A DNA stretch of 64,000 bases from an uncultured Candidatus Saccharibacteria bacterium. Lineage in GTDB: Bacteria; Patescibacteriota; Minisyncoccia; Portnoybacterales; UBA2143. The number at the start of each line of letters is the position of its first letter. Positions within the stretch are counted from its first letter, which is position 1. The DNA is taken from contig CAZQUN010000004.1 of NCBI GenBank assembly GCA_964596615.1, positions 432 through 64,431 of the forward strand. Direction: 5' to 3'. Of this stretch, positions 1-64,000 are shown piece by piece. A program made the translations under genes and the position numbers. The notes under the pieces are model-generated. The model was given only the letters and a program-made list of their open reading frames with translations. It did not search any database and was not told the origin of the DNA.

Positions 1-129
1 GTTAAAGATTAAAGGGCGATTGGTTACACCGGTCGAATCAAGTATCTGGCTCTTAATTAAAAAAGGCGAGAATGAGTTTGAAGAAAAGGAATATCCGGGA
101 TTCGCTTTTGTCCCGCTAATTAAAGATTA

Positions 130-1119
130 ATGATGAAAAAACTAATCATTGCTAACAAAAAGAAATTTATTCTTTTTTTTGTTTCCATTTTCCTATTCAC
201 CCTCCTTTTAGTCGGCGGGATTTTGTATGTTAATTTCCAGATTAATGTTCCTTTAGATAGTCAGGAAAACGAGAAGAATTTTCTTATTGAAAAAGGAGAA
301 GGATTAAAAGAGGTTGCTCTTCATTTAGAAGAGAAGGAAATAATCAGGGATGACCTTTGGTTTGTAATTTATGTCTTTTCCAAAGGCCGAGCCGGAAATT
401 TAATGGCCGGAGAATACTTATTAAGTCCTTCCTTGACTATTCCTGAAATAACTCAGGAGATTACTTACGGGAATGCTCTTTCAACCGAAGTTGAAGTTGT
501 TATTCCCGAAGGATTTACTTTAAGAAAAATTGATGCCCGTTTAGCAGCCAATGGTTTGATTGAAGAAGGGGAATTAATGTCTTTATCAAGAAAATTAGAA
601 GGATACTTATTCCCGGACACTTACCGATTTGAAAAAGATTCCAGTTTAGATGAAATTATTGGTAAAATGACTGATAATTTTAACAAGAAAGTTGATTCTG
701 AATTAAGGAATGGAATTGAAAAACAAGAAAAAACGCTAGACGAGATAATCATTATGGCCAGTTTAATTGAAAAGGAAGTTCCGATTTACGAAGACAGGCA
801 AATCGTTTCAGGAATATTTTGGAATCGGATTAGAGACAACTATCCGCTTCAATCCTGTGCGACAATTGCCTATATTCTGGATATTGATAAATGGAAATAT
901 TCAATTGAAGATACCAAGGTTGATTCGCCCTATAATACGTATAAGTATAAGGGACTACCGCCTAATCCAATTAACAATCCCGGACTTTCGGCAATTAAAG
1001 CCGCGATTTACCCAGAAACAACTGATTACTATTTCTTCCTTTCCGCTCCGGATGGAACAACTATTTTTTCTGAAACATTAGAAGAGCATAACGAAAACAA
1101 GGCCAAGTATTTGAATTAG
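130..1119 (+). CDS. mltG: Endolytic murein transglycosylase MltG/YceG-like, with an N-terminal membrane anchor
   Basis: 329 aa with an N-terminal TM helix. The YceG-like fold and C-terminal conservation (GLPPNPINNPG, YYFF) are typical of the MltG family. Confidence 0.65.
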   Translation: MMKKLIIANKKKFILFFVSIFLFTLLLVGGILYVNFQINVPLDSQENEKNFLIEKGEGLKEVALHLEEKEIIRDDLWFVIYVFSKGRAGNLMAGEYLLSPSLTIPEITQEITYGNALSTEVEVVIPEGFTLRKIDARLAANGLIEEGELMSLSRKLEGYLFPDTYRFEKDSSLDEIIGKMTDNFNKKVDSELRNGIEKQEKTLDEIIIMASLIEKEVPIYEDRQIVSGIFWNRIRDNYPLQSCATIAYILDIDKWKYSIEDTKVDSPYNTYKYKGLPPNPINNPGLSAIKAAIYPETTDYYFFLSAPDGTTIFSETLEEHNENKAKYLN

Positions 1120-1163
1120 ATTTTTAGGTTCGAGTCCTGCCCGGGGAGCTACTGGCGGATAAT

Positions 1164-1194
1164 AAAAACCACCTCGTCATAGAGGTGGTTTTTT
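1164..1194 (+). terminator. Rho-independent terminator hairpin (bidirectional: A-run upstream, T-run downstream)
   Basis: The sequence AAAAACCACCTC-gtcata-GAGGTGGTTTTTT forms a perfect 7-bp GC-rich stem followed by a T6 tract. Confidence 0.7.
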
Positions 1195-1230
1195 GGTAGA
1201 ATGAAATAAATTTTTATTGGCGTATATATT

Positions 1231-1773
1231 ATGAACCTTGTTATCCCCTTAGTAATTCTTTTAGGCGTTCTATTATTATTCTTTGTCTTTATTTTAATTA
1301 CGTTCTTAAAAGATTTCTTGCCTTTATTTTTTTGGGGAGCAATATATGTTCCCACTAAGAAAGAAAGAATTAATAAGATAATTAGATTCGCTGAAATTAG
1401 ACCTGGAGAAAAAGCTGTCGATTTAGGTTCGGGTGATGGAAGATTAGTTATTGCTTTAGCTAAAGCTGGCGCAGAATCTTATGGATATGAAGTGAATCCT
1501 GTATTAGTCTATAAATCCAAAAAGAATATCCAAGATGCTGGACTAGAAGAAAAAGCTTTTATTAGCTTGGGAAGTTTCTGGCAAGCAGATTTATCTGAAT
1601 TTGACGTTGTTGTTGTTTATGGAATGAAGCATGTCATGAGCAGACTGGGGAAAAAGCTGAAGAAAGAGCTTAAAAAAGATGCTAGGGTTATTTCTAATAC
1701 TTTTGAGCTTCCTGGTTGGTCTCAAGTAAAAAAAGAAGATAATATTTATTTATATAGAAATAGATTTAATTAA
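1231..1773 (+). CDS. Class I SAM-dependent methyltransferase, membrane-anchored
   Basis: Carries motif I VDLGSGDGRLVIALAKAG (GxGxG) and an N-terminal hydrophobic segment. Confidence 0.55.
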   Translation: MNLVIPLVILLGVLLLFFVFILITFLKDFLPLFFWGAIYVPTKKERINKIIRFAEIRPGEKAVDLGSGDGRLVIALAKAGAESYGYEVNPVLVYKSKKNIQDAGLEEKAFISLGSFWQADLSEFDVVVVYGMKHVMSRLGKKLKKELKKDARVISNTFELPGWSQVKKEDNIYLYRNRFN

Positions 1774-1945
1774 TAATCTTTTTTATTATATTCTCATCAA
1801 ATAGGTTCTAACATCATCTATCCAACGGAGCCATATATACCTCCTCGAACTTTTTATTTATTTGACAGAATAACATCTGCGTGTTATTCTGTTTTTAGTT
1901 GTTTAACTGACGCAAGCAGACCCAATTTGGGAAAAGGAGGCAAAA

Positions 1946-2272
1946 ATGTGGTATGGAATCATAGGTTTTTTCCTTTTGGGTCTATTAGCCTGGTGGGGCT
2001 CTATGGTAATCCTAAAGGGAATTGACTTAGAAGAGAAAACGGAAGAAGAAAATCCTTCTGTAGGAGGATTCAGCGGCGACGAAAAAGAATTTAGGAAAAA
2101 GAGTTTTCTTCGAGTTCTGATAACCTTAAAGGATGTAGCGGAGAAAATCGAACCCACCCCGGAACAGCAGGAAAGCTATGGGAAAAAGTTAAAAAAAATC
2201 AGGAATTGTTTAATAATCGCCTGGTTGTATCTAAGGGCTTTTATCGAATTTCTTAAACAAAAGTATTTTTAA
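1946..2272 (+). CDS. Hypothetical small membrane protein
   Basis: ORF with an N-terminal TM helix and a GGAGG RBS upstream. No recognisable domain. Confidence 0.35.
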   Translation: MWYGIIGFFLLGLLAWWGSMVILKGIDLEEKTEEENPSVGGFSGDEKEFRKKSFLRVLITLKDVAEKIEPTPEQQESYGKKLKKIRNCLIIAWLYLRAFIEFLKQKYF

Positions 2273-2334
2273 GCCCCCATTGGGGGCTTTACCCTTATTG
2301 AATGGACGAGTTCAAAAAGCGTCAATAGAAAAAC

Positions 2335-2363
2335 TTGACAGATTTTACAGAATAAAATAAGAT
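2335..2363 (+). promoter_or_regulatory. Sigma-70-like promoter upstream of rplJ (TTGACA-N17-TAAGAT)
   Basis: A consensus -35 hexamer TTGACA sits at 2335-2340, separated by 17 nt from the -10-like hexamer TAAGAT. Confidence 0.4.
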
Positions 2364-2373
2364 TTATAGAGCT

Positions 2374-2433
2374 GTAGACAATAGGTGGCTTTAGCGGAAA
2401 TCCTATCGAGGCGAGTGCCTTTTTATTGTCTAC
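2374..2433 (+). promoter_or_regulatory. Possible rplJ-rplL (L10) leader RNA structure
   Basis: A perfect 10-bp inverted repeat (GTAGACAATA ... TATTGTCTAC) encloses a 40-nt GC-richer segment in the 5' UTR of rplJ. This is the position of the autoregulatory L10 leader in many bacteria. Confidence 0.35.
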
Positions 2434-2458
2434 ATATTTGTAGGCATTTTTTAATAGC

Positions 2459-2977
2459 ATGATTACTAAAGAAAAGAAAAAAGAAATAATTCAAGATTTA
2501 ATTGATAAACTTTCCCGCCAGAAATCAGTTGTCTTTTTTGACTATACTGGCCTGAAAGTCAACCAAAGCCAGGAATTAAGAAGCAAATTAAGACAAGAAG
2601 AAATCGATTGCCAGATTAGCAAAAAGACCCTAATTGACTTGGCCTTGGAAAAAGCCGGATTAAAAGATATCAAAGTCAAAGAATTAGCTGGTCAGATTGG
2701 TTTAGTTTTTGGATACAAAGACGAAATCTTACCAGCCAAAATCCTATATGATTTTTCAAAAGAAAATAAGGACCTTAAAATTATTTCCGGTTTAATTGAT
2801 GGTCAGTTTTTAGGAAACGAAGCTGTTCTTGAATTAGCCAAATTACCTTCCAAACAAGAATTGCTTTCAAAACTGATTGGCAGCATTTCATCTCCAGTGC
2901 TCGGATTACATAATACCTTACAAGGCAACCTGTCTAAATTAATTAATATATTTAAAAACCTAAAGTCAGAGGAATAA
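2459..2977 (+). CDS. rplJ: 50S ribosomal protein L10
   Basis: 172 aa. The N-terminus KEKKKEIIQDLIDKLSRQKSVVFFDYTGLKVNQSQELRSKLR is typical of L10, and the gene is followed by rplL. Confidence 0.85.
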   Translation: MITKEKKKEIIQDLIDKLSRQKSVVFFDYTGLKVNQSQELRSKLRQEEIDCQISKKTLIDLALEKAGLKDIKVKELAGQIGLVFGYKDEILPAKILYDFSKENKDLKIISGLIDGQFLGNEAVLELAKLPSKQELLSKLIGSISSPVLGLHNTLQGNLSKLINIFKNLKSEE

Positions 2978-3046
2978 GGCTTGAAATATTAATTCAAAAG
3001 TGTAGAATAAATATATTCAATTCATATACTCTAACTTTCTAAAATT

Positions 3047-3523
3047 ATGGCAGAAGAAAATAAGAAGGAAGAAGCCCCTAAAGAGGAGGCTCCTAAAAAA
3101 GAAGAGGCGCCAGCAGCACCTGAAAAAGAAGAAAAAAAAGAAGCTGAAGTGCCAAAGAAGTTCAAGGACTTAGTTAAACAGATTGAAGAACTAAGTGTTT
3201 TGGAATTAGCCGAATTAGTCAAAGTCCTGGAAGATAAGTTTGGTGTCAGCGCTCTGCCAATGGCGGCTGCTCCAGCTGCCGGGGTTGCTCCGGCTGAAAG
3301 CGGAGAAGAAAAAAGCATCTTTGATATCGAACTAAAAAGCGCCGGTGACCAAAAAATCAGTGTTATCAAAGTAGTTAAAGAAATTACCGATCAAGGATTA
3401 AAAGAAGCTAAAGAAATTGTTGATAGCGCTCCGAAGGTTATTAAACAGGGCGTTAAAAAAGAAGAAGCCGAAGAGATTAAAAAGAAACTAGAAGAAGCCG
3501 GCGCAACAGTAGAATTAAAATAG
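3047..3523 (+). CDS. rplL: 50S ribosomal protein L7/L12
   Basis: Has an Ala/Glu-rich hinge and the conserved C-terminal domain [27 protein letters not shown]...[19 protein letters not shown]. Confidence 0.9.
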
Positions 3524-3552
3524 ATTGGAGGGGTCGTTAATCTTTCTAAGTT

Positions 3553-4128
3553 ATGGCTAAAGAAATTTTAGAACAACTTTTCGACTCGCCAGTTAAAGTT
3601 AAATTACTTAAATTGTTTTTAAGGAATACAAGGGAATCCTTTGAATTGAAAGACATTATCAGGCGAACAAGAAGCAATCCTTCTATCTGTCGCAATCAGA
3701 TAAAGAAATTAGAAGGCATTAAACTGATAAAAGGCAAATTAAAAGGGAGAACCAAGACCTATACTATTAATTCTGACTTTGATTTTTACAACGAACTTAA
3801 AACCCTGATTCTTAAATCCAGCCCGGCTTCGAAGAATAAGCTGACTGGCCGGATAAGATCAATTGGAAGAATTAAATTAGGAATTATTTCCGGCATCTTT
3901 GTTGACAGCGATAGTTCAAGGGCAGATCTTTTAATAGTCGGAGATGCGATTAAAAGAAAGAAATTGTCAGATTTTCTAAAAGAATTAGAAGCTGAAGTTG
4001 GCAAAGAAATTGATTATGTTGTTTTATCAACAGCTGAGTTTAAATATCGCTATGATATGTTTGACCGGTTTATCCGTGACTTTTTGGAAAAACCGCATGA
4101 AAAATTAATAAACAGATTAAAAATTTAG
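3553..4128 (+). CDS. Hypothetical protein, possibly a winged-helix regulator
   Basis: 191 aa basic protein with no clear catalytic motifs. It sits where rpoB usually follows rplL. Confidence 0.3.
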   Translation: MAKEILEQLFDSPVKVKLLKLFLRNTRESFELKDIIRRTRSNPSICRNQIKKLEGIKLIKGKLKGRTKTYTINSDFDFYNELKTLILKSSPASKNKLTGRIRSIGRIKLGIISGIFVDSDSSRADLLIVGDAIKRKKLSDFLKELEAEVGKEIDYVVLSTAEFKYRYDMFDRFIRDFLEKPHEKLINRLKI

Positions 4129-4132
4129 GAGG

Positions 4133-4204
4133 GGGCGTGTAGCTCAGGGGTAGAGCGTCCCGTTCACATCGGGGAAGTCTCTGGTTCAAATCCAGATACG
4201 CCCA
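4133..4204 (+). tRNA. tRNA-Val (anticodon CAC)
   Basis: Folded by hand into a cloverleaf. The acceptor GGGCGTG/TACGCCC has one G-U pair. D-arm is GCTC-AGGGGTA-GAGC, anticodon stem TCCCG/CGGGG with loop TTCACAT, T-arm TCTGG-TTCAAAT-CCAGA, discriminator A. No CCA is encoded. Confidence 0.85.
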
Positions 4205-4215
4205 CTTAATAGGTT

Positions 4216-4650
4216 ATGATTATTACTCCGCATATGTTAGTTGGAACAGCGATTGGTATCCATTCGAATAATATTGGAATGGCTTTTTTGTTTGGTCTAA
4301 TCAGTCATTATTTAATTGATCTTCTGCCTCATTGGGAATATTTGGATGAAATTAAGATAAATAGGAGAAAAGATCTTATAAAAATACTTCTGGATTTTAT
4401 ACTCGGTCTTCTAGTTGTTTTGTTTTTAATCTGGAATCAGCCGGAAAAAATGATAATAGTTGGATTTGCTATTTTTGGTTCGCTCTTGCCCGATTTCCTT
4501 ATTTTCGGATACAAAACCTTTGGAACGAAGGTTTTGAAAATTCATTATAATTTTCATTATAAGATTCATTATTTCAAATATCTTTCTTTTTGGGCTGGTT
4601 TACCAGCGACTTTAATCGTTATAATAGTGTCTCTTTTTCTGATAATTTAA
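4216..4650 (+). CDS. Hypothetical integral membrane protein
   Basis: 144 aa with 4 predicted TM segments. Confidence 0.4.
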   Translation: MIITPHMLVGTAIGIHSNNIGMAFLFGLISHYLIDLLPHWEYLDEIKINRRKDLIKILLDFILGLLVVLFLIWNQPEKMIIVGFAIFGSLLPDFLIFGYKTFGTKVLKIHYNFHYKIHYFKYLSFWAGLPATLIVIIVSLFLII

Positions 4651-4790
4651 GCTGTGGAAAACTGAAAAATACACTATTTAAGAGTGTCTGGGGATAAAAT
4701 GTGGACAGAAAATAAGGAATTTTAGATAAATTGGCTTTAATAAGCCATTTTTTTATTTACCCCCTTAAAAATACGGGTAATATTAAGTGT

Positions 4791-4819
4791 TTGACAGGCC
4801 TAATAAAGTAACATAAAAT
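4791..4819 (+). promoter_or_regulatory. Sigma-70-like promoter of the mraZ/dcw operon (TTGACA-N17-TAAAAT)
   Basis: Consensus -35 hexamer with correct spacing to an A/T-rich -10, about 65 nt upstream of mraZ. Confidence 0.45.
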
Positions 4820-4838
4820 GGATATGAAGTGAATGATT

Positions 4839-4880
4839 GTGGATAAATATGGGGATAAACTTATAAAATTGTGGATAACT
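4839..4880 (+). promoter_or_regulatory. Putative MraZ operator: direct repeats GTGGATAAAT / GGGGATAAAC / GTGGATAACT
   Basis: Three G(T/G)GGATAA(A/C) repeats on the same strand, at 4839, 4851 and 4871, lie between the promoter and the mraZ start. A similar pair, GGGGATAAAATGTGGACAG, is at 4690-4708. MraZ is known to bind spaced TGGGN-type direct repeats in its own promoter. Confidence 0.4.
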
Positions 4881-4884
4881 TAAT

Positions 4885-5316
4885 ATGTTCATCGGAGAAT
4901 ATTATCACACTATTGATACCAAGAAACGATTAGCGGTTCCAGTTAAATTCCGTAAGGATTTGAATAAAAAAGCTGTTTTAACCAGAGGATTAGATGATTG
5001 CTTATACCTTTATCCCTTAAAAGAATGGAAGAACCTGGCTGAAAAATTATCCCGTCTACCAATTTCCCGTTCTGATAGTCGAGCCTTTGTCCGGTTGATG
5101 TTGGCCGGGGCAATGGATGTTTCTTTAGACAGATTAGGCAGGATTTTAATTCCAGAATACTTAAAACAATACGCCGGCTTGAATAAGAAAATTACAATTG
5201 CCGGCCTATACAACAGAATAGAAATTTGGGATGAAAAGAAATGGAATTCCTACAAAGAACAAACAACCAAACAGGTTGAAAGCATTGCTGAAAAAATGAA
5301 TGAATTGGGGATTTAA
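4885..5316 (+). CDS. mraZ: Transcriptional regulator MraZ
   Basis: 143 aa starting MFIGEYYHTIDTKKRLAVPVKFR, and it is the first gene of the dcw cluster. Confidence 0.85.
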   Translation: MFIGEYYHTIDTKKRLAVPVKFRKDLNKKAVLTRGLDDCLYLYPLKEWKNLAEKLSRLPISRSDSRAFVRLMLAGAMDVSLDRLGRILIPEYLKQYAGLNKKITIAGLYNRIEIWDEKKWNSYKEQTTKQVESIAEKMNELGI

Positions 5317-5317
5317 T

Positions 5318-6193
5318 ATGAATCATCAACCAGTTCTCTTAAATGAAGTTTTAAAATATCTTGATCCTCAATCAAGCCAGAACTTTATTGACTGCACTTT
5401 TGGTTGGGGAGGTCATTCCCTGGAAATATTAAAAAGAAATAAACCCAACGGCAGGGTCTTGGGAATAGAACGAGATAGAAAAGTTTTAGAGATTTTAGAA
5501 AAAGAAAGAAATGAAAAAAGATTAATTTTGGTTAATAATAATTTTTCTGACTTGGAAAAGATTGTTCAAGAAAATGAGTTTTCATCGATTGATGGAATTC
5601 TCTTTGACCTGGGATTATCTTCCTGGCAAATTGAGAAAAGCGGAAGGGGATTTAGTTTTATGAGAGACGAACCTCTGCTCATGAACACGGGCGAGTCAGA
5701 GATAACCGCTCAGGAAATTATTAATCAATGGCCGGAAGATAGAATAGCAGGAATCTTAAAAGAGTACGGGGAAGAAAGATACGCCAGAAAAATTGCCAGG
5801 GGAATATATCAAAACAGGCAAAAGAAGAAAATTAAGACAACCAGTCAATTAGTTGAAATTATTAAAAGGGCAGTTCCAATTAATTATCAAAGAAGAAGAA
5901 TCCATTTTGCAACTAAAACATTTCAGGCATTAAGAATTACGGTTAATGACGAACTAACCAATTTAGAAAAATCTCTTCCCCAAGCATTAAAAATTTTAAA
6001 TAAAAAAGGTCGAATACTGATTATTTCTTTTCACTCTTTAGAAGACAGAATTGCTAAAAACTTTTTTCGCCAGAAAGCCAGAGAAGAAGAATTAGAAATT
6101 TTAATAAAAAAACCCGTTCAGCCAAGCCAGGAAGAAATTGAATTAAATCCTCGCAGCCGAAGTGCTAAATTAAGAGCGGCTGTAAAGAATTAA
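5318..6193 (+). CDS. rsmH: 16S rRNA (cytosine1402-N4)-methyltransferase RsmH (MraW)
   Basis: Follows mraZ. The start is set at the ATG at 5318, after the mraZ stop, with a GGGGA RBS; the six-frame ORF begins at 5300. Carries the SAM-MTase motifs FIDCTFGWGGHS and FDLGLSS. Confidence 0.85.
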   Translation: MNHQPVLLNEVLKYLDPQSSQNFIDCTFGWGGHSLEILKRNKPNGRVLGIERDRKVLEILEKERNEKRLILVNNNFSDLEKIVQENEFSSIDGILFDLGLSSWQIEKSGRGFSFMRDEPLLMNTGESEITAQEIINQWPEDRIAGILKEYGEERYARKIARGIYQNRQKKKIKTTSQLVEIIKRAVPINYQRRRIHFATKTFQALRITVNDELTNLEKSLPQALKILNKKGRILIISFHSLEDRIAKNFFRQKAREEELEILIKKPVQPSQEEIELNPRSRSAKLRAAVKN

Positions 6194-6194
6194 A

Positions 6195-6524
6195 ATGTTC
6201 TCACACTACGCCAAATCAAAAAAATTCAGGAGGGGCCACAATCGCGGCTTGGCTCTTTTAAGCGTTTTAGTTTTTTTCTCAGTAATTTGTCTGGGATTTT
6301 TTTATCTAATCCAGACCAATAGCTTGGTTGGCCAGAGCTACAAGATCAGAGAACAGAAAAAGCACCTCGGAGAACTTGAAAACCAAAAGCATAACTTGGA
6401 GATTGAAATTGCTAGAATGCAATCACCGGCCAGTTTAGAAGAAATGATTCAATCATTGGATTTAATTGAAATCGGGGAAGTAATTTATCTTGAGAGTGAA
6501 AAGGCCATGGCGACAATAAGATGA
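6195..6524 (+). CDS. ftsL: Cell division protein FtsL-like (single TM plus coiled coil)
   Basis: 109 aa with a TM helix followed by a coiled coil, positioned between rsmH and ftsI. Confidence 0.6.
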   Translation: MFSHYAKSKKFRRGHNRGLALLSVLVFFSVICLGFFYLIQTNSLVGQSYKIREQKKHLGELENQKHNLEIEIARMQSPASLEEMIQSLDLIEIGEVIYLESEKAMATIR

Positions 6525-8245
6525 AGAAGGATTGGCGGATTTACGTTCTAGTCATTATCATTTTCCTGATTGGGAGCGGGGTATTAACCCGCTTGTTTTC
6601 TCTCCAGATTCTTCGTTATGACTATTACAGCGCTTGGGCCAAAGACCAACATGAACTTTATCAGGAATTAGTTCCTCAAAGGGGGGAAATCTTTATGCAG
6701 GATTTCTCAGCCAAGAAAAGGAATAATCAGAATCAATATTATCCTTTGGCAATCAACAAGGAATTCCAGCAGGTCTATGCTATTCCTCAGGATATTGACC
6801 AGGACAAAATTGAAGAAACAGCTGAAAAACTTTCTTCTCTTCTTGATTTGGATAAAGAAATAATTTTGAGCCGGATTAGTAAACCAGATGATCCTTACGA
6901 GCCTTTAAGGCACAAGGTTGAGCAGGAAATTGCTGACCAGGTAAAAGAACTTGATATTTCCGGGATAAAATTAGGGCCGGAAATCTGGCGGTATTATCCC
7001 AACGATGAATCAACTTGTCATTTAATCGGTTTTGTTGGCATGAGCGAAAAAGGGAACATTGGCCAGTACGGATTGGAAAGATATTATCAGGATGAATTAG
7101 GAGGCAAGGCTGGTTTTGTTGCCGGGCAAAAAGACACCGCTGGCTATTGGATCCCTTCCTTAAGAGAGGATTTGGAACCAGCCGAAGACGGAGCAGACCT
7201 TATTCTGACCATTGACCAGAATATCCAGTTCAGAGCAGAAAGAGAATTAGAAAAAGTCATTGAAAAATGGCAGGCAGAAGCCGGAACAATTATTGTCCTC
7301 GAACCGGAAACAGGAGCAATCAGGGCAATGGCCAATTGGCCGACTTTTAACCCAAACCAATACATGAAGGTTAAAGAAATTGATTCTTTTCTTAATCCTT
7401 CAGTTCAGAAAGTTTACGAACCAGGATCCGTTTTCAAAGCCATTACCATGGCAGCCGGATTAGACAGCGGCAAGATTACTCCAGAGACAACATATTTCGA
7501 CGAAGGAAGAATAACAATCAAAGGAAGTTTTATCAGCAATGTTGACGGCCGAACCTATGATTATCAGACCATGACTCAAGTTCTTGAAAAATCAATTAAT
7601 ACCGGGGCAGTTTTTGTCCAACAGGAAATTGGCCAGGAAATTTTCGCTGACTATGTTCAGAGATTCGGTTTTGGTCAGACAACCAAGGCTGATTTAATCG
7701 GAGAGGTTAAAGGCAATATCTCTAATCTTTTTACCGGCAGAGAAATCAATTTAGCCACAATTTCATTTGGCCAGGGAATTACCGTTACGCCTTTATCAAT
7801 GCTTTCAGCTTTTTCAGCCATTGCTAATGATGGAAAACTAATGCGTCCCTTTGTTGTTGAAAAAACAATCTGGCCGGATGGTAGGGAAAAAACCACCCAA
7901 CCAGAAGTATTAAAAGAAACAATCTCTTCTGAATCAACCAGGGAATTAACCAAAATGCTTGTCAGCGCCGTTGAAAACGGCTATGGTAGACCTGCTCGGA
8001 TTAGCGGTTATGATATTGCCGGTAAGACCGGAACAGCCCAGATAGCTGATTTGGAAAAGGGTGGCTATTCCGAAGAAACCATTCATAGCTTTATTGGCTA
8101 CGCCCCTGCTTTTGACCCTAAATTTGCTATTTTAATAAAGGTTGATAAGCCGAAGGGAATTCGCTTTGCTTCTGATTCGGTCAGCCCGGTTTTTAGGGAA
8201 CTAGCCGAATACATTATTAACTATTTAGAAATACCTCCGCAATGA
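6521..8245 (+). CDS. ftsI: Penicillin-binding protein 2 / FtsI transpeptidase
   Basis: 574 aa with a TM anchor and the SxxK (SVFK), SxN (SIN) and KTGT motifs. It sits in the dcw position. Confidence 0.85.
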   Translation: MKKDWRIYVLVIIIFLIGSGVLTRLFSLQILRYDYYSAWAKDQHELYQELVPQRGEIFMQDFSAKKRNNQNQYYPLAINKEFQQVYAIPQDIDQDKIEETAEKLSSLLDLDKEIILSRISKPDDPYEPLRHKVEQEIADQVKELDISGIKLGPEIWRYYPNDESTCHLIGFVGMSEKGNIGQYGLERYYQDELGGKAGFVAGQKDTAGYWIPSLREDLEPAEDGADLILTIDQNIQFRAERELEKVIEKWQAEAGTIIVLEPETGAIRAMANWPTFNPNQYMKVKEIDSFLNPSVQKVYEPGSVFKAITMAAGLDSGKITPETTYFDEGRITIKGSFISNVDGRTYDYQTMTQVLEKSINTGAVFVQQEIGQEIFADYVQRFGFGQTTKADLIGEVKGNISNLFTGREINLATISFGQGITVTPLSMLSAFSAIANDGKLMRPFVVEKTIWPDGREKTTQPEVLKETISSESTRELTKMLVSAVENGYGRPARISGYDIAGKTGTAQIADLEKGGYSEETIHSFIGYAPAFDPKFAILIKVDKPKGIRFASDSVSPVFRELAEYIINYLEIPPQ

Positions 8246-9510
8246 GAAATATTCTACAATATATTCTAAAAATTCTGGCTAGAATAGTTTTGTACCGATA
8301 CAAGCCGGAAATAGTTGCTGTAACCGGCAGTGTTGGCAAGACCAGTACTAAGGAAGCGATATATCAGGTTTTGGAGAAATTCTTCCGGGTCAGACAGAAT
8401 AAAAGAAATTACAATAATGAGATTGGAGTGCCTTTGACAATAATTGGTCTTGAAACCGGCGGCAGTTCATTAATTGCCTGGCTGAAAAACTTTTTGCTTG
8501 CTCTTAGGACAATCCTGTGGAGAGGCGATTATCCAGAAATTCTGGTTTTGGAAATGGGCATTGATAAGCCCGGAGATATGGAATATTTAATGAGTTTTGT
8601 TCCGGTTGATGTTGCTGTTATCACCGCTATTGGTGAGTTTCCTGTTCATCTTGAATTTTTTCCTGAAAAGGGAAAATTAGTTCAGGAAAAGGCCCTTTTG
8701 GCTAAATCGCTTGATGGAGAAGGTCAGGCAGTTCTAAATTACGACGATTTATCTGTTCGAATGATTGCTGATGAGTTGCCCAGGGGATTGAAAATAGTTC
8801 AATATGGGTTTGAACAGGGAGCCAATCTTCAGATTTCCAATTTTAACTTTTCCATTTCTGATTTAGACAAAAAAAATTTTGGCATAAGTTTTAAATTAGA
8901 ATACGGAGGAAGTATTGTTCCGGTCCAAGTCAGAGGAGCAACCGGAAAACAACACGCCTTTACTCTTGCCGCCGCCGCCGGAGTCGGACTATATTTCGGC
9001 CTTAACCTGGTTGAGATTTCAGGAGTTTTTAAAGAACATAGACCCTTACCCGGCAGAACCAATCTCTTAAAAGGAATTAAACAAACCTGGATTATTGATG
9101 ATAGTTACAATGCTTCGCCTTTGGCAACTTTAACTTCCCTGGAAATTCTAGACCAATTTTCAGAAGGAAAGAGAAGGAAAATAGCGGTCTTAGGCGATAT
9201 GCTTGAATTAGGGGGCAAGACCGAGGAAGGTCATCGTCAGGTCGGACAAAAGGTAAAAGAAACTGCTGATTTGCTTTTTACCGTTGGCAGCCGGGCTATC
9301 TTTATCGCTGACCAAGCCAGGAAAGCAGGAATGAAAAAAGAAAATATTTTTGAATTCCAAACTTCAAAACAAGCCGGACTAGCAGTCCAAAAACAACTAG
9401 AACCCCAGGATATTATCCTGGTTAAGGGATCACGTTCAATCCATATGGAAGAAACTACAAGAGAAATTATGGCTCATCCAGAAAAAGCTGGGCAATTATT
9501 GGTAAAATAG
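8242..9510 (+). CDS. murF: UDP-N-acetylmuramoyl-tripeptide--D-alanyl-D-alanine ligase MurF (Mur ligase family)
   Basis: Has the P-loop VTGSVGKTSTKE and the MurF-like motif IIDDSYNASP, and follows ftsI. Confidence 0.7.
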   Translation: MRNILQYILKILARIVLYRYKPEIVAVTGSVGKTSTKEAIYQVLEKFFRVRQNKRNYNNEIGVPLTIIGLETGGSSLIAWLKNFLLALRTILWRGDYPEILVLEMGIDKPGDMEYLMSFVPVDVAVITAIGEFPVHLEFFPEKGKLVQEKALLAKSLDGEGQAVLNYDDLSVRMIADELPRGLKIVQYGFEQGANLQISNFNFSISDLDKKNFGISFKLEYGGSIVPVQVRGATGKQHAFTLAAAAGVGLYFGLNLVEISGVFKEHRPLPGRTNLLKGIKQTWIIDDSYNASPLATLTSLEILDQFSEGKRRKIAVLGDMLELGGKTEEGHRQVGQKVKETADLLFTVGSRAIFIADQARKAGMKKENIFEFQTSKQAGLAVQKQLEPQDIILVKGSRSIHMEETTREIMAHPEKAGQLLVK

Positions 9511-9561
9511 AATTGGACAAATATAGTTATCTGTGGTAGATTAAAGGGGTGGAGGCCTCTT

Positions 9562-9633
9562 GGCCCTATCGTCTAGTGGTTAGGACGCCAGATTCTCAAT
9601 CTGGTAACCGGGGTTCAACTCCCCGTAGGGCTG
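9562..9633 (+). tRNA. tRNA-Glu (anticodon CUC)
   Basis: Acceptor GGCCCTA/TAGGGCT, D-arm GTC-TAGTGGTTAG-GAC, anticodon stem CCAGA/TCTGG with loop TTCTCAA, T-arm CGGGG-TTCAACT-CCCCG, discriminator G. Confidence 0.8.
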
Positions 9634-9644
9634 CGTGAAAGGAG

Positions 9645-9911
9645 GTGATAAAAATGGCGGAAGAAAAACCAGTTGGTAAAATTACTCACTACTTTACAAA
9701 TATTGGAGTAGCTGTTGTTGAAATTACCAATGGTCAATTAAAAGTAGGCGATAAGATTCATATTAAAGGAGCAACGAGCGATTTTGAGCAAAAGATTGAT
9801 TCGATGCAGGTAGAACACGAGAGTGTTGAAAAAGCCAAGAAGGGACAATCAATTGGCCTTAAGGTTGAACAACAAGCGCGGGAAGGTGACGAAGTCTTTA
9901 TAGCCAAGTAG
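9645..9911 (+). CDS. Small beta-barrel protein (EF-Tu domain-2-like / 'translation elongation factor-like') of unknown function
   Basis: 88 aa with a GGTGA RBS. The Gly/Val/Lys-rich pattern suggests a beta-barrel. Confidence 0.35.
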   Translation: MIKMAEEKPVGKITHYFTNIGVAVVEITNGQLKVGDKIHIKGATSDFEQKIDSMQVEHESVEKAKKGQSIGLKVEQQAREGDEVFIAK

Positions 9912-9914
9912 TTT

Positions 9915-10829
9915 TTGAATAATATGAAAAAGAAAAGGACCAGAATAAGGGGTCTGGCGCTTTTGTCTGGCGGCCTGGATTCTATTTTGGCAATAAAAAT
10001 TTTACAAGAGCAGGGGATTGAGGTGACTGGCTTATGTTTCGTCAGTTATTTTTTTAATTCAAGAGCAGCTGAAAAAGCAGCCAAGAAACTTAAAATTAAA
10101 TTAAAAATTATTGATTTTTCAGATGAGCATTTGGAAATTGTTAAGAAGCCCTGTTATGGCCATGGCAAGGCCGTCAATCCCTGTATTGACTGCCATCTTT
10201 TAATGATTAAAAAAGCCAAGGGAATAATGGAAAAAGAAGAATTTGATTTTGTTGCTACCGGTGAAGTTTTAGGCGAAAGACCTATGTCCCAGAACAAACA
10301 AGCTCTCGAACTGATTGAAAAAGAATCAGGCCTGAAAGGGTATTTACTCCGACCCTTATCAGCCAAACTTTTAAAAGCAACAATTTTAGAAGAAAAAGGA
10401 TTAATTAAAAGAGAACAACTTTTAGATATTTCCGGGAGAGGCAGAAAAAGACAAATGGCTCTAGCCAAAGAATATGGAATAAAGGACTATCCAACTCCGG
10501 CTGGCGGATGTCTTTTAACTGAAATTGAGTTTGGTAAAAAATTAAAAGAAATGCTTTCTCATTGGCCAAAGGCCAAAGGAAATGATATTAGATTATTAAG
10601 ATTCGGCCGCCATTTCTGGATTGAAGATAATTTAATTATTGTTGGCAGGAATAAGGAAGATAATGATAGAATAAAGGAACTTTCCCAAAAAGGAGATGTT
10701 TTGATTGAACCAAAGGAATTTCCCGGCCCAACAATTTTAATTAGAGGCAAAGAAAAGATTTTGGAAAAAAGTTTAATCCAGGCTAAAGATTTAATGATTA
10801 AATATTCTCCGAAATTAAGAAAAGAATGA
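9915..10829 (+). CDS. PP-loop ATP pyrophosphatase, ThiI-like tRNA sulfurtransferase catalytic domain without THUMP
   Basis: Has the PP-loop LLSGGLDS, a ThiI-like TGEVLGERPMSQ and LRPL, and conserved Cys in NPCIDCH. Confidence 0.5.
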   Translation: MNNMKKKRTRIRGLALLSGGLDSILAIKILQEQGIEVTGLCFVSYFFNSRAAEKAAKKLKIKLKIIDFSDEHLEIVKKPCYGHGKAVNPCIDCHLLMIKKAKGIMEKEEFDFVATGEVLGERPMSQNKQALELIEKESGLKGYLLRPLSAKLLKATILEEKGLIKREQLLDISGRGRKRQMALAKEYGIKDYPTPAGGCLLTEIEFGKKLKEMLSHWPKAKGNDIRLLRFGRHFWIEDNLIIVGRNKEDNDRIKELSQKGDVLIEPKEFPGPTILIRGKEKILEKSLIQAKDLMIKYSPKLRKE

Positions 10830-11569
10830 TTCCTTTTTTTTCGTACAATCAAATCCAAATTGGTCCGATTACTCTTTATCCCTGGGGATTTTTTATTGGC
10901 TTGGCTTTTTTAGTTGGCTATTTATTATCTCTAAACCAGGCTAAAAAGCAGGGGATAGAGGAAAAGAAAATTTTCTGGCTTTTTATCTGGATTTTTATCG
11001 GAATAATGGTTGGTTCCCGTCTATTCTACATTCTTCAATTTCCGAAACGATTTCTTGATAATCCAATAGATATTTTTAAATTCAGCGCCGGGGGATTAAT
11101 GCTTGCCGGCGGCCTTATCGGCGCTTTAATTCTAGGTGGACTTTATCTTAAAAAGGCTAAACTTAATTTTTTAAAAACAGCTGATATTTTAGCCCCGGCC
11201 ATTGCCTTAGGAATTTTTATTGGTCGGATTGGCTGTTTTTTGATTAATGACCATCAGGGAGGAATAACGAAATTGCCTTGGGCAATCCAGTGGGCAGATG
11301 GTAGTTTGCGTCATCCAATCGCTCTTTATTTATCCCTCAACGGATTAATTCTATTTTTTGTTTTATGGAAATTAAGAAAGAAATTAACTAAACCAGGCCA
11401 ATTGTTTTTTGTTTTTCTAATTTGGTACGCCATTTCCCGCTTTTCCCTTGATTTTCTAAGGGCAAGTGATACAGTATTAGCAGACCCTCATTATTGGGGT
11501 TTGACAATTAGCCAATGGCTTGGTCTAGGCGCTTTAACAATGCTGTACTTTTACAATAGTAAAAGATAA
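10826..11569 (+). CDS. lgt: Prolipoprotein diacylglyceryl transferase Lgt
   Basis: Polytopic membrane protein carrying the Lgt signature GRIGCFLINDHQG (GRxGNFxNxE-like). Confidence 0.65.
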   Translation: MIPFFSYNQIQIGPITLYPWGFFIGLAFLVGYLLSLNQAKKQGIEEKKIFWLFIWIFIGIMVGSRLFYILQFPKRFLDNPIDIFKFSAGGLMLAGGLIGALILGGLYLKKAKLNFLKTADILAPAIALGIFIGRIGCFLINDHQGGITKLPWAIQWADGSLRHPIALYLSLNGLILFFVLWKLRKKLTKPGQLFFVFLIWYAISRFSLDFLRASDTVLADPHYWGLTISQWLGLGALTMLYFYNSKR

Positions 11570-11591
11570 AAACTGAAAAAGAGGTTATAAA

Positions 11592-11825
11592 ATGTTTAGA
11601 ATATATGATCTTGTTGTAAGGAAGGATGGTTTTGTGGTGAGCGAAAAAGAAGTAACTCCTGTTTTTATAAGAAGCTTGGAAAACAGAAGTTTTAATGATG
11701 TTTTCGATGAATTTAAGAAATTTTTAGCCGAACGGGGAGAAAAATTCTTTTGTGCCTGGCTAAAAAGAAAAACAGATATTCATCTGTCTTTCTGGTTTAA
11801 AACCATAAAAACAAACATTAATTGA
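11592..11825 (+). CDS. Hypothetical protein
   Basis: 77 aa ORF with an RBS. Confidence 0.3.
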   Translation: MFRIYDLVVRKDGFVVSEKEVTPVFIRSLENRSFNDVFDEFKKFLAERGEKFFCAWLKRKTDIHLSFWFKTIKTNIN

Positions 11826-11841
11826 TAAGGAGGTATTTCAG

Positions 11842-12258
11842 ATGAACGAAAAAGAGATGAAGGCAGAAATAATGAGGAGAGAAGAAGCGACAGAAAAGAG
11901 GGTTAGAAAAGAAGAAGGGCCGAAAAAGTACCAATGGGGCATTGCGTGTCTTTTTGTCGGCGCAATTATCTGCATGATTATCGGCTTCAAATGGGGTGGC
12001 TGGGTGACTGGTGAGACTTCCCAAGAAACGGCAGAAGAAAAAGCCAAGGACGCTGTTATTGAACAGTTAGCGCCAATTTGTGTCTGGCAATTTAACCAGG
12101 ATCCGGAAAAAGATCAAAATCTCGCAGAGTTGAAAAAAAGATCCAGCTGGGACAGACGTAATTTTATAGAAAAGGGAGACTGGGCAACAATGCCAGGCGC
12201 TCAAAATCCCGTCGATGGCGTAGGAGAGAAGTGTGCCGAATTGCTTACGCCTGAATAA
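11842..12258 (+). CDS. Hypothetical membrane protein
   Basis: 138 aa with an AGGAGG RBS and one TM helix. Confidence 0.4.
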   Translation: MNEKEMKAEIMRREEATEKRVRKEEGPKKYQWGIACLFVGAIICMIIGFKWGGWVTGETSQETAEEKAKDAVIEQLAPICVWQFNQDPEKDQNLAELKKRSSWDRRNFIEKGDWATMPGAQNPVDGVGEKCAELLTPE

Positions 12259-12284
12259 ATTCGTTTCATTTAGGGACCAAAAGA

Positions 12285-12320
12285 GGCCGACCATCAACTT
12301 ATTAGTCGGCCCCTTTTTAT
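12285..12320 (+). terminator. Rho-independent terminator
   Basis: A GGCCGAC ... GTCGGCC 7-bp stem followed by CCTTTTTATT. Confidence 0.6.
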
Positions 12321-12359
12321 TCACTTAATCAATAATTTTCTTTATGGTATAATTTCCAT

Positions 12360-15032
12360 ATGGCAAAAGCTTGGCATAGTTTTTCAATTGAGCAGATTTT
12401 CCAGGAGGTTGGCTCAGGGTTTGACGGATTAAACCAGAAAGAAGCCGAAAGAAGATTAAAAAGATTTGGCTTTAACAGGCTTCCTGAAAAAAAGCCGGTT
12501 TCTAGATTGGAACTGCTTTTTGAACAGATAAAAAGTCCTCTTATCTATATTCTTTTAATTGCCGGCGTTATTACATTAGCTTTGGGAGAAAAAACTGATA
12601 CAATTGTCATTTTTGGCGCTGTTATTCTAAACGCTCTGGTCGGCTATTTCCAGGAGGTTAAGGCCAATCAATCACTGAGTAAATTAAGAAAAGTTCTGAG
12701 AACAAAAGCGATTGTTATCAGAAATGGAGATGAAAAAGAAATTCCTCAGGGAAGACTTGTTCCTGGGGATGTTGTTTTTCTAAGAGCGGGGAATAAGGTT
12801 CCGGCTGACGGAAGAGTAATTGAAAATTGTAATTTAAGAATTAACGAAGCTTCCTTAACCGGCGAATGGTTGCCAGCGGATAAAACAACCAATGTTTTTC
12901 CGGAAAAAACTTCCTTAGCCGACAGAGATAATATGGTCTATATGGGAACAGTTGTTGAGAGCGGCTGGGGCAAGGCAGTTATTGTCAGTACCGGAACTAA
13001 CGCTCAAATCGGCCGGGTCGCAGAAGCAATCAAAGAAACCAAGGAAAAGAAAACGCCCTACCAAAAGAAGTTATCTAATTTCAGCAGAATTATCGGATTA
13101 GTTATCCTTTTTATTGCCTCAGCTATTTTTCTTGAAGGGATAATAACTGAGCATAGTTTTGTTGAAATGTTTACTACTTCTGTTGCTGTCGCAGTTGCGG
13201 CAGTCCCTGAGGGCCTGCCTGTTGCCATGACCGTTATTCTAGCCCTGGGCATGCAGAGAATTTTAAAAAGAAAAGGACTGGTCAGGAAACTGGCTTCAGC
13301 TGAAACCCTGGGCAGCACTTCTGTTATTTTAACCGATAAGACCGGGACGCTAACCGAAGCTAAAATGGAAGTTGCCGGTATCTATACCGGAACAAGAGAA
13401 CTTTTAGGCGACCAGCTGAATCATAAATTTAATGGAGAGAGTAATCATTCCCATGTTCATCTTCTAGAGATTGCCATGCTTTGCAACGAGGCCTTTATTG
13501 AAAACCTTGAAAAACCAACTGAGAAATGGATTATCCGGGGAAGACCAACTGAAAAAGCCCTGCTTTTGGCAGGAATCCGGTTTGGCTTGTCCAAAAAGGA
13601 AATCTTAAAAAGAGAAGCTTTAATTGATCGTTTTCTTTTTGATCCGATTTATAAATATGCGGCTTGTCTTCATAAATTCAATAATGAAGAGAATATTTTA
13701 TACGCTGTTGGTTCGCCGGAAATTATCCTTTCCTCTTCAACATATTTAGACAACGATGGCCAGGAAAAAGAACTACTTCTATCTGATTTTGATAAAATCA
13801 AGAAGAAAATTGATAATTTAACTGATAGTGGTCTAAGGGTTGTCGCAGTTGCCTATAAAAAAACAAGGGAAAAAGAGATAAAGAAAAAAGGAGAAAACAA
13901 GCTGGAAGAAATGGTTTTTGTTGGTTTCCTTTCTCTTCATGACCCGATTAGAAAGGAAACTAAAGCGGTCATGGATGTCTGTCGCCGGGCAGGAATGAAG
14001 CCGATTATTGTCACCGGCGACCATAAATTAACAGCCAAGAAAGTAGCGAACAAACTTGGTTTCCCGGTTGAAGATGAAAATATTCTTGAAGGAAAAGAAC
14101 TTGAACAAATGGATGATATGGAATTTGAAAGAAAAATCAGAAAAATTCATGTTTATGCCCGGGTTGAGCCAAAACAGAAATTAAGAATTGTTCAAGCCTG
14201 GCAAAAAAGGGGAGAGGTCGTTGCTATGACCGGCGATGGCATTAATGATGCCCCGGCTCTTTCCCAGGCTGATATCGGCGTTGCTCTTGGCTCTGGAACC
14301 GATGTCGCCAAAGAGGTCTCTGATATGGTTCTTTTAACTGATAATTTTAATGTTATTGTTGCCGCTATTGAAGAAGGCCGGGCAATTATTGACAATATCA
14401 GGAAAGTTATTGTCTATCTATTATCCGACAGTTTTGCCGAAGTCATATTAGTCGGAACCAGTTTACTTCTTGGTTTGCCTTTGCCAATTCTGGCCGCCCA
14501 GATTTTATGGGTTAATTTAATTGAAGATGGACCAATGAGCATTGCCCTGGCTTTTGAAAAAAAAGAAAAGGATACTATGAAGCAGAAGCCAAGAAATTAC
14601 AGCTCTTTTCTTTTAACCAAAGAAATGAAAGTCCTGATATTCATTATCGGCTTTCTAACAGACGTTTTCTTATTGGGTCTCTTTTTCTGGCTTTTGAAAT
14701 ATTCCAGTTATGATATTACCCATATTAGGTCAATCATCTTTGCCGGCTTAACGATTGATTCGCTTTTCTACATTTTTTCCTGTAAAAGTTTAAGAAGGAA
14801 TATTTGGCAGATTAATCTGTTTTTAAATAAGTTTCTGCTTTTCTCCTGGGTTTTTGGCATTTTCATGCTTTTAATTGCTATCTATGTTCCGTTTTTCCAG
14901 AATCTCTTGAAAACAGTTCCGTTAAATCTATTTGACTGGGGTTTGGTTTTAACCCTTGGAGCGATTAATATATTATTAATTGAATTAACTAAATACTTTT
15001 TCATTTCCCGAAGAATTGAAAAGAAAATATGA
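12360..15032 (+). CDS. P-type cation-transporting ATPase (Ca2+-ATPase, P2A-like)
   Basis: 890 aa with the phosphorylation motif DKTGTLT, TGES, hinge GDGINDAPAL and 10 TM segments. Confidence 0.9.
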   Translation: MAKAWHSFSIEQIFQEVGSGFDGLNQKEAERRLKRFGFNRLPEKKPVSRLELLFEQIKSPLIYILLIAGVITLALGEKTDTIVIFGAVILNALVGYFQEVKANQSLSKLRKVLRTKAIVIRNGDEKEIPQGRLVPGDVVFLRAGNKVPADGRVIENCNLRINEASLTGEWLPADKTTNVFPEKTSLADRDNMVYMGTVVESGWGKAVIVSTGTNAQIGRVAEAIKETKEKKTPYQKKLSNFSRIIGLVILFIASAIFLEGIITEHSFVEMFTTSVAVAVAAVPEGLPVAMTVILALGMQRILKRKGLVRKLASAETLGSTSVILTDKTGTLTEAKMEVAGIYTGTRELLGDQLNHKFNGESNHSHVHLLEIAMLCNEAFIENLEKPTEKWIIRGRPTEKALLLAGIRFGLSKKEILKREALIDRFLFDPIYKYAACLHKFNNEENILYAVGSPEIILSSSTYLDNDGQEKELLLSDFDKIKKKIDNLTDSGLRVVAVAYKKTREKEIKKKGENKLEEMVFVGFLSLHDPIRKETKAVMDVCRRAGMKPIIVTGDHKLTAKKVANKLGFPVEDENILEGKELEQMDDMEFERKIRKIHVYARVEPKQKLRIVQAWQKRGEVVAMTGDGINDAPALSQADIGVALGSGTDVAKEVSDMVLLTDNFNVIVAAIEEGRAIIDNIRKVIVYLLSDSFAEVILVGTSLLLGLPLPILAAQILWVNLIEDGPMSIALAFEKKEKDTMKQKPRNYSSFLLTKEMKVLIFIIGFLTDVFLLGLFFWLLKYSSYDITHIRSIIFAGLTIDSLFYIFSCKSLRRNIWQINLFLNKFLLFSWVFGIFMLLIAIYVPFFQNLLKTVPLNLFDWGLVLTLGAINILLIELTKYFFISRRIEKKI

Positions 15033-15982
15033 TTTTTCTCTACATTGCCATTTTAATCCTTTCTTTTTTTACCCTGGCTTTTTCAAGTGGGTGGCTGGTC
15101 AGGTCATTAACCAGGGTTGCTAAGTTTTTGGGTTGGAAAGAATTTGTTGTTGCTTTTTTCACTATGGCTCTAGCCAGCTCCGTTCCTAATCTTTCGGTTG
15201 GAATAAGCTCGGCTTTGCATAAAATTCCGTCCCTGGCTTTCGGAGAAATTGTTGGTAACAATATTATTGATTTATCTTTGGCCGTTGCTTTAGCCGCCCT
15301 GATTGCCAAAGGGGGATTAAGTTTGTCGAGTCGGACTGTCCAGGGAAGCGGAATATTCACCATCTTTATTGCCGCCCTGCCGTTGTTTCTAGCCATGGAT
15401 GGAGAAATCACCAAATCAGACGGCTTTGTTTTAATCCTGACCTTCCTCGTCTATATCTCCTGGCTCTTTAGTAAAAAAGAAAGATACGGGAAGATATATG
15501 ATCATAGTATCAAAATGAGTCTGGGTATGTTTTTTAAAAATATTGTTAATATGGTTTTAGCGGTTTCTCTTTTGGTTCTGGCCGCTGAAGGAATCGTTCG
15601 TTCAGCAATATATTTTTCAGAGATTCTCTTTCTGCCAATTGCTTTAGTCGGCGTTTTAATTGTTGGATTGGGCAATGCTCTGCCCGAAATCTTCTTTAGT
15701 GTTCAGGCAGCCAGAAGGGGAGAAGATTGGGTTGTTATCGGAAACCTAATGGGTTCGGTCATTATTACCGCTACTCTTGCCCTGGGAATAGTCGCTCTGA
15801 TTGAACCAATAGTTATTAAGGCCATTTCTCCTTTTGTTATTGCCAGGTTTTTCCTGATAATTTCAGCTATCTTTTTCCTCCTATTCCTTAGAACCGGAAA
15901 AAGGATTGACAGAAAAGAAGCTGTCTTTTTGCTCCTTATTTACATTGCCTTTGTCCTGGCTGAAGTTTTGTTTTTGAAATAG
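15029..15982 (+). CDS. Ca2+/cation antiporter (CaCA family, YrbG-like)
   Basis: 317 aa with two alpha-repeat motifs (GNNIIDLSLAV and GNALPEIFFSV) and 10 TM segments. Overlaps the ATPase stop by 4 nt. Confidence 0.75.
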   Translation: MIFLYIAILILSFFTLAFSSGWLVRSLTRVAKFLGWKEFVVAFFTMALASSVPNLSVGISSALHKIPSLAFGEIVGNNIIDLSLAVALAALIAKGGLSLSSRTVQGSGIFTIFIAALPLFLAMDGEITKSDGFVLILTFLVYISWLFSKKERYGKIYDHSIKMSLGMFFKNIVNMVLAVSLLVLAAEGIVRSAIYFSEILFLPIALVGVLIVGLGNALPEIFFSVQAARRGEDWVVIGNLMGSVIITATLALGIVALIEPIVIKAISPFVIARFFLIISAIFFLLFLRTGKRIDRKEAVFLLLIYIAFVLAEVLFLK

Positions 15983-16039
15983 AAAGGCCATTCTTTTTAG
16001 ATTAGAATGACCTTTTAGAAAGCCTTTTGGTTAGCTCGC

Positions 16040-16288
16040 TTAACGGCAAGTCCGTTTTCCTGTAAAAAGCATTTTTTCGTATCTCTTTTCGGAAATGGGT
16101 CGAATAGAAATAGTTTCTCCAGATGATTTTTTGGCCACTTCGAGCCAGTAAAGATCGCAATTCGAAGCAGTACATATCCGCCAATTTTTCTTTCTAACGC
16201 TTATTTCATTAGGGAATGGGTCTGTTGCGTCTTTTAACTCCCCACCACATTTGAAACAAAAAGGCATTTTCCCCTCCTTTTTCATCAT
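16040..16288 (-). CDS. Hypothetical zinc-ribbon protein
   Basis: 82 aa with paired CxxC motifs (CFKCGG ... CTASNC). Confidence 0.35.
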   Translation of the reverse strand: MMKKEGKMPFCFKCGGELKDATDPFPNEISVRKKNWRICTASNCDLYWLEVAKKSSGETISIRPISEKRYEKMLFTGKRTCR

Positions 16289-16332
16289 ATTTTTTGATAG
16301 TTATAAGTAACATATTTTCATAAAAAAAGCAA

Positions 16333-17400
16333 TTGCTTTTTTCCTTTTTCTGTGCTAAATTGGTTTTCATGGAATACTTGGTTATTCTACTTTTGTTTGT
16401 TGTTGTTATCAGTTCTTCCCTGATTATTTTTTTACTATTAAGAAGAAGGCCGGAAAAACAAGATAGCCAATCACTTTTAATGCTTCAGGAACAGATTGGC
16501 CAGTTAAACCAGGCAGTTGATAGTAAATTATCCGAATCAGCCAGGGCAATGCAGACCCAATTTGGTCAAAGCGCTAAAATTGTCCGGGACGTAACCGAGA
16601 GATTAACTAAATTAGATGATACTAATAAACGGGTGGTTGATTTTGCCAAGCAGATGCAGTCCTTGGAGAATATTCTGACCAATCCAAAACAAAGAGGTGT
16701 CTTAGGAGAATATTTCCTGGAAACAGTTTTAAAGAATGTTTTGCCTCCGGATTCCTACAAAGTCCAATATTCTTTTAAAGACGGAACCATAGTTGACGCA
16801 GTCGTATTTATTGATAAACAGATTATTCCGATTGATTCGAAGTTTTCCTTAGAGAATTATAATAGGATTTTGGATAGCCAGAGTTCTGAAGAGAAAAAAA
16901 GATACGAAGCTGCTTTTATTAACGACTTAAAATTCAGGATTGACGAAACTTCAAAATATGTTAAGCCAGAGGAAAGAACGATGGACTTTGCCTTTATGTA
17001 TATTCCTTCAGAAGCAGTTTATTACGACCTCTTGATTAATAAGGTTGGGGCAGTTAGAGGTGATACTAATAATCTGGTTTCTTACGCCGGGAGAAAGAAA
17101 GTCATAATAGTTTCTCCAACTTCTTTTCTTGCCTATTTACAAACTGTTTTACAAGGATTAAGAAGGCAAAAGATTTCTGAACAGGCCATGGGGATAGTAA
17201 AGGAAGTTGAAAGGCTTGGAAAACACCTGGGGGCATACAATCAACACATGCAGAAATTAGGAAATCACTTGACAACAACCGTTGGAAGTTATAATAGGGC
17301 TAATAAAGAACTTAAAAAAGTTGATAAAGATGTGGTTAAAATTACCGATGGAAAACCACAAATAGAGGCAGAAGAAATAGAAAAACCATTATTAGAATAA
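16333..17400 (+). CDS. rmuC: DNA recombination protein RmuC
   Basis: N-terminal TM and coiled coil, then the RmuC signature TNPKQRGVLGEYFLETVL. The true start may be the internal Met MEYLV at 16372. Confidence 0.6.
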   Translation: MLFSFFCAKLVFMEYLVILLLFVVVISSSLIIFLLLRRRPEKQDSQSLLMLQEQIGQLNQAVDSKLSESARAMQTQFGQSAKIVRDVTERLTKLDDTNKRVVDFAKQMQSLENILTNPKQRGVLGEYFLETVLKNVLPPDSYKVQYSFKDGTIVDAVVFIDKQIIPIDSKFSLENYNRILDSQSSEEKKRYEAAFINDLKFRIDETSKYVKPEERTMDFAFMYIPSEAVYYDLLINKVGAVRGDTNNLVSYAGRKKVIIVSPTSFLAYLQTVLQGLRRQKISEQAMGIVKEVERLGKHLGAYNQHMQKLGNHLTTTVGSYNRANKELKKVDKDVVKITDGKPQIEAEEIEKPLLE

Positions 17401-17401
17401 T

Positions 17402-17713
17402 ATGTTTGCAGTCATCAAGACCGGGGGAAAACAATATTTGGTTTCTCCGGGCGATAAAATTAAGATAGAAAAGATAGATGCCGAAGAGGGCAAAGAAGTT
17501 TTATTTGGCGAAGTTTTGTTATTAGAAAAAGGGAAATCAATTAAAATTGGGACCCCTTTAGTTAAAGGGGCCAAAGTGACAGGAAAAGTTTTAAAACAGG
17601 ATAAAGCCAAGAAAGTTATAATTTTAAAATACAAACCTAAAAAACGTTCTCAAACAAAAAAAGGGCACCGACAGCCCTTTACCGAGGTAGAGATTTTAAA
17701 GATTGAATCTTAA
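17402..17713 (+). CDS. rplU: 50S ribosomal protein L21
   Basis: Starts MFAVIKTGGKQYLVSPGDKIKIEKI and ends with a basic tail. Confidence 0.9.
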   Translation: MFAVIKTGGKQYLVSPGDKIKIEKIDAEEGKEVLFGEVLLLEKGKSIKIGTPLVKGAKVTGKVLKQDKAKKVIILKYKPKKRSQTKKGHRQPFTEVEILKIES

Positions 17714-18056
17714 CAACCACTCATTGATCAAGGAGGTCGATATGGGTATTTCAGTTAAAAGAGGACATAAGGCGGCAGTGAGGATAATCTCGCACCTTAT
17801 TTTCCTATTAACCCCTTTATTTATTTGGTGGCAGGGACAGGATTTATTTGGCTGGTCGCCATGGCTATTATACTTCCTGCAGGTCGGTCTTTGGAGCCCG
17901 TTCGTTGTTATCTATGCAGTAAAAGATTATTTCAGTTTTCCTGCCGGGGTCGCATATTATGAGTTTCATGAATGGAGAGAAATCCCAATGGAATTTTTAT
18001 TCCCTCATGTTGAGTTAGTTTTAGGCAAATTGGGGGAGGATCTATTTCCTTCCTAA
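17703..18056 (+). CDS. Hypothetical membrane protein
   Basis: 117 aa with TM helices. It sits where prp/rpmA usually follow rplU. Confidence 0.3.
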   Translation: MNLNNHSLIKEVDMGISVKRGHKAAVRIISHLIFLLTPLFIWWQGQDLFGWSPWLLYFLQVGLWSPFVVIYAVKDYFSFPAGVAYYEFHEWREIPMEFLFPHVELVLGKLGEDLFPS

Positions 18057-18641
18057 AAAGGCACTACCTAAGGTATGTTCGTCTATGTATTCAAGATCGG
18101 AGCCGGTTGATAGCCCTCGCGCCAATCGGCTCGTTTTTATTTCCAACCCCCCAAGCATTCTTTCAATATATAAAGCCGTAGTATCTCCCTCGGTTGTCGG
18201 ACTAAAAGCGAATATAATTTCCTTTATCTCTGGCTGGGATTTTTTAATTCTAGAAATTAATTGATTAATTTTCAAGTTTTCCGGGCCAATGCCATTTCCC
18301 GGAGAAATTAATCCGCCTAAAACATGATAAAGTCCATGATATTGTTTGGTTTTTTCAATCGGAATAATATTCAAAAGATTTTCAACCAAACAGAGAGTTG
18401 ATTTATCTCTTTTGCCATCAAGGCAAATTGGACAGAAATTCTTGCTTTTTTCAGTCAGGTTATAGCATTGGGGACAAAGATTAATTTCAGTTTTAAGATT
18501 TTTAACAGCCAAAGAAAAATCATCTAATTCTTTTTGATTCTGATTAAGCAAATGAAAAACCATCCGAGTCGCAGATCTCGGTCCAATTTCCGGCAATTTG
18601 GATAACTCATTGATAAGTTTTTGAACTGATTTTGGAAACAT
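18042..18641 (-). CDS. recR: Recombination protein RecR
   Basis: Has the HhH motif PGIGPRSATR, a C4 zinc finger CPQCYNLTEKSKNFCPIC and a Toprim domain. The start is trimmed to the MFPKS codon at 18641, directly after the dnaB stop; the six-frame ORF extends to 18755. Confidence 0.85.
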   Translation of the reverse strand: MFPKSVQKLINELSKLPEIGPRSATRMVFHLLNQNQKELDDFSLAVKNLKTEINLCPQCYNLTEKSKNFCPICLDGKRDKSTLCLVENLLNIIPIEKTKQYHGLYHVLGGLISPGNGIGPENLKINQLISRIKKSQPEIKEIIFAFSPTTEGDTTALYIERMLGGLEIKTSRLARGLSTGSDLEYIDEHTLGSAFLGRK

Positions 18642-18642
18642 A

Positions 18643-20013
18643 TTATTCCTCCAATCTTTTCTCCAGATTCCTGAAACTAACCTGGCTTTCATTGAAATAT
18701 AATTCAGCTCGGCCAGTTGGACCATTACGATGCTTGGCGATAATAATATCAGCAATATTTTTCCGGTCGGTATTAGGCCTTTCCTTATCCTCCCGATAGA
18801 TGAAAATCACCACATCAGCGTCCTGTTCTAAACTTCCACTTTCTCTTAAATCAGAAAGTTTGGGAATAGCCGGGGAGCGGGATTCAACAGAACGGTTGAG
18901 TTGGGAAATGGCTAAAACGGGAACTTCAAGTTCTCTGGCCAAAGATTTCAAACTTCGGGATATTTCTGTCATTTGCTGAACGGGCGAATCAAAATTATTC
19001 CTCGGCTGAATCATTTGGATGTAATCGATAATAATTAAACCAAGATTGTTTTGAGCCTGAAGTCGGCGAGCCATGGTTCTCATCTGTAAAATAGTCGGAG
19101 AAGGAGTATCATCAATATAGATTGAAGCATCCGATAATTCATCCAGCGCTCTCTGGATTTTTTCAAAATCATTATCCGGTCCTTCGCCGGATAAACGACC
19201 GGTCCGTATTCTCCAGGAATCAACTTCTGCCTGAGAACTAATTAACCGGTCAACTAATTGTTCCTTGGACATTTCAATACTAAAAACGGCAACTGGTGTT
19301 TTTTCCTTAATCGAAGTATGTCGAGCAATATTAAGAGCAAGCGAGGTTTTTCCAAGAGAAGGGCGGGCGCCTAAAATAATTAAATCGGATTTCTGAAAAC
19401 CAGAAAGATAGTTGTCAATATCAGCAAATCCGGTCGGGATACCTCTTGTGGCTTCTTCGCCCCGGTGCAACTTATCAATTCTTTCAAAAGCGCTTTCTAA
19501 AGCATCTTTAACCGGCATGAATTTCTGACTGACTGATCTTTGAGAAACACTAAATATCTTCTGTTCAGATTCATCGATCAGGGTTTCAACATCATCTGGT
19601 TCCTGATAACTTAATTGACTAATTTCATTAGAAGCTCCGATTAAATCACGAAGGGCTTTTTTGTTTTTAACAATTTTGGCGTAGTGGGTAATATGGGCGG
19701 CAGTTGGAACGGAATTAACCAGGTCAGTCAAATAGGTTGCTCCGCCAATTTCTTTTAATTTCTTTTTCTCTTCTAATCGGTTGGTTAAACTTAATAAATC
19801 AATTGGTTCATTTTTTTCATAAAGATCAACCATGGCTTGATAAATGCTGGTATGGATCCCTCGGTAGAAATCATCAGCAACAAGAATATCAGCTATTTTA
19901 ATAATAGCGTCTTTGTCCAACATCAAGGCTCCCAGAACAGATTGTTCGGCTTCAATATTCTGAGGCGGTAGTTTGCCTTCTATTTTAACTGATGGTTGTG
20001 TTTTTTCTGCCAT
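18643..20013 (-). CDS. dnaB: Replicative DNA helicase DnaB (canonical copy)
   Basis: 456 aa with Walker A GARPSLGKTS, and the conserved motifs SIEMS, IIDYIQMI, ISQLNR, LRESGSLEQDADVV and AKHRNGPTG. Confidence 0.9.
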   Translation of the reverse strand: MAEKTQPSVKIEGKLPPQNIEAEQSVLGALMLDKDAIIKIADILVADDFYRGIHTSIYQAMVDLYEKNEPIDLLSLTNRLEEKKKLKEIGGATYLTDLVNSVPTAAHITHYAKIVKNKKALRDLIGASNEISQLSYQEPDDVETLIDESEQKIFSVSQRSVSQKFMPVKDALESAFERIDKLHRGEEATRGIPTGFADIDNYLSGFQKSDLIILGARPSLGKTSLALNIARHTSIKEKTPVAVFSIEMSKEQLVDRLISSQAEVDSWRIRTGRLSGEGPDNDFEKIQRALDELSDASIYIDDTPSPTILQMRTMARRLQAQNNLGLIIIDYIQMIQPRNNFDSPVQQMTEISRSLKSLARELEVPVLAISQLNRSVESRSPAIPKLSDLRESGSLEQDADVVIFIYREDKERPNTDRKNIADIIIAKHRNGPTGRAELYFNESQVSFRNLEKRLEE

Positions 20014-20153
20014 ATTAAAAAGAGGGGCATACCCTCCATTATGTCAAAAGACATAATCTCATTCGCTCGGAAATAATTAAGCAAGCTTATTATTTCCTCT
20101 CTCATATCTATTATAGTTCTACCAAAAAATATTTCAAAGAGGAGAAATTGTGA

Positions 20154-21554
20154 TTATCTTGGGGAAATCTTCGAACCCTGTTCGGTGTCTTCTATTCTAT
20201 ACCCCTTGTCTTTAATTTCTTTTCTAATCCTATCAGATTCTTCAAAATTCTTTTCCTTCCTGGCTTTTTCTCTTTTTTCGGCCAGGTCTTTAATTTCCTG
20301 AGGAATTTCTTCTTTTTTAATCTCATCCAATTTAAGACCAAGAACTTTATCAAAATCCAAAAGAGTTGCCAGTTTATCTTGATTATCCAAATCTGATTTC
20401 AGAACTTCCTGGACAATAGTTAAGGCCAGAGGGGAATTAAAGTCATCAGATATTTTTTCAATAAATTTATCTTTGTATTCTTGGCTAACCCCACCCTTGT
20501 TATCACCCAATTCTTTTATCTGGGAAACCAAGTTATTAAAGCCTTTTTGAGCAGATTCCATGGCTTCAAAAGTAAAGTTCTGCTTGGAGCGGTAATGGGC
20601 TTGTAAAAACAGATAACGAAGGGAGAGGGGATTAAAACTCTTTTCTTTGATTTCAGACAGACCGTATCCCGTTCCTTCTGATTTAGCCATCTTCTTATTA
20701 TCAACCAATAAATGTTCATTATGGAGCCAGTAATTAACGAATTTAGCGTCATTAGCGGCTTCTGACTGAGCAATTTCATTAGTATGATGAACAGGGATAT
20801 GTTCAATCCCGCCCATATGAATATCTATGGTTTTTCCAAGGAGTTTTTTACTCATAACCGAACATTCAATATGCCAGCCGGGGAAGCCCTGGCCGTTTTC
20901 AACTAAATCAGATTTAAAAGGGGATGGCCATGTTTGAAGAGCATTTTTATGCTTTCCAGACCTGAAAAACCAGAGGGCAAAATCAGCTGGATTTTTTTTA
21001 TCCGGGTCAGTCACATCGGCCTTGCCGGCTCCTTTAATTTGTTCTTCTAAATTCTGACCGGAAAGGGCAGTATAGTTTTTGACTTTTGAGGTGTTAAAAT
21101 AGATAGCGAGGGGAGTTGAATAGGCAAATCCCTTATCAATTAATGCCTGGGTCATTTCAATCATTTCTTTAATGCATTCGGTTGCTTTTGGCTTATAATC
21201 CGGCTCTAGCATATTTAAATCTTTGGCATCTTCTTCGTAAATCTTAATATATTTCTGAGCAATTTCTTCAGGAGTTTTCTTTTCTCGTTTGGCGGCTTTT
21301 TCAATTTTATCCTCGCCTTCATCTTGATCGCTGGTCAAATGACCGACATCAGTATAGTTTCTGACATAATTAACTTGATAACCTAAATACTTTAAAGTTC
21401 TGACAATAAAATCAGCGCAGAAAAGACCCCGCATATTGCCAATATGTTGAGTCCAGTAAACAGTTGGCCCGCAATAGTAAAAGGAGACCTCATTTTCTTT
21501 AATGGATTTAAATTCTTCTTTTTGACGAGTGAGGGTATTGTAGAGCTTGAGCAT
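20154..21554 (-). CDS. cysS: Cysteinyl-tRNA synthetase
   Basis: Has the HIGH-type motif HIGNMRG, the CysRS N-terminus YYCGPTVY, a zinc-site Cys and a KMSKS-like KMAKS. Confidence 0.85.
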   Translation of the reverse strand: MLKLYNTLTRQKEEFKSIKENEVSFYYCGPTVYWTQHIGNMRGLFCADFIVRTLKYLGYQVNYVRNYTDVGHLTSDQDEGEDKIEKAAKREKKTPEEIAQKYIKIYEEDAKDLNMLEPDYKPKATECIKEMIEMTQALIDKGFAYSTPLAIYFNTSKVKNYTALSGQNLEEQIKGAGKADVTDPDKKNPADFALWFFRSGKHKNALQTWPSPFKSDLVENGQGFPGWHIECSVMSKKLLGKTIDIHMGGIEHIPVHHTNEIAQSEAANDAKFVNYWLHNEHLLVDNKKMAKSEGTGYGLSEIKEKSFNPLSLRYLFLQAHYRSKQNFTFEAMESAQKGFNNLVSQIKELGDNKGGVSQEYKDKFIEKISDDFNSPLALTIVQEVLKSDLDNQDKLATLLDFDKVLGLKLDEIKKEEIPQEIKDLAEKREKARKEKNFEESDRIRKEIKDKGYRIEDTEQGSKISPR

Positions 21555-21688
21555 AAATATATCATATCAAACTTTTATTAAAACACAAAGTTTCACTTGA
21601 CTTTTACAGCCAGCATGTTATAGTTTTAAGTATTAAGAATCAGTTCTTCTCACTAATAACCAAAAACGTCAAAAAAGGAGGATGTATC

Positions 21689-22459
21689 ATGAGAAAAAGT
21701 ATCATCTTAGTTTGTGTCTGTTTGGTTTCGGTTCCGGTGGCTTTCATCGCTTTTGCTGAAAATAAAGAAGCGATAAGTTGGGCTGACGCTAAGCCGAAGT
21801 GTCTGGCAGCTCTGAAAAGCCACATAAGAATTGACTTTGGCAATTGGGGAGTATATGAAGAGTGGTTTAATGAATTGAAGACCTCTAAAGAAAGAGCTGA
21901 GGTAGCCAAGTTGTGGGCCTTGGTTTCCGATGGCAGCTACACGGATTTGGTAATTCCCGGCATCGGTGAGTTTATGGGAATTTACCATTCCGAGATTAAG
22001 GCGACAAAGGAAGACGAGACACGCCAGGGACTTTTCGTGGCAATGCTCGACGGACTTATGGAAATCTTCGCTACCCTTGATACCCAAATCTCCGTTCGTG
22101 TTAACTTTCAAGAGGATAAGCGAAGAGATGGAAAACAGTTCCTAAGAGAGAAACTTGGCCGAGAAGCAGTACCGGGGGATTTCACCGATGAATCCTGGAA
22201 AGAATTCATAAAGATTTATCCTCATTACGATGTTGAACTGCCTGGTTTCTTTTCAACTCAGGTCATGTGGCAGAAAGGCAGTCGGTCGTATCAGAATTAC
22301 CACGATGCGGAGATTGTGGTAATTCGGAATGTACTTTCCGATGTTAATACCAGAGAAGTCCTGTCTAAATCAAATTACGAGATATTGTTCGCCAATCTTA
22401 CCGGCGGTGATACTCGTATCGCGGATGCTTCCTATTATATGGGAAGCTTCTCAAATTGA
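21689..22459 (+). CDS. Hypothetical secreted protein
   Basis: 256 aa with a signal peptide (LVCVCLVSVPVAFIAFA) and an AGGAGG RBS. Confidence 0.4.
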   Translation: MRKSIILVCVCLVSVPVAFIAFAENKEAISWADAKPKCLAALKSHIRIDFGNWGVYEEWFNELKTSKERAEVAKLWALVSDGSYTDLVIPGIGEFMGIYHSEIKATKEDETRQGLFVAMLDGLMEIFATLDTQISVRVNFQEDKRRDGKQFLREKLGREAVPGDFTDESWKEFIKIYPHYDVELPGFFSTQVMWQKGSRSYQNYHDAEIVVIRNVLSDVNTREVLSKSNYEILFANLTGGDTRIADASYYMGSFSN

Positions 22460-22535
22460 AGCTGGTCCTCTGCTCATTTCTCCAAACAACAAAAGGGCGA
22501 AGCATTTGCTTCGCCCTTTATGCTTGTCTAAAAAA

Positions 22536-23489
22536 TTACAACCATTTCTTTTTCTTAAAGTAGGCGACCATAATAGTGGTTGAGATAGCCATAGTAATGA
22601 CGATAATCCACCAGGAATTAACGTTCTGCTTGACAATCGGAATTTTATCAAAGACGTTCATACCAAAGAATCCAACAACAACGCTTAAAGGGAAGGTAAT
22701 AAAGGAAACCACAGTCAGGAATTTCATAATATCACTCAGTTTGTAGGAAAGAAGCGAGTTATTAGTTTCTTCTATTGAATTAATTAATTCACGATGGCTT
22801 TCCAGAACATTCCAAACCCGGATAATAGAACCAACAACTTCCTGGGATAATGACCTGACTTCCGGATTAAACAATCGACGGGACTTTTTTTCTAAAATAT
22901 CTAAAACCGAACGTTGAGGTTTAATTGCTCTTCTGAAATCAATTAAATCTCTTTTAATTAAAGCAATCTCCATGAGCATTTCTTTTTCTTTGCCTTCGAA
23001 AACATCGTTTTCTATCTTTTCAATATTTTCACCAATATGATCAAGCATGGGCAGGCATCGGTCAATCAGCCAATCAAGAACACTCATTAAAGCATGACCG
23101 TTGCTTCTGAAGATTTTTTTCTGATGGTAATCCTGGACTTCGCAATCCTTAAAAAGATTTTCCAGTTCATGAATCTTTTCAGCATGACTGGTAATTAAAG
23201 TATCAGCGGTTAAAATCAAATCAAGCTCAACCGGTTTTGTCTGTTTTTTCTTTGAATCATAGACCGGGAAATGAAGAACGATAAAAAGTTGCTCTGGGTA
23301 TTCTTCAATTTTAGGACGATGAATTGGCGGAAGGAATTGTTGGGCGATATACGGATGGAGATTGAATTTTTCTTTTAATTCTTCCAGATTGTTTTCATCT
23401 GGTTTTTCAATATCAATCCAGGTAATATTATTAAAAGTAATCTTTTTCATAAATGGGTCCCTTCTTTTAATTTTATTTAATTCTATCAT
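22536..23489 (-). CDS. corA: Mg2+/Co2+ transporter CorA
   Basis: 317 aa with two C-terminal TM helices and the GMN-type motif GFFGMNV. Confidence 0.8.
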   Translation of the reverse strand: MIELNKIKRRDPFMKKITFNNITWIDIEKPDENNLEELKEKFNLHPYIAQQFLPPIHRPKIEEYPEQLFIVLHFPVYDSKKKQTKPVELDLILTADTLITSHAEKIHELENLFKDCEVQDYHQKKIFRSNGHALMSVLDWLIDRCLPMLDHIGENIEKIENDVFEGKEKEMLMEIALIKRDLIDFRRAIKPQRSVLDILEKKSRRLFNPEVRSLSQEVVGSIIRVWNVLESHRELINSIEETNNSLLSYKLSDIMKFLTVVSFITFPLSVVVGFFGMNVFDKIPIVKQNVNSWWIIVITMAISTTIMVAYFKKKKWL

Positions 23490-23539
23490 ACTCTTTCTTT
23501 GTTTGACAACTTCTGGAAAAATGATACAATGTATTAAAG

Positions 23540-24016
23540 ATGAAAAAGAAGAAAATTACTTATCTTTCTGAAGAATCCGGAGACGAACTCAAAAAGATTA
23601 AAGATAAACTTAAGGAATGCCAAAAAGAAAAGGAGGAGTACCTGACCCAGGCGCAGCGTGCCCGGGCTGATTTGATTAACCACAAAAGAAGGCAGGAAGA
23701 AATGAAAGATAATCTGGCAGATAGTCTGGAAGCAAATATTGTCAGAGATTTTCTCCCGATCCTGGATAGTTTGAAAGCCGGGGCTAAAAAAGATAAAGGG
23801 ATAGAACAGGTTTTAAATCAGTTTCAACAAGAATTAATTAAAAAAGGGTTAGAAGAAATTAAATCTCTCGGTCAAAAGTTTAATCCCGAAATACACGAAG
23901 CAATCGAAGAAATAGAATCCAAAGAGGAACCCGGGATAATTGTTGAAGTAGTCCAGGACGGATACAGGATAAATAATTTAATATTAAGACCAAGCAAGGT
24001 TAAAATTAGTAAATAG
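23540..24016 (+). CDS. grpE: Nucleotide exchange factor GrpE
   Basis: Has a coiled-coil N-terminus and the GrpE-like motif RARADLINHKRRQEE, and heads the dnaK operon. Confidence 0.6.
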   Translation: MKKKKITYLSEESGDELKKIKDKLKECQKEKEEYLTQAQRARADLINHKRRQEEMKDNLADSLEANIVRDFLPILDSLKAGAKKDKGIEQVLNQFQQELIKKGLEEIKSLGQKFNPEIHEAIEEIESKEEPGIIVEVVQDGYRINNLILRPSKVKISK

Positions 24017-24029
24017 AAAGGGAAATACC

Positions 24030-24467
24030 ATGCCTATCAAATGGCAACCATTCAAAGATTTAAATAAGCGACCTCATCTTCCTGATATTTTTGAAGAAGA
24101 TGATCGAATGCCTTTTTCTCCGCATTTCCAGCAGGAAGAACCGGCAATTGATATTTATCAGGATAGAAACAATCTCTATATCGAACTTCCTTTAATTGGC
24201 ATTAAAGCCAAAGATGTTAGCGTTTCTATAAAGAATAATATTTTAATTATTGAAGGGAAAATTCAAGAAAAGAAAGAGGCCAAAGAAAAAGACTATATCA
24301 GAAAAGAAATCAGAAAAGGTTCTTTCCATCGGGCAATCAGATTGCCAGTTGAAGTTAAAGGAAACCAAGCCAGCGCTGAAACATCTGAAGGCATGCTTAA
24401 AATCACTCTTCCCAAAGCAGTCAAAGGGGCTCCTAAAGCTAATCGGGTCCCAATTAGGATTAAATAA
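24030..24467 (+). CDS. Small heat-shock protein (Hsp20 / alpha-crystallin family)
   Basis: 145 aa with an alpha-crystallin domain ([21 protein letters not shown] ... FHRAIRLP ... GMLKITLPK). Confidence 0.75.
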
Positions 24468-24469
24468 CT

Positions 24470-26314
24470 ATGAGTAAAGTAATTGGTATTGATTTAGGAA
24501 CCTCTAATTCTGCAGCCGCAGTTGTTGAGGCCGGAAAACCAACCATAATTCCTTCAGCCGAAGGAACAGTTATTGGCGGAGGCAAGGCCTTTCCATCCTA
24601 TGTTGCCCTTGATAAGAATGGCGGTCTTTTAGTTGGCGAGCCAGCCAGAAGACAGGCAGTCAGTAATCCGGAAAACACGGTTTCTGCTTTCAAGCGGAAA
24701 ATGGGGACAAAGGAAAAATATAGTTTGAATGGCAAGGAGTATACGCCGGAACAACTTTCTGCTTTTGTCCTGCAGAAAATTAAAAAAGATGCCGAGGCCT
24801 TTTTAGGCGAACCAATCCAGAAAGCAGTCATTACTGTCCCGGCCTATTTCAATGATTCTCAAAGACAAGCAACCAAAGACGCCGGCTCAATCGCCGGATT
24901 AGAAGTTGTCCGAATTATCAACGAGCCAACAGCGGCTTCTCTTTCTTATGGAATTGACAAGGCCGGTCAGGAAGAAAAGATTCTTGTTTTTGACTTTGGC
25001 GGCGGAACTCTTGATGTCACAATTATGGATTTTGGCGAAGGTGTTTTCGAAGTTAAATCAACCTCAGGCGATACTCAATTGGGCGGAACCGATATGGATG
25101 AAATTCTAGTTGAATATATTCTTGAAGAATTTAAAAAAGAAAACAATATTGATTTAAAAGAAGATCGGACAGCCTTGGAAAGAGTTAAAGATGCGGCTGA
25201 AAAAGCTAAAATTGAACTATCAAGCGTTTTAGAAACAGACATTATCATTCCTTTTATCAGTCAATCCAAGGAATTGAATATGAAAATTACCCGGGCGAAA
25301 TTGGAAGAATTAGTTAAGCCCATTGTTGAAAAATGCCGCGGTCCATTGGAGCAGGCTTTAAATGATTCTAAACTAACTCCTAATGATATTACTAAAATAA
25401 TCCTGGTTGGCGGACCGACCCGAATGCCGATTGTTCAAAGTTTTGTTGAGGACTATGCCGGCAAAAAGATTGAAAGGGGAGTTGACCCAATGGAATGTGT
25501 TGCTCTTGGAGCGGCAATTCAGGGTGGAATTCTGACCGGAGAAACAAAAGATGTTCTTTTGCTTGATGTTACTCCGCTGACTTTAGGGATTGAAACTCTT
25601 GGTCAGGTCATGACTCCTTTAATTGAAAGAAATACAACCATTCCAACTTCTAAATCACAGGTTTTTTCAACAGCAGCTGATAATCAGCCGGCAGTTGATG
25701 TTCATGTTCTTCAGGGAGAAAGGCCAATAGCGACTGATAACCGAACCCTGGGCCGATTTATTCTTGATGGCATTCCGCCTGCTCCAAGGGGCGTTCCTCA
25801 GATTGAAGTTAGTTTTGACATTGATGCCAACGGAATTTTAAATGTCAAAGCTAAGGACAAAGCAACCAACAAGGAACAGAAAATTACTATTACCGACTCT
25901 TCATCCCTTTCCAAAGAAGACATTGAAAAAATGAAAAAGGAAGCTGAAGCTCATTCAGCTGAAGACAGAAAGAAAAAAGAATTAATTGAAACCAGAAATC
26001 AGGCTGATACTTTAATCTTTTCAACCGAGAAAGCCATAAAGGAAGCTGGTGATAAAGTTAAACCAGAAGACAAAAAAGAAGTTGAAGAAAAATTAGAATC
26101 TCTCAAAAAACTTAAAGATTCTAATGAAGTTGATTCTCTTAAAAAAGCAATTGATGAATTATCCCAGGTTATCCAGAAAATCGGCGCTCAATTGTATCAG
26201 AAAGTTGAGGAGGAAAAGAAAGAACAGAGTGAGCCGGAAATTAAAGGAGACAAAAAGACAGTTAAAGGAGAATACGAAGAAATTAAAAAGGAGGGGAATA
26301 ATGCGAATAAATAA
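24470..26314 (+). CDS. dnaK: Chaperone DnaK (Hsp70)
   Basis: 614 aa with the signature motifs [29 protein letters not shown] and [15 protein letters not shown]. Confidence 0.95.
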
Positions 26315-27077
26315 AAATCAAATAACTAACTCAGTCATTGTCGGTCTGGCAACTCTGGTTGCTGCAATTACCTGGGCCGGACTGAAAGGAGTATTGTTTA
26401 ACGATGGTTCTTGGATTTGGCCGAGCATTGGCCTTTTAATTTTATCAGTTTTCCTGAGTTTGAACTGGCTTTTAACCAAGTCAAGGACAATCCTTTTAAC
26501 AACCCTTGTCTTTATTCTGATTACTTTTTTACTCACTTTTGGTTTTGAAATTGAATTCTTGGCTGTTCTTGTTTTATCCTTGTTTTTCTTTGTTTTTGGT
26601 TCTTTCCGGGCAATTTCTGAAAAAGAGGACAGAATTAAAATTAACTCAATTAAAATCGTTAAAAGGGGCCTGCCATATATTATGACCGGCCTTGCTCTTG
26701 TTATTGCCTCGGCCTACTATTTTTCTCCTTTATCCACACTCGGCCAGGAAAGAATTGAAATTCCTCGTCCTTTCTTTGATAATATTATCGGTCCGGCAAG
26801 TGAGGTTTTTGAAGGGCAAACTGGTTTTGACTTGGGAGAAACACAGGAAACCCTTTATCAAACAATTAACGGAGAGATTAATAAGCGGAGCGAACCTTAC
26901 AAAGGATTTATTCCAATTAGTTTATCTATCGGTGTCTTTTTCGCCCTTAAAGTTATTAGCATCCCTTTTATCTGGCTAACAATTCTCTTGGCTTCTCTCA
27001 TTTTCAAAATCCTGATTTGGACAAAGGCAATCCATATCCATGAGAAGTCTGTTCTGAAGGAGGTAATCGAAATTTAA
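26301..27077 (+). CDS. Hypothetical polytopic membrane protein inserted between dnaK and dnaJ
   Basis: The start is trimmed to the ATG at 26301, which has a GGAGG RBS and lies inside the dnaK 3' end. It is in frame with the longer six-frame ORF and has about 6 TM helices. Confidence 0.45.
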
Positions 27078-27079
27078 CC

Positions 27080-28165
27080 ATGGCTCAAGATTATTACGAA
27101 GTTCTCGGCGTTGACAAAGGCGCTGACGAGGGAGAAATTAAAAAGGCCTATCGGAAATTAGCTCTTAAATACCATCCTGACCGGGCACCGGAAAGCAAGA
27201 AGAAAGAATACGAGGAAAAATTCAAGGAAATCAGCCAGGCCTACCGAATTTTATCCGATAAAGAAAAAAAAGCCCAGTATGACCAGTTTGGCCAAACCTT
27301 TGAAGGACAGACGCCATTTGGACAGGGATTTTCCCAGCAGGACTTTCATTCTTTTTATGACGCTTTTGGCGGAGAAGATATTTTTGAAGACCTGGGCTTT
27401 AACAGAATTTTCGAAGAAATCTTTGGCAGAGGGACCAGAGCAACTGCCCAGGCCGGTGATGATATTTCTATTGATATCGAGATTGGTTTAGAAGATGCCT
27501 ACAACGGGCTAGAAAAAGAAATTGATTTAAGGAAATTGGTAACTTGTTCTAAATGTCAGGGTAAAGGCGGAAAAAAACTAAAGAAGTGTTCAGTTTGTCA
27601 GGGAAGCGGTTACCAACAGACCCAAAGCAGAAGTATTTTTGGATATTTTATCCAACAAAGACCCTGTTCCCAATGCCAAGGCAGAGGAGAGATTCCAGAG
27701 GAAGAATGTCATTATTGCCGCGGACAGGGCCGAATCAAAGAGGATAAAAAAATTAAAGTCACTATTCCCCAGGGAATTGAAGATGGCCAGATTTTAAGAT
27801 TAAGCGGACAGGGGCAGGCCGGGAAACACGGCAGGCAATCAGGCGACCTTTTTGTTAACATCCATATCAAAGACCATAAGTATTTTAAACGTCAGCAAGA
27901 TAATCTTTTTTATGAGTTAGTTATCAACTTTACCCAGGCAAGTTTGGGTGATAAAATAGGGATACCGGCTATTGATGGGGAGGTTAATCTAAAAATTCCA
28001 TCAGGAACACAATCCGGAGAATTAATTGAATTAAAAGGCAAGGGCATGCCTCGGCTCTATGGAAGGGGAAAAGGGGATATGATTGTCAGGGTTCAAGTGG
28101 AAGTTCCTAAGAAGTTATCCCGTCAGCAAAAGAAATTAGTTCAAGAATTAAGTAAAACTAATTAA
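27080..28165 (+). CDS. dnaJ: Chaperone DnaJ
   Basis: Has a J-domain (YYEVLGV ... HPDR), a G/F region, a 4x CxxCxGxG zinc finger and a C-terminal substrate-binding domain. Confidence 0.9.
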
Positions 28166-28166
28166 T

Positions 28167-28715
28167 ATGGAAATCCGTTCATTTCTGGCAAATCTCCATG
28201 TTGGCGCTGCTTCGGGCTGGGATTTATTCATCGCCCTGGTTTTTTTAATTGCCGTTCTAATTTATGGATTTTTCCTCGGGCGCAACCGAATGATAATTCT
28301 TTTAATCAGCAGCTATTTTTCCTTTTTAATTGTTAAATCTCTGCCCTGGCAGAAACTATCATCTTTGGGTTGGTTGGGTATTAACCAGGATCCATCTTCT
28401 TCTTCCAGAATTCTGATTTTTATCGCAATTATTCTTTTGCTCTATTTCCTAATCCCTCGTAGTGTTTTAAGCTCGCCTCTGCGAATTAAAAAAAGAGGAA
28501 ACGCTTCCTGGATTCAACTATTCATTCTTAGTGTTGTCCAGGTTGGATTACTGGCTATGGTTATTCTTTCGTTTCTTCCTCCTGAAGTCATTTCAAACCT
28601 TGGTTCGGTTATTAAAAAGATATTCGTTGGGCCGGAAGCTGAATTTGTCTGGGTAACTATTCCAATACTAGCCGTTGTCCTAATGCGGAGAAAAAAGGAA
28701 ATCGGGAAGAAATAG
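28167..28715 (+). CDS. Hypothetical membrane protein
   Basis: 182 aa with multiple TM helices. Confidence 0.35.
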   Translation: MEIRSFLANLHVGAASGWDLFIALVFLIAVLIYGFFLGRNRMIILLISSYFSFLIVKSLPWQKLSSLGWLGINQDPSSSSRILIFIAIILLLYFLIPRSVLSSPLRIKKRGNASWIQLFILSVVQVGLLAMVILSFLPPEVISNLGSVIKKIFVGPEAEFVWVTIPILAVVLMRRKKEIGKK

Positions 28716-28786
28716 GGGAAGGTAAAACTTATCAAGCTTTTGGCTTGATTTTTATTTCATTTTTAGGTAAAATATGTGGGTATTAT

Positions 28787-28860
28787 GGGGGTATAGCTCA
28801 GTGGTAGAGCAGAGGCCTTTTAAGCCTTTGATGGGGGTTCGATTCCCTCTACCCCTACCA
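28787..28860 (+). tRNA. tRNA-Lys (anticodon UUU), CCA encoded
   Basis: Acceptor GGGGGTA/TACCCCT, D-arm GCTC-AGTGGTA-GAGC, anticodon stem GAGGC/GCCTT with loop CTTTTAA, T-arm GGGGG-TTCGATT-CCCTC, then ACCA. A -10-like TATTAT lies immediately upstream. Confidence 0.85.
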
Positions 28861-28864
28861 TGAT

Positions 28865-28907
28865 AAAAACCCGCTTGTCTGCATTTTTCGCAGAGAGCGG
28901 GTTTTTG
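28865..28907. terminator. Bidirectional rho-independent terminator between tRNA-Lys and the convergent helicase gene
   Basis: AAAAACCCGCTtgTCTGCatttttcGCAGAgAGCGGGTTTTT forms a long interrupted stem flanked by an A-run and a T-run. Confidence 0.7.
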
Positions 28908-28924
28908 GTTTCAGGCTTTGAAAC

Positions 28925-30289
28925 CTATTCAGTTTCTCCCTCCTCCCAAGAGAGATATTCCCCCCAGAAAGTAAGGGGTATATTGCCAGGCGTCCCTCCT
29001 TTGCCGACAATAATCTCGGCATCTCTTTCGGGTTTACCTTCTTCTTCAATCTTTTTTGGTTCGTAAGCATTTGGTCGGTAGAGCAAGAGGATTTTATTGC
29101 TTAACTCTTCGGCTGCTTTACTGAATAAATCAGAAGTTTTGGGGCGCTTATCTTCTCTGTCTTCTAGTTTTCGATTGAGCTGGCTTGAAATAATGACCGG
29201 TATTTTTATCTGATAGCAGAAGGGCTTGATTTTTTCAATGATGAAATCAGCTTGTTCTAGGGGGTGCTTAAATTCTTTGCCAGGCCAAAAAAGTTCTTGT
29301 AAATTTTCAATAATCAGCAATCCAGGGCCCTGATTAAGTTTGTCTATTTTTTCTAGGGCATTTATTATCTCTATCTGGAGGGCCGGCACAGCAATCCTTT
29401 GTTTAATTACAATGCTGTGAATTGGCGCGTCATTGATCTGTTGATGGCATCGATCCATCATTTCCAATTCATCTTTTTCTGTTATTCTGCCTCCCCCTAT
29501 CTTATTAAGGGGGATTTTACATCTTTGGGCATCCAGACGACGGTAGATTATCGGCATTACCATCTGTGCCCCGCAATAAACAACCGGACTACCTTCATCA
29601 ATAGCCGTATGAGACAGAAACTCAAGGACTAGGGCTGTTTTTCCCATTCCTGTTCTGCCGCCGACAATTGTTAGCTCATAAGGCATAAATCCCCCAATTG
29701 CGCGATTAAGCGATTCAAAAGGCGTCTCTTTGCTAAAAGAAAAGTAGTCAAAAAGTTCTTCAGTAGAGAGCTCCAGCTTGTTGGCGCCACTTCCTTTTGC
29801 CGCTTTTTTCATTATTTCCGAGGGCATCTCAATGACTTTGGCAACCAGTTCATCTACCCTGACACCAGGGGTAAAGGCAGTTCTAGCTAATTCATTGGTT
29901 TTCTCTAAGACCACTCTCTTTACCGCGTCTCCTTTGATAATCTTGGCGTGATGAGCGACATTTTCCGTTGCCGGCGTTCCGTCGTGGAGTATGACAAGAT
30001 AACTGGCTCCACCAACACTTTCGAGTTCGCCTTTCTTTTTGAGTTGATTGGTCAGAGTAAGAAGGTCAATCGGCGTTTCCTCGTTAGTCAGATCAATCAT
30101 GGCAGCAAAAATTTTTTGATGGGCGGGCTTGTAGAAATCTTCGGCCTCTAGGATTTGCCAGGCCGTAAGAAATTTTTTGTTCTCCTGTAAGATTCTCCCA
30201 ATGACTGATCCTTCAGCTTCAGGACTTTGGGGTGGCAGAGAGAACTGGGGAAAATCTTTGGCTGTCTTATCTTTCGCTTTTTCTCTCAT
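28925..30289 (-). CDS. Divergent DnaB-family replicative helicase paralog, translationally coupled to the upstream reverse transcriptase
   Basis: 454 aa with a DnaB N-terminal domain (EAEGSVIGRIL ... IDLLTLTNQL), Walker A GGRTGMGKTA, Walker B-like LLIIENLQ, ISSQLNR and a KGGTPG loop. The start overlaps the RT stop by 23 nt, and a GGAGG RBS lies inside the RT 3' end. Confidence 0.75.
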   Translation of the reverse strand: MREKAKDKTAKDFPQFSLPPQSPEAEGSVIGRILQENKKFLTAWQILEAEDFYKPAHQKIFAAMIDLTNEETPIDLLTLTNQLKKKGELESVGGASYLVILHDGTPATENVAHHAKIIKGDAVKRVVLEKTNELARTAFTPGVRVDELVAKVIEMPSEIMKKAAKGSGANKLELSTEELFDYFSFSKETPFESLNRAIGGFMPYELTIVGGRTGMGKTALVLEFLSHTAIDEGSPVVYCGAQMVMPIIYRRLDAQRCKIPLNKIGGGRITEKDELEMMDRCHQQINDAPIHSIVIKQRIAVPALQIEIINALEKIDKLNQGPGLLIIENLQELFWPGKEFKHPLEQADFIIEKIKPFCYQIKIPVIISSQLNRKLEDREDKRPKTSDLFSKAAEELSNKILLLYRPNAYEPKKIEEEGKPERDAEIIVGKGGTPGNIPLTFWGEYLSWEEGETE

Positions 30290-31334
30290 TTTCTGCCTCC
30301 TTTATCTTTTCTCGGTATAAAATCCAGTACTCTCTTACCCAGCCGGGCCAGTGTTGTTCTTGGCCATAGATTTGCCGAATGTACATAGCAATGCCGATAA
30401 CATATTTTTTGGGATAGGCGTCGTCATATTTCCAAGCCATAAAGAAAATTCGGCGATAGGCATTCTTTTTCCGATGGTTGATATGAATTTTCTGATGTTT
30501 CTTACCAACAATCGTCAGCCCGAGCATATGAGGGGTGGTTTTCCCCAGATTATCTTTTGTTTTCTCTGGCTTAACGGAAAAGCCAGATTTGGTCGGGATT
30601 GCCAGTAATTCTTCTTTGATTTCAGGTGAAATTATTTCCTTTGAGGCGAAGTTGAAATCGTCGGCGTAGACAAACCATTTTATATTGTGTGTTTGGCAAA
30701 TCCGGTCCATCTCACAACACATGGGCTCGTAAACAAGATTTAGCAAAGCCGGGCTGCACGACGCTCCTTGAGGCAGGCGACGCTGTTCATTATAATGATA
30801 GGTTACCAACCAGGATAAAGGATCAATTAGGGCCTTATTAATCCCTAATTTTTCAAGGGATTGTTTTACCATTTCCTTTGTAATACTGGGAAAAGCATCG
30901 GCTATATCAAAGCTGAAATAATGAACGTTTCCCAAAAGTGTCTGTGTTGCTTTAAGAGTATTTCTTTTTTTAACAAACCCATATGCATTTTGATGGGCGG
31001 GCCTAAGTTCAACCAATGTTTTTCCGATTGCTCTGAGCGCTTTTTGGACTATCGGATGCGGAGCAAGGATTTTTCTTGGCTTTTTTCCTTTCCGCAAAGT
31101 AAATCCTCTGAAGCCATGAGAAAATGTTTCTTGGACTGATTTGCCTTTAACCATAATTTCGTCCTCGAATTCTACTCTGCCTATTATCTTCCATGCCTTT
31201 CTCAAGACCTTTTTCGTAGTTTTTAGTTTCTCTGCTAGTGCTTTCAGTGCCCAGGAAAACTGGACATCAAGAGAAACATCTTCCATTGACCGAAACTCAT
31301 ATTTTTCCAGCGTTTCTGGTTTTTCTGAATACAT
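30267..31334 (-). CDS. Reverse transcriptase (RT motifs 1, 2, 4 and 5 present; 355 aa, no maturase/endonuclease domain)
   Basis: Motif 1 RKILAPHP, motif 2 FDIADAFPSI, motif 4 LPQGASCSPALLNL (QGxxxSP type) and motif 5 FVYADDF are present. Motifs 6/7 read KPEKTK ... MLGLTIVG. A GGAGG RBS lies 7 nt upstream of the ATG. Confidence 0.8.
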   Translation of the reverse strand: MYSEKPETLEKYEFRSMEDVSLDVQFSWALKALAEKLKTTKKVLRKAWKIIGRVEFEDEIMVKGKSVQETFSHGFRGFTLRKGKKPRKILAPHPIVQKALRAIGKTLVELRPAHQNAYGFVKKRNTLKATQTLLGNVHYFSFDIADAFPSITKEMVKQSLEKLGINKALIDPLSWLVTYHYNEQRRLPQGASCSPALLNLVYEPMCCEMDRICQTHNIKWFVYADDFNFASKEIISPEIKEELLAIPTKSGFSVKPEKTKDNLGKTTPHMLGLTIVGKKHQKIHINHRKKNAYRRIFFMAWKYDDAYPKKYVIGIAMYIRQIYGQEQHWPGWVREYWILYREKIKEAENERKSER

Positions 31335-31382
31335 TTTAGCCTCCTATGTTATCCTTAAGGGTTATAAGTTTTTAAAGAATTT

Positions 31383-31707
31383 GCCCCGCGCCAGGTTTGT
31401 CTTCACTAGCGCGAGGACTTTCAGGCAGTTGGGTGATATCAGGACGGCTTTTCCCTTCGCTTTATCAACCTCAAGCCGGGCAGGAAAGGTCGAGGAGCGA
31501 GGGGTGCCGAGGAGAGGAGAGGATTCGTCCGGGTTCCGGCGGAATAAAGTATCTATCAAACCGGAGGGGTCCGGGGTGTCCCCGGGCTCTCCTTGCTCTC
31601 ATGTTCTCCGCTGCCTGAGCTCAGAAAGCGGTTTAAGACCTATTTCGAAACATAAGATATTTCCGAAACGAACCTTGTGAGAGCCCAAGATTCTTCGGTC
31701 TTGTTTT
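31383..31707. ncRNA. GC-rich structured element (candidate RT-associated ncRNA or independent structured RNA), strand unresolved
   Basis: About 320 nt is far more GC-rich than its surroundings. It contains a 13-bp imperfect hairpin (31563-31592), a purine tract GAGGAGAGGAGAGGA complementary to a downstream CTCTCCTT/CTCTC tract, a 10-bp palindrome CTGAGCTCAG, and a plus-strand hairpin plus T4 at its 3' edge. No credible long ORF overlaps it. Confidence 0.5.
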
Positions 31708-31815
31708 ATCCCATTCGCCTGTTTGATTATTTCTAACACAAAAGAGATTTTTTCGCAAGAAAGTCAATTAATAGTGTTTATCCACCTTATTTATGCTAGA
31801 ATATTGGATAGGAAA

Positions 31816-32262
31816 ATGTATCATATAGCGATAATGAGGAAATCCTGGGGTCTCTTGCCCAAGATTTTAACCAAAGAAAAGACAATTGAATCACGCTGGT
31901 ATATGAATAAATATTCTCCTTGGGACAGGATTAAAAAAGGGGATATTGTTTATTTTGAGAATTCTGGTGAACCGGTTAGTATTAAAACAGAAGTTTCAAA
32001 GATTATTCAGTATTCGGATTTAACGCCAGTCAAAGCAAAACAAATTCTTCAAAAATATGGCGCTAAAGATGGCCTGGGTATTAATGAAATTGACAAATAT
32101 TATCAGATGTTTAAAGGTAAAAAATATTGCTTGTTAATTTTTCTTAAAAACCCGCAGGGAACTAAATCTTTTGATATTGATAAGACCGGATTTGGAGCGA
32201 TGGCGGCCTGGATAGTAGTTGATAATATAAAAAGAGTTAAGAGAAATCTTTTTACAGTTTAA
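31816..32262 (+). CDS. ASCH (PUA-like) domain protein
   Basis: Carries the ASCH signature ILTKEKTIESRW (GxKxxExR-like). The start is trimmed to MYHIAIMRK at 31816. Confidence 0.5.
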   Translation: MYHIAIMRKSWGLLPKILTKEKTIESRWYMNKYSPWDRIKKGDIVYFENSGEPVSIKTEVSKIIQYSDLTPVKAKQILQKYGAKDGLGINEIDKYYQMFKGKKYCLLIFLKNPQGTKSFDIDKTGFGAMAAWIVVDNIKRVKRNLFTV

Positions 32263-32308
32263 TTGGTCAAAGCTTTTCGTTTTGAAGAATATAGGGTAAT
32301 ATATTAGT

Positions 32309-33982
32309 ATGGATCCGCAAACACACATCGACCCGGGACAACAAATAAATAACTTCCAACCAGAACAAAATCCTAAAAGATTAAATTTTCCTTTCTGGGT
32401 TTGGGTTGTAGTAGTAACCGCTATTTTAGGCCTAGGCGGTTATTTTATTTATCAACATTTCTTTTCTGAAACGATAACAGTCCTTGATTCGACAGACCAA
32501 TGGCAAACTTACCACAATGAAGAATTAGGGTTTAGCTTTAAATATCCAAGGGATTATGGAGAAATGGTGTTTTCAATAAACTCCGGGGAAACAGGAGAAA
32601 TGTTTTATGGGAATTTCTCTAAAAATCCTGATATCCAATTTGGAGGAATAACATACGATTATACTGCTGGTATGGGAGGACAATTCATAGGTACACAAGG
32701 ATATACACAAGATAATGATAAATATTATTTTAACTTTGTTGCTGATGAAAAAATAGAAGTAACTCCGTCGAGATTTATTCAAATAAATGAAGGGGCAGAT
32801 GAAGCCCTAGTCATCGAAGATCAAGATATGGGTTTGCTAATTAATCCTAGCGGGAAGGGAGCTTTAATTAACCTGAAAGATGATAGATTTTCTGGAATTG
32901 GCTTTATTTATTACAATATTCCTCAGGATGAAACCTATCTTTTTGATGACATCATTTCTAGCTTTAAGTTTATTGAGCCCACCGATACATCTAATTGGCA
33001 AACATATCGTAACGAGGAATATCGATTTGAGGTTTTAATGCCTGGGGGTTGGTATACCAGCGAAGAATATTATCAAAATATTGACCAGCAAATGATTAGG
33101 TTTTCGAATTATCCGTGGGGGTCATTTGAAAAATCGGAAACCCCGGAGGATTTTCTTGCTTTCTTCATTTCAACTTATCCAAAATACAAAGAAGATGACT
33201 ACGAAAAAATTAAAGAAATAGAAGAAGAAATGAAAGAGTTTTCAAACGAAAAATTTGAATACAGCATTGAAAATAAATGGCTGATAAATCTTTATGTTAT
33301 TTCTGAAAGAACTTCTCAAAAAGATAATATTACCTGGGATGTTATCTTGCCTTACGCCAAAGCGTTTTTAACGGGCGAAAATTATAAATATTATTTCTAT
33401 CCTTCTTCGCCGGTTCCAACACTAGACAAAGGACAAGAAAAGGAATTAGATATTTTAAGAGGGATGTTAAAGTCATTTAAATTTATTAAACTAAGCAATC
33501 TGTCTGATGAAGAAATATATCAGAATAATGAATATAAAATTAGATTTGAAAAACCGTTTCTTTTTGGCAGACAGGGCGATGTCAGAGAAAAGGAGAATAA
33601 AATATTTGTTTGCCTGGACCCTTCAACAGAAGATACTTCTTCCTGTCAGTATGTAGAAATTTTTGAAAAGAGCCCGGGACAGACTTTGAAAGAAGCCATA
33701 GAAGAACAGTTTCTTAAAAGTTATCCTTCTGATAAGTGCTGGTTTGAAGAAATAAGAAGGGAGAATAATCCAAAAGGATATCAATACGCGACTATAAGTT
33801 ATCCTACCCCTTGGTATGATAATCGACAGTATTGTCCCTCTTATAGCGCGGCAAATGGTGTGAGTTATTTTATGATGGACCCACGCTATCCCGACCGTTT
33901 TGTTTACTTTAGCATCGGACAGTACTATATTGGGACTAGGAACAGAGAATCCTGGCAGGATACATTTGAATTTATTGATTAA
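32309..33982 (+). CDS. Hypothetical membrane-anchored extracellular protein with internal WQTYxNEE repeats
   Basis: 557 aa with an N-terminal TM helix and repeated W-Q-T-Y-x-N-E-E-x-x-F motifs. Rich in Tyr/Asn. Confidence 0.4.
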   Translation: MDPQTHIDPGQQINNFQPEQNPKRLNFPFWVWVVVVTAILGLGGYFIYQHFFSETITVLDSTDQWQTYHNEELGFSFKYPRDYGEMVFSINSGETGEMFYGNFSKNPDIQFGGITYDYTAGMGGQFIGTQGYTQDNDKYYFNFVADEKIEVTPSRFIQINEGADEALVIEDQDMGLLINPSGKGALINLKDDRFSGIGFIYYNIPQDETYLFDDIISSFKFIEPTDTSNWQTYRNEEYRFEVLMPGGWYTSEEYYQNIDQQMIRFSNYPWGSFEKSETPEDFLAFFISTYPKYKEDDYEKIKEIEEEMKEFSNEKFEYSIENKWLINLYVISERTSQKDNITWDVILPYAKAFLTGENYKYYFYPSSPVPTLDKGQEKELDILRGMLKSFKFIKLSNLSDEEIYQNNEYKIRFEKPFLFGRQGDVREKENKIFVCLDPSTEDTSSCQYVEIFEKSPGQTLKEAIEEQFLKSYPSDKCWFEEIRRENNPKGYQYATISYPTPWYDNRQYCPSYSAANGVSYFMMDPRYPDRFVYFSIGQYYIGTRNRESWQDTFEFID

Positions 33983-34012
33983 TTCGGAGATTGAACTTCC
34001 GACAGTCCCAAT

Positions 34013-34462
34013 ATGTCTAATTTAATAACAAAAAAACAATTAGAGAGGAAAAAAGAGGAACTAGATAAGCTAAGAAAAAAACACGCTGATTTAGGTAAGA
34101 AAATATCTGAAGTAATGAAAAACAGCGGTTCTTTTCCTAGTGGTACTCCGGGTTATGTCGGATTAATGGATAGGATAGAAGGATTCTCATTAAAGATTGC
34201 TCAGTTAAAGAAAGAAATAGAATCTGTTAAAGTAGTTGACCCAAAGGAAATTCCTTCTGATGTTGTTTCAATTTTATCCTGTGTTTTGGTTTTGGATATT
34301 ATTAAAAACAAGAAAGAGAAATATTGTTTTGGAAAAAATATTAGCCAGGATTCTTTGATTGGCAAAGCCCTTCTTAATAAAAAAGTAGGCGAGCGGGTAA
34401 AAGTTAAAACTCCTCAAGGAGAAAGAGAATTGGAGATAGTTAAAATAGAAATTGACAAATAG
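34013..34462 (+). CDS. greA: Transcription elongation factor GreA-like
   Basis: Has an N-terminal coiled coil and a C-terminal FKBP-like domain (GKALLNKKVGERVKVKTPQGERELEIVKIE). Confidence 0.55.
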   Translation: MSNLITKKQLERKKEELDKLRKKHADLGKKISEVMKNSGSFPSGTPGYVGLMDRIEGFSLKIAQLKKEIESVKVVDPKEIPSDVVSILSCVLVLDIIKNKKEKYCFGKNISQDSLIGKALLNKKVGERVKVKTPQGERELEIVKIEIDK

Positions 34463-34541
34463 TTGATATTGTTTTAGTATATTATATTCTTTAAAAACTA
34501 GGGAATTTTTTTATTAACCATTTTTTCAGAAGAGGAGATAG

Positions 34542-35030
34542 GTGATGTTAAAAAAGGGTTGTCCGTTTTGTGAAGAAGAAATTTATGGCGCATCATTATT
34601 ATGCGAAGGGGATAAAGCGTTTATTCTTCAAAATATCGCTCCTGCTACCGATGCTCATTTTGTAGTGATTCCTAGAAAACATGCTTTAATACTGGAAGAT
34701 CTTGGACGAGATGAATCCTTCGAACTTCTTCGTCTTATTGGTTTAGCTGAAAAAGTAGCGCTTGAAAAAGGAGCTGAAGGAGTTTATCCTTTTGCTCTCC
34801 GAGGAGAGATGGTAGGCCAAACAATTGAACACCTCCATTTCCAAATTATAGGTAAGTTTAAAAAGGACTTGCCGGTGATTCCTATTCGCGGTGAAGAGAA
34901 GAAAATACTAAGAACAGAGGAATTGCGATTAAAGGTAAAATCTCTTAAACCGTTTTTTATCACGGAAGGGGATTTAGAAAAAAGAAAACATCACTGTTGT
35001 CGTTGTCGGTCTATAAACTCGAGTGACTAA
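34542..35030 (+). CDS. HIT-family (histidine triad) hydrolase with a Cys-rich tail
   Basis: Has the HIT motif TIEHLHFQIIG (HxHxHxx), HFVVIPRKH, and a C-terminal HHCCRCR. Confidence 0.55.
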   Translation: MMLKKGCPFCEEEIYGASLLCEGDKAFILQNIAPATDAHFVVIPRKHALILEDLGRDESFELLRLIGLAEKVALEKGAEGVYPFALRGEMVGQTIEHLHFQIIGKFKKDLPVIPIRGEEKKILRTEELRLKVKSLKPFFITEGDLEKRKHHCCRCRSINSSD

Positions 35031-35071
35031 GCAGAAACCATTTAGCTTAGTAAGATAGGAAGGAGGAAGAG

Positions 35072-35266
35072 ATGCAGTGTCCAGAGTGCGGAACAGAAAT
35101 GTATTACGATTCGTGGAGGAAGTGTCCCTATTGCGGCGCTCCGTTGAAAAAAACGGAGAAAAAAAAGAAAAAGGCTGTTAACTGTTGTGGTCAGAAAGAG
35201 GGAGGATGCGGTTACTGTGACCACGAGAATCCGGCGCAATGTCTGGGGAACTGTGCCGTAACTTGA
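35072..35266 (+). CDS. Cys-rich zinc-ribbon mini-protein
   Basis: 64 aa with a CPECG ... CPYCG ribbon plus a C-terminal CCGQ ... CGYCDH ... CLGNC. Has a GGAGG RBS. Confidence 0.4.
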   Translation: MQCPECGTEMYYDSWRKCPYCGAPLKKTEKKKKKAVNCCGQKEGGCGYCDHENPAQCLGNCAVT

Positions 35267-35288
35267 AGGAGGTTTAACTGGAAGGAGC

Positions 35289-35314
35289 GGAGCGGAATTA
35301 GTCCGCTCCGTTTT
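35289..35314 (+). terminator. Rho-independent terminator
   Basis: GGAGCGGA-attag-TCCGCTCC forms an 8-bp stem followed by GTTTT. Confidence 0.6.
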
Positions 35315-35364
35315 AGTTTATCAACATTGCTTGTTTCTAGCCGAAATGATAATATATTAGGGAT

Positions 35365-36771
35365 ATGAAGCGGACTTTAGCCAATAAAACAATTGAAAAA
35401 ATAGGAGAGGAAGTCAGATTAAATGGCTGGGTTCATAATCGAAGAGACCATGGTAAATTAATTTTCATTGACCTGCGCGACAGAAGCGGACTGGTTCAGT
35501 TAGTTTTCCTGCCGGAAAGCAAGGAAATATATCAATTAGGTAATAAATTAAGAGGGGAATGGGTTATTGAAGTCAAAGGCAAAATCAATAAAAGACCGGA
35601 TAAAATGGTTAACGAAAAGATTCCAACTGGCAAAGTCGAAGTTGAAGTCACTGATTTAAAGATTTTAAACCAATCCAAAACCCCGCCCTTTGAAATTAGC
35701 GAAGAAGGGGTCAAAAACGTTAATGAAGAAGTTAGATTAAGGTATCGCTATCTTGATTTACGCCGCCAGCGGATGAGAAGAAATCTTTACATTCGTCATA
35801 AGGTTATTAAATTAATCAGAGATTTTTTGGATAAAAAAGGATTTGTTGAAATAGAGACGCCAATTCTGACTAAGTCAACACCAGAAGGAGCAAGAGATTA
35901 TCTGGTTCCAAGTCGCCTTCATCCTGGCCAATCTTACGCTCTGCCCCAATCTCCCCAGCAATTCAAGCAGCTTTTAATGGTTGCCGGGTTAGGGAGATAC
36001 TTTCAAATTGTCCGCTGTTTCCGGGATGAGGATTCAAGAGGAGACCGCCAGCCGGAATTCACTCAACTGGATTTAGAAATGTCTTTTGTTAAACAAGAAG
36101 ATATTTTAAGACTAACCGAGAGACTCTATACTAAAATCATTAAAAACCTAATTCTTTTTGATAAAACCCTATCCAAGAAATTAACTTTTAGTCCCTTCAA
36201 GAGAATGGACTACCAGGAAGCCATTAAAAATTATGGGACTGATAAACCCGATTTAAGAGAAAACAAAAAAGATCCGAACGAACTGGCTTTTGTCTGGATT
36301 CTAAATTGGCCCCTATTTGAATGGAATGAAAAAGAAAAAAGATATGATTCTCATCACCACATTTTCACTGCGCCCCAGGAAAAAGACTTGCCTTTGCTTG
36401 ATAAAGAACCAATAAAAGTCCGCTCCTGGCAGCATGATTTGGTTCTGAATGGGGTTGAAATTGGAGGGGGGAGTATTAGAATTCATCAAAGAGATATCCA
36501 GGAAAAAATATTTAAATTAGTTGGCTTATCCCAGGAAGAAATTAATCAGAAATTCGGTCATTTATTAAAAGCTTTTGAATACGGAGCGCCGCCTCATGGA
36601 GGGATTGCTCCTGGAATTGACCGCTTTTTAATGATTCTTTTAGGCGAGGAAAATATTAGAGAAGTTATGGCTTTTCCAAAAACCGGTGATGGCCGCGATT
36701 TAATGATGGAAGCGCCCAGTCCGGTCAGCAAAGAGCAACTGAAAGACCTTAGTATTAAAATAGACAAGTAA
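35365..36771 (+). CDS. aspS: Aspartyl-tRNA synthetase, compact type lacking the bacterial GAD insertion
   Basis: Has an N-terminal OB anticodon-binding domain and class II motifs (FRDEDSRGDRQPEFTQLDLE; GGGSIRIH; GIAPGIDR). Length is 468 aa. Confidence 0.8.
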   Translation: MKRTLANKTIEKIGEEVRLNGWVHNRRDHGKLIFIDLRDRSGLVQLVFLPESKEIYQLGNKLRGEWVIEVKGKINKRPDKMVNEKIPTGKVEVEVTDLKILNQSKTPPFEISEEGVKNVNEEVRLRYRYLDLRRQRMRRNLYIRHKVIKLIRDFLDKKGFVEIETPILTKSTPEGARDYLVPSRLHPGQSYALPQSPQQFKQLLMVAGLGRYFQIVRCFRDEDSRGDRQPEFTQLDLEMSFVKQEDILRLTERLYTKIIKNLILFDKTLSKKLTFSPFKRMDYQEAIKNYGTDKPDLRENKKDPNELAFVWILNWPLFEWNEKEKRYDSHHHIFTAPQEKDLPLLDKEPIKVRSWQHDLVLNGVEIGGGSIRIHQRDIQEKIFKLVGLSQEEINQKFGHLLKAFEYGAPPHGGIAPGIDRFLMILLGEENIREVMAFPKTGDGRDLMMEAPSPVSKEQLKDLSIKIDK

Positions 36772-36772
36772 T

Positions 36773-37741
36773 ATGCTGCTTAAATTTATAATTACCACCT
36801 CGGTTATTTTTAATTCCCTGACTTTTTTGGCTGATAATATTAAACCTCCTCAGGTTTTTTCTAATTTATCAAAGTATCTTCCCAGAAAAGAAGTAGAAGT
36901 TAAGAAATTGCCTCTTTTACCAGATTGGCAGTTTCAAAAAGCCGCCATTTCCGCCCTTAAACAGGCCAGACCCAATTTTTATCCAATCCGGGATTGGGGG
37001 ATTGAAACCCTTGAAGTTGAAGCCAAATCTGCCCTAATTTTTGATTCAGCCAAGGATAAAGCCCTTTATCAAAAAGAGTCAGATTTGGTTTTGCCAATTG
37101 CCAGTTTGACTAAAATAATGACGGCCTTGGTTGTTTTGGAAAGTATTGATACCGAAGAAATTGTCCTTATTACTGAGAAAGCTATTGCTGGATATGGAGA
37201 CAGAGGCGGATTAGTTCTTAATGAAGAAATCAGTGTTGAAAATCTTCTGTACGCTCTTTTAATGGAATCAAGTAATGATGCCGCCTATGCTTTGGCAGAA
37301 GCAGTTGAATTAAAAACAGAAAGAAGCTTTATTGATTTAATGAATGAAAAATCCAGAGAATTAGGTTTTGAAAAAACTAATTTTACTGACCCAAGCGGAT
37401 ACGAATCAGGCAATGTTTCAACAGTTAGTGAATTAGCCCAATTGGTTGAGTATAGTTTTGGAGAATCCCTGATTTGGCGGATTATGAAAACACCAATGAT
37501 CGAAAAATTTTCTGTTGACAGGGGAGTCCGCCATTTCTGGACAAACACCGATAAATTATTGGCTCGTTTGGATAATGTTGTTGGGGGAAAAACCGGCTAT
37601 ACCGAGGAAGCCGGTGGTTGTCTTATTCTGGTTATTAATCATAACGAAGGGAATTTAATTAGTGTTGTTTTAGGAACAAAAGAAAGATTCTTAGAAACCG
37701 AAAGATTAATTAATTGGGTCCAAGAGGCCTATCAATGGTAG
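36773..37741 (+). CDS. D-alanyl-D-alanine carboxypeptidase (peptidase S11, PBP5/6-like)
   Basis: Has SxxK (ASLTKIM), SxN (SSNDAA) and KTG (KTGYT), with an N-terminal signal/TM segment. Confidence 0.8.
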   Translation: MLLKFIITTSVIFNSLTFLADNIKPPQVFSNLSKYLPRKEVEVKKLPLLPDWQFQKAAISALKQARPNFYPIRDWGIETLEVEAKSALIFDSAKDKALYQKESDLVLPIASLTKIMTALVVLESIDTEEIVLITEKAIAGYGDRGGLVLNEEISVENLLYALLMESSNDAAYALAEAVELKTERSFIDLMNEKSRELGFEKTNFTDPSGYESGNVSTVSELAQLVEYSFGESLIWRIMKTPMIEKFSVDRGVRHFWTNTDKLLARLDNVVGGKTGYTEEAGGCLILVINHNEGNLISVVLGTKERFLETERLINWVQEAYQW

Positions 37742-37742
37742 T

Positions 37743-38792
37743 ATGCCAGACATATTTTTTATCTCACGAATTATGGGATTAGGAGCAATTTCTTTTCTTT
37801 TTGCTTTAGCTTGGACACCTCTCTTGGTTCGTTTCCTTGAAAAGCACAAGATGGGTAAGCAAATTAGAACGGAAGGAGTCCCATACTTTGCCAAACATCA
37901 CGGTAAAAAAGAGGGGACTCCAACTATGGGTGGAATTCTGATCTGGATGACAGTTTTGTTTTTAACTCTGCTTTTCTGGGTTCTAGCCAAAGCCGGGGAT
38001 GGAACCATTTTTCAGAATCTTGATTTTTTAACAAGGAAGGAAACCCTTCTTCCTTTGGGCGCTCTGATTGCCTCAGCCCTGGTTGGTTTAGGAGATGACT
38101 TGTTGGGAATCTTTAAGATTGGTTCCAATGGGGGGGGGCTTAAAATCCGTCATCGTCTCTTAATCTATACCGCTATTGCTGTTTTCGGCGCCTGGTGGTT
38201 CTTTGTTAAGTTGGAATGGGATTTAGTTCATGTTCCTTTTCTGGGAGATTTTAATATCGGCCTTTGGTATATTCTTGTTTTTATCTTTGTTTTGGTTGCG
38301 ACCGCTTTTTCAACAAATCAAACCGATGGACTTGATGGATTAGCCGGTGGAATTCTTTTAATTGGCTTTGCTGCTTACGGGGCAATTGCTTTTTCCCAGG
38401 GCAAAATGGACTTGGCGGCTTTTTGCGGAGTAATTATCGGGGCCCTGTTGGCCTTTCTTTGGTTTAATATTTACCCAGCCAGATTTTTTATGGGCGATAC
38501 CGGATCAATGTCATTGGGAATTACTTTAGGCATTATTGCCATGCTGACAAACTACTTTCTCCTTCTTCCTTTAATCTTTTTCATTCCGGTAGTAGAATCA
38601 GTTTCGACTGCTGTCCAGATACTTTCAAAAAGAATCAGGAAGAAGAAAATATTTCTTTCAGCGCCTATTCATCATCATTTCGAAGCCAAGGGATGGCATG
38701 AGACGAAAATAACTATGCGTTTCTGGATGATTAACGGAACTATGGCAGTGATAGGATTGATTCTTGTTTTTATTGAAGTAATCACAAAGTAA
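37743..38792 (+). CDS. mraY: Phospho-N-acetylmuramoyl-pentapeptide transferase MraY
   Basis: Polytopic membrane protein with the MraY motifs GGILI, DDLLG, NQTDGLDGLAGG and HHHFE. Confidence 0.85.
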   Translation: MPDIFFISRIMGLGAISFLFALAWTPLLVRFLEKHKMGKQIRTEGVPYFAKHHGKKEGTPTMGGILIWMTVLFLTLLFWVLAKAGDGTIFQNLDFLTRKETLLPLGALIASALVGLGDDLLGIFKIGSNGGGLKIRHRLLIYTAIAVFGAWWFFVKLEWDLVHVPFLGDFNIGLWYILVFIFVLVATAFSTNQTDGLDGLAGGILLIGFAAYGAIAFSQGKMDLAAFCGVIIGALLAFLWFNIYPARFFMGDTGSMSLGITLGIIAMLTNYFLLLPLIFFIPVVESVSTAVQILSKRIRKKKIFLSAPIHHHFEAKGWHETKITMRFWMINGTMAVIGLILVFIEVITK

Positions 38793-38793
38793 T

Positions 38794-39888
38794 ATGAAAG
38801 CTCATCAACCAGACTATTTTTTCATCTCAGCTGTTTTTGTTCTGGTTGTTTTTGGTTTAGTTGTTTTATCAAGCGCTTCGGTTGTCATTTCTCAGGAAAC
38901 CTTTGGAGAAAACTACTATTTCCTCAAGCACCAGCTCATTTACGGCCTTTTGATTGGATTAGTTGCTTTTTTTATTATTCAGAGAATTAATTACCGCTTT
39001 TGGCAGAAACTGGCTTTTCCTTTAATGATTTTGGGTTTAGTCCTTTTGGGATTGGTTTTTCTGCCGGGAGTAGGGTATGGCCATGGGGAAGCCAGGCGCT
39101 GGATAGGTTTTGGCCCTTTTTCTATTCAACCTTTTGAATTTATTAAATTAAGCTTTGTTCTCTATTTAGCAGCGCTTTTAAGCAGAAGAGGAGAAAGCAA
39201 AGAAGTAATTAAAGAGAGTTTAATTCCTTTTCTGGTTAGTTTTGTTATTATCAGTATTTTGGTTCTCTTTCAGCCGAATATGAGCGCTTTTATTCTGATA
39301 TCTCTAATTGCCGGCCTAGTCTATTTCCTGGCCGGGGTTAAGTTCTCCCATCTGGTAGCAATGGGGGTATTGGCTTTATCCAGTTTTTTTGTTTTAATAA
39401 AGATAACACCTTATCGGATGAGAAGGTTAACAGTATTTCTTCATCCGGAGATTGATCCGCAGGGAATTGGCTATCAGATTAACCAGGCCCTTTTGGCTAT
39501 TGGTTCAGGCGGCCTTTTCGGATTAGGTCTGGGGCACAGCATTCAAAAGTGGAAGTACCTGCCAGAAGTTATTGGTGATTCCATTTTTGCCGTTATTGCC
39601 GAAGAACTTGGATTAATTGGGGCTGGTCTATTAATTGGTCTATTTGTCTTCCTGTTCTGGCGGGGATTAAAAATTGCTAAAAATGCTCCTGATAAATTTG
39701 GCTATCTTTTAGCCGGCAGTATTACTGGCTGGCTCTTTTTCCAGGTTTTCATCAATATCATGGCTATTTGCGGAATGATTCCTTTGACCGGCATGCCATT
39801 GCCTTTTATCAGTTATGGTGGCAGCGCTTTGGCGGTTTCTCTAACAGCGGTTGGGATAGTAACTAATATATCTAAGTATACGAAGTAA
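38794..39888 (+). CDS. ftsW: SEDS peptidoglycan glycosyltransferase FtsW/RodA
   Basis: Ten TM segments and the SEDS family pattern (PEVIGDSIFAVIAEELGLIG), located in the dcw position. Confidence 0.8.
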   Translation: MKAHQPDYFFISAVFVLVVFGLVVLSSASVVISQETFGENYYFLKHQLIYGLLIGLVAFFIIQRINYRFWQKLAFPLMILGLVLLGLVFLPGVGYGHGEARRWIGFGPFSIQPFEFIKLSFVLYLAALLSRRGESKEVIKESLIPFLVSFVIISILVLFQPNMSAFILISLIAGLVYFLAGVKFSHLVAMGVLALSSFFVLIKITPYRMRRLTVFLHPEIDPQGIGYQINQALLAIGSGGLFGLGLGHSIQKWKYLPEVIGDSIFAVIAEELGLIGAGLLIGLFVFLFWRGLKIAKNAPDKFGYLLAGSITGWLFFQVFINIMAICGMIPLTGMPLPFISYGGSALAVSLTAVGIVTNISKYTK

Positions 39889-39889
39889 T

Positions 39890-40996
39890 ATGAGAATAGT
39901 ATTCACTGGTGGCGGCACTGGCGGACATATTTATCCGATTATTGCCGTAGCCAGACAATTAAAACAAAAACAAATACCCTTAGAAATGATATTTCTGGGA
40001 CCGGCTGGTCCTTATCGTCAGGAATTGGAAAAAGAGGGGATTATTGTTAAATCAGTCCTGGCCGGGAAATTAAGAAGATATTTTTCTATCTGGACGGTTT
40101 TGGATATTTTAAAGTTTCCTCTTGGTTTAATTCAATCCTTCTGGTACTTATTCATCCTGATGCCGGACATCGTCTTTTCTAAAGGGGGATATGGCAGCGT
40201 TCCAGTTACCCTGGTTTCCTGGCTATATTTCATCCCAATTCTTTCCCATGAATCAGATGCTGTTCCGGGATTGGCTAATCGCATTGGAGCATTTTTTTCA
40301 AAAAGAATTGCTCTTTCATTTCAATCGGCTGGAAAATATTTTTCTCCTAAAAAAATCGCTTTGGTTGGTAATCCGATTCGCTCAGAAATTGCTCAAATTT
40401 GTCTTTCAACTGATTCTCAAGAAAAGGAAAAAGGCAAACAACTTTTCAGTATTTCCAGCCAAAAGCCAATTATCCTGATTTTAGGCGGCAGCCAAGGGGC
40501 AGAGAAAATTAATCGATTGGTTTTATCTGTCTTATCTCAACTTTTGGAGAAATATGAGGTCATTCATCAATCCGGTCCAAAGAATTACGAAAAGATAAAG
40601 AATTGGTTAAAGCAAATGCCGGCCAATTACCATCTTTTTCCGTTCTTGGATGAAAATCAGATTGCCCATGCCTATCTCGTTTCTAATCTAATCATTTCCC
40701 GGGCCGGAGCGGGGAGCATTTCAGAAATTGCTATTTGCGGAAAACCAAGTATTTTAATCCCAATTCCAAAGTCTGCTTCTAATCATCAGAGAAAGAACGC
40801 TTTTGCCTATGCCCGGGCTGGAGCAACTTCAGTTTTAGAACAGGATAATTTAACTCCGCACATGCTTCTTAATGAAATTTCAGAAATTGTGGATGACCCG
40901 GAATTAGTTCAGAAGATGTCCCTAAATGCCAGAAACTTTTCTCAACCCGAAGCTGCTCAAAAGATTGCTGAAGAAATATTTGAAATGGGGAAATGA
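39890..40996 (+). CDS. murG: UDP-GlcNAc:undecaprenyl-PP-MurNAc-pentapeptide GlcNAc transferase MurG
   Basis: Has the N-terminal GGTGGHIYP and a C-terminal GT-B fold (GGSQGA). Confidence 0.85.
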   Translation: MRIVFTGGGTGGHIYPIIAVARQLKQKQIPLEMIFLGPAGPYRQELEKEGIIVKSVLAGKLRRYFSIWTVLDILKFPLGLIQSFWYLFILMPDIVFSKGGYGSVPVTLVSWLYFIPILSHESDAVPGLANRIGAFFSKRIALSFQSAGKYFSPKKIALVGNPIRSEIAQICLSTDSQEKEKGKQLFSISSQKPIILILGGSQGAEKINRLVLSVLSQLLEKYEVIHQSGPKNYEKIKNWLKQMPANYHLFPFLDENQIAHAYLVSNLIISRAGAGSISEIAICGKPSILIPIPKSASNHQRKNAFAYARAGATSVLEQDNLTPHMLLNEISEIVDDPELVQKMSLNARNFSQPEAAQKIAEEIFEMGK

Positions 40997-41054
40997 AAAG
41001 CCCTGCTTCCTTTTAATGAGTTTTGGAAGCAGGACCAAATTTTTCCGACTGGCT

Positions 41055-41243
41055 CTATCTTTCTCCTTCTATTGCTTTAAGTATCTTCTCCAAAAGGCAG
41101 AAAACCCCGACGGAGAAGAATAAAGTTGCAATAGAGTAGAATAAAGGAGGGATATAGCCGGTAGAAGGATTACTGAAAAAGTTACCGAGAAAAACGCAAA
41201 AAGCGATAATGCCTGAAACAACATGTGATGTAACAGAAGCCAT
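41055..41243 (-). CDS. Hypothetical small membrane protein
   Basis: 62 aa with 2 TM helices. Confidence 0.25.
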   Translation of the reverse strand: MASVTSHVVSGIIAFCVFLGNFFSNPSTGYIPPLFYSIATLFFSVGVFCLLEKILKAIEGER

Positions 41244-41332
41244 GAAATCACCTCCTATTGAGTGAAATTAAAAGTAATATATTTTTAACAAACCTTATTT
41301 CATTACCCTAATTATATCATACTAATTAAAAT

Positions 41333-42721
41333 ATGTCAATAGAAAGTGGGAAAGAAATCAGAGTTAGAATAGCGCCGAGTCCAACCGGACTGCTACATAT
41401 TGGAACAGCTCGTTCCACTCTTTTTAACTATTTATTCGCCCAACAAAAAAAAGGCAAGTTCATTTTGCGGATAGAGGACACTGATAAAGACCGCTCCAAG
41501 AAAGAATACGAAGAAGATATTATTCAGGGATTAAAATGGCTTGGACTTGATTGGGACGAAGGTCCAATAAGACAAAGCCGAAGAACAGAAATTTACAGAG
41601 AACAGATTAAAAAACTCCTTAATTCAGGAGATGCTTTTTTCTGCGACCACACCAAGGAGGAATTAGACGAAGAAAAAGAAAAGCAGAAAAAGAAAAAACA
41701 AGCCCCAAGACATGTTTGTAATAGAAAGGGGAAAGCCAAAGAGGGGATTATTCGATTCCGGGCGCCCAAAGGAAAAATTACTTTTAATGATTTAATCCGG
41801 GGAAAAATTGAAATTGATGGAGGATTACTAGGAGATTTCAGTATTGCCAAGGATGAAAAAACTCCATTGTATAATTTCAGCGCTGTGATTGATGACGCTC
41901 AAATGAAAATATCTCATGTTATTAGAGGAGAGGACCACCTGCCTAATACTCCTAAACAAATTCTTTTGTACCAGGCCTTAAAATTAGATTTGCCAGAGTT
42001 TGCTCATTTACCTTTAATTTTAGGTCCGGATAGATCTAAAATGAGCAAAAGACACGGGGCAACTTCTGTTGGTCAATACAGAAAAGAAGGATATTTACCA
42101 GAAGCGATTAATAATTTTCTGGCGCTTTTAGGCTGGAATCCTGGAACAGAAAAAGAAATATTTTCAATGGATGAATTAATCAAGGAATTTTCTCTTGAAA
42201 GAGTTCATAAGGGCGGAGCAATTTTCAATCTTGAACGGCTTAACTGGATTAACGGGCAATATATTCGTCAGATGGATTTGGATGAATTAACCAAAAAATG
42301 CCTTGAATATTTTCCTAAAAAAACAGATTTTGAATACGCTAAAAAAATTGTCAAGTTAGAACAGGAAAGAATTAAAAAATTGTCGGAAATAGGGGAATTA
42401 ACTCAATTCTTTTTCAAAGATGAGTTAGATTATGATAAAGAACTTTTAATTTGGAAGGAAACTTCTTTGGAAAAAACTAAAAAGAATCTAGGATTATTAG
42501 CCGAGGAATTGGAGAAAATGGGGGATTTTGACCAAAAATCATTAGAACTAATCTTGATGCCTCTGGCAGAAAAACATGGCCGAGGCGAGCTTCTATGGCC
42601 TCTGAGAGTGGCTTTAACCGGCCAAAAGGCCTCACCCGGACCCTTTGAAGTAATGGAGGTTTTGGGCAAGGAAAAGACGCTAAAACGGATTGAAGAGGGA
42701 GTAAAAAAACTCCGAGAATAA
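41333..42721 (+). CDS. gltX: Glutamyl-tRNA synthetase
   Basis: Has the HIGH motif (HIGTARS), KMSKR, and the GltX N-terminus RVRIAPSPTGLLH. Confidence 0.85.
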   Translation: MSIESGKEIRVRIAPSPTGLLHIGTARSTLFNYLFAQQKKGKFILRIEDTDKDRSKKEYEEDIIQGLKWLGLDWDEGPIRQSRRTEIYREQIKKLLNSGDAFFCDHTKEELDEEKEKQKKKKQAPRHVCNRKGKAKEGIIRFRAPKGKITFNDLIRGKIEIDGGLLGDFSIAKDEKTPLYNFSAVIDDAQMKISHVIRGEDHLPNTPKQILLYQALKLDLPEFAHLPLILGPDRSKMSKRHGATSVGQYRKEGYLPEAINNFLALLGWNPGTEKEIFSMDELIKEFSLERVHKGGAIFNLERLNWINGQYIRQMDLDELTKKCLEYFPKKTDFEYAKKIVKLEQERIKKLSEIGELTQFFFKDELDYDKELLIWKETSLEKTKKNLGLLAEELEKMGDFDQKSLELILMPLAEKHGRGELLWPLRVALTGQKASPGPFEVMEVLGKEKTLKRIEEGVKKLRE

Positions 42722-42768
42722 GACAATGCCTATCCTCGAAGTGGTCGAATAATCGTGGTCAAACAATT

Positions 42769-43359
42769 TTATTCGGGAGGGTTGTTAAAGTGAGGGAACA
42801 GAAAAGGGTTTTTAGAGAATGATTTTGCCGTATCGTTGAAAAATCTTTTTAACCTTGCCGGAAAAAAGATGATTTCAACGGGCGCAAATGTGGGTCCTTT
42901 TGGTCTGCCAAGGCAAAACCCTCGTATAAGACCCTTTGCTTCGGCGGGTGTGGAGGTGAGAAAAGATGTTCCTTTACCCGGAGTGCCCGGAATTGTTACT
43001 TTAAAAGAATCTATTTCATCGTCTTTATTGTTCTCGGGTTCTATTATCACTGTTAGCATTTTTCCCTTCTCTCTGATAAATTTATAGGCAGTGGGTCCTT
43101 CTTGTTGGTGTCTGGCCTTTGCTTCTAGTCCTTGACTAGTAGCAATTCTGTCTGCCACTTCTTCAAACTCAAAAGGAGAAATCGTTTTGGCGCATTCGTC
43201 ATCAGCATCAGTTTCAATTAAGAACTGCCATTCTGGATTTATCCTGACAATTTGAACTCCGAAAAATAACCTGATAAAATCTCCTGGTTTGAGACAGACT
43301 CCACCTTTTTTTATTAATTTTTTCAAAATAGCGGTAGTTTTAGTGATGTTATCAGACAA
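42769..43359 (-). CDS. Hypothetical protein
   Basis: 196 aa with no recognisable motifs. Confidence 0.3.
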   Translation of the reverse strand: MSDNITKTTAILKKLIKKGGVCLKPGDFIRLFFGVQIVRINPEWQFLIETDADDECAKTISPFEFEEVADRIATSQGLEAKARHQQEGPTAYKFIREKGKMLTVIIEPENNKDDEIDSFKVTIPGTPGKGTSFLTSTPAEAKGLIRGFCLGRPKGPTFAPVEIIFFPARLKRFFNDTAKSFSKNPFLFPHFNNPPE

Positions 43360-43437
43360 TTCTACCTCCTTCCTTTTTCTTTCCTTAGATATATTTGTTA
43401 ATATTATTAAGAGCTAGTATAATAAACACAAAGTAGC

Positions 43438-44745
43438 ATGAATAGTAGATTGAGTCAATTTAGTTGGCAGTTTTGGGTTTTGTCTTTAACCCTCCTTTTA
43501 ATATTTCCCATTTTCACCCAGGCAGATTTAATTGACGAGATTAATCAACAAATTAAAGAACGGGAAGGTAAAAGAACGGAACTAGAAAGACAAGCCCAAG
43601 AATACCAGGCAGTTATTAACCAAAAGAGGGGAGAGATTAATACTTTTAGCAATCAGATTGCCATTTTCAATGCTCAGATAAACAAATTGCAGGTGGAAAT
43701 AAATATTACTGAGGATGATGTTTCTCAGACCAAAATAGAGATTATTCAATTAGAATACGGCATTGAGGAAACCGAGGAGGATATAGTTTACCAAAAGGAC
43801 AATCTGGCTGTAATTATTCAGTCAATTGCCGAATATGACCAAACTTCGCAATTGGAAATGATGCTTCAAAGTGATGATTTTTCTGACTTTTTCAGCCAAA
43901 TGACATATTTAGATAATCTTCAAAGCGGTGTCCGGGAAAAAGTTAATAAACTTAAAACCCTGAAAGTAAAATTAGGGCAGGATAAAGAAACAAAAGAAGA
44001 TAAAAAAACCAATTTAGAAAATCTTAAAAGCCAGTTAGATAATCAGAAATGGTCTCTGGCCAGCCAGAGAAATTCCAAAGAAGCTCTTTTAAAATATACC
44101 CAGGGAGAAGAAAAGAAATATCAACAAATGCTGGCTAATATTGAAGCCCAGAAAAAGTCCCTATTAGGCGATTTAAGCAAATTACGCCAGCAAAAAGCAG
44201 AAGAATTAGCCCGATTAAAAGAATTACAGGAAAAACCGCCATCTCAGTATTGGGCTTCAACTAACTGGTATTACCAACAAGATGATCCGACCTGGGCTGA
44301 GACAACCATTGGCTTCAGCCGTTCTGAAATGGGGGACTACGGCTGCGCCGTTAGTAGTGTTGCTATGGTAGCAAGTTATCATGGTAGTTGGATTACACCG
44401 GGACAAATGGCTAAACAACCAATTTTCTATTATGACCTAATTGTCTGGCCAAGGAGCTGGGGGAATATTAGCTGCACTAACTGTCCGCCGCCCCATGTTT
44501 CAACATTTGACTGGTTCCGTTTAGACAGGGAATTAGGAGCCGGCCATCCGGTTATTGTCTTTGTCCGGGCTAATGGCCGGGGAGCCGGACATTATGTTGT
44601 TGTCCATCACAAGACCGATGATGGCAGGTATGTTGTTCATGATCCGCTCTTTGGAGAAAACATCTACTTAGATTCAACCCGAGTCTATATTTCCAATCTT
44701 TACGAAACTAATACATCAATAGACCAAATGGTCATTTATCATTAA
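43438..44745 (+). CDS. Secreted coiled-coil protein with a C-terminal papain-like (C39/CHAP-like) cysteine peptidase domain
   Basis: Has a signal peptide, about 250 aa of coiled coil, then GDYGCAVSSVAMVASYHG ... GHYVVVHHKTDDGRYVVHDP (a Cys ... His dyad). Confidence 0.45.
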   Translation: MNSRLSQFSWQFWVLSLTLLLIFPIFTQADLIDEINQQIKEREGKRTELERQAQEYQAVINQKRGEINTFSNQIAIFNAQINKLQVEINITEDDVSQTKIEIIQLEYGIEETEEDIVYQKDNLAVIIQSIAEYDQTSQLEMMLQSDDFSDFFSQMTYLDNLQSGVREKVNKLKTLKVKLGQDKETKEDKKTNLENLKSQLDNQKWSLASQRNSKEALLKYTQGEEKKYQQMLANIEAQKKSLLGDLSKLRQQKAEELARLKELQEKPPSQYWASTNWYYQQDDPTWAETTIGFSRSEMGDYGCAVSSVAMVASYHGSWITPGQMAKQPIFYYDLIVWPRSWGNISCTNCPPPHVSTFDWFRLDRELGAGHPVIVFVRANGRGAGHYVVVHHKTDDGRYVVHDPLFGENIYLDSTRVYISNLYETNTSIDQMVIYH

Positions 44746-44756
44746 ATATTAAAAAT

Positions 44757-45176
44757 ATGCGATACATCATTTTTTCAATAATATTTTTCCTTCTTTCTTT
44801 TAATTTTGTTTTAGCAGAAGGAATAACACTCCCGAAACAATCAGAAGGTCTTGATAGTTTTTATCAGCAGATCAACAACAAGATTATCTCTCCGGTGAAA
44901 CAAATCTTTGAAGTAATTCCTCAGAGGGCCAAAGAAAGCGCTGATAAAATTATGGAAAGGTTCCAGGATAAAGCAGAACAGAAAAAAGAAGAAATAAAAG
45001 AGGAAATTAAGGAAGAAATCAAACAAGAAAGCAAGGAACAAATCCAGAAAAAGTCAAAATGGGCAGAGGAGACAATTAGAAAATGGCTCTCTCCTCTAAA
45101 AATTAAAATTGAGCAGGGGAGTCAGGTCCTGAGAGGATGGATAGGAAAAGGGATAGATTGGATTAAAAGTTTTTAA
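44757..45176 (+). CDS. Hypothetical secreted protein
   Basis: 139 aa with a signal peptide and KEEIKEEIK repeats. Confidence 0.35.
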   Translation: MRYIIFSIIFFLLSFNFVLAEGITLPKQSEGLDSFYQQINNKIISPVKQIFEVIPQRAKESADKIMERFQDKAEQKKEEIKEEIKEEIKQESKEQIQKKSKWAEETIRKWLSPLKIKIEQGSQVLRGWIGKGIDWIKSF

Positions 45177-45232
45177 TAAAAAAACCGACAGCCAGAGTTA
45201 GGGAATGGGGGAGAGGTTGTCCACAGAAAAAT

Positions 45233-45261
45233 TTGACGGCTATTTAGCCGTGTAATAAAAT
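45233..45261 (+). promoter_or_regulatory. Sigma-70-like promoter upstream of xerC (TTGACG-N17-TAAAAT)
   Basis: The hexamers and their spacing are as stated. Confidence 0.35.
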
Positions 45262-45303
45262 TGTAATATAGTCGGATAATATACCTTAATACACATTAAA
45301 TAT

Positions 45304-46245
45304 ATGGAGAAAAGCAAAAAGCCACTAACTCAACATTTAACTGATTTTTTGGATTGGCTTGATATTGAAAAAGGTTTATCAAATAAATCCCAGGAAAACT
45401 ATTCCCGCTTCCTCAAAAAGTTTGTTGGTTGGTTAGAAGAAAATAACCTAAAGGATTTAAAACCCCATGACCTCTCCCCCGGCCATATTTGGGAATATCG
45501 GGTCTACCTTTCCAGGCATTCAAAAAAACCATTAAAAAAATCTACCCAAAACTATTACTTAATCGCTTTGAGGTCGTTTTTAAACTACTTTGCCGACCGG
45601 GATATCATTTCCCTTCCGGCAGAAAAAATTAAATTATCTAAAGACAAGGGCGAAAAGAAAATTCATTTTTTAACCATAGAACAGGTTGAAAAATTACTCT
45701 CTACTCCTGATACTAATAAAAAGAACGGTCTTCGTGACCGGGCTATCCTGGAAAGCTTGTTTTCAACCGGTTTAAGAATCGCTGAATTAGTTTCTCTGAA
45801 TAGGGATCAGATTCGTATCATTCCCCTAGCCAAAGATTTAGAAATTGGCATTGTTGGCAAAGGAAATCGTCCCAGAACCGTCTATTTCTCCGAGAGAGCC
45901 ATATACTGGCTTGATAAGTATCTTAAAACAAGAAAAGACAATGATAAGGCTCTTTTTGTTAACTATCAAGGTAGAAAAGATGCCCCGAAACGGTTAACAG
46001 ACCGGTCCATTGAAAGAGGTCTTAAAAGATACGCTCTTTTAGCTGGATTGCCTGGAAATACGACTCCCCATACTATTCGTCATTCATTTGCGACTGATCT
46101 TCTTTCCCAGGGCGTTGATTTAAGATTAATCCAGGAATTTTTAGGACACAGCAATATTGCTACGACCCAGATATATGCTCATGTAACAAGTAAAAAACTT
46201 AGAGATGTCCATCGTAAATTTCACGGCGGAAAGGATTTAAAATGA
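45304..46245 (+). CDS. xerC: Tyrosine recombinase XerC/XerD family
   Basis: Has the catalytic region HTIRHSFATDLL ... LGHSNIATTQIYAHV (R-H-R-Y). Confidence 0.85.
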   Translation: MEKSKKPLTQHLTDFLDWLDIEKGLSNKSQENYSRFLKKFVGWLEENNLKDLKPHDLSPGHIWEYRVYLSRHSKKPLKKSTQNYYLIALRSFLNYFADRDIISLPAEKIKLSKDKGEKKIHFLTIEQVEKLLSTPDTNKKNGLRDRAILESLFSTGLRIAELVSLNRDQIRIIPLAKDLEIGIVGKGNRPRTVYFSERAIYWLDKYLKTRKDNDKALFVNYQGRKDAPKRLTDRSIERGLKRYALLAGLPGNTTPHTIRHSFATDLLSQGVDLRLIQEFLGHSNIATTQIYAHVTSKKLRDVHRKFHGGKDLK

Positions 46246-47378
46246 GAATCTCCTATTCCGGGCTGGATACCTTTTCTACCTGTCCGGCAAAATATAAGTT
46301 TCAATATGTTGAACGAATTAAATTTCCTAAGATAAAGGAAGCGGTTTTTGGAACCTTGATTCACGATTGTTTAAAGATGTTCCACGAGCCCGGTCGGCTC
46401 GCTCCCCCAACCGAAGACGAACTTTTACAATACTTTACTAACAAATGGAATCCGGACATCTATTCCGACCAACAGGAGGAAGCTTTTGCTTTTCATCAGG
46501 GAATAGATATTCTTAAAAAATATTTTCTTCAAAACCAAGGACTTGAATTTAATATTATAAACCTGGAAGCGCCTTTTGGAGCGCTCATTTCAGACGGGAA
46601 AGAAATTAATCAAATCACCGGTCGGATTGACCGGATTGATAAACTTCCGGATGGAAGCTTTGAGGTTATTGATTACAAGACAAGCAAAAAAATGCCTGCT
46701 CAGGAGACAGTTGATAAAAACTTCCAACTTTCCGTCTATTATCTCGGTTTAACCAATCGCTGGCCCTCAATTCAGGAACAAAACCGACCAGTTAAATTAT
46801 CCCTCTATTTTTTAAGACATGGCGAGAAACTTTCTGCGACAAGAAACAGCAGTCAAATTAAAGAAACCCAGGAAAGAATCCTGGATTTAATCAGTCAAAT
46901 AAAGATTAGTAATTTTGAACCAAAAGCCAACCCATTATGCAATTGGTGCCAGTATCAGCCCCATTGCCCCTTATACAAACATAAATTTATTACTCCTGAC
47001 TCCCCTGCTCCAGGTGAAAAGAAAATTAAAAAAGTTATCAAAGAATTTTTTGAAATAAAAGAAAAACAAAACCAGGATACAAAAAGAATCGGAGAACTAA
47101 AGGAATTAATTAACCAATACTGTGATGAAAATGATTTAGAACGGGTCTTTGCTGATGAAGGTCATATCACTCGCCTGTCCCAGCAGAGGTTTAGTTATAA
47201 TTTTAATCAGGTTAAAAAGGTTTTAGAGCCAATTGGCAAATGGAATCAGATTTTAACCATAGATACAGCTAAATTCAAAAAAGTGATTGATTCTCTTCCT
47301 TATCAAGAAAAGAAGGAAATAGAAAAGACAAAAACTCTCCAAAGAGAGTTTAAAGTTATTTCCGGGAAGAAACATTAA
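46242..47378 (+). CDS. PD-(D/E)XK nuclease with a C-terminal Cys cluster (Cas4/RecB-nuclease-domain-like)
   Basis: Has the motif EVIDYKTSK and the cysteines CNWCQYQPHCP, plus an N-terminal CP. Overlaps xerC by 4 nt. Confidence 0.5.
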   Translation: MRISYSGLDTFSTCPAKYKFQYVERIKFPKIKEAVFGTLIHDCLKMFHEPGRLAPPTEDELLQYFTNKWNPDIYSDQQEEAFAFHQGIDILKKYFLQNQGLEFNIINLEAPFGALISDGKEINQITGRIDRIDKLPDGSFEVIDYKTSKKMPAQETVDKNFQLSVYYLGLTNRWPSIQEQNRPVKLSLYFLRHGEKLSATRNSSQIKETQERILDLISQIKISNFEPKANPLCNWCQYQPHCPLYKHKFITPDSPAPGEKKIKKVIKEFFEIKEKQNQDTKRIGELKELINQYCDENDLERVFADEGHITRLSQQRFSYNFNQVKKVLEPIGKWNQILTIDTAKFKKVIDSLPYQEKKEIEKTKTLQREFKVISGKKH

Positions 47379-47761
47379 TAGTTTACCGGCCTATGTTTCT
47401 CAAATCCATTACAAGGAATATATCCTGAGTTTCTGGCTTCTTCTTCGGAATTAAACCAGATCTGATTCTCCCCTGCTATTTTCTTAGCCCAGGGGCAATC
47501 CGGCCAATGATATTTATTACTATTAGCACTTCCAATGAATCTCCCTTGCTCTGTTTCTTTTTCTTTTTTTTCTGTTGATAGGGATTGTTCAATAGAGGCA
47601 GAATAATTAGAAGGATTCTGGATAATAATCGGTTCCGGAGCGCCCTGAAGAGAAACCAAAAGACCAGCTCCGAAACTAATTAAAGCAATTAAAACAATTC
47701 CCAAGGTTAAAGTGATGTCGTTTTGATGATTCTTGACGAAATTTTTAAAATAGGATAACAT
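47375..47761 (-). CDS. Membrane-anchored protein with an Ada-like metal-binding motif
   Basis: A TM helix followed by a C-terminal YHWPDCPWAKKI ... FNSEEEARNSGYIPC, which resembles the Ada N-terminal Zn-binding fold. Confidence 0.35.
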   Translation of the reverse strand: MLSYFKNFVKNHQNDITLTLGIVLIALISFGAGLLVSLQGAPEPIIIQNPSNYSASIEQSLSTEKKEKETEQGRFIGSANSNKYHWPDCPWAKKIAGENQIWFNSEEEARNSGYIPCNGFEKHRPVNY

Positions 47762-47769
47762 AAATTATT

Positions 47770-48042
47770 ATGTCAAAGACAAAATCAGCCGGCTCTACTA
47801 GATTAGGCCGCGATTCTCAACCAAAATATTTAGGAATTAAATTATCTGGCGGACAAAAAGCCAAGCCGGGCAGTATTATTCTTCGTCAAAGAGGAAGTAA
47901 ATTTTTACCCGGTAGGAATGTCAGAAAAGGAAATGACGATACCCTTTATGCCATGGCCAAAGGAGTGGTTGAGTTTGTCAGTAAAAGAATTAAAAAGTTT
48001 GACGGCTCTCGCCGAATTGCCAAGATTGTTAACGTAAGATAA
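47770..48042 (+). CDS. rpmA: 50S ribosomal protein L27
   Basis: Starts SKTKSAGSTRLGRDSQPKYLGIK and has no N-terminal propeptide. Confidence 0.9.
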   Translation: MSKTKSAGSTRLGRDSQPKYLGIKLSGGQKAKPGSIILRQRGSKFLPGRNVRKGNDDTLYAMAKGVVEFVSKRIKKFDGSRRIAKIVNVR

Positions 48043-48103
48043 TTATACCTGGAATTGAATTAAAAATCACCCTGAGGGGTGTTTTTTGGTTTGATATTAA
48101 ATT

Positions 48104-48565
48104 CTATTCTTTTTCTTTCTTTTTCTCTTCAGAGGTAATAACTTTGATGCCAACTTCTAGGTTATGAGGAAGTTCAATCATGACTTCCCTCTCCCCTAAC
48201 TCTTTAATCGGCTCTTCTAATTTAATCTGATTTTTGTCAATTTCAAATCCCCTTTCTTTTAGTTTTTCAGCAATCAAAACAGGAGTGATTGCTCCAAATA
48301 ATTTATTATCCTCACTGATTTTTACCGATATCTCTAGTTCTAATCCATCCATTTGTTCGGCAATTCCTTGATAACGAATTAATTCTTCTTCAGCTTCCTG
48401 GGCTTCTAATTCTTTCTGTTCTTCAAGTTTCTCTATTTCTGATTCTGTCGCCAAAACAGCAAGATTCTTGGGAATTAAAAAGTTTCGGGCATAGCCTCTA
48501 TTTGCGTCTTTAAGGTCACCCTTTTTACCCAGTTTCTCTATATCCCGTAGTAATATTACTTTCAT
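48104..48565 (-). CDS. rplI: 50S ribosomal protein L9
   Basis: Starts MKVILLRDIEKLGKKGDLKDANRGYARNFLIPK. Confidence 0.85.
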   Translation of the reverse strand: MKVILLRDIEKLGKKGDLKDANRGYARNFLIPKNLAVLATESEIEKLEEQKELEAQEAEEELIRYQGIAEQMDGLELEISVKISEDNKLFGAITPVLIAEKLKERGFEIDKNQIKLEEPIKELGEREVMIELPHNLEVGIKVITSEEKKKEKE

Positions 48566-48574
48566 ATCTCTATT

Positions 48575-48850
48575 CTAATACTTTATTTCAAATTTATCAA
48601 ATTGACTGGTTGCTTCCTGCCAGTCAATATCTATTTTATCAACCCTGGCCAGCATTGGTCCATTCTTAGACCAATCAATTAATTCCTTTAATTTCTCCTC
48701 TTCTCCTTGAGCGAGAATCATAACAGTTCCGTCTTTTTCGTTTTTAACCCAACCAACCAGTCCCAGTTTAACAGCTTTTCGTCTGGTAGAATCCCGGTAC
48801 AAAACCATCTGAACCCGGCCATGAATTTTTAGAATAACCTGTTTTTTCAT
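48575..48850 (-). CDS. acyP: Acylphosphatase
   Basis: Carries the motifs IHGRVQMVLYR and GWVKNEKDGTV. Confidence 0.75.
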   Translation of the reverse strand: MKKQVILKIHGRVQMVLYRDSTRRKAVKLGLVGWVKNEKDGTVMILAQGEEEKLKELIDWSKNGPMLARVDKIDIDWQEATSQFDKFEIKY

Positions 48851-50079
48851 TCAAGTTCTTCTTTTAGGACTTCAAGGGCTTTTTCAAGTTGCCGGTCTCT
48901 TAATTCATCAAAATCTTCCTGAGTTATTTCAACTTCAATATCAGGGGTAATTCCTTCATCATTAATGCTTGTTCCCAAGGGAGTCAGCCACTTGGCAACA
49001 GTAATTTTAATACTTGAGCCACCCTTCATTTTTTCCAGTTGCTGGACTGAACCCTTGCCAAAGCTTTTTCGTCCGATAATTTGAATGCCTCTAATATCAC
49101 GGAGAGCGCCGGCAACAATTTCTGAAGCCGAGGCAGAACCTTCATTGACCAAAACCACAACCGGCAGGTCTTCTATTCCTTTGTATCCCCTGCTCTTGTG
49201 CTCGTTTTTATCTCCGTTACCAAAGTCTTCAATAATGACTATTTCACCCTTAGGCAAAAACCAACTGGCAATATCAACGGCAACTTCCAGAAATCCACCC
49301 GGGTTATTCCGAACATCAAGAACAATCCCCTTTGCTCCTGCTTTTCTAACCTGGTCAACCGTATTTCTAAACTGGCTAATTGAACTTTCAGTGAAATGAA
49401 ATAGTTCGATATAGGCAAGATTGTTTTCTTTCATTTCCCATTCAATAATCGGGATTTTAATTGTTGCCCGGGTAATAGTAATTTCTTTGGTCTCATCAAG
49501 TTCATCCCGGGAAATGAGCAAAACAACATTGGTCCCCGGTTCTCCCCTGATCGTATCAACGGCTTCATCCAAGGTTAAATCAGCAGTCAAAGTATCATCA
49601 ACCTTAAGAATTTTATCGCCTGCCCGGAGACCAGCTTCCTGGGCCGGATTGCCTTCCAGGGGTGAAATAACGGTCAGGATGCCTTTTCTAATGCCAACCT
49701 CAGCTCCAATTCCTCCAAAACTGCCTGATATGTCATCAAGAAATCTCTTGCTTTCCTGTGGCTCCAAGAAAACAGAATGAGGATCGTCCAATGATTCTAA
49801 GAGTCCGGAAACGGCGCCGTAGACCATTGCCTGACGGTCTAAGTCAGCCCGGTCAACATAGCTTTTTTCAATCAGATGCCAGGCATCCCAAAACAAGCTG
49901 AAATCAATTCCAATTTTCTGGTTAGATTCTTTGCCAGTTAATCCTTCAATTTTTTCAATTGAGGGCTGACTGCTTTGGCCAAAAAAGAACCCAAAGCCAA
50001 AAACTATTCCTAAAACAACAATCCAACTGATAGTAGAAACATATTTACGCATAACTTTTATCTTTACGCCACTTAGCAA
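48847..50079 (-). CDS. ctp: Carboxyl-terminal processing protease (S41, Ctp) with a PDZ domain
   Basis: Has an N-terminal TM, a PDZ domain, and the S41 catalytic region (GSASASEI ... K). Confidence 0.8.
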   Translation of the reverse strand: MLSGVKIKVMRKYVSTISWIVVLGIVFGFGFFFGQSSQPSIEKIEGLTGKESNQKIGIDFSLFWDAWHLIEKSYVDRADLDRQAMVYGAVSGLLESLDDPHSVFLEPQESKRFLDDISGSFGGIGAEVGIRKGILTVISPLEGNPAQEAGLRAGDKILKVDDTLTADLTLDEAVDTIRGEPGTNVVLLISRDELDETKEITITRATIKIPIIEWEMKENNLAYIELFHFTESSISQFRNTVDQVRKAGAKGIVLDVRNNPGGFLEVAVDIASWFLPKGEIVIIEDFGNGDKNEHKSRGYKGIEDLPVVVLVNEGSASASEIVAGALRDIRGIQIIGRKSFGKGSVQQLEKMKGGSSIKITVAKWLTPLGTSINDEGITPDIEVEITQEDFDELRDRQLEKALEVLKEELE

Positions 50080-50845
50080 AATATTTAAAAGCGCTGATTA
50101 AATGTATCCAAGTATATTTATTAAGCAAAGCATCCAGGACTCCACCCCATTTTTTAGATGCCCGGCCGTAATAGTGAAAGACCTGGGCCGAAGGCAGATA
50201 AACAACCCGATAACCCTCTTGCCAGAATCGCCGGCACCAGTCAGTATCTTCCAGATAAAGAAAAAATCTTTCATCCCATAAACCAACTTTATCAGCGGTA
50301 TCTTTCCTGGTCAGCATGGCTGAACCCTGAAGCCAATCAACCTGTCGGGGGGAAGAAAAATCTTCACCTTTCATCAGGAATTTATTCATCTTTTCTTTTC
50401 CCCACCTCATCTTTCCCAGAAATGTTCTTCGGGCGATAATTCCGCCAATGGTTGGAAATCGAAAACACGAACTCTGCGGTAAATGGTTAAAGGTTAATAA
50501 TCGCGGTCCAACAATTCCAACCTGGTTGTTTTCTTCAAGGTATTCTATTAAACAAGGAATGGAATTCCGGCTGACAAGAATATCAGCATTGAGGAAAAGA
50601 ATGTATTCTCCTTCGGATTTTCTTAATCCGCTATTAACCAGTTTAGCATAACCAACATTTTTTTCAAAAGAGATGAATTGGACCTGAGGGAAATCTTCTT
50701 TGATTAATTCCTGGGTTTCTTTTTCAGCTTCGCTGTCAACAATAAGTATCTCGTGCCCAATCTGACCAATATTTTCTTTAATTGATTGCAGGCAGAGTTT
50801 TAAGAGAATCGGAGTTCGATGATGAGTAATGATAATGGAGAGCAT
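50045..50845 (-). CDS. Glycosyltransferase family 2
   Basis: The N-terminal LSIIITHHRT ... DSEAE ... is a GT-A DxD-type fold. Confidence 0.75.
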   Translation of the reverse strand: MLSIIITHHRTPILLKLCLQSIKENIGQIGHEILIVDSEAEKETQELIKEDFPQVQFISFEKNVGYAKLVNSGLRKSEGEYILFLNADILVSRNSIPCLIEYLEENNQVGIVGPRLLTFNHLPQSSCFRFPTIGGIIARRTFLGKMRWGKEKMNKFLMKGEDFSSPRQVDWLQGSAMLTRKDTADKVGLWDERFFLYLEDTDWCRRFWQEGYRVVYLPSAQVFHYYGRASKKWGGVLDALLNKYTWIHLISAFKYFAKWRKDKSYA

Positions 50846-51850
50846 TTAATTAAAGATATTTTGACAAGCCTCCTGGATTTTTTCAAAATTATCCCCGACC
50901 GGCAAAAGAACGTATTCTTCGTTAATAAAGGTCTGGTAAAGCAGACCTTGTTCCGAAGTGTCAAAAACCCTCTTTTTAATATTTCTGGTATCTATCTCAG
51001 AAGATAAATTAATCAAATTACCAATCTCGCCTAAACTCATATCGGTTCTAATGTTCTTGCCAATAATATCAAGGAGATTATAGACCTTAACTGGATTAGC
51101 TAAAATTTTCAGAGAAAGAGCTTTGTCTTTGGCTGCCATTAAGACCTGCTGTTGGCGCCTCATCCGGTCAAAGTCATTGGTTGAATAGCGGGAACGGACA
51201 TAGTAAAGAGCGGTTTTACCGTCAAGATGATTCTCGCCTTGAGGGACATGGAAAACCCATCTTTCTTCTCCGTCAAAATCTTTAACAAACCAGTTTTCGT
51301 TTTCTTCCCAACCTTCATCCGCCCACTGGAAACTTTCTTCAAAAGGACTCTCAAGGTAAATATCAATTCCTCCTAAAGCATCAATAACCTCTTCCAGGGC
51401 TTTGAAGTTAGCGCCGAGAGCATAATCGATGTAGAGACCAGTAATGTACGAAATGGTTTTCTTGGCGCAGCCCAATCCCCCCTGAGCATAGGCAAAATTA
51501 ATTTTCTTCTCTTTCTCATCGCACCAAATTATGGAATATATGTCTCTGGGTAGAGAAATTAACGCCACCTGACCAGTGCTTTTTTTAATGCTGATTAGAA
51601 TAATGGCATCGGATAAAAGCTTTCCATCTCCTGGTTCATCTATCCCTCTTGTCCCTAAAAGAAGAAGATTAATTCTATCAGGATCATCTTCGGGCAGCTC
51701 CGGTAAATCTTTAGCAAAAGGCAGGATTTGAACGCCATTTTCCCATCTGATTACCTGACTGACTGTAAAACCGGTCTTAAAAAACAAAATTGAAAAACCG
51801 CCTAGCAAGAGGATAAGAATGAAAAGCCAGAATGTTTTCTTTTTTGTCAT
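50846..51850 (-). CDS. LytR-CpsA-Psr (LCP) family glycopolymer phosphotransferase
   Basis: Has a TM anchor and the LCP core LSDAIILISI ... LISLPRDIY ... INFAYAQGG. Confidence 0.7.
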   Translation of the reverse strand: MTKKKTFWLFILILLLGGFSILFFKTGFTVSQVIRWENGVQILPFAKDLPELPEDDPDRINLLLLGTRGIDEPGDGKLLSDAIILISIKKSTGQVALISLPRDIYSIIWCDEKEKKINFAYAQGGLGCAKKTISYITGLYIDYALGANFKALEEVIDALGGIDIYLESPFEESFQWADEGWEENENWFVKDFDGEERWVFHVPQGENHLDGKTALYYVRSRYSTNDFDRMRRQQQVLMAAKDKALSLKILANPVKVYNLLDIIGKNIRTDMSLGEIGNLINLSSEIDTRNIKKRVFDTSEQGLLYQTFINEEYVLLPVGDNFEKIQEACQNIFN

Positions 51851-52890
51851 CTAAACCATTTCCTCATTTCCTGCGAGGAAACCTTTCTATTCTCCATAAT
51901 CACTTTTCTTTTTTTATAGGCCAGGGGCATTTGTTTAAATAAATCTTTGATTGCTTTCCAGGTGTATCTTTCAAAGAGCAGAACATATCCCCAGGAACCA
52001 ATTTCTTTAGGCAGAAACCAGGGCAAATGACTGATTAAAATTCCAGGTTGTTCGTTTTTAATCTGCATCAACCTCCCGTTTTTAAAAGCAAGATATTTTC
52101 CGAATTTAGACACCTTTAATCTTTCCCTGATAACGGCAAAATAGTTTCTGGTCGCATTATCCCCTGCTGTTCTATCGTGCCAGGCAATAGATTTAGGCTG
52201 GTAAATTGATTTCCAGCCATAAAGCCGCATCCGCCAGGCTAAATCAACATCCTCTTTGTAAGCAAAGAAATCCTCATCAAAATATTCGCCTTTAAGAGCA
52301 GTTTTTTCCAAAGCTTCTCGCCTGTAAACCGGGGCTGCTCCGTCAGCTCCAAAAATCTCTTCAATTTTTTCAAATTTTCCTTGATCTAACTGGCCTTGTT
52401 CCCGGTTAATAATCCTTCGGTTTTTCAAACAAACCAGGCCGGTTGTATCAATAACATGGGAAACATGGTATCCCCTTGAATCATGTGAAGCCGGCATGCC
52501 TAATTGCCAGCGAAGTAATTTTCCCTGAACGCTCCCTATTTCCCCATCTTTTTCAAATACCTCAACTGCTTTTTGAATGAAATTAGGATCTAAAACAATA
52601 TCCTGATTAAGACAAAGAACATATTTCCCCTGGCTTTGTTTAATAACGCAGTTGTGCCCGGCTGAAAAACCAATATTTTTGGGACAAACAGAAATTATTC
52701 TAAAATCTTTTCTTTTCTTTTCAACTTCTTTTAAATGTTCAACGGTCCTGTCTTCTGATCCATTATCAAGCGCCAAAATCTCCAGACACGGATAGGTCTG
52801 GTTAAGAACGGATTTAAGGCAATCCTTAATATATTTCTCCCCGTTCCAGGTTAAAAGACTAATTGAGACGAGAGGTTGATTCTTGGGCAT
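51847..52890 (-). CDS. Glycosyltransferase family 2
   Basis: Starts VSISLLTWNGEKYIKDCLKSVLNQTY, followed by DNGSED (GT2). Confidence 0.75.
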   Translation of the reverse strand: MPKNQPLVSISLLTWNGEKYIKDCLKSVLNQTYPCLEILALDNGSEDRTVEHLKEVEKKRKDFRIISVCPKNIGFSAGHNCVIKQSQGKYVLCLNQDIVLDPNFIQKAVEVFEKDGEIGSVQGKLLRWQLGMPASHDSRGYHVSHVIDTTGLVCLKNRRIINREQGQLDQGKFEKIEEIFGADGAAPVYRREALEKTALKGEYFDEDFFAYKEDVDLAWRMRLYGWKSIYQPKSIAWHDRTAGDNATRNYFAVIRERLKVSKFGKYLAFKNGRLMQIKNEQPGILISHLPWFLPKEIGSWGYVLLFERYTWKAIKDLFKQMPLAYKKRKVIMENRKVSSQEMRKWFR

Positions 52891-54424
52891 ATTTAACTGA
52901 ATAGAGCAGGGCCAAATTAACTATGAAAAACAAAAGAACCTTGTCATTAAGAAGGACTATATCAAATAGACTATAACTTAAAATCCAAATCAAAGCAAGG
53001 AGGAAAAATCCGGCCCAGACAACCCAAAAACGCTCTTTGCTCCTGGTAAATATTTGCCAGACATCTTTAACAACGTAGGCGAAAATAGACAAAAGAACTA
53101 TACAAGCAATTAATCCCATTTCGCTGGCAACATCTAAATACAAGCTATGAGACGAGGAACCCCTTTTAGCAGCTGATAATTCCTCATCCAAAACTATCGG
53201 GTAATTGCCAATTCCAACTCCCAAAAGCGGCCTTTCAGAAATTGATTTGAATGTCTTTTCCCAGATTTCTAAACGGCTTTTGATTGAGATTTCATCAAAG
53301 TCAAAAATACTTCTCGCTCTTTCAAAAAGAGAAATATCATCCATATCCAAAGGTCTTTCAAGTTGAACCTGCTGGTAAAACAAAAGAATTCTTGAAGAAG
53401 TCGGAAAAAGAAGAAAAAAGATAATCAAAACACCTAGAATTAATATCATTTGCCTTTTCCATCTTTTCTTAGATTGAGGAATAAAGAAATTGGTTAAAGA
53501 CCTGGTTGTCGGTGACCAGTAAAGGAAAAAAATGAACAGAAAGATTACTAATGAAATTAGTCCAGCTACCCAGGCTCCTCTTGAGCCGGAGAAAATAATG
53601 GCCAGAAGACATAAAATCAGGAGAAAATAATAAAGAACCCTCTTCTTTTTTGAACCTAAGAATATTGCTGTTAAAAAGAAAGGTAAGGATAAGATACAGA
53701 AAAAAGCAAAAGAATGAGAATCAGGAAAGACAGAAAACATTCTTAAAGTTGCCGGCAGAGAAGCGTAATATGAAAACCAGGTATTGCTGTAAGACAAAAG
53801 GTGTCCTAAATTATGTCCGTAAAAAGCAGGAATAACATTTTTAGCCCAGAACTGCCAAAAAGGAAAAAGCCGGACAAAAAGAACAGAAATATATTGGATA
53901 AAACCAACTGCCAGAGTAATTCCAATTGCAACCTTAAGAGCGCTCATTATCTGAAAAAGAATTTCTTTGTTTCTTGCCGCCAGGTTTCTAATAATGATAA
54001 ATAAAAGAAAAGCATTAATTAAGAAAAGAATCTTCTTTATTCCAATCCAAAGATCAGCGGCATTGAAAAGAGAGAAAACACCTAAAAGTAGAAATACTCC
54101 AAACAGATATTCAACCGGATAAGGGCGGCGTTTAGAAATCCCGGATTTGAAGAAAATAACTAAAAACAGAATTGACAAAAGAATCCTCCAGTTAGCCATT
54201 GAATCAAATCCTTCCGTAATTGACAAAGCCACGAATAAGGGAATTGAAGCAATAAAAATCCATAAAGAATCCTCTATCGGAGAAAAAAGGAAAACAAAGA
54301 TTAATAAACCAGTTAAAAACAAACCGGTATCAGGAGGAAAAATTCCAATGCTCATTAAAAAAACAACCGCTATCTCGGTTATTAAAACAACAAGCCTAAG
54401 TGAATTAGTTTTAATTAATCCCAT
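52859..54424 (-). CDS. O-antigen ligase / Wzy-like polymerase family membrane protein
   Basis: Polytopic membrane protein with the Wzy_C-type motif SGSRGAW and a large periplasmic loop. Confidence 0.6.
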   Translation of the reverse strand: MGLIKTNSLRLVVLITEIAVVFLMSIGIFPPDTGLFLTGLLIFVFLFSPIEDSLWIFIASIPLFVALSITEGFDSMANWRILLSILFLVIFFKSGISKRRPYPVEYLFGVFLLLGVFSLFNAADLWIGIKKILFLINAFLLFIIIRNLAARNKEILFQIMSALKVAIGITLAVGFIQYISVLFVRLFPFWQFWAKNVIPAFYGHNLGHLLSYSNTWFSYYASLPATLRMFSVFPDSHSFAFFCILSLPFFLTAIFLGSKKKRVLYYFLLILCLLAIIFSGSRGAWVAGLISLVIFLFIFFLYWSPTTRSLTNFFIPQSKKRWKRQMILILGVLIIFFLLFPTSSRILLFYQQVQLERPLDMDDISLFERARSIFDFDEISIKSRLEIWEKTFKSISERPLLGVGIGNYPIVLDEELSAAKRGSSSHSLYLDVASEMGLIACIVLLSIFAYVVKDVWQIFTRSKERFWVVWAGFFLLALIWILSYSLFDIVLLNDKVLLFFIVNLALLYSVKYAQESTSRLN

Positions 54425-54435
54425 AAAACAGGTAT

Positions 54436-55638
54436 TTAATATCCTTTTAATTTCTTTGAACTATCATGCTGGCGCATTCTTTCCAAGGCCTTGGCTTCAA
54501 TCTGACGAATTCTTTCCCTGGTGACGCCAAATTCCCTACCAACCTCTTCCAGGGTATGGGTAATACCGTCTTTAAGACCAAAGCGCATTTCCAGAATCTT
54601 CTGTTCCCGGGGCGATAAATCAGAGAGAATTTCTTTTAATCGATTACGGAGCAGTTTTCTTGAAGCAACCTGAGTTGGAGTAATAGCTTTTTTGTCTTCA
54701 ATAAATTCTCCTAATAAACTTTCTTCGCTGTCATCGCCAACCGGAGTTTCCAAAGATATTGTTTCTTGCGATATTTTAATAATTTGTCTGATTTTCTCAA
54801 TTGGTTCATCCATTTCAGCGGCAATTTCTTCTGGTAAAGGATCCCGGCCAAGACTCTGAACCAACATTCTTTTAACCTGGGTATATTTACTAATAGTTTC
54901 AACCATATGGACAGGAATTCGAATTGTTCTTGATTGGTCTGCTAAAGCCCGGGTAATCGCCTGACGAATCCACCAAGTTGCGTAAGTAGAAAACTTGTAT
55001 CCCCTTTTGTAATCAAATTTTTCAACTGCCTTAAAAAGACCAATATTACCTTCCTGGATTAAATCAAGCAGACTAAGATTTCGGCTCCGGCCAACATATC
55101 TTTTAGCAATACTGACAACTAACCTTAAATTAGCCTGGGTCAGCTTTTGTCTTGATTCCTCATCGCCCTGTTCAATTCCTTTGGCTAATTTAACTTCTTC
55201 CGGGGCGGTTAAAAGAGAAATTCTTCCGATTTCCCTTAAATACATCTGGACATTGTCAAAGGCCTCTAATCGAACTGGCACCTTTTTGTCTTTTTTTTCT
55301 TTTTTCTCTTCGGTTGGTTTTTCTAAAAACTCAATTGATTCAACAACCTTAATATTATTTTCTTTCAACATATCATAAGTTCTTTCCAGGCCAGAAATAT
55401 CTTCTTCTATTCTCGGAGCTAAATTAAGTAGTTCCGATTCTGTGACGAATCCCCTTTCTCTTCCTCGGGTAATTAACTCCTGGATTTTCTCATCAGTAAT
55501 GAGTTCTTTTTTTCGTCTGACAGGTTTTTTCTTAACAACTTTTCTTTTAGGGGTTGCTTTCCTGGCTGGTTTTTTCCGGGGAATTGTTTTTCTCGGAGCC
55601 CTCTTTTTAGTTGTTTTTTTAGCTGGTTTTCTTAGCAT
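54436..55638 (-). CDS. rpoD: RNA polymerase sigma factor RpoD (sigma-70)
   Basis: Has regions 2-4: [13 protein letters not shown], the region 2.4/3 conservation, and a C-terminal [26 protein letters not shown]. Confidence 0.9.
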
Positions 55639-55639
55639 A

Positions 55640-57394
55640 TTAAGGCGCTTGTTTAGTTAATTTATTAAACTCCTGAGTTAATTTTTCCAAAGTTGCTTTA
55701 TCTTTTTTTTCTTCTGCTTTTCTAATAGCCAGATTTAATTGATTGAATTTGTCCTTTAAATACCTTTTTTTTAATTGATTAAAACAAAAAACAATTTCTT
55801 TTTTAGGTTCAAGGTCTTCAATTATGCTTTTTTGGGCTTCGGCTTTAAAAATTAGATGGTCAATTTGATTAGCCAGTTCAATTGGTAAATCTTTTCTAAG
55901 TTTATCCAGATTAATCTTTTTCTTCTTCCTTATTCTTTTAAATATCTGGCTTAACTGGGAATCATTGAATAAATGACTTGGTTCGGCCTGGCATTCTTTT
56001 GGGTTTTCAGAGCAGGACAACATTAAACCAAGAGCATATTCTTCTAAATTAATTTTTTGTTCACGTTCATTATCAGAAACTTCTTTAACCGCTTCCTGTC
56101 TAATCTCCGAATCGTACCTTATTTTCCCCATTTCTTCAACTAAATCGCCTTCTTTAACGCCCAATCTTATAGAGGCCTGATCAAGCCAATGGGATTGCTC
56201 AATTCTATTAGGAATCTTTTTGATTATCGGCAGGACAATCCGGCTGATTTCTTTTTTCCCTTCGGCTGTTTCCGGACTATTCTTGGCCAGAGCAGTGGTT
56301 AAATAGAAATCAACTATGTTTTTTGAGTTTTTAACCGCCTTTTGCCAAAGAGAAGTGTCTTTTTTAAGACAATCAGCCGGGTCAGAATTTTGAGGCAAAT
56401 CAATAACTTTGGCGTTAAAGCCAAGTTCAATTGCCAGGTTAATCCCTCTTTTAGTTGCTTCCTCTCCGGCAATATCCATATCAAAAGCAGTTGCCAGATT
56501 ATCGCTGTATCTTTTCAAGGTTCTTAACTGAAATTCAGTTAAAGCTGTTCCAGAACTGGCAACAACATTCTTAAATCCATTCTGGTGAGCCATTAAAACA
56601 TCAGTTTGTCCTTCAACCAGAACAGAAAGATTTTCCTTTCTAATATCCAGTTTAGCTTTGTTTAATCCGTAAATAATCCGGCTTTTATCATAAATCAAGG
56701 TATTAGGCGTGTTAATGTATTTCCCCATTCTTTCATCTGGTTTATTCGGATTCTCCCGACCGGTAAATCCAACAACAACTCCGTTAATATCAGAAATGGG
56801 GAAAACGATTCTGTCCCGGAAACGGTCGTAATATTTCCCCTTTTCGTTTTTAATAATCAACCCGGTTTTAATAATTTCATCATTGGGATATCCCCGACCA
56901 TTTAGAAATTCCAGTAAACTCCGCCATTGAGACGGCGCATAACCAACCTGCCATTCTTTAATTATTTCCGGCTTTAATCCGCGGGAGATCAGATATTCTT
57001 TCATTTTCTTTCCAGTCTGACTGGCTTCCAGCTGCCGGATAAAAAAACGATTAGCTAAATCACAAATTTCATAGGAACGGGTTCTTCTAGTTTGTAATTC
57101 CGGGTCAACTCGCTTTAATTCCACTCCTGCTCGTGAGGCCAGTATTTTCAAAGCATCGCCAAACTCAACTCCTTCAATTTCCATAATAAAGTCAAAGATG
57201 CTTCCCCCTTTTCCGCAACCAAAACAATGCCAAATCTGGCGCTCAGGAGAGACCATAAAAGAAGGGGTTTTTTCGGAATGAAAAGGACAAGGAGCTTTGT
57301 GATTTCTCCCGGCTTTTTGTAATCGAATATATCCATTGATTACATCAATGATATCCAGTTTATTCTTAATTTCATCTATTTGTGAACCAGCCAT
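55640..57394 (-). CDS. dnaG: DNA primase DnaG
   Basis: Has the zinc ribbon [11 protein letters not shown] ... HCFGCG and a Toprim domain (EGQTDVL). Sits immediately upstream of rpoD. Confidence 0.9.
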
Positions 57395-57412
57395 AGTATT
57401 GATAAATTATAC

Positions 57413-57802
57413 TCACTGACAGTCCTTTGGGCAATTGCATTTGTTTTCCCATTCTTCACAATCTCCATTTCCACAATCAGAACAAATTACAGGAACTCCG
57501 GGCATAACTATACAATTCTCATCGTATGATTTTGGATATTGCCCTCCAGCAATTTTAATCAATCCTTGACAACACTCAGATGTCATCTGCTCGTTGTATT
57601 CTGGGGAAATAGCCTCAACATCAGAGAGACCTTCTTTTATACATCTTATGGGTGGCTTCTCAACCCAGTCAGGAGAAGTCGGCTTTTCTAAGTACCAATA
57701 AGCCCCTCCAGCAAGGATTATTAAAAGAATGATTGAAATAATAATTTTTTTGTTCATATTAATCTCACATATTCCCACACTTTTGTTCTTCTTAAGGAAC
57801 AA
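57413..57802 (-). CDS. Small signal-anchored Cys-rich protein sharing the C-terminal CxDCGxGxC ... NCPxDC module
   Basis: 129 aa with an N-terminal TM helix. The C-terminus is CSDCGNGDCEEWENKCNCPKDCQ. Confidence 0.45.
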   Translation of the reverse strand: MFLKKNKSVGICEINMNKKIIISIILLIILAGGAYWYLEKPTSPDWVEKPPIRCIKEGLSDVEAISPEYNEQMTSECCQGLIKIAGGQYPKSYDENCIVMPGVPVICSDCGNGDCEEWENKCNCPKDCQ

Positions 57803-57814
57803 AATGATTGCAAT

Positions 57815-58006
57815 TTATTTTATTCTACGATAAGCATCAATGATTAGAATAATTGCAGACAATAGAAACCCAAATCCCACACCGGGTATAAATCTTCCTA
57901 CGCCAGGTGTTAATAAACAAATTATTAAACTAACTGCTCCTGGAATAGCAAAGACTAGAGCAGTTGAAAGTCTATTTTTAACTATCTTTTTTGTTGTTTG
58001 ATCCAT
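57815..58006 (-). CDS. Hypothetical small membrane protein
   Basis: 63 aa with 2 TM helices. Confidence 0.25.
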   Translation of the reverse strand: MDQTTKKIVKNRLSTALVFAIPGAVSLIICLLTPGVGRFIPGVGFGFLLSAIILIIDAYRRIK

Positions 58007-58021
58007 ATTATTTTTTACTTT

Positions 58022-60757
58022 TTAATTTATATTATCTCCACATCTTGATTCTTCAACAGGTTGGATAACCCCATCATTATTGAGGTCGCAATCTAATTGC
58101 CCATTAATGCAATCCTCCGAACAATTCTGAGAAGTTTCGGGACCTTGGCAGACGCCGTCACCACATCCGTTCTGTGGGAGAGGTTGAGGGGTCTCTCCAT
58201 CACAATCTTGTGGACAGTTAGCTGATGTCTCGGGTCCCTGGCATGTCCCGTCGCCGCATTTGCCATTGCCATTTGGTTGTGGCTGTGGTGGTTGAAATGA
58301 TTCTTCTTGACAGTCCTCTGGACAAACCAGGTGTGTTTCAGACCCAGAGCATACCCCGTCTCCACATTCAGTAATTGCAATGTCAGTCATTTCTGGAAGA
58401 TTATCAAAGATATCTCCTGATGAAACAGGCGGTTCATATCTGCCAATATAGTAATCATAAAGGTCAAATTCATAAGGCGGTGGAGCATCAGCATAAGTTA
58501 GAAATAGATAGAAGGTATTGTCTAGTAATAAAAGCGCAGGATTTGAATCATGACCACTTGTGGCAGCGCCACCACCGATATTACGTGGTTTTACCCATTG
58601 ATTATCCTCTAAAAAGGTGTAATAAATATCCCAATCACCGGCAAACTCAAGGTCAGAATACGATGATCCAGCGTTGTTTGCCCCGTTGTAGAAGATTACT
58701 TTTCCATCCGATGAAATCTCTGTATTATCTTCAAATGTACCAATTGTATTATATTTGAAGAATTTGGCTTCATCAAAGACAAACTGGCTGCCATCATAAG
58801 TGAAAACATTAAACCAAATATTTTCATCCTTTGGTTCTAAGTAGGCCTCATATTGAGGATAAGCATTTTTATGAGCTTGATTGGATGTTAGCGGCTGCTG
58901 CTGCTTCCATCCTACAGAATAAAAAATTATTCCTTTGCCTTTAGCATCATCAAAATAAACAGTTGGTCCGATTTCACCATCTGCAGTATTCACTTTTTGA
59001 CCTAAATTCAAAGGCTGACCAAAAGTACCATCTGAATTTCTAAACGAAACATATAAATCAGTTGAACCGTATGCTTGTTCCGGATAAAAACTTCCAGTAG
59101 AAGCAAGAAACATTACTTCTTTTCCGTATAATTTTGTGACAAAATTCCCCACATCTTCTGATTTTGAAGTGTCGATTTCATTGCCATTATTATCTTTAAA
59201 TATTACACGACTGGGCGCACTCCAGTTGTCTTCAATAGAATCTCTTGAGGCAGTGTATATAGATTTAGTTCCCCCCTGGTCTTCGTAACGGCTGTAGAAA
59301 TAAAGCTCTAATCCATCTCTAGAAATACCCGGAGCTTTTTGGGTCCTATCGTCAGTGTTAATATTTACATATTTTTCATCAGAGATGCTTTGAGAGTCAT
59401 TTAATTCAGGGAAAATAACAGACCCTGATGTGGGTTCTCCGGAAGTTGATTCTTCTGTTATGCCGTCATGGCCCTTTATATAATAAACTTCTCGGTTTCC
59501 ATCTTTGTCGTCTTCAAAAATAAGATGGATTATTCCTTCTCCATCAACTGCAGCGTGGGGCGAAGTCAAAAGATTCTTCTGATTTAGATTAACCAAAGTA
59601 ACTATTTCGCTCCAATTCTGGCCTTTGTCCAAGGAATAACGATAAAGAATTTTATTATTGCTGACTTCATCATTCATCCAAAAGGCATGCAGGCCTGTCT
59701 CTTGGCCATAAACAATAATCGGCTGACTTGAATTATTATCCCCTTCGCTCAATTTCATCTGGTTTCCCCAGCTCTTGCCATTATCGCTAGAATTCAAATA
59801 GTGAACCTCTAAGTCGGTTTTATACTCTTTGCCGACTAATGTTTTTGTCCCAATAAGTAATATAGTATGTAATCTCCCTTCTTCATCAATAGTAATAGTT
59901 GGCAGGCCGTTTGCCTGGCTGGTTGATTCGTTTAAGATCTTGACTGGATTAGTCCAGCTCAGACCATAATCAGCCGAGTTAATATAATAGGCATCACCAT
60001 CGCCTTCGCAGAAATAGTATGCTATATGAAGCGTCAGATTTTCATCAATGAGCAAATTTGGTCTTTCCGGCATCTGAGAATCACAGGTGACAATGGCCTT
60101 AGTTTCTTTCCATGAGTTGCCCTTATCAGATGAATGGCTGAAATATATGCTCCTAGCATCCTGTTCCTGCCAGGAAATATAGACATTATCTCCGTCAGCA
60201 GCTATATCTGCTGCCCAAGATTTACCCGAGGTGTTAGAAATTCTTACTGGCTCTTCCCAGGTCTCTCCCCCATCAGTAGAGCGAATATAATAATTTTCCT
60301 GATTTCCATCTTTATCTTCGTTCCAGGCAAGATGGACGTAATTATCTGAAACAGCTATTGAAGGCACCCATGATATCCCGGAGTTATTGGTTATTCTGAT
60401 GTCTTCTGACCAAGTATCCCCCAAATCATTTGAATATTTAAAATAGATCTCTGGATTACCGTCTCTACCATCACTAAAAGCGAGATAGATATTATTGTCT
60501 TCAATGGCTAGGTTATGGACAAAGTTAGGCCCCAGGGCTGAAACAGCACTATCTTGAGTTAACCTATTGGCTTCTGACCAGCCACCGCTTAAACCTTCTT
60601 TTTCCCGAAGAAAAAAGTACCAGATAGTTCCTGCTAAAAGAGCTAAAACTAAAGCGCTGGTTGCTAGAATTAATAATTCCCTGCCTTTCCCGCCAAAAAT
60701 ACCAGGCGCATTTATATTATTTATATTTTGTTGTATGTTTTGTTCTTCTTGGTTCAT
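58022..60757 (-). CDS. Signal-anchored surface protein with a BNR/Asp-box beta-propeller (sialidase-like fold) and three C-terminal Cys-rich modules
   Basis: 911 aa with an N-terminal TM helix and at least 6 Asp-box repeats (SNDLGDTW, STDGGETW, SSDKGNSW, SADYGLSW, SSDNGKSW, SLDKGQNW). The C-terminus has three copies of CGDGxCxGxETxxxCPxDC. Confidence 0.7.
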   Translation of the reverse strand: MNQEEQNIQQNINNINAPGIFGGKGRELLILATSALVLALLAGTIWYFFLREKEGLSGGWSEANRLTQDSAVSALGPNFVHNLAIEDNNIYLAFSDGRDGNPEIYFKYSNDLGDTWSEDIRITNNSGISWVPSIAVSDNYVHLAWNEDKDGNQENYYIRSTDGGETWEEPVRISNTSGKSWAADIAADGDNVYISWQEQDARSIYFSHSSDKGNSWKETKAIVTCDSQMPERPNLLIDENLTLHIAYYFCEGDGDAYYINSADYGLSWTNPVKILNESTSQANGLPTITIDEEGRLHTILLIGTKTLVGKEYKTDLEVHYLNSSDNGKSWGNQMKLSEGDNNSSQPIIVYGQETGLHAFWMNDEVSNNKILYRYSLDKGQNWSEIVTLVNLNQKNLLTSPHAAVDGEGIIHLIFEDDKDGNREVYYIKGHDGITEESTSGEPTSGSVIFPELNDSQSISDEKYVNINTDDRTQKAPGISRDGLELYFYSRYEDQGGTKSIYTASRDSIEDNWSAPSRVIFKDNNGNEIDTSKSEDVGNFVTKLYGKEVMFLASTGSFYPEQAYGSTDLYVSFRNSDGTFGQPLNLGQKVNTADGEIGPTVYFDDAKGKGIIFYSVGWKQQQPLTSNQAHKNAYPQYEAYLEPKDENIWFNVFTYDGSQFVFDEAKFFKYNTIGTFEDNTEISSDGKVIFYNGANNAGSSYSDLEFAGDWDIYYTFLEDNQWVKPRNIGGGAATSGHDSNPALLLLDNTFYLFLTYADAPPPYEFDLYDYYIGRYEPPVSSGDIFDNLPEMTDIAITECGDGVCSGSETHLVCPEDCQEESFQPPQPQPNGNGKCGDGTCQGPETSANCPQDCDGETPQPLPQNGCGDGVCQGPETSQNCSEDCINGQLDCDLNNDGVIQPVEESRCGDNIN
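60601..60757 (-). repeat. About 150-bp direct repeat, copy 1, encoding the shared N-terminal anchor of the two large surface proteins (copy 2 at 62671-62827)
   Basis: The two DNA segments are near-identical over about 150 bp on the same strand, with only scattered substitutions. Confidence 0.7.
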
Positions 60758-60788
60758 TTTTTTAATATTAATTATTTTAGTTTTTTTG

Positions 60789-61019
60789 TTATTTAAGATT
60801 GTATTTTCTCCTGCGATATAATTCTAAAATAGTCACTATTATTGATACACTAATCCAGGTCACAAAAAGCCAAACGGCCTTATCCATAGTCATTAACTCT
60901 TTACCCTCCTTTATATTCCACAAAACTGCGGCAAGAAAAAAACCTATACCAAACCCCAAAATGGGACCCGCTATTGAGCCTTTCTTTGTTGTCCAATTTT
61001 CTTTTAGTTTGTCAAACAT
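60789..61019 (-). CDS. Hypothetical small membrane protein
   Basis: 76 aa with 2 TM helices. Confidence 0.25.
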   Translation of the reverse strand: MFDKLKENWTTKKGSIAGPILGFGIGFFLAAVLWNIKEGKELMTMDKAVWLFVTWISVSIIVTILELYRRRKYNLK

Positions 61020-61066
61020 ATTATTTCACTTTCTTAATTTATATTTATAATTCGGCCCCTATATTC

Positions 61067-62827
61067 TCATTGACAATCCGCTGGGCATTTAGTTGCATCT
61101 TCGGGTCCAGCACAGACTCCATCACCACATTCTCCTCCTGGAAGCTGTGGAGGCGAAGGGGCAGCTCCACTACAATCCTTTGGACAATTCTGTGAAGTTT
61201 CGGGGCCTTGGCATGTTCCGTCGCCGCATTTACCATCTGGTTGTGGAGTTGGTCCTTCTTGGTCAATAATTGCCTGACAATCACTTGGAGTACAAAATAC
61301 TACTGGTCTTTGGTCAAGAGTAATCGATGATGGATTAAGAGTATCTGTGTCGCCTGTTTCAAGAAATACCCTCTGAATATTTTGTTCTGAGAAAAAGTTT
61401 GATAAATCTAGGTCCGTATCCGTGGTTTTATCAGAAAAAGCCAAGATAAACTGATAATCGCCCGACAACATTGAATAGGCACTAATCCCCTCTTTTGCAG
61501 AAATCTCTTCCTTGACAACACTATTTCTTAAATATTTATTAACCCATTCATAATAAGGATAAGCATTGTAGTCCGTATACTCTAACGGATAATTAAAAGA
61601 GGAAACGCCTGGATTCTCTACCTCCCATTCTTCATATTCTTCCAAGACGCCTCTGTAGTTTGAGAATTTAGCAATTCCTTTACTGACAAAGTTATCTGAA
61701 AGCCATTGGAGCATATCCTGTAATCTTTGTCTATTGCCTGTGTCCTTCGCTTCCCAATCATGGACATGCGAACCCCAGCCATAAGCCCAGACTTTATCAT
61801 CTTTGCTAAGCATCCAATTTAAGTATAATTCCAAAAACATTGCTTTTTGATGGTTGATGCCGACATCCAAACCTTCTATGCCAAGGTGTTTTGTAAGGCA
61901 TTCTTCTATACCGTTGGTCCAGGTGCACATGCCGTTTTCAGTGGTATAAATGCCGTATTGTGGTATGTTCAATATTTTAGCATTAAGATCTTCGCTGGTT
62001 CTTGAAGCACCAGGCCTAAAAGGATTAAACGGAGGGTGATTAAAGTATCTTACAAGCTCCTTTTCCTCTCCTCCTTCTTTCATTAAAAAGCCTAATTCTT
62101 CGATGAGTTCGTGTTTTTCAACAGTATCTTTTGGAAGATCAGAACCGTAAGCTAACATTGCATTCATGATTCCTGATTCTCCTGTGATTCCTAACGCCCG
62201 CTCAATAAGTTGCTTGACAAAATCAATATTTTCTTCAAGAAGTTGTTTTATTTCTTCTGAAGACATACGATAAGTTTCTGCCTGAGCCCATTTATTCAAC
62301 GAGCCAAGATATTCATAATTGTGAGAATGAAATCCAATTAAACCTCCACTTTGATAAAGCTCATTTATAATAGAAAAACACTTATTGTTGTGGTTGACAT
62401 CATCAAGACATAACTCTGCCCACGGTGCTACACTTAGGAATGATATTTTTGCTCCATATTGATCTGTTAAGTCCAAGAGCCATTCAAGATCATCTAGCTG
62501 AGATTGAAATATTCGTCTGTTCATTTCAAGACTAGGAGAGCCTCCAAACGCTTCGGTAAAGAAATCTGCGTGCGAGTGTATATCAAAAACTATGTTTATT
62601 TGACGTTTAGTGAGGCTTTCTTCAGATTCCCCGCTACAACTGGCGCCATTTTGATCTTGACAAGTTTCTTCCCGAAGAAAAAAGTACCAGATAGTTCCTG
62701 CCAAAAGAGCTAAAACTAAAGCGCTGGCTGCTAGAATTAATAATTCCCTGCCTTTTCCGCCAAAGATACCAGGCGTATTTGTGTTATTTATATCCTGTTG
62801 TTGTATGTTTTGTTGTTCTTGGAACAT
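61067..62827 (-). CDS. Signal-anchored surface protein with a putative metal-dependent carbohydrate esterase/deacetylase-like domain and two C-terminal Cys-rich modules
   Basis: 586 aa. Its first ~60 aa are nearly identical to the adjacent 911-aa protein. It carries FDIHSHADFF and GFHSHNYEY His motifs, and the C-terminus reads CGDGTCQGPETSQNCPKDC ... CGDGVCAGPEDATKCPADCQ. Confidence 0.5.
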   Translation of the reverse strand: MFQEQQNIQQQDINNTNTPGIFGGKGRELLILAASALVLALLAGTIWYFFLREETCQDQNGASCSGESEESLTKRQINIVFDIHSHADFFTEAFGGSPSLEMNRRIFQSQLDDLEWLLDLTDQYGAKISFLSVAPWAELCLDDVNHNNKCFSIINELYQSGGLIGFHSHNYEYLGSLNKWAQAETYRMSSEEIKQLLEENIDFVKQLIERALGITGESGIMNAMLAYGSDLPKDTVEKHELIEELGFLMKEGGEEKELVRYFNHPPFNPFRPGASRTSEDLNAKILNIPQYGIYTTENGMCTWTNGIEECLTKHLGIEGLDVGINHQKAMFLELYLNWMLSKDDKVWAYGWGSHVHDWEAKDTGNRQRLQDMLQWLSDNFVSKGIAKFSNYRGVLEEYEEWEVENPGVSSFNYPLEYTDYNAYPYYEWVNKYLRNSVVKEEISAKEGISAYSMLSGDYQFILAFSDKTTDTDLDLSNFFSEQNIQRVFLETGDTDTLNPSSITLDQRPVVFCTPSDCQAIIDQEGPTPQPDGKCGDGTCQGPETSQNCPKDCSGAAPSPPQLPGGECGDGVCAGPEDATKCPADCQ

Positions 62828-62864
62828 GTTTTTTTATTTGTTTTGTTATTTCGTCTATATTATT

Positions 62865-63254
62865 TTACCTTTTAATAAGTTTGATGGATACAACAACGAT
62901 TATTAACGATGACAATATCCAGACCAATTTTTCTACGGTATCTAAATTCAACAAATTTAAATAAAAAACCACAAGGTCAGAAAGGATCACGGTCCCCGGT
63001 AATAATAAGGCAATTTTTTCAATCTTTTTCACAAGTATAATAATCAAGATTATTATACTAAGTGGTACCATCAGTGCCGTGTTAGTTGTTGCATAAATAA
63101 ATATAATTATCATGCCAAGTCCGCCTGATGGCTCAAAACCCATCAATCCTATTAGAGTAGAAAAAATCCAAAGCAAAGATACCACGAGCATTAAAATTGG
63201 ATACCATTTAAAAATTCTTTTTTCTTCGTTCATATTATTTTCACCTCCTTTCAT
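62865..63254 (-). CDS. Hypothetical membrane protein
   Basis: 129 aa with 4 TM helices. Confidence 0.3.
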   Translation of the reverse strand: MKGGENNMNEEKRIFKWYPILMLVVSLLWIFSTLIGLMGFEPSGGLGMIIIFIYATTNTALMVPLSIIILIIILVKKIEKIALLLPGTVILSDLVVFYLNLLNLDTVEKLVWILSSLIIVVVSIKLIKR

Positions 63255-63294
63255 TTTAATTTATATTTACTTTTAGTTTATATTCTATTATTTT

Positions 63295-63936
63295 TCATTC
63301 CTCCTCAATAAAAATAGGGTTTGGACTAAGAATTAAAGTCACTTCCCCATTATTGACATTTTTAGTCTCGGTCTCAAATGCGGTATTATAATCAGTCACC
63401 TCTTCTCCTGTTTCGTATTTTGGCACCGCCCCTGCGATTTTTACTTGTTTTGAATTTAGGTCTGAAATTGTGGCTTGTGTTTCTTGGGAATTATCATTCC
63501 AGGCAACCCAGATTAATTTACCGTCAACCGTGAATTTATATAAAAAGGTGCCATTTTCGTTCTGTTTGATTGTTTTTGTTTTATCCTTGTCAAAGCCTTC
63601 AAGTTTTTCAATTATTTTTTTTGTTGAATAATATGCAAGTTTTTTCGAGTCAAGACCATTATTAAATTCTGGACTATAAACCAACCCATCATATAATCTA
63701 TATTCTTGCTCCCATTTTCTTGGCATATCTTTCTGCATTATCTGGCCATTATTGTGTATTTGGTCATAGCCAAGAGCTGATCCTACAATATATTTTTTGA
63801 TTAGATCGATTGCTTGTTCTTTTTCTGTTGCGCTAAACCCTTCTCCTCCACAAGTTTTTATTTCTGTAAACCAGCCCACATCATTATATCCAAACTTATT
63901 CAAAACATTTTTGAAATAATTCGTCCATTCAATCAT
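63295..63936 (-). CDS. Hypothetical protein
   Basis: 213 aa with no recognisable motifs. Confidence 0.3.
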   Translation of the reverse strand: MIEWTNYFKNVLNKFGYNDVGWFTEIKTCGGEGFSATEKEQAIDLIKKYIVGSALGYDQIHNNGQIMQKDMPRKWEQEYRLYDGLVYSPEFNNGLDSKKLAYYSTKKIIEKLEGFDKDKTKTIKQNENGTFLYKFTVDGKLIWVAWNDNSQETQATISDLNSKQVKIAGAVPKYETGEEVTDYNTAFETETKNVNNGEVTLILSPNPIFIEEE

Positions 63937-64000
63937 ATCAAGATACCTGTCTTTTTTTCCAGATGAGGATGGATCACCAGCACCTAAAAAATGTGGATCG

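Follow-up and report, generated by a model that had tools for sequence, protein, structure and literature searches.

The 64,000-nt stretch of DNA analysed here (hereafter, the window), from an uncultured Candidatus Saccharibacteria bacterium, carries on its minus strand a structured non-coding RNA, a reverse transcriptase (RT) gene and a gene for a DnaB paralog. The existence of this module is confirmed, and its parts are strictly conserved together: the arrangement goes far beyond chance and recurs in every related locus examined. Very likely, the ncRNA, the RT and the pseudo-DnaB form a functional unit of the retron kind, and the module probably represents a defence system that is retron-like but of a new kind. 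The best overall explanation, which we regard as plausible without calling it probable, sees in the three parts a self-contained module of Patescibacteria, retron-like in nature, whose effector or sensor mimics the replisome. The initial annotation of the window had claimed the three elements, all of which are present essentially where it had placed them.

On the minus strand, the order is promoter, structured RNA, RT, DnaB-like gene and bidirectional terminator, with a tRNA-Lys gene adjoining. The sigma-70-type promoter (31729-31758, minus strand) is composed of TTGCGA, a 17-nt spacer and TG-n-TAGAAAT, with a predicted transcription start near 31723; it was not called by the consensus scanner because its -10 box is non-canonical, and most related loci have TTGACA-17-TAnnAAT at the equivalent site upstream of the RNA. 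The structured RNA (31365-31723, minus strand; about 359 nt, GC 0.52) is followed by the RT gene (30267-31334, minus strand; 355 aa), with its ATG at 31334 and its GGAGG ribosome-binding site (RBS) at 31340-31344, and by the DnaB-like gene (28925-30289, minus strand; 454 aa), whose start codon (ATG at 30289) and GGAGG (30296-30300) both lie inside the RT gene. This 23-nt overlap had already been described and is confirmed; as far as the sequence tells, the two genes are translationally coupled. The module ends before tRNA-Lys with a bidirectional intrinsic-terminator-like hairpin (28865-28906, both strands; A5-CCCGCUUGUCUGC-loop-GCAGAGAGCGGG-U5), whose plus-strand half was flagged by the scan; a bidirectional terminator had been predicted next to the tRNA, and the A5/T5-flanked hairpin bears this out. 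The tRNA-Lys(UUU) gene (28787-28860, plus strand) is a neighbour outside the module; its suggested role as a hotspot of acquired DNA received no direct support, no att-like repeat or integrase marking an island at tRNA-Lys having been found at the locus. A canonical dnaB, also annotated earlier, is intact at 18643-20013 (minus strand) and scores 555.9 bits on TIGR00665, above the cut-off of 385.25.

The RNA differs from its surroundings in composition (GC 0.585 at 31400-31599 versus 0.31-0.44), and a GC-rich block is found upstream of the RT in almost all related loci. The GC-rich, hairpin-bearing element, originally delimited as 31383-31707, is now placed at 31365-31723; its minimum free energy is -131.7 kcal/mol (z = -4.39 versus shuffles), helices P1-P6 are recovered from the single sequence, and an Rfam search gave no matching family. 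Homologous RNAs (20 loci) are 254-466 nt long, and their 3' end lies 16-80 nt before the RT start. The RNA, closed by helix P1, has a conserved 5' domain formed by P2-P6, then a middle part that varies between loci, then a 3' hairpin, with UUCUUUAAAAA as its conserved tail; five helices covary, as does the helix closing its 5' and 3' ends. In P1, the 5' arm ACAGGCGAAUGGG (31710-31722, minus strand), analogous to retron a2, pairs with the 3' arm CCCAACUGCCUG (31422-31433, minus strand), analogous to retron a1 and preceded by a conserved CAC. Using duplexfold, P1 was found at the homologous place in 19 of the 20 loci with differing arm sequences, cognate arms pairing on average at -19.9 kcal/mol versus -11.4 kcal/mol for non-cognate ones. 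The compensatory variants are CAGACAG/CUGUCUG, GAGCGGGUA/UACCCGCUC, GAGUGAG/CUCACUC and CGCGGGC/GCCCGCG, with UGGG/CCCA, UGAG/CUCA, GAC/GUC and GGC/GCC in the inner part of the helix.

The conserved 5' domain (31566-31702, minus strand) is made of P2 enclosing hairpins P3 and P4, then P5 (arms CCGCUUUCUGA and GGCAGCGG), P6 (CCGGGGACACCCCGG) and ACCCC. RNAalifold on 19 loci gave compensatory changes in 26 of 33 pairs, and 92.1% of the cells in the domain are paired versus 78.4% after shuffling (0/500) and 33-55% in slid controls. A covariance model of P5-P6 has its sole match in the window at 31563-31634 (minus strand; 69.6 bits, E 2.8e-15). Each family locus has one match to it, which in all cases precedes the RT on the RT strand, family loci left out of model building included; non-family RT loci have none. 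The variable region (31447-31565, minus strand), which is unalignable between distant loci and contains a pyrimidine-rich tract here, is a candidate template (msd-like) segment; one to five hairpins are predicted in it depending on the locus, with no single long hairpin conserved across loci. Nor is there a conserved unpaired G after P1, the only near-invariant G (G12) being paired inside P1. The 3' hairpin and the UUCUUUAAAAAcUUA motif (31365-31418, minus strand; hairpin at 31381-31418, motif at 31365-31379) come just before the RT RBS; the hairpin is missing in about one third of the loci, and the motif is nearly universal.

We found the module sporadically in bacteria of the candidate phyla radiation (CPR), with mostly Patescibacteria as hosts. 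Identities to the window proteins in related loci range from 43 to 61% for the RT and from 31 to 55% for the DnaB-like protein. Wherever a family locus extends beyond the RT, the DnaB-like gene comes immediately after the RT on its 3' side, each complete family locus has a single copy of the homologous RNA upstream, and the ncRNA-RT-DnaB-like order is conserved in the relatives examined; the proposal of an RT-based system with a DnaB paralog as partner is upheld by this three-part synteny in all relatives. The pairwise identities of the RT and DnaB-like proteins correlate (r = 0.79, Mantel 0/2000). Two loci, L001 and L006, share 84% identity in the RT and only 58% in the DnaB-like protein; the coupling is therefore modular, not rigid. 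Related loci adjoin unrelated housekeeping genes, and their genomic neighbourhoods differ.

The RT matches Pfam RVT_1 (E = 4e-20), and its translation has the motifs quoted in the initial annotation, KPRKILAPHP, FDIADAFPSI, LPQGASCSPALLNL and an intact YADD; its length of 355 aa and its own GGAGG were likewise given correctly. It belongs to a small isolated clade of about 70 clusters, mostly from Patescibacteria, at the edge of which the score of an exhaustive RT search falls from 251 to 89 bits. Judged by sequence and predicted fold, the enzyme is of the retron class. Indeed, its best 25 PADLOC models are all retron RTs (top RT_III-A, 5.8e-36, 122 bits), a PDB profile search returned Ec86 (4.8e-23), then Ec83, Kva2, Ec67, Ec78 and Eco8, with group II at 5e-7, and the best 17 Foldseek matches of the predicted fold are all retron RTs (TM 0.60-0.75), DRT2/DRT9 appearing at ranks 24-26 (TM 0.48-0.51). 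The nearest outgroup proteins to the clade are bona fide retron RTs. These HMM, PDB profile and predicted-fold searches agree with the earlier view of the RT as retron/group-II-like and not DGR-like (DGR, diversity-generating retroelement), retron RTs being the nearest in all three. The RT fits none of the 13 retron types, reportedly numbered I-XIII by Mestre et al. in 2020: its best type model gives 122 bits versus 230-385 for true members. On NCBIfam retron_St85_RT, it reaches 111.5 bits (cut-off 235). Retron RTs have an NAxxH motif before RT motif 3, which is absent here, as Ec86 'NNATPH' aligns with 'kkAves' and only the Ala is kept (A129, invariant). Also absent is VTG, the retron signature of RT motif 7 (PMC8632793): Ec86 'kVTGL' aligns with 'h[LMI]LGL', in which the Gly is kept and the Val and Thr are replaced.

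The second protein has the Pfam DnaB N-terminal (4.9e-31) and DnaB_C (1.1e-36) domains. Its AlphaFold model (pLDDT 86.6) matches DnaB structures in Foldseek (E 1e-31, TM up to 0.80-0.82), and it shares with bacterial DnaB (TIGR00665; 4ESV, 7T20, 6T66) the two-domain fold with its linker, the Walker A GKT and SQLNR. It differs from bacterial DnaB in scoring under the TIGR00665 equivalog cut-off (213.5 versus 385.25 bits), in its degenerate catalytic motifs and in the presence of a separate canonical dnaB. Within the catalytic set (Walker A Lys, SLEM Glu, IDYLQ Asp, KQRNGP Arg finger, LRESG), only Walker A is kept. The catalytic Glu is Gln in the window protein, and Gln or another residue in 18 of 22 members; the Walker B DY has become EN, the Walker-B Asp being lost in all members; the Arg finger is lost in all members by deletion of the QR of KQRNGP; and the LRESG loop is lost here and in most members. 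Alignment to E. coli DnaB reveals, in addition, a 12-residue deletion just after the linker. Motif losses affect all 22 locus-derived and all 15 database members, and 103 of 105 other (canonical-type) DnaB matches keep all three motifs. Both the RT gene and the DnaB-like gene have a dN/dS of 0.1-0.2. A DnaB paralog with catalytic losses that is nonetheless under purifying selection is therefore a pseudo-helicase and not a spare replicative helicase. The "divergent DnaB-like helicase" of the initial annotation thus stands as a DnaB paralog with a full fold, but, its catalytic residues being lost, it is probably not a motor. In DnaB, the LRESG loop contacts ssDNA; its loss argues against a simple threading of cDNA through the DnaB ring.

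Known retrons are ncRNA-RT-effector systems, many of them toxin-antitoxin-like defences (PMC8632793). Retrons with solved structures include Ec86/Eco1, Ec78/Eco7, Ec83, Eco8 and Ec67/Eco2. The module resembles them in its ncRNA-RT-accessory gene order within one operon, in the tight linkage of the accessory gene, in an RT whose sequence and predicted fold come nearest to those of retron RTs, and in an RNA whose ends are paired, as by a1/a2, through a covarying inverted-repeat helix. Unlike retrons, it has an RT outside all 13 types in which VTG and NAxxH are not conserved, a larger RNA (254-466 nt) with a five-helix conserved domain, a multi-hairpin variable part instead of a single msd hairpin, a catalytically degenerate DnaB as partner, a class absent among described retron effectors, and Patescibacteria as its host range. 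With DRT2/DRT9, UG-class defence RTs, it has in common a stand-alone RT preceded by a structured RNA of several hundred nucleotides, here a candidate template; it departs from them by a weaker RT fold match and by PADLOC models that are all of retrons among the best 25. To our knowledge, DRT2/DRT9 need no accessory protein, whereas a DnaB-like gene is invariably linked to the RT in our module.

For the mechanism, we tentatively propose a scheme about which we are more reserved than about the overall explanation. The RT would bind its own RNA at the conserved 5' domain and, in the manner of retron RTs with msr/msd, reverse-transcribe a portion of the variable region to give a small cDNA. The resulting RT-RNA-cDNA particle would keep the pseudo-helicase inactive by holding it in a complex. 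This particle would be disturbed by phage infection, and the freed pseudo-DnaB, unable to translocate, would block DNA replication, whether it titrates the partners of DnaB (primase, loader, clamp-loader) or poisons DnaB rings, with abortive infection as the outcome. One has to keep in mind what counts against the best explanation: the missing VTG and NAxxH together with low scores on every retron type model, the lack of an assignable conserved branching G and of a single long msd-like hairpin, and neighbours that are housekeeping genes and not defence islands. A catalytically dead protein is also an unusual toxin.

Among the other explanations, the DnaB look-alike could be a guard or decoy, that is, an inactive sensor mimicking the host helicase, to which helicase loaders of phages or inhibitors of DnaB would bind, upon which the RT would be switched on and its cDNA would be toxic or interfering. 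The whole DnaB surface architecture, N-terminal domain included, is kept and catalysis is lost, as a decoy would require; solved structures show phage loaders, lambda P among them, bound to DnaB; and the DRT2/DRT9 structures, which the RT model resembles at lower rank, offer a precedent for an RT product as effector. We nevertheless consider this unlikely, as the RT resembles retron RTs more than it does DRT2/DRT9, and the variable region is unconserved, so no conserved product sequence is evident. Less likely still is a cryptic retroelement or episome whose RT copies the RNA to DNA and whose DnaB paralog is loaded on this copy and brings in primase and replisome, be it for second-strand synthesis, replication or repair. 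Such a role would suit a family that normally acts on ssDNA at replication forks, the translational coupling of the two genes, and the fact that the chromosomal sites of the module are unrelated from one genome to another, a distribution that implies mobility or transfer. It is hard to reconcile with the loss of helicase catalytic residues, with the lack in the module of an integrase, origin-like repeats, att sites and any further element genes, with its absence from IMG/VR viral contigs, INPHARED phages and PLSDB plasmids, and with the single copy in each contig examined.

We find it improbable that the structured RNA serves solely as a leader (riboswitch or attenuator) regulating the RT and DnaB-like genes in cis, the RT acting on other templates. 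It does lie in the operon 5' UTR and, in about two thirds of the loci, finishes, 16-80 nt ahead of the RT start, in a GC-rich hairpin and a motif containing U, but the remaining third lacks the hairpin, a proper U-tract is missing, and an RNA of 250-470 nt that is closed by a helix and has a hypervariable inner segment is closer to RT template RNAs than to known leaders; moreover, the RNA core co-occurs exclusively with the module RT clade. The RVT_1 domain, and the fact that DGRs represent about 80% of CPR RTs (PMC8632793), could suggest a degenerate group II intron or a DGR, which we regard as very improbable. A group II maturase with an intact intron RNA, the outcome that the initial annotation had set against its own reading, was not found: there are zero Rfam group II intron RNA matches even at E<=10, hence no intron RNA domains, and the RT scores 46.9 bits on the maturase model TIGR04416 (cut-off 300). 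The DGR was rejected as well, as no template/variable repeat was found when the RNA region was compared by blastn with the whole 64-kb window (longest match <=14 nt at 100% and <=21 nt at 90% identity), and the RT motif QGxxxSP is not DGR-type.

A more speculative proposal, in our opinion a rather doubtful one, is an RT-coupled replisome decoy, in which a dead DnaB ring on or beside an RT-made single-stranded cDNA platform would imitate a replicative helicase in its loaded state; phage proteins (helicase loaders, primases or DnaB inhibitors) would be trapped on this dummy fork, or their binding would fire the system. If true, immunity would rest on replication-fork mimicry instead of an enzymatic toxin, and such a defence logic has yet to be described.

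The combination had been presented as undescribed, which holds only in part. The pairing of DnaB_C with type XI-like retron RTs is already in a May 2026 preprint describing, by computation only, the lineage TXI_noncan_h (N. Toro, bioRxiv 2026, doi 10.64898/2026.05.14.725207); the Patescibacteria clade and its RNA are not covered there. TXI_noncan_h combines a protease-less retron-like RT, a DnaB_C-containing protein mostly at +1 and a predicted ncRNA upstream, a compact double stem-loop (23 bp, 22-104 bp upstream), and its hosts are Bacillota and Bacteroidota, mostly from the gut, with no Patescibacteria in the preprint tables (doi 10.64898/2026.05.14.725207). Our module shares with it the DnaB_C-containing protein adjoining the RT at +1 and, comparing by description, differs by its RNA of 254-466 nt with six or more helices and by its mostly Patescibacteria hosts. 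By HMM score, the module RT obtains 83 bits on RT-Protease_XI models versus 122 on III-A. A distant sister lineage, P0079/P0345, may bridge our clade and TXI_noncan_h: it is also DnaB-linked, and P0079 scores 118 bits on XI versus 120 on II-A models.

The minus strand of the window from 28865 to 31758 holds one compact unit. It begins with a promoter-like element (TTGCGA-17-TG-n-TAGAAAT, 31729-31758, −), followed by a non-coding stretch whose GC content reaches 0.585 at 31400-31599, versus 0.31-0.44 around it in the GC profile. A GGAGG ribosome-binding site (31340-31344, −) then precedes the ORF of a reverse transcriptase (RT) of 355 aa (30267-31334, −; Pfam RVT_1, E=4e-20), where every motif quoted by the initial annotation is present. 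The next ORF, of 454 aa, is DnaB-like (28925-30289, −; Pfam DnaB N-terminal 4.9e-31, C-terminal 1.1e-36), and both its ATG and its GGAGG sit within the final 23 nt of the RT gene. A hairpin with A5 and T5 flanks (28865-28906) divides the module from tRNA-Lys(UUU) (28787-28860); a 20-nt stretch of the DnaB-like gene (29077-29096) is 75% identical to part of the D-arm and anticodon stem of this tRNA (28803-28822), probably by chance. The canonical dnaB reported earlier at 18643-20013 is indeed there, its strand now corrected to minus; with 555.9 bits on TIGR00665 (cut-off 385), versus 213.5 bits for the DnaB-like paralog, it is by this score clearly the housekeeping copy. On the other side of the module promoter, two ORFs of 148 and 557 aa (31816-32262, + and 32309-33982, +) diverge from it; Pfam, NCBIfam, and PADLOC contain no match for either, and neither is kept beside the module in other loci.

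The RT belongs to a small and well-isolated clade. A search of 5.8 billion proteins gave about 70 clusters at 41-61% identity to it before a cliff to E=5e-13, and an exhaustive HMMER search, covering 1.84 billion representatives at 50% identity, yielded no more than two full-length RTs and two fragments (817, 251, 111, and 109 bits for the four), the next match down scoring 89 bits. The best PADLOC matches of the family are all retron RT models (RT_III-A at 5.8e-36, RT_IX, RT_II-A); in NCBIfam, retron_St85_RT gives 111.5 bits versus 46.9 for group II maturase, each under its own cut-off. The family profile, run against PDB sequences, retrieves the retron Ec86 RT (4.8e-23), then Ec83, Kva2, Ec67, Ec78, and Eco8, with group II maturases at 5e-7 at best, and the first 17 Foldseek matches of the AlphaFold model (pLDDT 87) are retron RTs (TM 0.60-0.75), with group II RTs, DRT9, DRT2, and G2L4 all ranked below them. 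Just beyond the clade, the nearest proteins are true retron RTs: the models of their own types give them 230-385 bits, and no type model gives the window RT more than 122. The catalytic motifs, YADD among them, do not vary across the 25 members aligned, and the enzyme looks active. VTG, a retron RT signature (PMC8632793), aligns in Ec86 with [L/M/I]LG in the family, and the Ec86 NNATPH (NAxxH) aligns with a segment where Ala alone is conserved. Because its best matches are retron RTs, its type scores are low, and VTG and NAxxH are not kept, we regard the RT, on sequence and structural-model comparisons, as a relative of retron RTs that belongs to none of the 13 described types.

We aligned 22 locus-derived DnaB-like proteins with the canonical DnaB of the window as well as E. 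coli DnaB. Walker A (GKT) is retained and SQLNR largely so; in 18 of the 22 proteins the catalytic Glu of SLEM is replaced, by Gln or otherwise, and the canonical Walker B, IDYLQ, reads IENLQ in all of them. LRESG, at the start of the LRESG(S)IEQDAD loop, is gone in all members, and what remains of the loop has degenerated in most; the QR of KQRNGP, the Arg finger, is deleted in all; and the family has a 12-residue deletion after the linker. Among the database matches listed, the best 15 all have the same motif losses, and the other 105 are canonical-type DnaBs, 103 of which keep all three canonical motifs. The predicted structure is that of a full two-domain DnaB (pLDDT 86.6), with TM scores up to 0.80-0.82 to Vibrio cholerae DnaB; PADLOC has no match for the protein. 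Its C-terminal F-G-x-x-L-x-W-E-E motif and the family-specific N-terminus of the RT (residues 1-60) are candidate interface elements. Judging from these motifs, the paralog is a pseudo-helicase, conserved yet catalytically degenerate: it probably still binds nucleotide and may still form DnaB-like assemblies, canonical-style ATP hydrolysis or translocation being unlikely.

The GC-rich stretch, described as ncRNA-like in the initial annotation, is a real, conserved structured RNA. A GC-rich block lies 100-400 nt 5' of the RT in almost all family loci, whose alignment displays a conserved promoter (TTGACA-17-TAnnAAT) and then conserved sequence blocks; the RNA spans 254-466 nt depending on the locus (359 nt in the window) and ends 16-80 nt ahead of the RT start. 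In its 5' domain, RNAalifold (19 loci) finds a helix, P2, with hairpins P3 and P4 inside it, followed by P5 and P6, with compensatory changes in 26 of 33 pairs; 92.1% of the cells are paired versus 78.4% when shuffled (0/500), and 33-55% in a control where partners are slid by 1-3 columns. The closing helix, P1, is long-range, joining the extreme 5' end to the segment just 5' of the 3' hairpin; it occupies a homologous position in 19 of 20 loci despite quite different arm sequences (CAGACAG/CUGUCUG, GAGCGGGUA/UACCCGCUC, GAGUGAG/CUCACUC, CGCGGGC/GCCCGCG), and the mean pairing energy is −19.9 kcal/mol for cognate arms versus −11.4 for non-cognate ones. Folding the window sequence alone recovers P1-P6 (−131.7 kcal/mol, z=−4.39). 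A P5-P6 covariance model gives exactly one strong match per family locus (39-85 bits), always 5' of the RT on the same strand, including in loci outside the model-building set; its single match in the whole 64-kb window is at 31563-31634 (69.6 bits), and non-family RT loci have none. Comparison with Rfam, also proposed by the initial annotation, returned the tRNA alone over 28700-32400 at gathering thresholds and E<=10, with no retron, group II, or other RNA family. Elsewhere in the window, Rfam places a ribosomal protein L10 leader at 2354-2462 (+; 44.6 bits, gathering 44), an ordinary housekeeping feature.

Between P6 and the 3' arm of P1 lies a segment of about 65-200 nt, unalignable between distant loci, that folds into 1-5 hairpins. 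Three candidate features of this variable region were rejected: a single msd-like hairpin is not conserved, its pairing with the purine-rich J5/6 strand has a z of about 0, and a pyrimidine tract is not universal, being confined to the subgroup nearest the window. This tract (31480-31530, −; 17/20 nt, CCUCUCCUCUCCUC...) is common to the related loci L001, L006, and L016-L018 (17-20/20) and missing from more distant ones. A near-universal UUCUUUAAAAA motif is found at the RNA 3' end (31365-31379, −); it might form a pseudoknot with GAAGAA, a sequence conserved in the P2-P3 junction (31691-31696, −), and a few loci have apparent co-changes.

Family loci were gathered by exact-protein look-up, from GTDB genomes and from metagenomes. 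The three-part order is conserved in relatives, a check that had been suggested from the window alone: by tblastn, the DnaB-like gene lies directly 3' of the RT in all loci with downstream sequence, the two overlapping or separated by at most about 110 nt. Pairwise identities of the two proteins are correlated (r=0.79, Mantel 0/2000, 17 loci), and purifying selection acts on both genes, with dN/dS at 0.1-0.2 in comparisons whose dS is not saturated. The RTs of L001 (6001-7035) and L006 (from 2412) are 84% identical (dS 0.41), and their adjoining DnaB-like proteins (7019-8356 and about 3460-4773) only 58% (dS 1.41), which suggests that the partner gene was swapped or recombined within the family. 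Neighbours vary wholly by locus (TyrRS and PBP; EF-Tu and ribosomal proteins; DUF456; in the window, DnaK/DnaJ, unknowns, HIT, and an aaRS), with no defence or mobile-element gene among the flanking genes examined. The tRNA-Lys had been read as a hotspot for acquired DNA; neither att-like direct repeats nor an integrase was found, and with these flanks we rejected an island. Carriage by phages or plasmids was likewise rejected: IMG/VR viral contigs have no family member and no RNA core motif, and INPHARED phages and PLSDB plasmids just distant RT matches (<31%). By label, hosts are mostly Patescibacteria (Saccharibacteria, Moranbacteria/Moraniibacteriota, Parcubacteria); the exceptions, L006, L008, and L009, come from MAGs labelled Aminicenantes or Bdellovibrionales, reflecting either mis-binned contigs or horizontal transfer.

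The module is an operon-like unit made of an RT-specific RNA with an a1/a2-like helix, a retron-class RT, and a degenerate DnaB paralog. On the model of retrons (PMC8632793), the RT would bind the conserved 5' domain of the RNA and use part of the variable segment as the template of a small cDNA; the resulting RT-RNA-cDNA particle would hold the DnaB-like protein in check until infection disturbs it, and the freed pseudo-helicase would then block replication, either as a competitor for DnaB partners or as a poison of DnaB rings. Such a retron-like defence is the most likely scheme. Against it stand the VTG and NAxxH signatures missing from the RT, the RNA where no branching G can be assigned, the lack of defence-island context, and the oddity of a dead enzyme as a toxin; the DnaB mimic could instead be a sensor or decoy, with the cDNA as effector. 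Alternatively, the RT and DnaB-like pair might serve the replication of a cryptic retroelement, or the structured RNA might be a mere leader. A diversity-generating retroelement (DGR) was rejected, the window having no template/variable repeat. What the initial annotation observed is confirmed, and its reading, an ncRNA-RT-DnaB-like module that is retron/group-II-like rather than DGR-like, is supported by the retron-class RT, the structured RNA, the conserved synteny, and this lack of a repeat. The module departs from described retron types in several of the features that define membership, and on present evidence is best filed, by analogy, as of the retron kind with a retron-like working.

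If this is true, retron-like systems would gain a new class of effector or sensor, a pseudo-helicase mimicking the replisome. With it would come a new family of structured RNAs (about 250-470 nt), well supported, strongly covarying, and absent from Rfam. RTs of CPR bacteria are mostly those of DGRs (PMC8632793); these genome-reduced bacteria would carry retron-like modules besides them. Both the RNA family and the pseudo-enzyme partner are new, and the host group is unusual. Because the RT is without VTG and NAxxH, yet the RNA keeps an a1/a2-like helix, the module tests which retron features self-primed cDNA synthesis needs, and RT-RNA pairs as compact as this one could serve as tools for making ssDNA inside cells.

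The pairing extends beyond the clade. A May 2026 preprint (doi 10.64898/2026.05.14.725207) describes TXI_noncan_h, a lineage of type XI-like retron RTs that lack a protease and come from Bacillota and Bacteroidota, mostly gut bacteria; a compact two-hairpin ncRNA lies upstream, and a DnaB_C protein adjoins the RT in 20 of 29 loci. Patescibacteria are not in the tables of the preprint. Our literature searches on DnaB-like proteins with RT and ncRNA, and on retrons in Patescibacteria/CPR, found no description of the clade; the preprint contains neither the Patescibacteria clade and its RNA nor the loss of catalytic residues in the DnaB partner. Among outgroup RTs the nearest is P0079 (32% identity). 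Both it and its sole relative, P0345, have a DnaB N+C gene 3' of them; the next neighbour checked, P0080, has no DnaB link. Taken with our clade and TXI_noncan_h, this second lineage makes RT-DnaB pairing recurrent, if barely described, and suggests that reverse transcription is repeatedly coupled to DnaB mimics. In its locus L043 (3711-6570; also on ENA contigs of P0079), where the RT is 32% identical to that of the window, the covariance model did not find the P5-P6 core. The L043 DnaB-like gene is more degenerate still, keeping Walker A only, without SQLNR, LRESG, or the Arg finger, and the leader, of about 470 nt, closes with a similar hairpin and a UUUUCUCAAAAAUUUAA-like motif.

What the first reader, a model, noticed from the sequence alone, without database searches (positions are those of the whole stretch)
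30267..31334. Stand-alone 355-aa reverse transcriptase with an ambiguous clade signature
Motif 2 (FDIADAFPSIT) and motif 4 (LPQGASCSPALLNL) closely resemble the retron Ec86 RT (NIDLEDFFPSL; LPQGAPSSPKLANL). The region after YADD reads KPEKTK ... MLGLTIVG, which could correspond either to the retron 'VTG' motif 7 or to the group II / G2L 'KT ... FLGF' thumb motif. No maturase (X), endonuclease, nitrilase, primase or other fused domain is present, and there is no DGR-type I/LGxxxSQ signature. Free-standing RTs of this size in reduced genomes are mostly uncharacterised.
Basis: partly seen in the sequence, partly recalled or inferred. Interest (0 to 1): 0.6.

Follow-up and report, generated by a model that had tools for sequence, protein, structure and literature searches.

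The report
Retron-like RT with DnaB-like partner
The reverse transcriptase is real but not free-standing: it is the middle part of a conserved three-part cassette (structured RNA, retron-type reverse transcriptase, altered copy of the replication helicase DnaB) found mostly in tiny-genome Patescibacteria, and probably an unstudied variant of retron phage defence.

Summary
The 355-aa ORF (30267-31334, minus strand) is real and encodes a reverse transcriptase (RT) with an intact catalytic site. Profile and fold comparisons place it with retron RTs, not group II or G2L RTs.

It is not stand-alone.
- Its stop codon overlaps by 23 nt the start of a 454-aa DnaB-family gene (28925-30289).
- A ~300-nt GC-rich structured RNA precedes it (31422-31722). 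The RNA is closed by a covarying long-range a1/a2 stem, as in retron msr-msd RNAs.
- RNA, RT and DnaB-like gene recur together in every related locus with enough sequence. These are about 20 distinct loci, mostly Patescibacteria, each with different neighbours.

The DnaB-like protein is a second copy; the window also has a canonical dnaB at 18643-20013. The RT-linked clade keeps Walker A and a DnaB-like N-terminal domain. It has lost the arginine finger and the ssDNA loop, changed Walker B from IDY to IEN, and usually lost the catalytic glutamate.

The RT fits none of the 13 retron types and lacks the NAxxH and VTG hallmark motifs. A 2026 preprint describes RT plus DnaB_C modules in another retron lineage, so this is a new variant of a known kind. 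The mechanism (msDNA-controlled replisome mimic) is inferred, not shown.

The parts
31730..31758 (-). Promoter-like site TTGCGA-17 nt-TAGAAA (preceded by TGTGT), ending 7 nt upstream of the a1 repeat
   Evidence: Read from the sequence. In 13 of 20 related loci the best-scoring sigma-70-like pair matches at least 8 of 12 consensus positions and its -10 hexamer ends 1-9 nt before a1. The strict consensus scan did not call the window's own site, so it is inferred.
31422..31722 (-). Conserved structured non-coding RNA (a1 to a2, 301 nt), candidate msr-msd-like template RNA. a1 31710-31722; three-way junction P1/P1a/P1b 31637-31700; hairpin P2 31608-31631; hairpin P3 31571-31585 followed by ACCCC; variable region with a CU-rich tract at 31509-31523; a2 31422-31433
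   Evidence: GC is 0.58-0.59 against 0.38 for the window. The fold z-score is -3.9. RNAalifold predicts 33 pairs in the 5' domain, 23 of them with compensatory changes. The a1/a2 duplex averages -21.2 kcal/mol with the cognate partner against -13.6 when partners are permuted; 0 of 100000 permutations reach the observed value. Covariance model R1 (P2+P3) hits once in the 64 kb window, at 31566-31633 minus strand, with 68 bits and E 2e-16. There is no Rfam match.
31368..31416 (-). GC-rich terminal hairpin (31384-31416) followed by the conserved AAATTCTTTAAAAAC (31368-31382), between a2 and the RT ribosome-binding site
   Evidence: The hairpin with covarying arms is present in about half of the loci. 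The TTCTTT(T)AAAA motif follows the hairpin, or a2 directly, in most loci. The scan did not call it as an intrinsic terminator. Its role is unknown.
30267..31334 (-). Retron-type reverse transcriptase, 355 aa; SD-like AGGAGG at 31339-31346
   Evidence: RVT_1 E 4e-20. PADLOC RT_III-A 122 bits, RT_IX 113, RT_II-A 112. NCBIfam retron_St85_RT 111.5 bits, below its 235 cut-off. Catalytic D143, D225 and D226 are invariant in 24 homologues. AF2 pLDDT 91.8. Foldseek top 18 hits are retron RTs.
28925..30289 (-). DnaB-family paralogue, 454 aa, with a rewired ATPase site; its start overlaps the RT stop by 23 nt
   Evidence: Pfam DnaB N-domain 4.9e-31 and DnaB_C 1.1e-36. It scores below the NCBIfam DnaB cut-offs: 214.8 against 525, and 213.5 against 385. 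PDB 7t22 aligns at E 1.6e-49 over the full length. Motif losses are consistent across all 22 RT-linked copies. The 15 closest database proteins share the IENLQ signature and lack KxRNG and SLEM, whereas the next 105 are canonical.

Best explanation
The ORF is the reverse transcriptase (RT) of a retron-like three-part cassette, read on the minus strand in this order: promoter, ~300-nt structured RNA closed by an a1/a2 stem, RT, then a translationally coupled DnaB-like protein.

Shown:
- The three parts are conserved together and co-diversify.
- The RT is of retron type with an intact active site.
- The RNA has a covarying structure.
- The DnaB-like protein is a second copy of DnaB. It keeps the P-loop and a canonical-looking N-terminal domain. 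It has lost the arginine finger, the RESG ssDNA-binding loop and usually the catalytic glutamate, and it carries an invariant IENLQQ in place of the IDYLQ Walker B.

Inferred:
- As in retrons, the RT binds the conserved 5' hairpins and copies part of the variable 3' half of the RNA into a small cDNA (msDNA).
- The RT-RNA-cDNA complex holds the DnaB-like protein in check.
- Phage infection disturbs the complex. The freed DnaB-like protein cannot work as a helicase but can still dock to DnaB partners (primase, loader or DnaB itself). It then blocks DNA replication and aborts the infection.
For: Conserved linkage:
- RT plus DnaB-like are adjacent in all family loci that have downstream sequence, with different flanking genes.
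- The same result comes from starting at the DnaB-like protein.
- RT and DnaB-like identities correlate (Spearman 0.84, p 4e-5), and no other neighbour is conserved.
- Gene starts and stops overlap or abut.

Retron affinity of the RT.

RNA. The covariance model also finds the RNA in L043, a locus not used to build it.

DnaB-like protein:
- Motif changes. Clean clade split from canonical DnaBs.
- A canonical dnaB is present in the same window at 18643-20013.
- The N-terminal domain is 43% identical to the housekeeping DnaB, against 40% within its own family. The C-terminal domain is 27% against 41%.

Distribution:
- It is rare and patchy: 9 family loci (a tenth hit, L017, is a distant non-family RT) in a scan of one genome per 185,579 species, made with two short family-specific peptide patterns, so this is a lower bound. 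This fits an accessory rather than a core function.
- The nearest RT outgroup lineage (P0200, P0345) also has a degenerate DnaB paralogue at +1.
Against: - No msDNA, branching G or phenotype can be shown here.
- The two hallmark retron RT motifs are absent: NAxxH is replaced by KATQT, and VTG by MLG (motif definition from 10.64898/2026.05.14.725207).
- The RNA is larger than typical retron ncRNAs, and its variable half folds into several hairpins rather than one long msd stem.
- The invariant Walker A and invariant IENLQQ suggest a selected, possibly still active, rewired NTPase rather than a dead one. Four of 22 copies keep the catalytic Glu.
- The loci sit among housekeeping genes, not in defence islands.
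- No relatives were found on viral contigs.
Confidence: 0.6

Rival explanations
1. It is simply a member, or the Patescibacteria branch, of the protease-less type XI-like 'TXI_noncan_h' retrons with DnaB_C partners described in the 2026 SPIRE survey preprint. On this reading the kind is already described.
For: - The gene order is the same: DnaB_C at +1 in 14 of 20 loci. There is an upstream ncRNA with a1/a2-like repeats, and HMM confidence is low.
- One Moraniibacteriota RT is typed 'typeXI low' in their Table S2.
- The sister lineage P0200 scores about equally to II-A and XI models.
- The distant homologues of P0200 include RT-trypsin-protease fusions, which is the type XI architecture.
Against: - For this family PADLOC gives RT-Protease_XI 83 bits against RT_III-A 122.
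- 22 of 29 TXI_noncan_h RTs keep NAxxH and VTG; this family lacks both.
- That lineage is reported from Bacillota and Bacteroidota with a compact 23-bp RNA 22-104 bp upstream.
- Eight of the nine genome contigs carrying this family were searched for in their tables and none is listed.
- The preprint does not describe the loss of ATPase motifs.
Confidence: 0.3
2. The RT uses the RNA as a template in a non-retron way, as DRT2 or DRT9 do (repetitive or homopolymeric cDNA, no 2'-5' branched msDNA). The DnaB-like protein would be the sensor or the cDNA-binding partner.
For: - The RT lacks the retron-specific motifs.
- The RNA is large and multi-domain.
- The variable region holds a CU-rich tract: longest pyrimidine run 11 on average against 7.2 in shuffles.
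- DRT2 and DRT9 RT structures are also significant fold matches, at 3e-10.
Against: - All best sequence and fold matches are retron RTs.
- NCBIfam Drt2 reaches only E 0.014.
- An end-closing a1/a2 stem is the retron architecture.
Confidence: 0.15
3. The pair is a replication module: either of a small mobile element, or a replisome accessory of the host in which the DnaB paralogue recruits the RT to forks. It would not be an immune system.
For: - The partner is a DnaB paralogue with a conserved primase-binding-type N-terminal domain.
- A tRNA gene abuts the 3' end of the cassette in 3 of about 20 loci.
- The neighbours are housekeeping genes.
Against: - No integrase, repeats or other element genes are present, and only two genes plus the RNA are conserved.
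- The helicase motifs are lost.
- The cassette is rare among Patescibacteria genomes.
- It is absent from viral contigs.
Confidence: 0.08
4. One reading: a free-standing RT with no partners, possibly G2L-like.
For: Only an RVT_1 domain is found in the ORF. Motif 7 has LG, as in group II-type RTs.
Against: - The DnaB-like partner and the upstream RNA are conserved.
- TIGR04416 scores 46.9 bits against a cut-off of 300.
- No intron RNA is found.
- G2L4 ranks far below retron RTs in fold search.
Confidence: 0.02

Closest known systems
Retrons (msr-msd ncRNA + RT + effector; types I-XIII of Mestre et al. 2020; solved examples Ec86/Eco1, Ec78/Eco7, Ec67/Eco2, Ec83, Eco8)
   Same: - The RT is closest to retron RTs in sequence and fold.
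- A structured RNA lies upstream on the same strand, closed by covarying a1/a2 repeats.
- The 5' hairpins are conserved and the 3' half is variable.
- One accessory gene sits in the operon.
- The taxonomic distribution is patchy.
   Different: - The RT scores at most 122 bits to any type model, against 300-400 for true members.
- NAxxH and VTG are absent.
- The RNA is about 300 nt (242-420 in relatives) with a three-way junction.
- The hosts are Patescibacteria.
TXI_noncan_h, DnaB_C-associated protease-less type XI-like retrons (Toro, bioRxiv 10.64898/2026.05.14.725207)
   Same: - An RT is followed at +1 by a separate DnaB_C-containing protein.
- An upstream ncRNA is predicted.
- The function is unknown.
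   Different: - The reported hosts are Bacillota and Bacteroidota.
- Those RTs are mostly NAxxH/VTG-compatible.
- Their RNA is compact.
- Some of those loci lie next to CRISPR-Cas.
- No statement is made on ATPase-site degeneration.
- Membership could not be tested because no sequences are held.
Replicative helicase DnaB
   Same: - The protein is full length with two domains: an N-terminal collar domain and a RecA-like C-terminal domain.
- It has a P-loop and an SQLNR-like motif.
- It aligns end to end with solved DnaB structures.
   Different: - It is a second copy beside a canonical dnaB.
- The arginine finger is deleted (KQRNG becomes K--GG).
- The LRESG ssDNA loop is lost.
- Walker B IDY is changed to IEN.
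- The catalytic Glu is replaced in 18 of 22 copies.
- It scores below the NCBIfam DnaB cut-offs.

Membership tests
Retron | RT belongs to the retron RT assemblage by profile and fold | tested here: met
   The 25 best PADLOC hits shown (of 48) are all retron RT models. retron_St85_RT matches at 4.5e-32. All 11 PDB sequence hits are retron RTs. The Foldseek top 18 are retron RTs.
Retron | RT assignable to one of the 13 described types | tested here: not met
   The best score is 122 bits (RT_III-A), with IX and II-A within 10 bits. True members of III-A, II-A and XIII score 290-400 bits to their own model. In an exhaustive profile search the family is isolated: 524 and 465 bits, then at most 169.
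Retron | [quoted passage not shown] | tested here: not met
   Ec86 NATPH sits at KATQT here, one residue off the printed HMMER alignment; only the Ala is invariant. Ec86 VTG aligns with MLG, and the family has an invariant L271-G272-L273.
Retron | Upstream ncRNA flanked by a1/a2 inverted repeats, with conserved msr-like hairpins | tested here: met
   a1 is at 31710-31722 and a2 at 31422-31433.
Retron | Conserved accessory (effector) gene in the same operon | tested here: met
   The DnaB-like gene sits at +1 in all loci that have downstream sequence.
Retron | Synthesis of msDNA branched from a 2'-OH of a conserved G; anti-phage phenotype | not testable with these tools
   This needs expression and nucleic-acid analysis. 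An invariant G (G11 of a1, window 31712) exists but lies inside the inner helix.
TXI_noncan_h (type XI-like, DnaB_C-associated) | Protease-less RT with a separate DnaB_C protein, mostly at +1 | tested here: met
   definition.
TXI_noncan_h (type XI-like, DnaB_C-associated) | RT placed inside the type XI-like clade (RT clade 8) | tested here: inconclusive
   The XI model scores 83 bits against 122 for III-A. However, the nearest outgroup lineage has type XI-like affinities. No reference sequences were available for a tree.
TXI_noncan_h (type XI-like, DnaB_C-associated) | Compact double stem-loop RNA 22-104 bp upstream of the RT; Bacillota/Bacteroidota hosts | tested here: not met
   Here the RNA is 301 nt and ends 87 nt before the ATG. 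Named hosts are mostly Patescibacteria. Eight of the nine genome contigs were searched for in their Table S2 and none was found.
Replicative DnaB helicase | Score above the curated family cut-off, and intact Walker B Asp, catalytic Glu, RESG loop and Arg finger | tested here: not met
   It scores 214.8 against 525, and 213.5 against 385.25. Motif table. The residue roles come from established DnaB structural work (Bst DnaB E241, D320, R381/E382/G384, K418/R420), recalled from memory.
Group II intron RT / G2L | Maturase/thumb profile match and, for introns, flanking intron RNA domains | tested here: not met
   TIGR04416 scores 46.9 bits against a cut-off of 300. There is no group II intron Rfam hit. 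GsI-IIC and G2L4 rank below all retron RTs.
DRT / UG-Abi defence RTs | Best profile match to a DRT/UG class | tested here: not met
   Only Drt2 appears, at E 0.014. No DRT model is among the top 25 PADLOC hits.

The most novel reading that the evidence does not exclude
The cassette is a replisome-mimicry immune system, and would be the first defence system characterised for Patescibacteria. A DnaB paralogue keeps the partner-binding N-terminal collar and nucleotide binding but cannot translocate. It would act as a decoy or dominant-negative subunit of the replicative helicase. It would be kept silent by an RT-made cDNA-RNA complex and released when a phage hijacks or inhibits DnaB, its loader or primase. 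The recurrence of different degenerate DnaB paralogues next to related RTs (this family, the P0200/P0345 lineage, TXI_noncan_h) would then mark a broad, unrecognised class of retron effectors.
Probability: 0.25. Interest if true: 0.8.

Novelty: new variant of a known kind. Interest (0 to 1): 0.6.

Why it matters
Retron effectors known so far are nucleases, NADases, proteases, membrane proteins and similar. A helicase paralogue with a rewired, probably non-translocating ATPase site would be a different way of stopping replication.

It would also give a concrete, testable hypothesis for the unexplained 'DnaB_C-RT' association noted in a 2026 survey. Patescibacteria have very small genomes and few recognised defence systems. 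A compact RNA-RT-pseudohelicase cassette kept among their housekeeping genes is therefore informative about how they cope with phages.

The RT lacks the NAxxH and VTG motifs used to recognise retrons, so motif- or threshold-based catalogues may miss this lineage. The well-defined ~300-nt RNA with a variable 3' half is also a candidate new scaffold for retron-based DNA-writing tools.

Tried and rejected
- **Rfam.** The whole window at gathering thresholds, and the region at E up to 10, gave no family for the upstream RNA.
- **tRNA-targeted island.** tRNA-Lys at 28787-28860 abuts the cassette, but only 3 of about 20 loci have a tRNA there. There is no integrase and no direct repeat of the tRNA end.
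- **Phage origin.** No relative was found in 2.9 million viral contigs.
- **Other conserved neighbours.** The upstream ASCH-like ORF (31723-32262) and the 112-aa ORF of L003 are not shared between loci.
- **Consensus promoter and terminator scan.** It called neither the window's promoter-like site nor the post-a2 hairpin. Both are inferred from conservation only.
- **Identity with TXI_noncan_h by accession.** Eight of the nine genome contigs were searched for in the preprint's tables and none was found. One supplement part was read without resolving the question.
- **Covariance model R1 on outgroup RT loci** (L017, L041, L042, L045-L048). There were no hits, so the RNA is specific to this family.
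- **MAFFT alignment of the full RNA.** It was too poor across the variable region for column-wise a1/a2 counts. A duplex-energy permutation test was used instead.
- **Organism of the window.** The cluster look-up returned no name. Patescibacteria is inferred from relatives.
Full report
**Observation**

The ORF is as described: 30267..31334 on the minus strand, 355 aa. It contains the strings FSFDIADAFPSIT, RRLPQGASCSPALLNL, YADD and KPEKTK...MLGLTIVG. Pfam finds only RVT_1 (E 4e-20, residues 95-275). In an alignment of 24 homologues the three catalytic aspartates D143, D225 and D226 are invariant. The enzyme is therefore likely active.

**Which kind of RT**

- NCBIfam's best match is retron_St85_RT (4.5e-32, 111.5 bits, below its 235 cut-off). 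The group II intron RT/maturase model scores 46.9 bits against a cut-off of 300, and Drt2 reaches E 0.014.
- The 25 best PADLOC matches are all retron RT models: RT_III-A 122 bits, RT_IX 113, RT_II-A 112, and RT-Protease_XI 83.
- All 11 sequence matches among solved structures are retron RTs, including Kva2, Ec86, Ec83, Eco8 and Ec78.
- An AlphaFold2 model built from the family alignment has mean pLDDT 91.8. Its 18 best Foldseek matches in the PDB are retron RTs (3e-16 to 4e-12). GsI-IIC follows at 1e-11, DRT2 and DRT9 at 3e-10, and G2L4 at 2e-9.

The RT is not, however, a member of a described type. Proteins that do belong to types III-A, II-A or XIII score 290-400 bits to their own PADLOC model, against at most 122 here. 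An exhaustive profile search of 1.84 billion representatives shows an isolated family: 524 and 465 bits, then a drop to 169 and 153 bits.

[quoted passage not shown] Neither is present. The Ec86 NATPH motif sits at KATQT here (one residue off the printed alignment), with only the Ala invariant. Its VTG aligns with MLG, within an invariant LGL.

**Not stand-alone: the protein partner**

A 454-aa ORF at 28925..30289 (minus strand) starts 23 nt before the RT stop codon. It has both DnaB domains: N-domain 4.9e-31 and DnaB_C 1.1e-36.

Looking up RT homologues of 43-61% identity gives the same pair every time, embedded in different housekeeping neighbourhoods. tblastn over the genome and metagenome loci finds a DnaB homologue directly downstream wherever downstream sequence exists.

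Starting instead from the DnaB-like protein, two further loci also have the RT upstream. These are L043 and L044, the latter cut inside the RT. RT and DnaB-like identities to the window copy correlate (Spearman 0.84, p 4e-5), and no other neighbour is shared. Named hosts are mostly Patescibacteria, including Moranbacteria, Giovannonibacteria, Parcubacteria and Saccharibacteria. There are no relatives on viral contigs.

**The DnaB-like protein is a rewired paralogue**

The window also holds a canonical dnaB at 18643..20013 (minus strand), next to recR. All 22 RT-linked copies were aligned with that gene and with E. coli DnaB.

| Feature | Canonical DnaB | RT-linked copies |
|---|---|---|
| Walker A | GKT/S | kept in all 22 |
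| Walker B | IDY | IEN in all 22 (LQQ follows in most) |
| Catalytic Glu (SLEM) | present | replaced in 18 of 22 |
| ssDNA loop | LRESG | lost |
| Arginine finger | KQRNG | K--GG, by a two-residue deletion |

Among the best 120 database homologues, the first 15 carry the IENLQ signature and lack KxRNG and SLEM. The remaining 105 carry all three canonical motifs. The protein scores below the NCBIfam DnaB cut-offs, yet it aligns end to end with solved DnaB (E 1.6e-49).

The N-terminal domain is as close to the housekeeping DnaB (43%) as to its own family (40%). The C-terminal motor domain has diverged: 27% against 41%. The residue roles come from published DnaB structures and are recalled, not tested. 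A rewired but active NTPase cannot be excluded.

**Not stand-alone: the RNA**

Between the RT and the next gene lie 388 nt (31335-31722). They have GC 0.58-0.59 in a 0.38 window, and every related locus shows the same GC peak 100-400 nt upstream of the RT. The strand of the RT folds better than shuffles, with z -3.9.

Twenty distinct loci share the same order of elements:
- a promoter-like site,
- a1,
- a three-way junction,
- hairpin P2 (CCGCU-UCUG...CGGA-GGCGG),
- a GAGAAAA spacer,
- hairpin P3 (GGGG-ACA-CCCC) followed by ACCCC,
- a variable 68-204 nt stretch,
- a2,
- often a GC hairpin,
- TTCTTT(T)AAAA,
- the ribosome-binding site.

RNAalifold on the 5' domain predicts 33 pairs, 23 of them with compensatory double changes. 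The a1 and a2 segments lie 242-420 nt apart and differ in sequence between subfamilies, for example CAGGC/GCCTG, GAGCGGG/CCCGCTC and CAGCGAGTGAC/GTCACTCGCTG. They stay complementary within each locus. The mean duplex energy is -21.2 kcal/mol for cognate pairs against -13.6 (sd 0.85) when partners are permuted, and none of 100000 permutations reaches the observed value.

A covariance model of P2+P3 hits once in the 64 kb window, at 31566-31633 on the minus strand (68 bits, E 2e-16). It hits once upstream of the RT in each family locus, including L043, which was not used to build it. It does not hit outgroup RT loci. Rfam has no match.

An end-closing a1/a2 stem, conserved 5' hairpins and a variable 3' half together make up the retron msr-msd layout. 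The RNA is larger than usual, though, and its variable half folds into several hairpins.

**Relation to what is known**

A literature search found one direct precedent, a 2026 preprint (10.64898/2026.05.14.725207). It reports 'TXI_noncan_h': protease-less type XI-like retron RTs with a separate DnaB_C protein in 20 of 29 loci, mostly at +1. It also reports a compact predicted RNA and Bacillota/Bacteroidota hosts, and states that the meaning of the association is unclear.

This family differs in host, RNA size, motif compatibility and best type model. Eight of its nine genome contigs were searched for in the preprint's tables and none is listed. I could not build a joint tree.

The nearest RT outgroup lineage (P0200 and P0345, 153 bits to the family profile) also has a DnaB paralogue at +1. 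In L046 that paralogue is even more degenerate and only 17% identical to this one. The distant homologues of P0200 include RT-protease fusions, which is the type XI architecture.

So RT plus degenerate DnaB is a recurring theme across a wider, poorly charted part of the retron tree. This family is a distinct branch of it.

**Mechanism**

Shown:
- the three parts are conserved together;
- the RT site is intact;
- the RNA structure covaries;
- helicase motifs are lost while the P-loop and N-terminal domain are retained;
- a canonical dnaB is also present;
- the distribution is rare and patchy.

Inferred by analogy with characterised retrons:
- the RT makes a cDNA from the variable half of the RNA;
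- the ribonucleoprotein restrains the DnaB-like protein;
- on infection, that protein acts as a non-translocating mimic of DnaB and blocks replication.

The rivals are listed separately with the tests that would separate them.

**Verdict**

The 'stand-alone' reading is wrong. The thing is a new variant of the retron kind with an unusual partner. The mechanism is hypothetical.

Noticed in passing
window 18643-20013 (-), with recR at about 18042-18755 (-): The window carries a second, canonical dnaB (456 aa) with all helicase motifs intact. It is 29% identical to the RT-linked copy, so this genome has two DnaB-family genes about 9 kb apart.
   Followed up: yes
window 28787-28860 (+): tRNA-Lys(UUU) lies 64 nt from the 3' end of the DnaB-like gene, on the opposite strand. 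L025 and L043 likewise have a tRNA-Val just downstream of the cassette, but most loci have none. No integrase or att-like repeat was found.
   Followed up: partly
window 31509-31523 (-), and the variable RNA region of related loci: There is a CU-rich tract (UCCUCUCCUCUCCUC here). The longest pyrimidine run averages 11 nt in 20 loci against 7.2 in shuffles. It could pair with the purine-rich GAGAAAAG spacer after P2, or template a GA-rich cDNA.
   Followed up: partly
window 31368-31382 (-), and related loci: The motif TTCTTT(T)AAAA is conserved right after a2 or after the terminal hairpin. It also occurs in the unrelated-partner outgroup locus L045. It is not a terminator by the simple scan, and its role is unknown.
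   Followed up: no
L045:1636-1955 and 1953-2963: The outgroup RT P0201 (336 aa, untyped; best PADLOC score 171 bits) has an upstream RNA bounded by GACGTGGGCTA...TAGCCCACGTC that abuts the ATG. Its downstream gene has no DnaB similarity. It looks like another uncatalogued retron-like system.
   Followed up: partly
L046:4001-6570: The sister lineage RT (P0345) is followed by a 433-aa DnaB paralogue that keeps Walker A and the Walker B Asp but has lost SQLNR, RESG and the Arg finger. It is 17% identical to the window's copy. The RT gene call of 390 aa probably includes upstream non-coding sequence.
   Followed up: partly
L016:7974-9099: The RT is split into two overlapping frames in this MAG. 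The metagenome contig L029 has an identical upstream region, and there the RT matches the query as a single tblastn segment. This is probably an assembly indel rather than a pseudogene.
   Followed up: no
window 31723-32262 (+): The divergent neighbour is a 179-aa ORF (148 aa by the gene call) with only a weak ASCH match (E 0.061). It is not conserved next to the cassette elsewhere.
   Followed up: partly
window 23540-28165 (+): A heat-shock cluster (grpE, hsp20, dnaK, a membrane protein, dnaJ) sits immediately beside the cassette on the opposite strand. The cassette is the only minus-strand block in this stretch, and its GC is slightly higher (0.42 against 0.38).
   Followed up: no

Follow-up and report, generated by a model that had tools for sequence, protein, structure and literature searches.

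In characterised retrons, a reverse transcriptase (RT) and its cDNA restrain an accessory effector until phage infection disturbs the complex, and the accessory proteins described to date comprise nucleases, enzymes acting on NAD or nucleosides, membrane proteins, proteases and similar. Retrons, sorted into types I–XIII, combine an accessory gene with an RT and an RNA gene in an operon-like arrangement, and a helicase, DnaB or otherwise, is absent from the accessory genes compiled for them (Mestre et al. 2020, PMC7736814). The paired ends of the retron RNA (a1/a2) enclose 5′ hairpins and a variable stem-loop region. Another system close to the one described here is TXI_noncan_h, namely, a type XI-like retron RT accompanied by a DnaB_C protein, which appeared in a preprint of May 2026 (bioRxiv 10.64898/2026.05.14.725207).

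The locus considered in this study is situated in a 64,000-nucleotide stretch of DNA, analysed as a whole and hereafter called the window, and begins with an RNA of ~300 nt, which is followed by a retron-type RT and then by a DnaB-derived protein. We consider it very likely that these constitute a three-part retron-like module, which is found mainly in Patescibacteria. Indeed, the gene order is operon-like as in retrons, the paired ends of the RNA likewise surround hairpins on the 5′ side and a variable region of stem-loops, the RT matches retron RT profiles best, and in both cases an enzyme fold has been repurposed as the accessory protein. The module differs from retrons, nonetheless, in its DnaB-like accessory protein, in the motifs of its RT, and in a long RNA (280–412 nt across loci) with an extra hairpin before the RT gene in most loci; also, its msDNA is putative. 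According to the preprint, TXI_noncan_h shares with the module a protease-less retron-like RT, a DnaB_C protein mostly at +1 and a candidate upstream ncRNA, but its hosts belong to Bacillota and Bacteroidota, with none from Patescibacteria in its accessible tables, whereas those of the module are chiefly Patescibacteria. Furthermore, the ncRNA of TXI_noncan_h is described there as a compact double stem-loop 22–104 bp upstream of the RT, while the core of the module RNA lies ~130–330 nt upstream, and the preprint contains no discussion of the catalytic-residue loss that is seen in the DnaB-like proteins of the module.

The DnaB-derived protein and its active site

The open reading frame at 28925–30289 on the minus strand encodes a protein of 454 aa with a DnaB N-terminal domain (PF00772, 107 bits in Pfam), a linker and a RecA-like C-terminal domain (PF03796, DnaB_C, 127 bits). 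DnaB helicases are its top PDB sequence matches (E = 1e-49), and when an AlphaFold model of the product (pLDDT 84.6) was submitted to Foldseek, the top matches were exclusively DnaB structures, with a TM score of 0.80 for V. cholerae DnaB; a preliminary description of this DNA was hence correct in taking it for a real DnaB-family frame. It was also correct in regarding the copy as strongly diverged and not housekeeping. Identity to the product of the native replicative dnaB, which is located outside the module at 18643–20013 (minus strand) and has all of its catalytic motifs intact, is 29%, and the score against the equivalog model TIGR00665 is 213.5 bits, under the cutoff of 385.25 that the native copy passes with 555.9 bits. 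The divergence is unevenly distributed: the N-terminal domains of the RT-linked family are 38% identical to those of canonical DnaBs, which equals the value within the family, while the C-terminal domains are 28% identical to canonical ones as compared with 64% among canonical DnaBs. The protein is a degenerate copy of the replicative helicase that still has the complete DnaB fold and a P-loop for ATP binding.

In the phylogeny that the preliminary description had proposed as a check, the RT-linked DnaBs formed a clade of their own, appearing as one bipartition in 200 of 200 bootstraps, and the copy at 18643–20013 grouped with chromosomal DnaBs of Parcubacteria/Portnoybacteria and is thus not the foreign one of the two. 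When 1.84 billion proteins were searched, the family signature was found in 19–20 of the best 150 representatives, occupying ranks 1–18 with two more within the top 27. An origin from a phage or plasmid DnaB was rejected for the RT-linked copy, since the nearest such proteins are ~30% identical and no closer than cellular DnaBs.

We then compared the active sites of 24 RT-linked DnaB-like sequences, for which the functional roles of DnaB residues and their contacts with ssDNA were taken from PMC8421360. The Walker A motif of the window protein, GGRTGMGKTA at residues 210–219, keeps its Lys (K217), and GK[TS] is conserved in 24/24. The catalytic Glu (E262 in E. coli) is missing in 23/24, its site being variable (Q, M, N, H, G, S, A) and occupied by Q242 in the window protein, and the Walker B Asp (D343 in E. 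coli) is replaced by Glu in all 24 (E328, within LLIIENLQ). From the trans-acting finger pair K-x-R (K440/R442 in E. coli), the Lys is kept as K430, and the next two residues including the Arg are deleted; this two-residue deletion, which falls at KGGTPG in the window protein, is common to 24/24, and the KxRxG pattern was absent in all 19 signature-positive representatives. The Arg contacting ssDNA is kept in none of the RT-linked DnaBs (F389 in the window protein), and the ssDNA-contact loop R/K-E/D-S-G reads DLFSK-, with a one-residue gap, in the window protein. A loop of the form K-[ED]-[ST]-G survives only in some deep-branching members; it resembles the functional loop of H. pylori DnaB (PMC8421360), so that some members of the family may still bind DNA. 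The four motifs quoted as retained in the preliminary description (GGRTGMGKTA, LLIIENLQ, SQLNR and KGGTPG) are all present, but LLIIENLQ and KGGTPG represent altered sites.

As judged from these alignments, the residues for inter-subunit ATP hydrolysis are lost and, in the subclade of the window, those gripping ssDNA are lost as well, and the protein is best read as an ATP-binding, putatively hydrolysis-dead mimic of DnaB. What it shares with replicative DnaB, among which we count phage P1 Ban and copies from islands or plasmids, is the two-domain fold, Walker A, the Gln of SQLNR and the N-terminal domain; the score under the equivalog cutoff, the altered catalytic positions, the separate clade and, in the window subclade, the loss of the ssDNA loop set it apart.

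The preliminary description had instead envisaged a hexameric 5′–3′ helicase for unwinding cDNA/RNA hybrids. If the protein did work as a hexameric helicase or translocase with this activity, or displaced the template, it could operate by a variant catalysis with the Walker B Glu and with Lys430 as the trans-acting finger; indeed, all RT-linked DnaBs keep Walker A, Lys430 and the Gln of SQLNR unchanged, and RecA works with lysine fingers. Residual ATPase activity would be possible if K430 served as such a finger and the Glu at Walker B compensated. The Arg finger is, however, deleted in every member together with the loss of the Walker B Asp and mostly of the catalytic Glu, the Arg contacting ssDNA is gone, and the loop is degenerate in the window subclade; moreover, the site of the catalytic Glu is unconserved in identity, as expected if hydrolysis is under no selection, and within the protein it is the C-terminal motor domain that evolves fast. 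We thus regard a functioning motor as very unlikely.

The reverse transcriptase and the genomic context

Directly upstream of the DnaB-like gene is an RT of 355 aa (30267–31334, minus strand) with an intact YADD, which overlaps the start of that gene by 23 nt. Among its 48 matches in PADLOC, the best 25 are all retron RT models, led by RT_III-A (122 bits), IX (113) and II-A (112); the type XI models, relevant to TXI_noncan_h, score lower at 83 bits. Despite retron models being its best profile matches, the RT is under the NCBIfam retron cutoffs (111 bits for retron St85, cutoff 235). Region X reads G-N-x-H, which is one residue shorter than NAxxH of retrons, and region Y has [M/L]LG instead of VTG with an invariant Gly (G272), so that the His and Gly called the most conserved residues in retrons are retained. 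The RT family is isolated, with the next relatives scoring merely 67 bits.

The linkage between the two genes was examined from both sides. Starting from the DnaB-like protein, an RT was found upstream for all six family proteins, the housekeeping neighbours of which differed; starting from the RT, the DnaB-like gene was located downstream in 9/9 loci of GTDB genomes and in 22/22 evaluable metagenomic loci, that is, related loci with enough sequence. Co-variation in presence, which the preliminary description had named as a check, was thus observed with an RT at every evaluable related locus, and a DnaB-like helicase of this family without RT, which it had named as contrary evidence, was looked for and found at none of them. 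Pairwise identities of the RT and of the DnaB-like protein are correlated (Mantel r = 0.85, with none of 5000 permutations as high), and the two genes overlap or abut in all loci; the DnaB-like gene is translationally coupled to the RT gene.

Such coupling and tight co-evolution would also be consistent with a passive partner, in which the DnaB-like protein is a ring-shaped, ATP-bound cofactor (a clamp, chaperone or scaffold) that is itself non-toxic and helps the RT to make, hold or deliver cDNA. A structural role is also suggested for the RT and DnaB_C pair in the preprint (bioRxiv 10.64898/2026.05.14.725207). The degenerate ssDNA-contact loop in the window subclade nonetheless argues against threading of cDNA through the central channel. 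This reading appears quite unlikely, and, to our knowledge, no such cofactor is required by the characterised retron RTs.

In the window, the module is flanked on one side by GrpE, Hsp20, DnaK, DnaJ and tRNA-Lys and on the other by two unknown ORFs followed by GreA, an HIT protein and an aminoacyl-tRNA synthetase. Its chromosomal position differs between genomes, where the flanks are unrelated housekeeping genes, and the loci are not within recognisable defence islands. In PADLOC, neither the DnaB-like protein nor the unknown ORFs beside the module were matched by a defence-protein model. Two plus-strand frames were set aside: one at 31141–31680 overlaps the RNA and is without a family match, and the other at 31723–32262 probably contains a shorter gene of 142 aa and is without a Pfam match. 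The hosts are labelled Patescibacteria, Parcubacteria, Saccharibacteria and Moraniibacteriota in addition to a few odd labels of metagenome-assembled genomes.

Accessory DnaB copies are usually replicon-borne, as the preliminary description pointed out, and the differing chromosomal positions as well as the tRNA genes that adjoin the module in three contexts might suggest, in place of immunity, a role in replicating a selfish or mobile element or else a domesticated housekeeping function in replication. In agreement with the preliminary description, however, the annotated flanks contain no integrase, relaxase, capsid, Rep or other mobile-element gene near the module, and neither flanking direct repeats nor a duplicated tRNA fragment were found around it. 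No relative of the RT was detected in 2.9 million viral contigs, the closest phage and plasmid DnaBs are as distant as noted above, and a helicase without the arginine finger would be a poor replicative engine. Also, a pattern-limited scan gave nine family matches among 185,579 species genomes, and a module of such rarity is not housekeeping. An explanation by replication, whether selfish or domesticated, is hence highly improbable.

A conserved structured RNA upstream of the RT

The RT had been presented as the only clear partner of the DnaB-like gene; while the linkage to the RT is upheld, a conserved structured non-coding RNA is a further partner. This RNA, a candidate msr/msd-like element, extends over 31384–31722 on the minus strand, from the 5′ arm of a closing helix to a hairpin before the ribosome-binding site of the RT, and was overlooked in the preliminary description. 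Searches of Rfam at gathering and at permissive thresholds returned no known RNA family upstream of the RT. With a structured RNA upstream of the RT, the unit becomes three-part and retron-like.

All elements of the RNA are on the minus strand. Its core (31560–31637) is composed of the hairpins H1 (31608–31631) and H2 (31571–31585) followed by an invariant ACCCC, and our model R1 matches the 64-kb window once, exactly at this core. Also at the other loci, including those outside the model building, R1 gave a single match, upstream of the RT and on the RT strand. Pairing in the core hairpins is 100%, double changes occur at 5 of 14 pairs, and the covariation score was reached by none of 500 shuffles. 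The long-range closing helix is formed by a 5′, a1-like arm (ACAGGCGAAUGGG, 31710–31722) and a 3′, a2-like arm (ACCCAACUGCCUGA, 31421–31434); it is 12–17 bp long, locus-specific and covarying, and is present in 12 of 12 anchored loci. When the segments were fixed by conserved sequence anchors, the arms of the same locus paired with a mean of −11.9 kcal/mol as compared with −6.2 for swapped arms (p = 2e-5), whereas an earlier test with broad 120-nt windows was noisy (p = 0.006), about half of the loci ranking first or second. In three loci of the L018–L020 type, the closing helix pairs at another 3′ site.

Between the core and the 3′ arm is a variable, pyrimidine-rich part (31437–31559, 59% C+U), the candidate template (msd-like) region, which contains imperfect stem-loops with a longest arm of ~24 bp; the imperfect arms range from 9 to 48 bp across loci, and no common alignment of this part was achievable. 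Between the closing helix and the ribosome-binding site of the RT, a GC-rich hairpin is followed by AAAUUCUUUAAAAA (31384–31416); a similar hairpin is kept with compensatory changes in most loci and may be an attenuator or terminator. A sigma-70 promoter/terminator scan of the minus strand was uninformative, and since the sequence TTGCGA-17-TAGAAA that was noticed by eye upstream of the RNA is below the scan threshold, no promoter is claimed. We also considered a rolling-circle “endless ORF” like that of DRT2 and rejected it, because a stop-free frame spans the RNA in none of the 12 loci.

Possible roles of the module

A DnaB copy that is crippled and always paired with one RT and one RNA points to a retron-like module and not to a working helicase. 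The recruitment of DnaB into an RT system, as advanced in the preliminary description, is therefore supported, while the functioning motor that it attached to this recruitment is not. By analogy with retrons, the module is probably an anti-phage defence unit of the retron-like kind, and the sensor or effector role earlier suggested for the DnaB-like protein is plausible.

In terms of mechanism, part of the RNA would serve the RT as template for a cDNA, which would remain bound to the RT and the DnaB-like protein, and infection would free or remodel the latter. The ATP-bound, non-hydrolysing helicase mimic could then stop DNA replication either by taking up a place in DnaB rings as an inactive subunit or by titrating away the partners of DnaB with its well-conserved N-terminal domain, which would lead to abortive infection or would block phage replication directly. 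ATPase-dead dominant-negative dnaB alleles of E. coli, the subunits of which bind but cannot hydrolyse nucleotide, are reported to poison wild-type rings. These are, however, laboratory point mutants, whereas the module protein is an evolved and conserved paralog; with just 29% identity to the host DnaB, mixed rings are not assured. Such action as a replication-mimicking effector is proposed tentatively, with the odds against it; for the whole statement, namely, a retron-like module with a dead DnaB as the replication-mimic effector, we estimate a probability of about 0.4.

Alternatively, the dead DnaB might act as a decoy or guard, that is, a sensor baiting those phage proteins (helicase loaders, for example) by which DnaB is hijacked or inhibited and whose binding would switch the complex of RT and RNA to the production of harmful or signalling cDNA. 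A protein that keeps the DnaB fold and the N-terminal domain but has lost the motor residues would fit a mimic intended for binding only, and the retained nucleotide-binding site might provide a conformational switch. Because the flanks differ at every locus, nevertheless, the module has no further conserved effector gene; the RNA is without the endless ORF of the DRT2 type, and the toxicity of the RT product is purely putative. We hence consider bait alone an unlikely explanation.

Taking effector and bait together, a natural “replisome mimic” in immunity, in which an RT–cDNA complex controls a dead helicase copy that either halts replication or baits DnaB-hijacking phage proteins, is conceivable though doubtful, and we know of no retron or other defence system for which an effector or sensor of this principle has been described. 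A degenerate replicative helicase in this role would bring a new logic of effector or sensor to retrons, molecular mimicry of the replisome, and would exemplify a pseudo-enzyme descended from an essential replication protein. Patescibacteria, with their tiny genomes and a small number of known defence systems, maintain this lineage-specific RT system; if the replisome mimic is true, the module would be the first experimentally approachable defence system that is specific to their reduced genomes. It is also compact, comprising an RNA, an RT and one protein in ~3.3 kb, and is directly testable in a heterologous host.

Public pipelines label the RT-linked DnaB-like proteins as “replicative DNA helicase”. 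The combination of IENLQ and the K--GG deletion serves as a simple sequence test that separates them from real DnaB.

The DnaB-like protein and its reverse transcriptase

The 454-residue protein encoded at 28925-30289 on the minus strand is composed of DnaB N-terminal and C-terminal domains (Pfam, 107 and 127 bits, respectively), and its best sequence matches in the PDB are DnaB helicases (E = 1e-49). Indeed, when its AlphaFold model (a monomer built on 15 family sequences; mean pLDDT of 84.6) was searched with Foldseek, only DnaB structures were hit, with a TM of 0.80 to V. cholerae DnaB. The protein shares 29% identity with the other DnaB of the window (18643-20013, minus strand) and scores 213 bits, versus 556 bits for that copy, on the curated DnaB equivalog model (cutoff 385). 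Directly upstream is a reverse transcriptase (RT) gene (30267-31334, minus strand; Pfam RVT_1), which overlaps the start codon of the DnaB-like gene by 23 nt. The preliminary description of a divergent second DnaB beside an RT, with no integrase or phage gene near, is thereby confirmed, and all four motifs quoted there were found in the protein.

The possibility that the RT-proximal copy is of the chromosomal type and the 18643-20013 copy is foreign was tested by a tree and not borne out. Relatives of the 18643-20013 protein number in the thousands at 67-96% identity, the named ones being replicative DNA helicases of Patescibacteria, Parcubacteria or Portnoybacteria. In a neighbour-joining tree built from 64 DnaBs, that protein clusters with these chromosomal helicases (200/200 bootstraps), whereas the RT-linked proteins (35/35) form one separate bipartition (200/200); the RT-proximal copy is therefore not the native one. 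Phage P1 Ban is on the canonical side of the same tree, and the nearest phage or plasmid DnaBs are ~30% identical to the RT-linked copy, i.e., no closer than cellular DnaBs.

As for the RT, PADLOC gave 48 matches, and all of the 25 listed were retron RT models (e.g., III-A, 122 bits; IX, 113; II-A, 112; XI, 83). The best NCBIfam match was the retron St85 RT (111 bits, under its cutoff of 235), while a group II intron RT model scored 47 bits. YADD is invariant, but G-N-x-H stands in place of the retron NAxxH in region X, and [M/L]-L-G in place of VTG in region Y; the H and G, which are reported to be the most conserved residues in retrons (PMC7736814), are kept. Because the two motifs are kept in part only, the system is, judging from sequence, retron-like and is not filed as a proven retron.

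A search with the DnaB-like protein returned a tight family at 38-55% identity, followed by a drop to ordinary DnaBs at ~33%. In all six members looked up, the RT was immediately upstream on the same strand, and the flanking housekeeping genes (TyrRS, MurD, AlaRS, RlmN, FtsH, and others) differed each time. The RT family is equally discrete (~70 clusters at 222 bits or more, the next relative at 67 bits), and the DnaB-like gene directly followed the RT in 9/9 family loci from GTDB genomes and in 22/22 metagenome loci with enough downstream sequence, some of the latter being duplicates of loci already counted. Loci were thus reached from either protein, and no exception, including any relative with this helicase and no RT, was seen among those examined, so that the proposed RT-DnaB tie stands. 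Since loci were retrieved by exact peptide patterns, the family counts, such as the nine found in 185,579 species genomes, are minimum values. Pairwise identities of the two proteins correlate across 15 loci (Mantel r = 0.85; 0/5000 permutations as high). A DnaB-like protein that serves the RT as a passive structural cofactor would agree with such co-variation but appears quite unlikely.

Some copies of the module, i.e., structured RNA, RT and DnaB-like gene, deserve comment. Among the related loci (handles beginning with L), L022 has an RT match split over two frames (5001-6006), suggesting a frameshift or an assembly error, and in L037 (at 1158-1714) the C-terminal domain is the sole part of the DnaB-like gene detected, after a ~550-nt gap; both may be decaying copies. 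The distant copies in L011 and L012/L013 (~40% DnaB-like identity) share a site upstream of tRNA-Val, tRNA-Ile and FtsH, and those in L007 and L009 both adjoin RlmN, which suggests that the module has long been inherited vertically at some sites. L014, L016 and L017 come from MAGs labelled Aminicenantes and Bdellovibrionales, which may reflect mis-binning or horizontal transfer; all other hosts are of the Patescibacteria type.

In the window, the module sits among housekeeping genes, with GrpE, Hsp20, DnaK, DnaJ and tRNA-Lys on one flank and two unknown ORFs, GreA, a HIT protein and an aminoacyl-tRNA synthetase on the other. Neither integrase or phage genes nor flanking direct repeats were found around it, and no relatives of the RT were found in 2.9 million viral contigs. 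The tRNA-Lys(UUU) gene (28787-28860) is convergent on the DnaB-like gene, 65 nt past its stop codon, and tRNA genes (Val, Ile) are also just downstream of the module in L011, L012 and L013; this could mark an insertion hot spot or merely dense small genomes. A function of the module in replicating a selfish element, or else in housekeeping, is highly improbable. Three flanking ORFs (32309-33982, 557 aa; ~31837-32262, ~142 aa; 28167-28715, 182 aa) had no Pfam, NCBIfam or PADLOC match and are not conserved beside the module in other loci.

The structured RNA upstream of the RT

The 500 nt from the RT start to the next gene are GC-rich within an AT-rich genome, as in nearly all related loci, and 16 such upstream regions have a conserved core in common. 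In a 15-sequence alignment, all cells (100%) of its two hairpins are paired, with double-sided changes at 5 of 14 pairs; the covariation score was reached by none of 500 shuffles, and all slid controls collapse. A covariance model of the core hits each family locus exactly once, upstream of the RT and on its strand, including loci left out of its building; its single match in the whole 64-kb window is at 31560-31637 (minus strand), and there was none in four loci with distant RTs only.

The RNA, of which 280-412 nt are enclosed, is closed by a long-range helix of 12-17 bp. Segments set by the anchors TGGGAT and CACYCA pair in 12/12 loci, while their sequences vary by locus (e.g., CAGGC/GCCUG, UAGAC/GUCUA, and GCGGGC/GCCCGC), and matched arms are more stable than mismatched ones (-11.9 versus -6.2 kcal/mol, p = 2e-5). 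In three deeper loci, the 3' pairing site is shifted and the covarying sequences are their own. Within the helix, a conserved 5' domain is followed by a variable pyrimidine-rich region folding into imperfect stem-loops; this arrangement of paired ends, 5' hairpins and variable stem-loop region is that described for retron msr-msd RNA (PMC7736814). Rfam gave no match to this upstream region. A DRT2-like mechanism was rejected because no frame free of stops spans the RNA.

The variable part (31437-31559 in the window, and homologous regions) has C/U-rich tracts such as CCUCUCCUCUCCUC in most loci, which could pair with an AGGAGG ribosome-binding site or template purine-rich cDNA. Between the closing helix and the ribosome-binding site of the RT, furthermore, is a GC-rich hairpin with a weak U-tract (31384-31416); it is conserved with many compensatory changes in most loci (L001, L004, L007, L009, L011, L014, L016, and L021) and might dampen read-through to the RT gene.

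A degenerate active site and its possible meaning

The active site of DnaB includes a catalytic Glu and a Mg-coordinating Walker B Asp, together with an Arg/Lys finger pair supplied by the neighbouring subunit, and R381, E382 and G384 contact DNA in B. stearothermophilus DnaB (PMC8421360). Residues of 24 RT-linked proteins were mapped, in E. coli DnaB numbering, by an alignment that also held canonical DnaBs. While Walker A (GK[TS]) is intact in all 24, Glu replaces the Walker B Asp (D343) throughout, within an invariant IENLQ, and in every protein a deletion of the two residues following the conserved Lys (K440) takes away the arginine finger (R442). In 23 proteins, various other residues stand at the position of the catalytic Glu (E262) (Q in 13; otherwise M, N, H, G, S, or A), and the ssDNA-contact Arg (R403) is kept in none. 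The window's subclade also has a one-residue gap in the ssDNA loop (DLFSK-); some deep-branching members retain K-[ED]-[ST]-G, the loop form of the active H. pylori DnaB. The working helicase proposed in the preliminary description is hence not borne out; leftover activity could be provided by Lys430 and Glu328 of the DnaB-like protein, and an active helicase is improbable.

When 1.84 billion representative proteins were searched exhaustively with a profile, this signature (ENLQ without KxRxG) was present in 19-20 of the best 150 matches, its carriers occupying the top 18 ranks plus two more among the top 27, and at least 125 of the others had canonical DYLQ and KxRxG. Divergence is uneven along the protein: the N-terminal domain is 38% identical between the family and canonical DnaBs, the same as within the family, while in the C-terminal motor domain identity to canonical DnaBs is 28%, as against 64% when canonical DnaBs are compared with one another. 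Most simply, these sequences would reflect selection for nucleotide binding, the DnaB shape and the N-terminal surface, and not for ATP hydrolysis or translocation.

The module is, in summary of its parts, a conserved three-part unit with a DnaB-fold accessory protein of degenerate active site and no mobile-element context, a description in which our confidence is high. In characterised retrons, the RT and cDNA hold the accessory protein in check until infection disturbs the complex. By analogy, RT and cDNA would restrain the DnaB-like protein until infection perturbs their complex, and the freed DnaB mimic would interfere with replication, either as a dead subunit inside DnaB rings or through an N-terminal domain that sequesters DnaB partners; we give this specific mechanism a probability of roughly one in three. 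The preserved N-terminal domain might also suit a decoy baiting phage factors that target DnaB, an alternative we regard as unlikely.

The 2020 retron classification names neither DnaB nor any other helicase as an accessory gene (PMC7736814), and no mention of them was found in two later RT surveys. A May 2026 preprint (bioRxiv 10.64898/2026.05.14.725207), nonetheless, describes TXI_noncan_h, a type XI-like RT lineage of 29 loci in Bacillota and Bacteroidota, reported without assigned function, in which the upstream RNA is compact and a DnaB_C-domain protein is mostly encoded at +1; no Patescibacteria entry was found in its accessible tables, and catalytic residues are not discussed in it. The two families, compared here by their descriptions, differ in host range, in the size and position of the RNA, and in the RT, ours scoring higher on the III-A, IX and II-A models than on XI. 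Common origin and convergence are both possible.

Other features of the window

The 317-aa ORF at 26124-27077 has no family match and shares ~190 nt with the 3' end of dnaK (24470-26314), on the same strand in another frame; its start may be misassigned, or the ORF may be spurious. The ribosomal protein L10 leader at 2354-2462 (Rfam RF00557, just over the gathering score) and the RmuC-family gene at 16333-17400 are ordinary. The cumulative GC skew has a peak at ~44-47 kb, with its highest value in the 44001-46000 bin, and long ORFs are on the plus strand up to 47378 and on the minus strand from 48847; such a convergent pattern at 44000-49000 is typical of a replication terminus.
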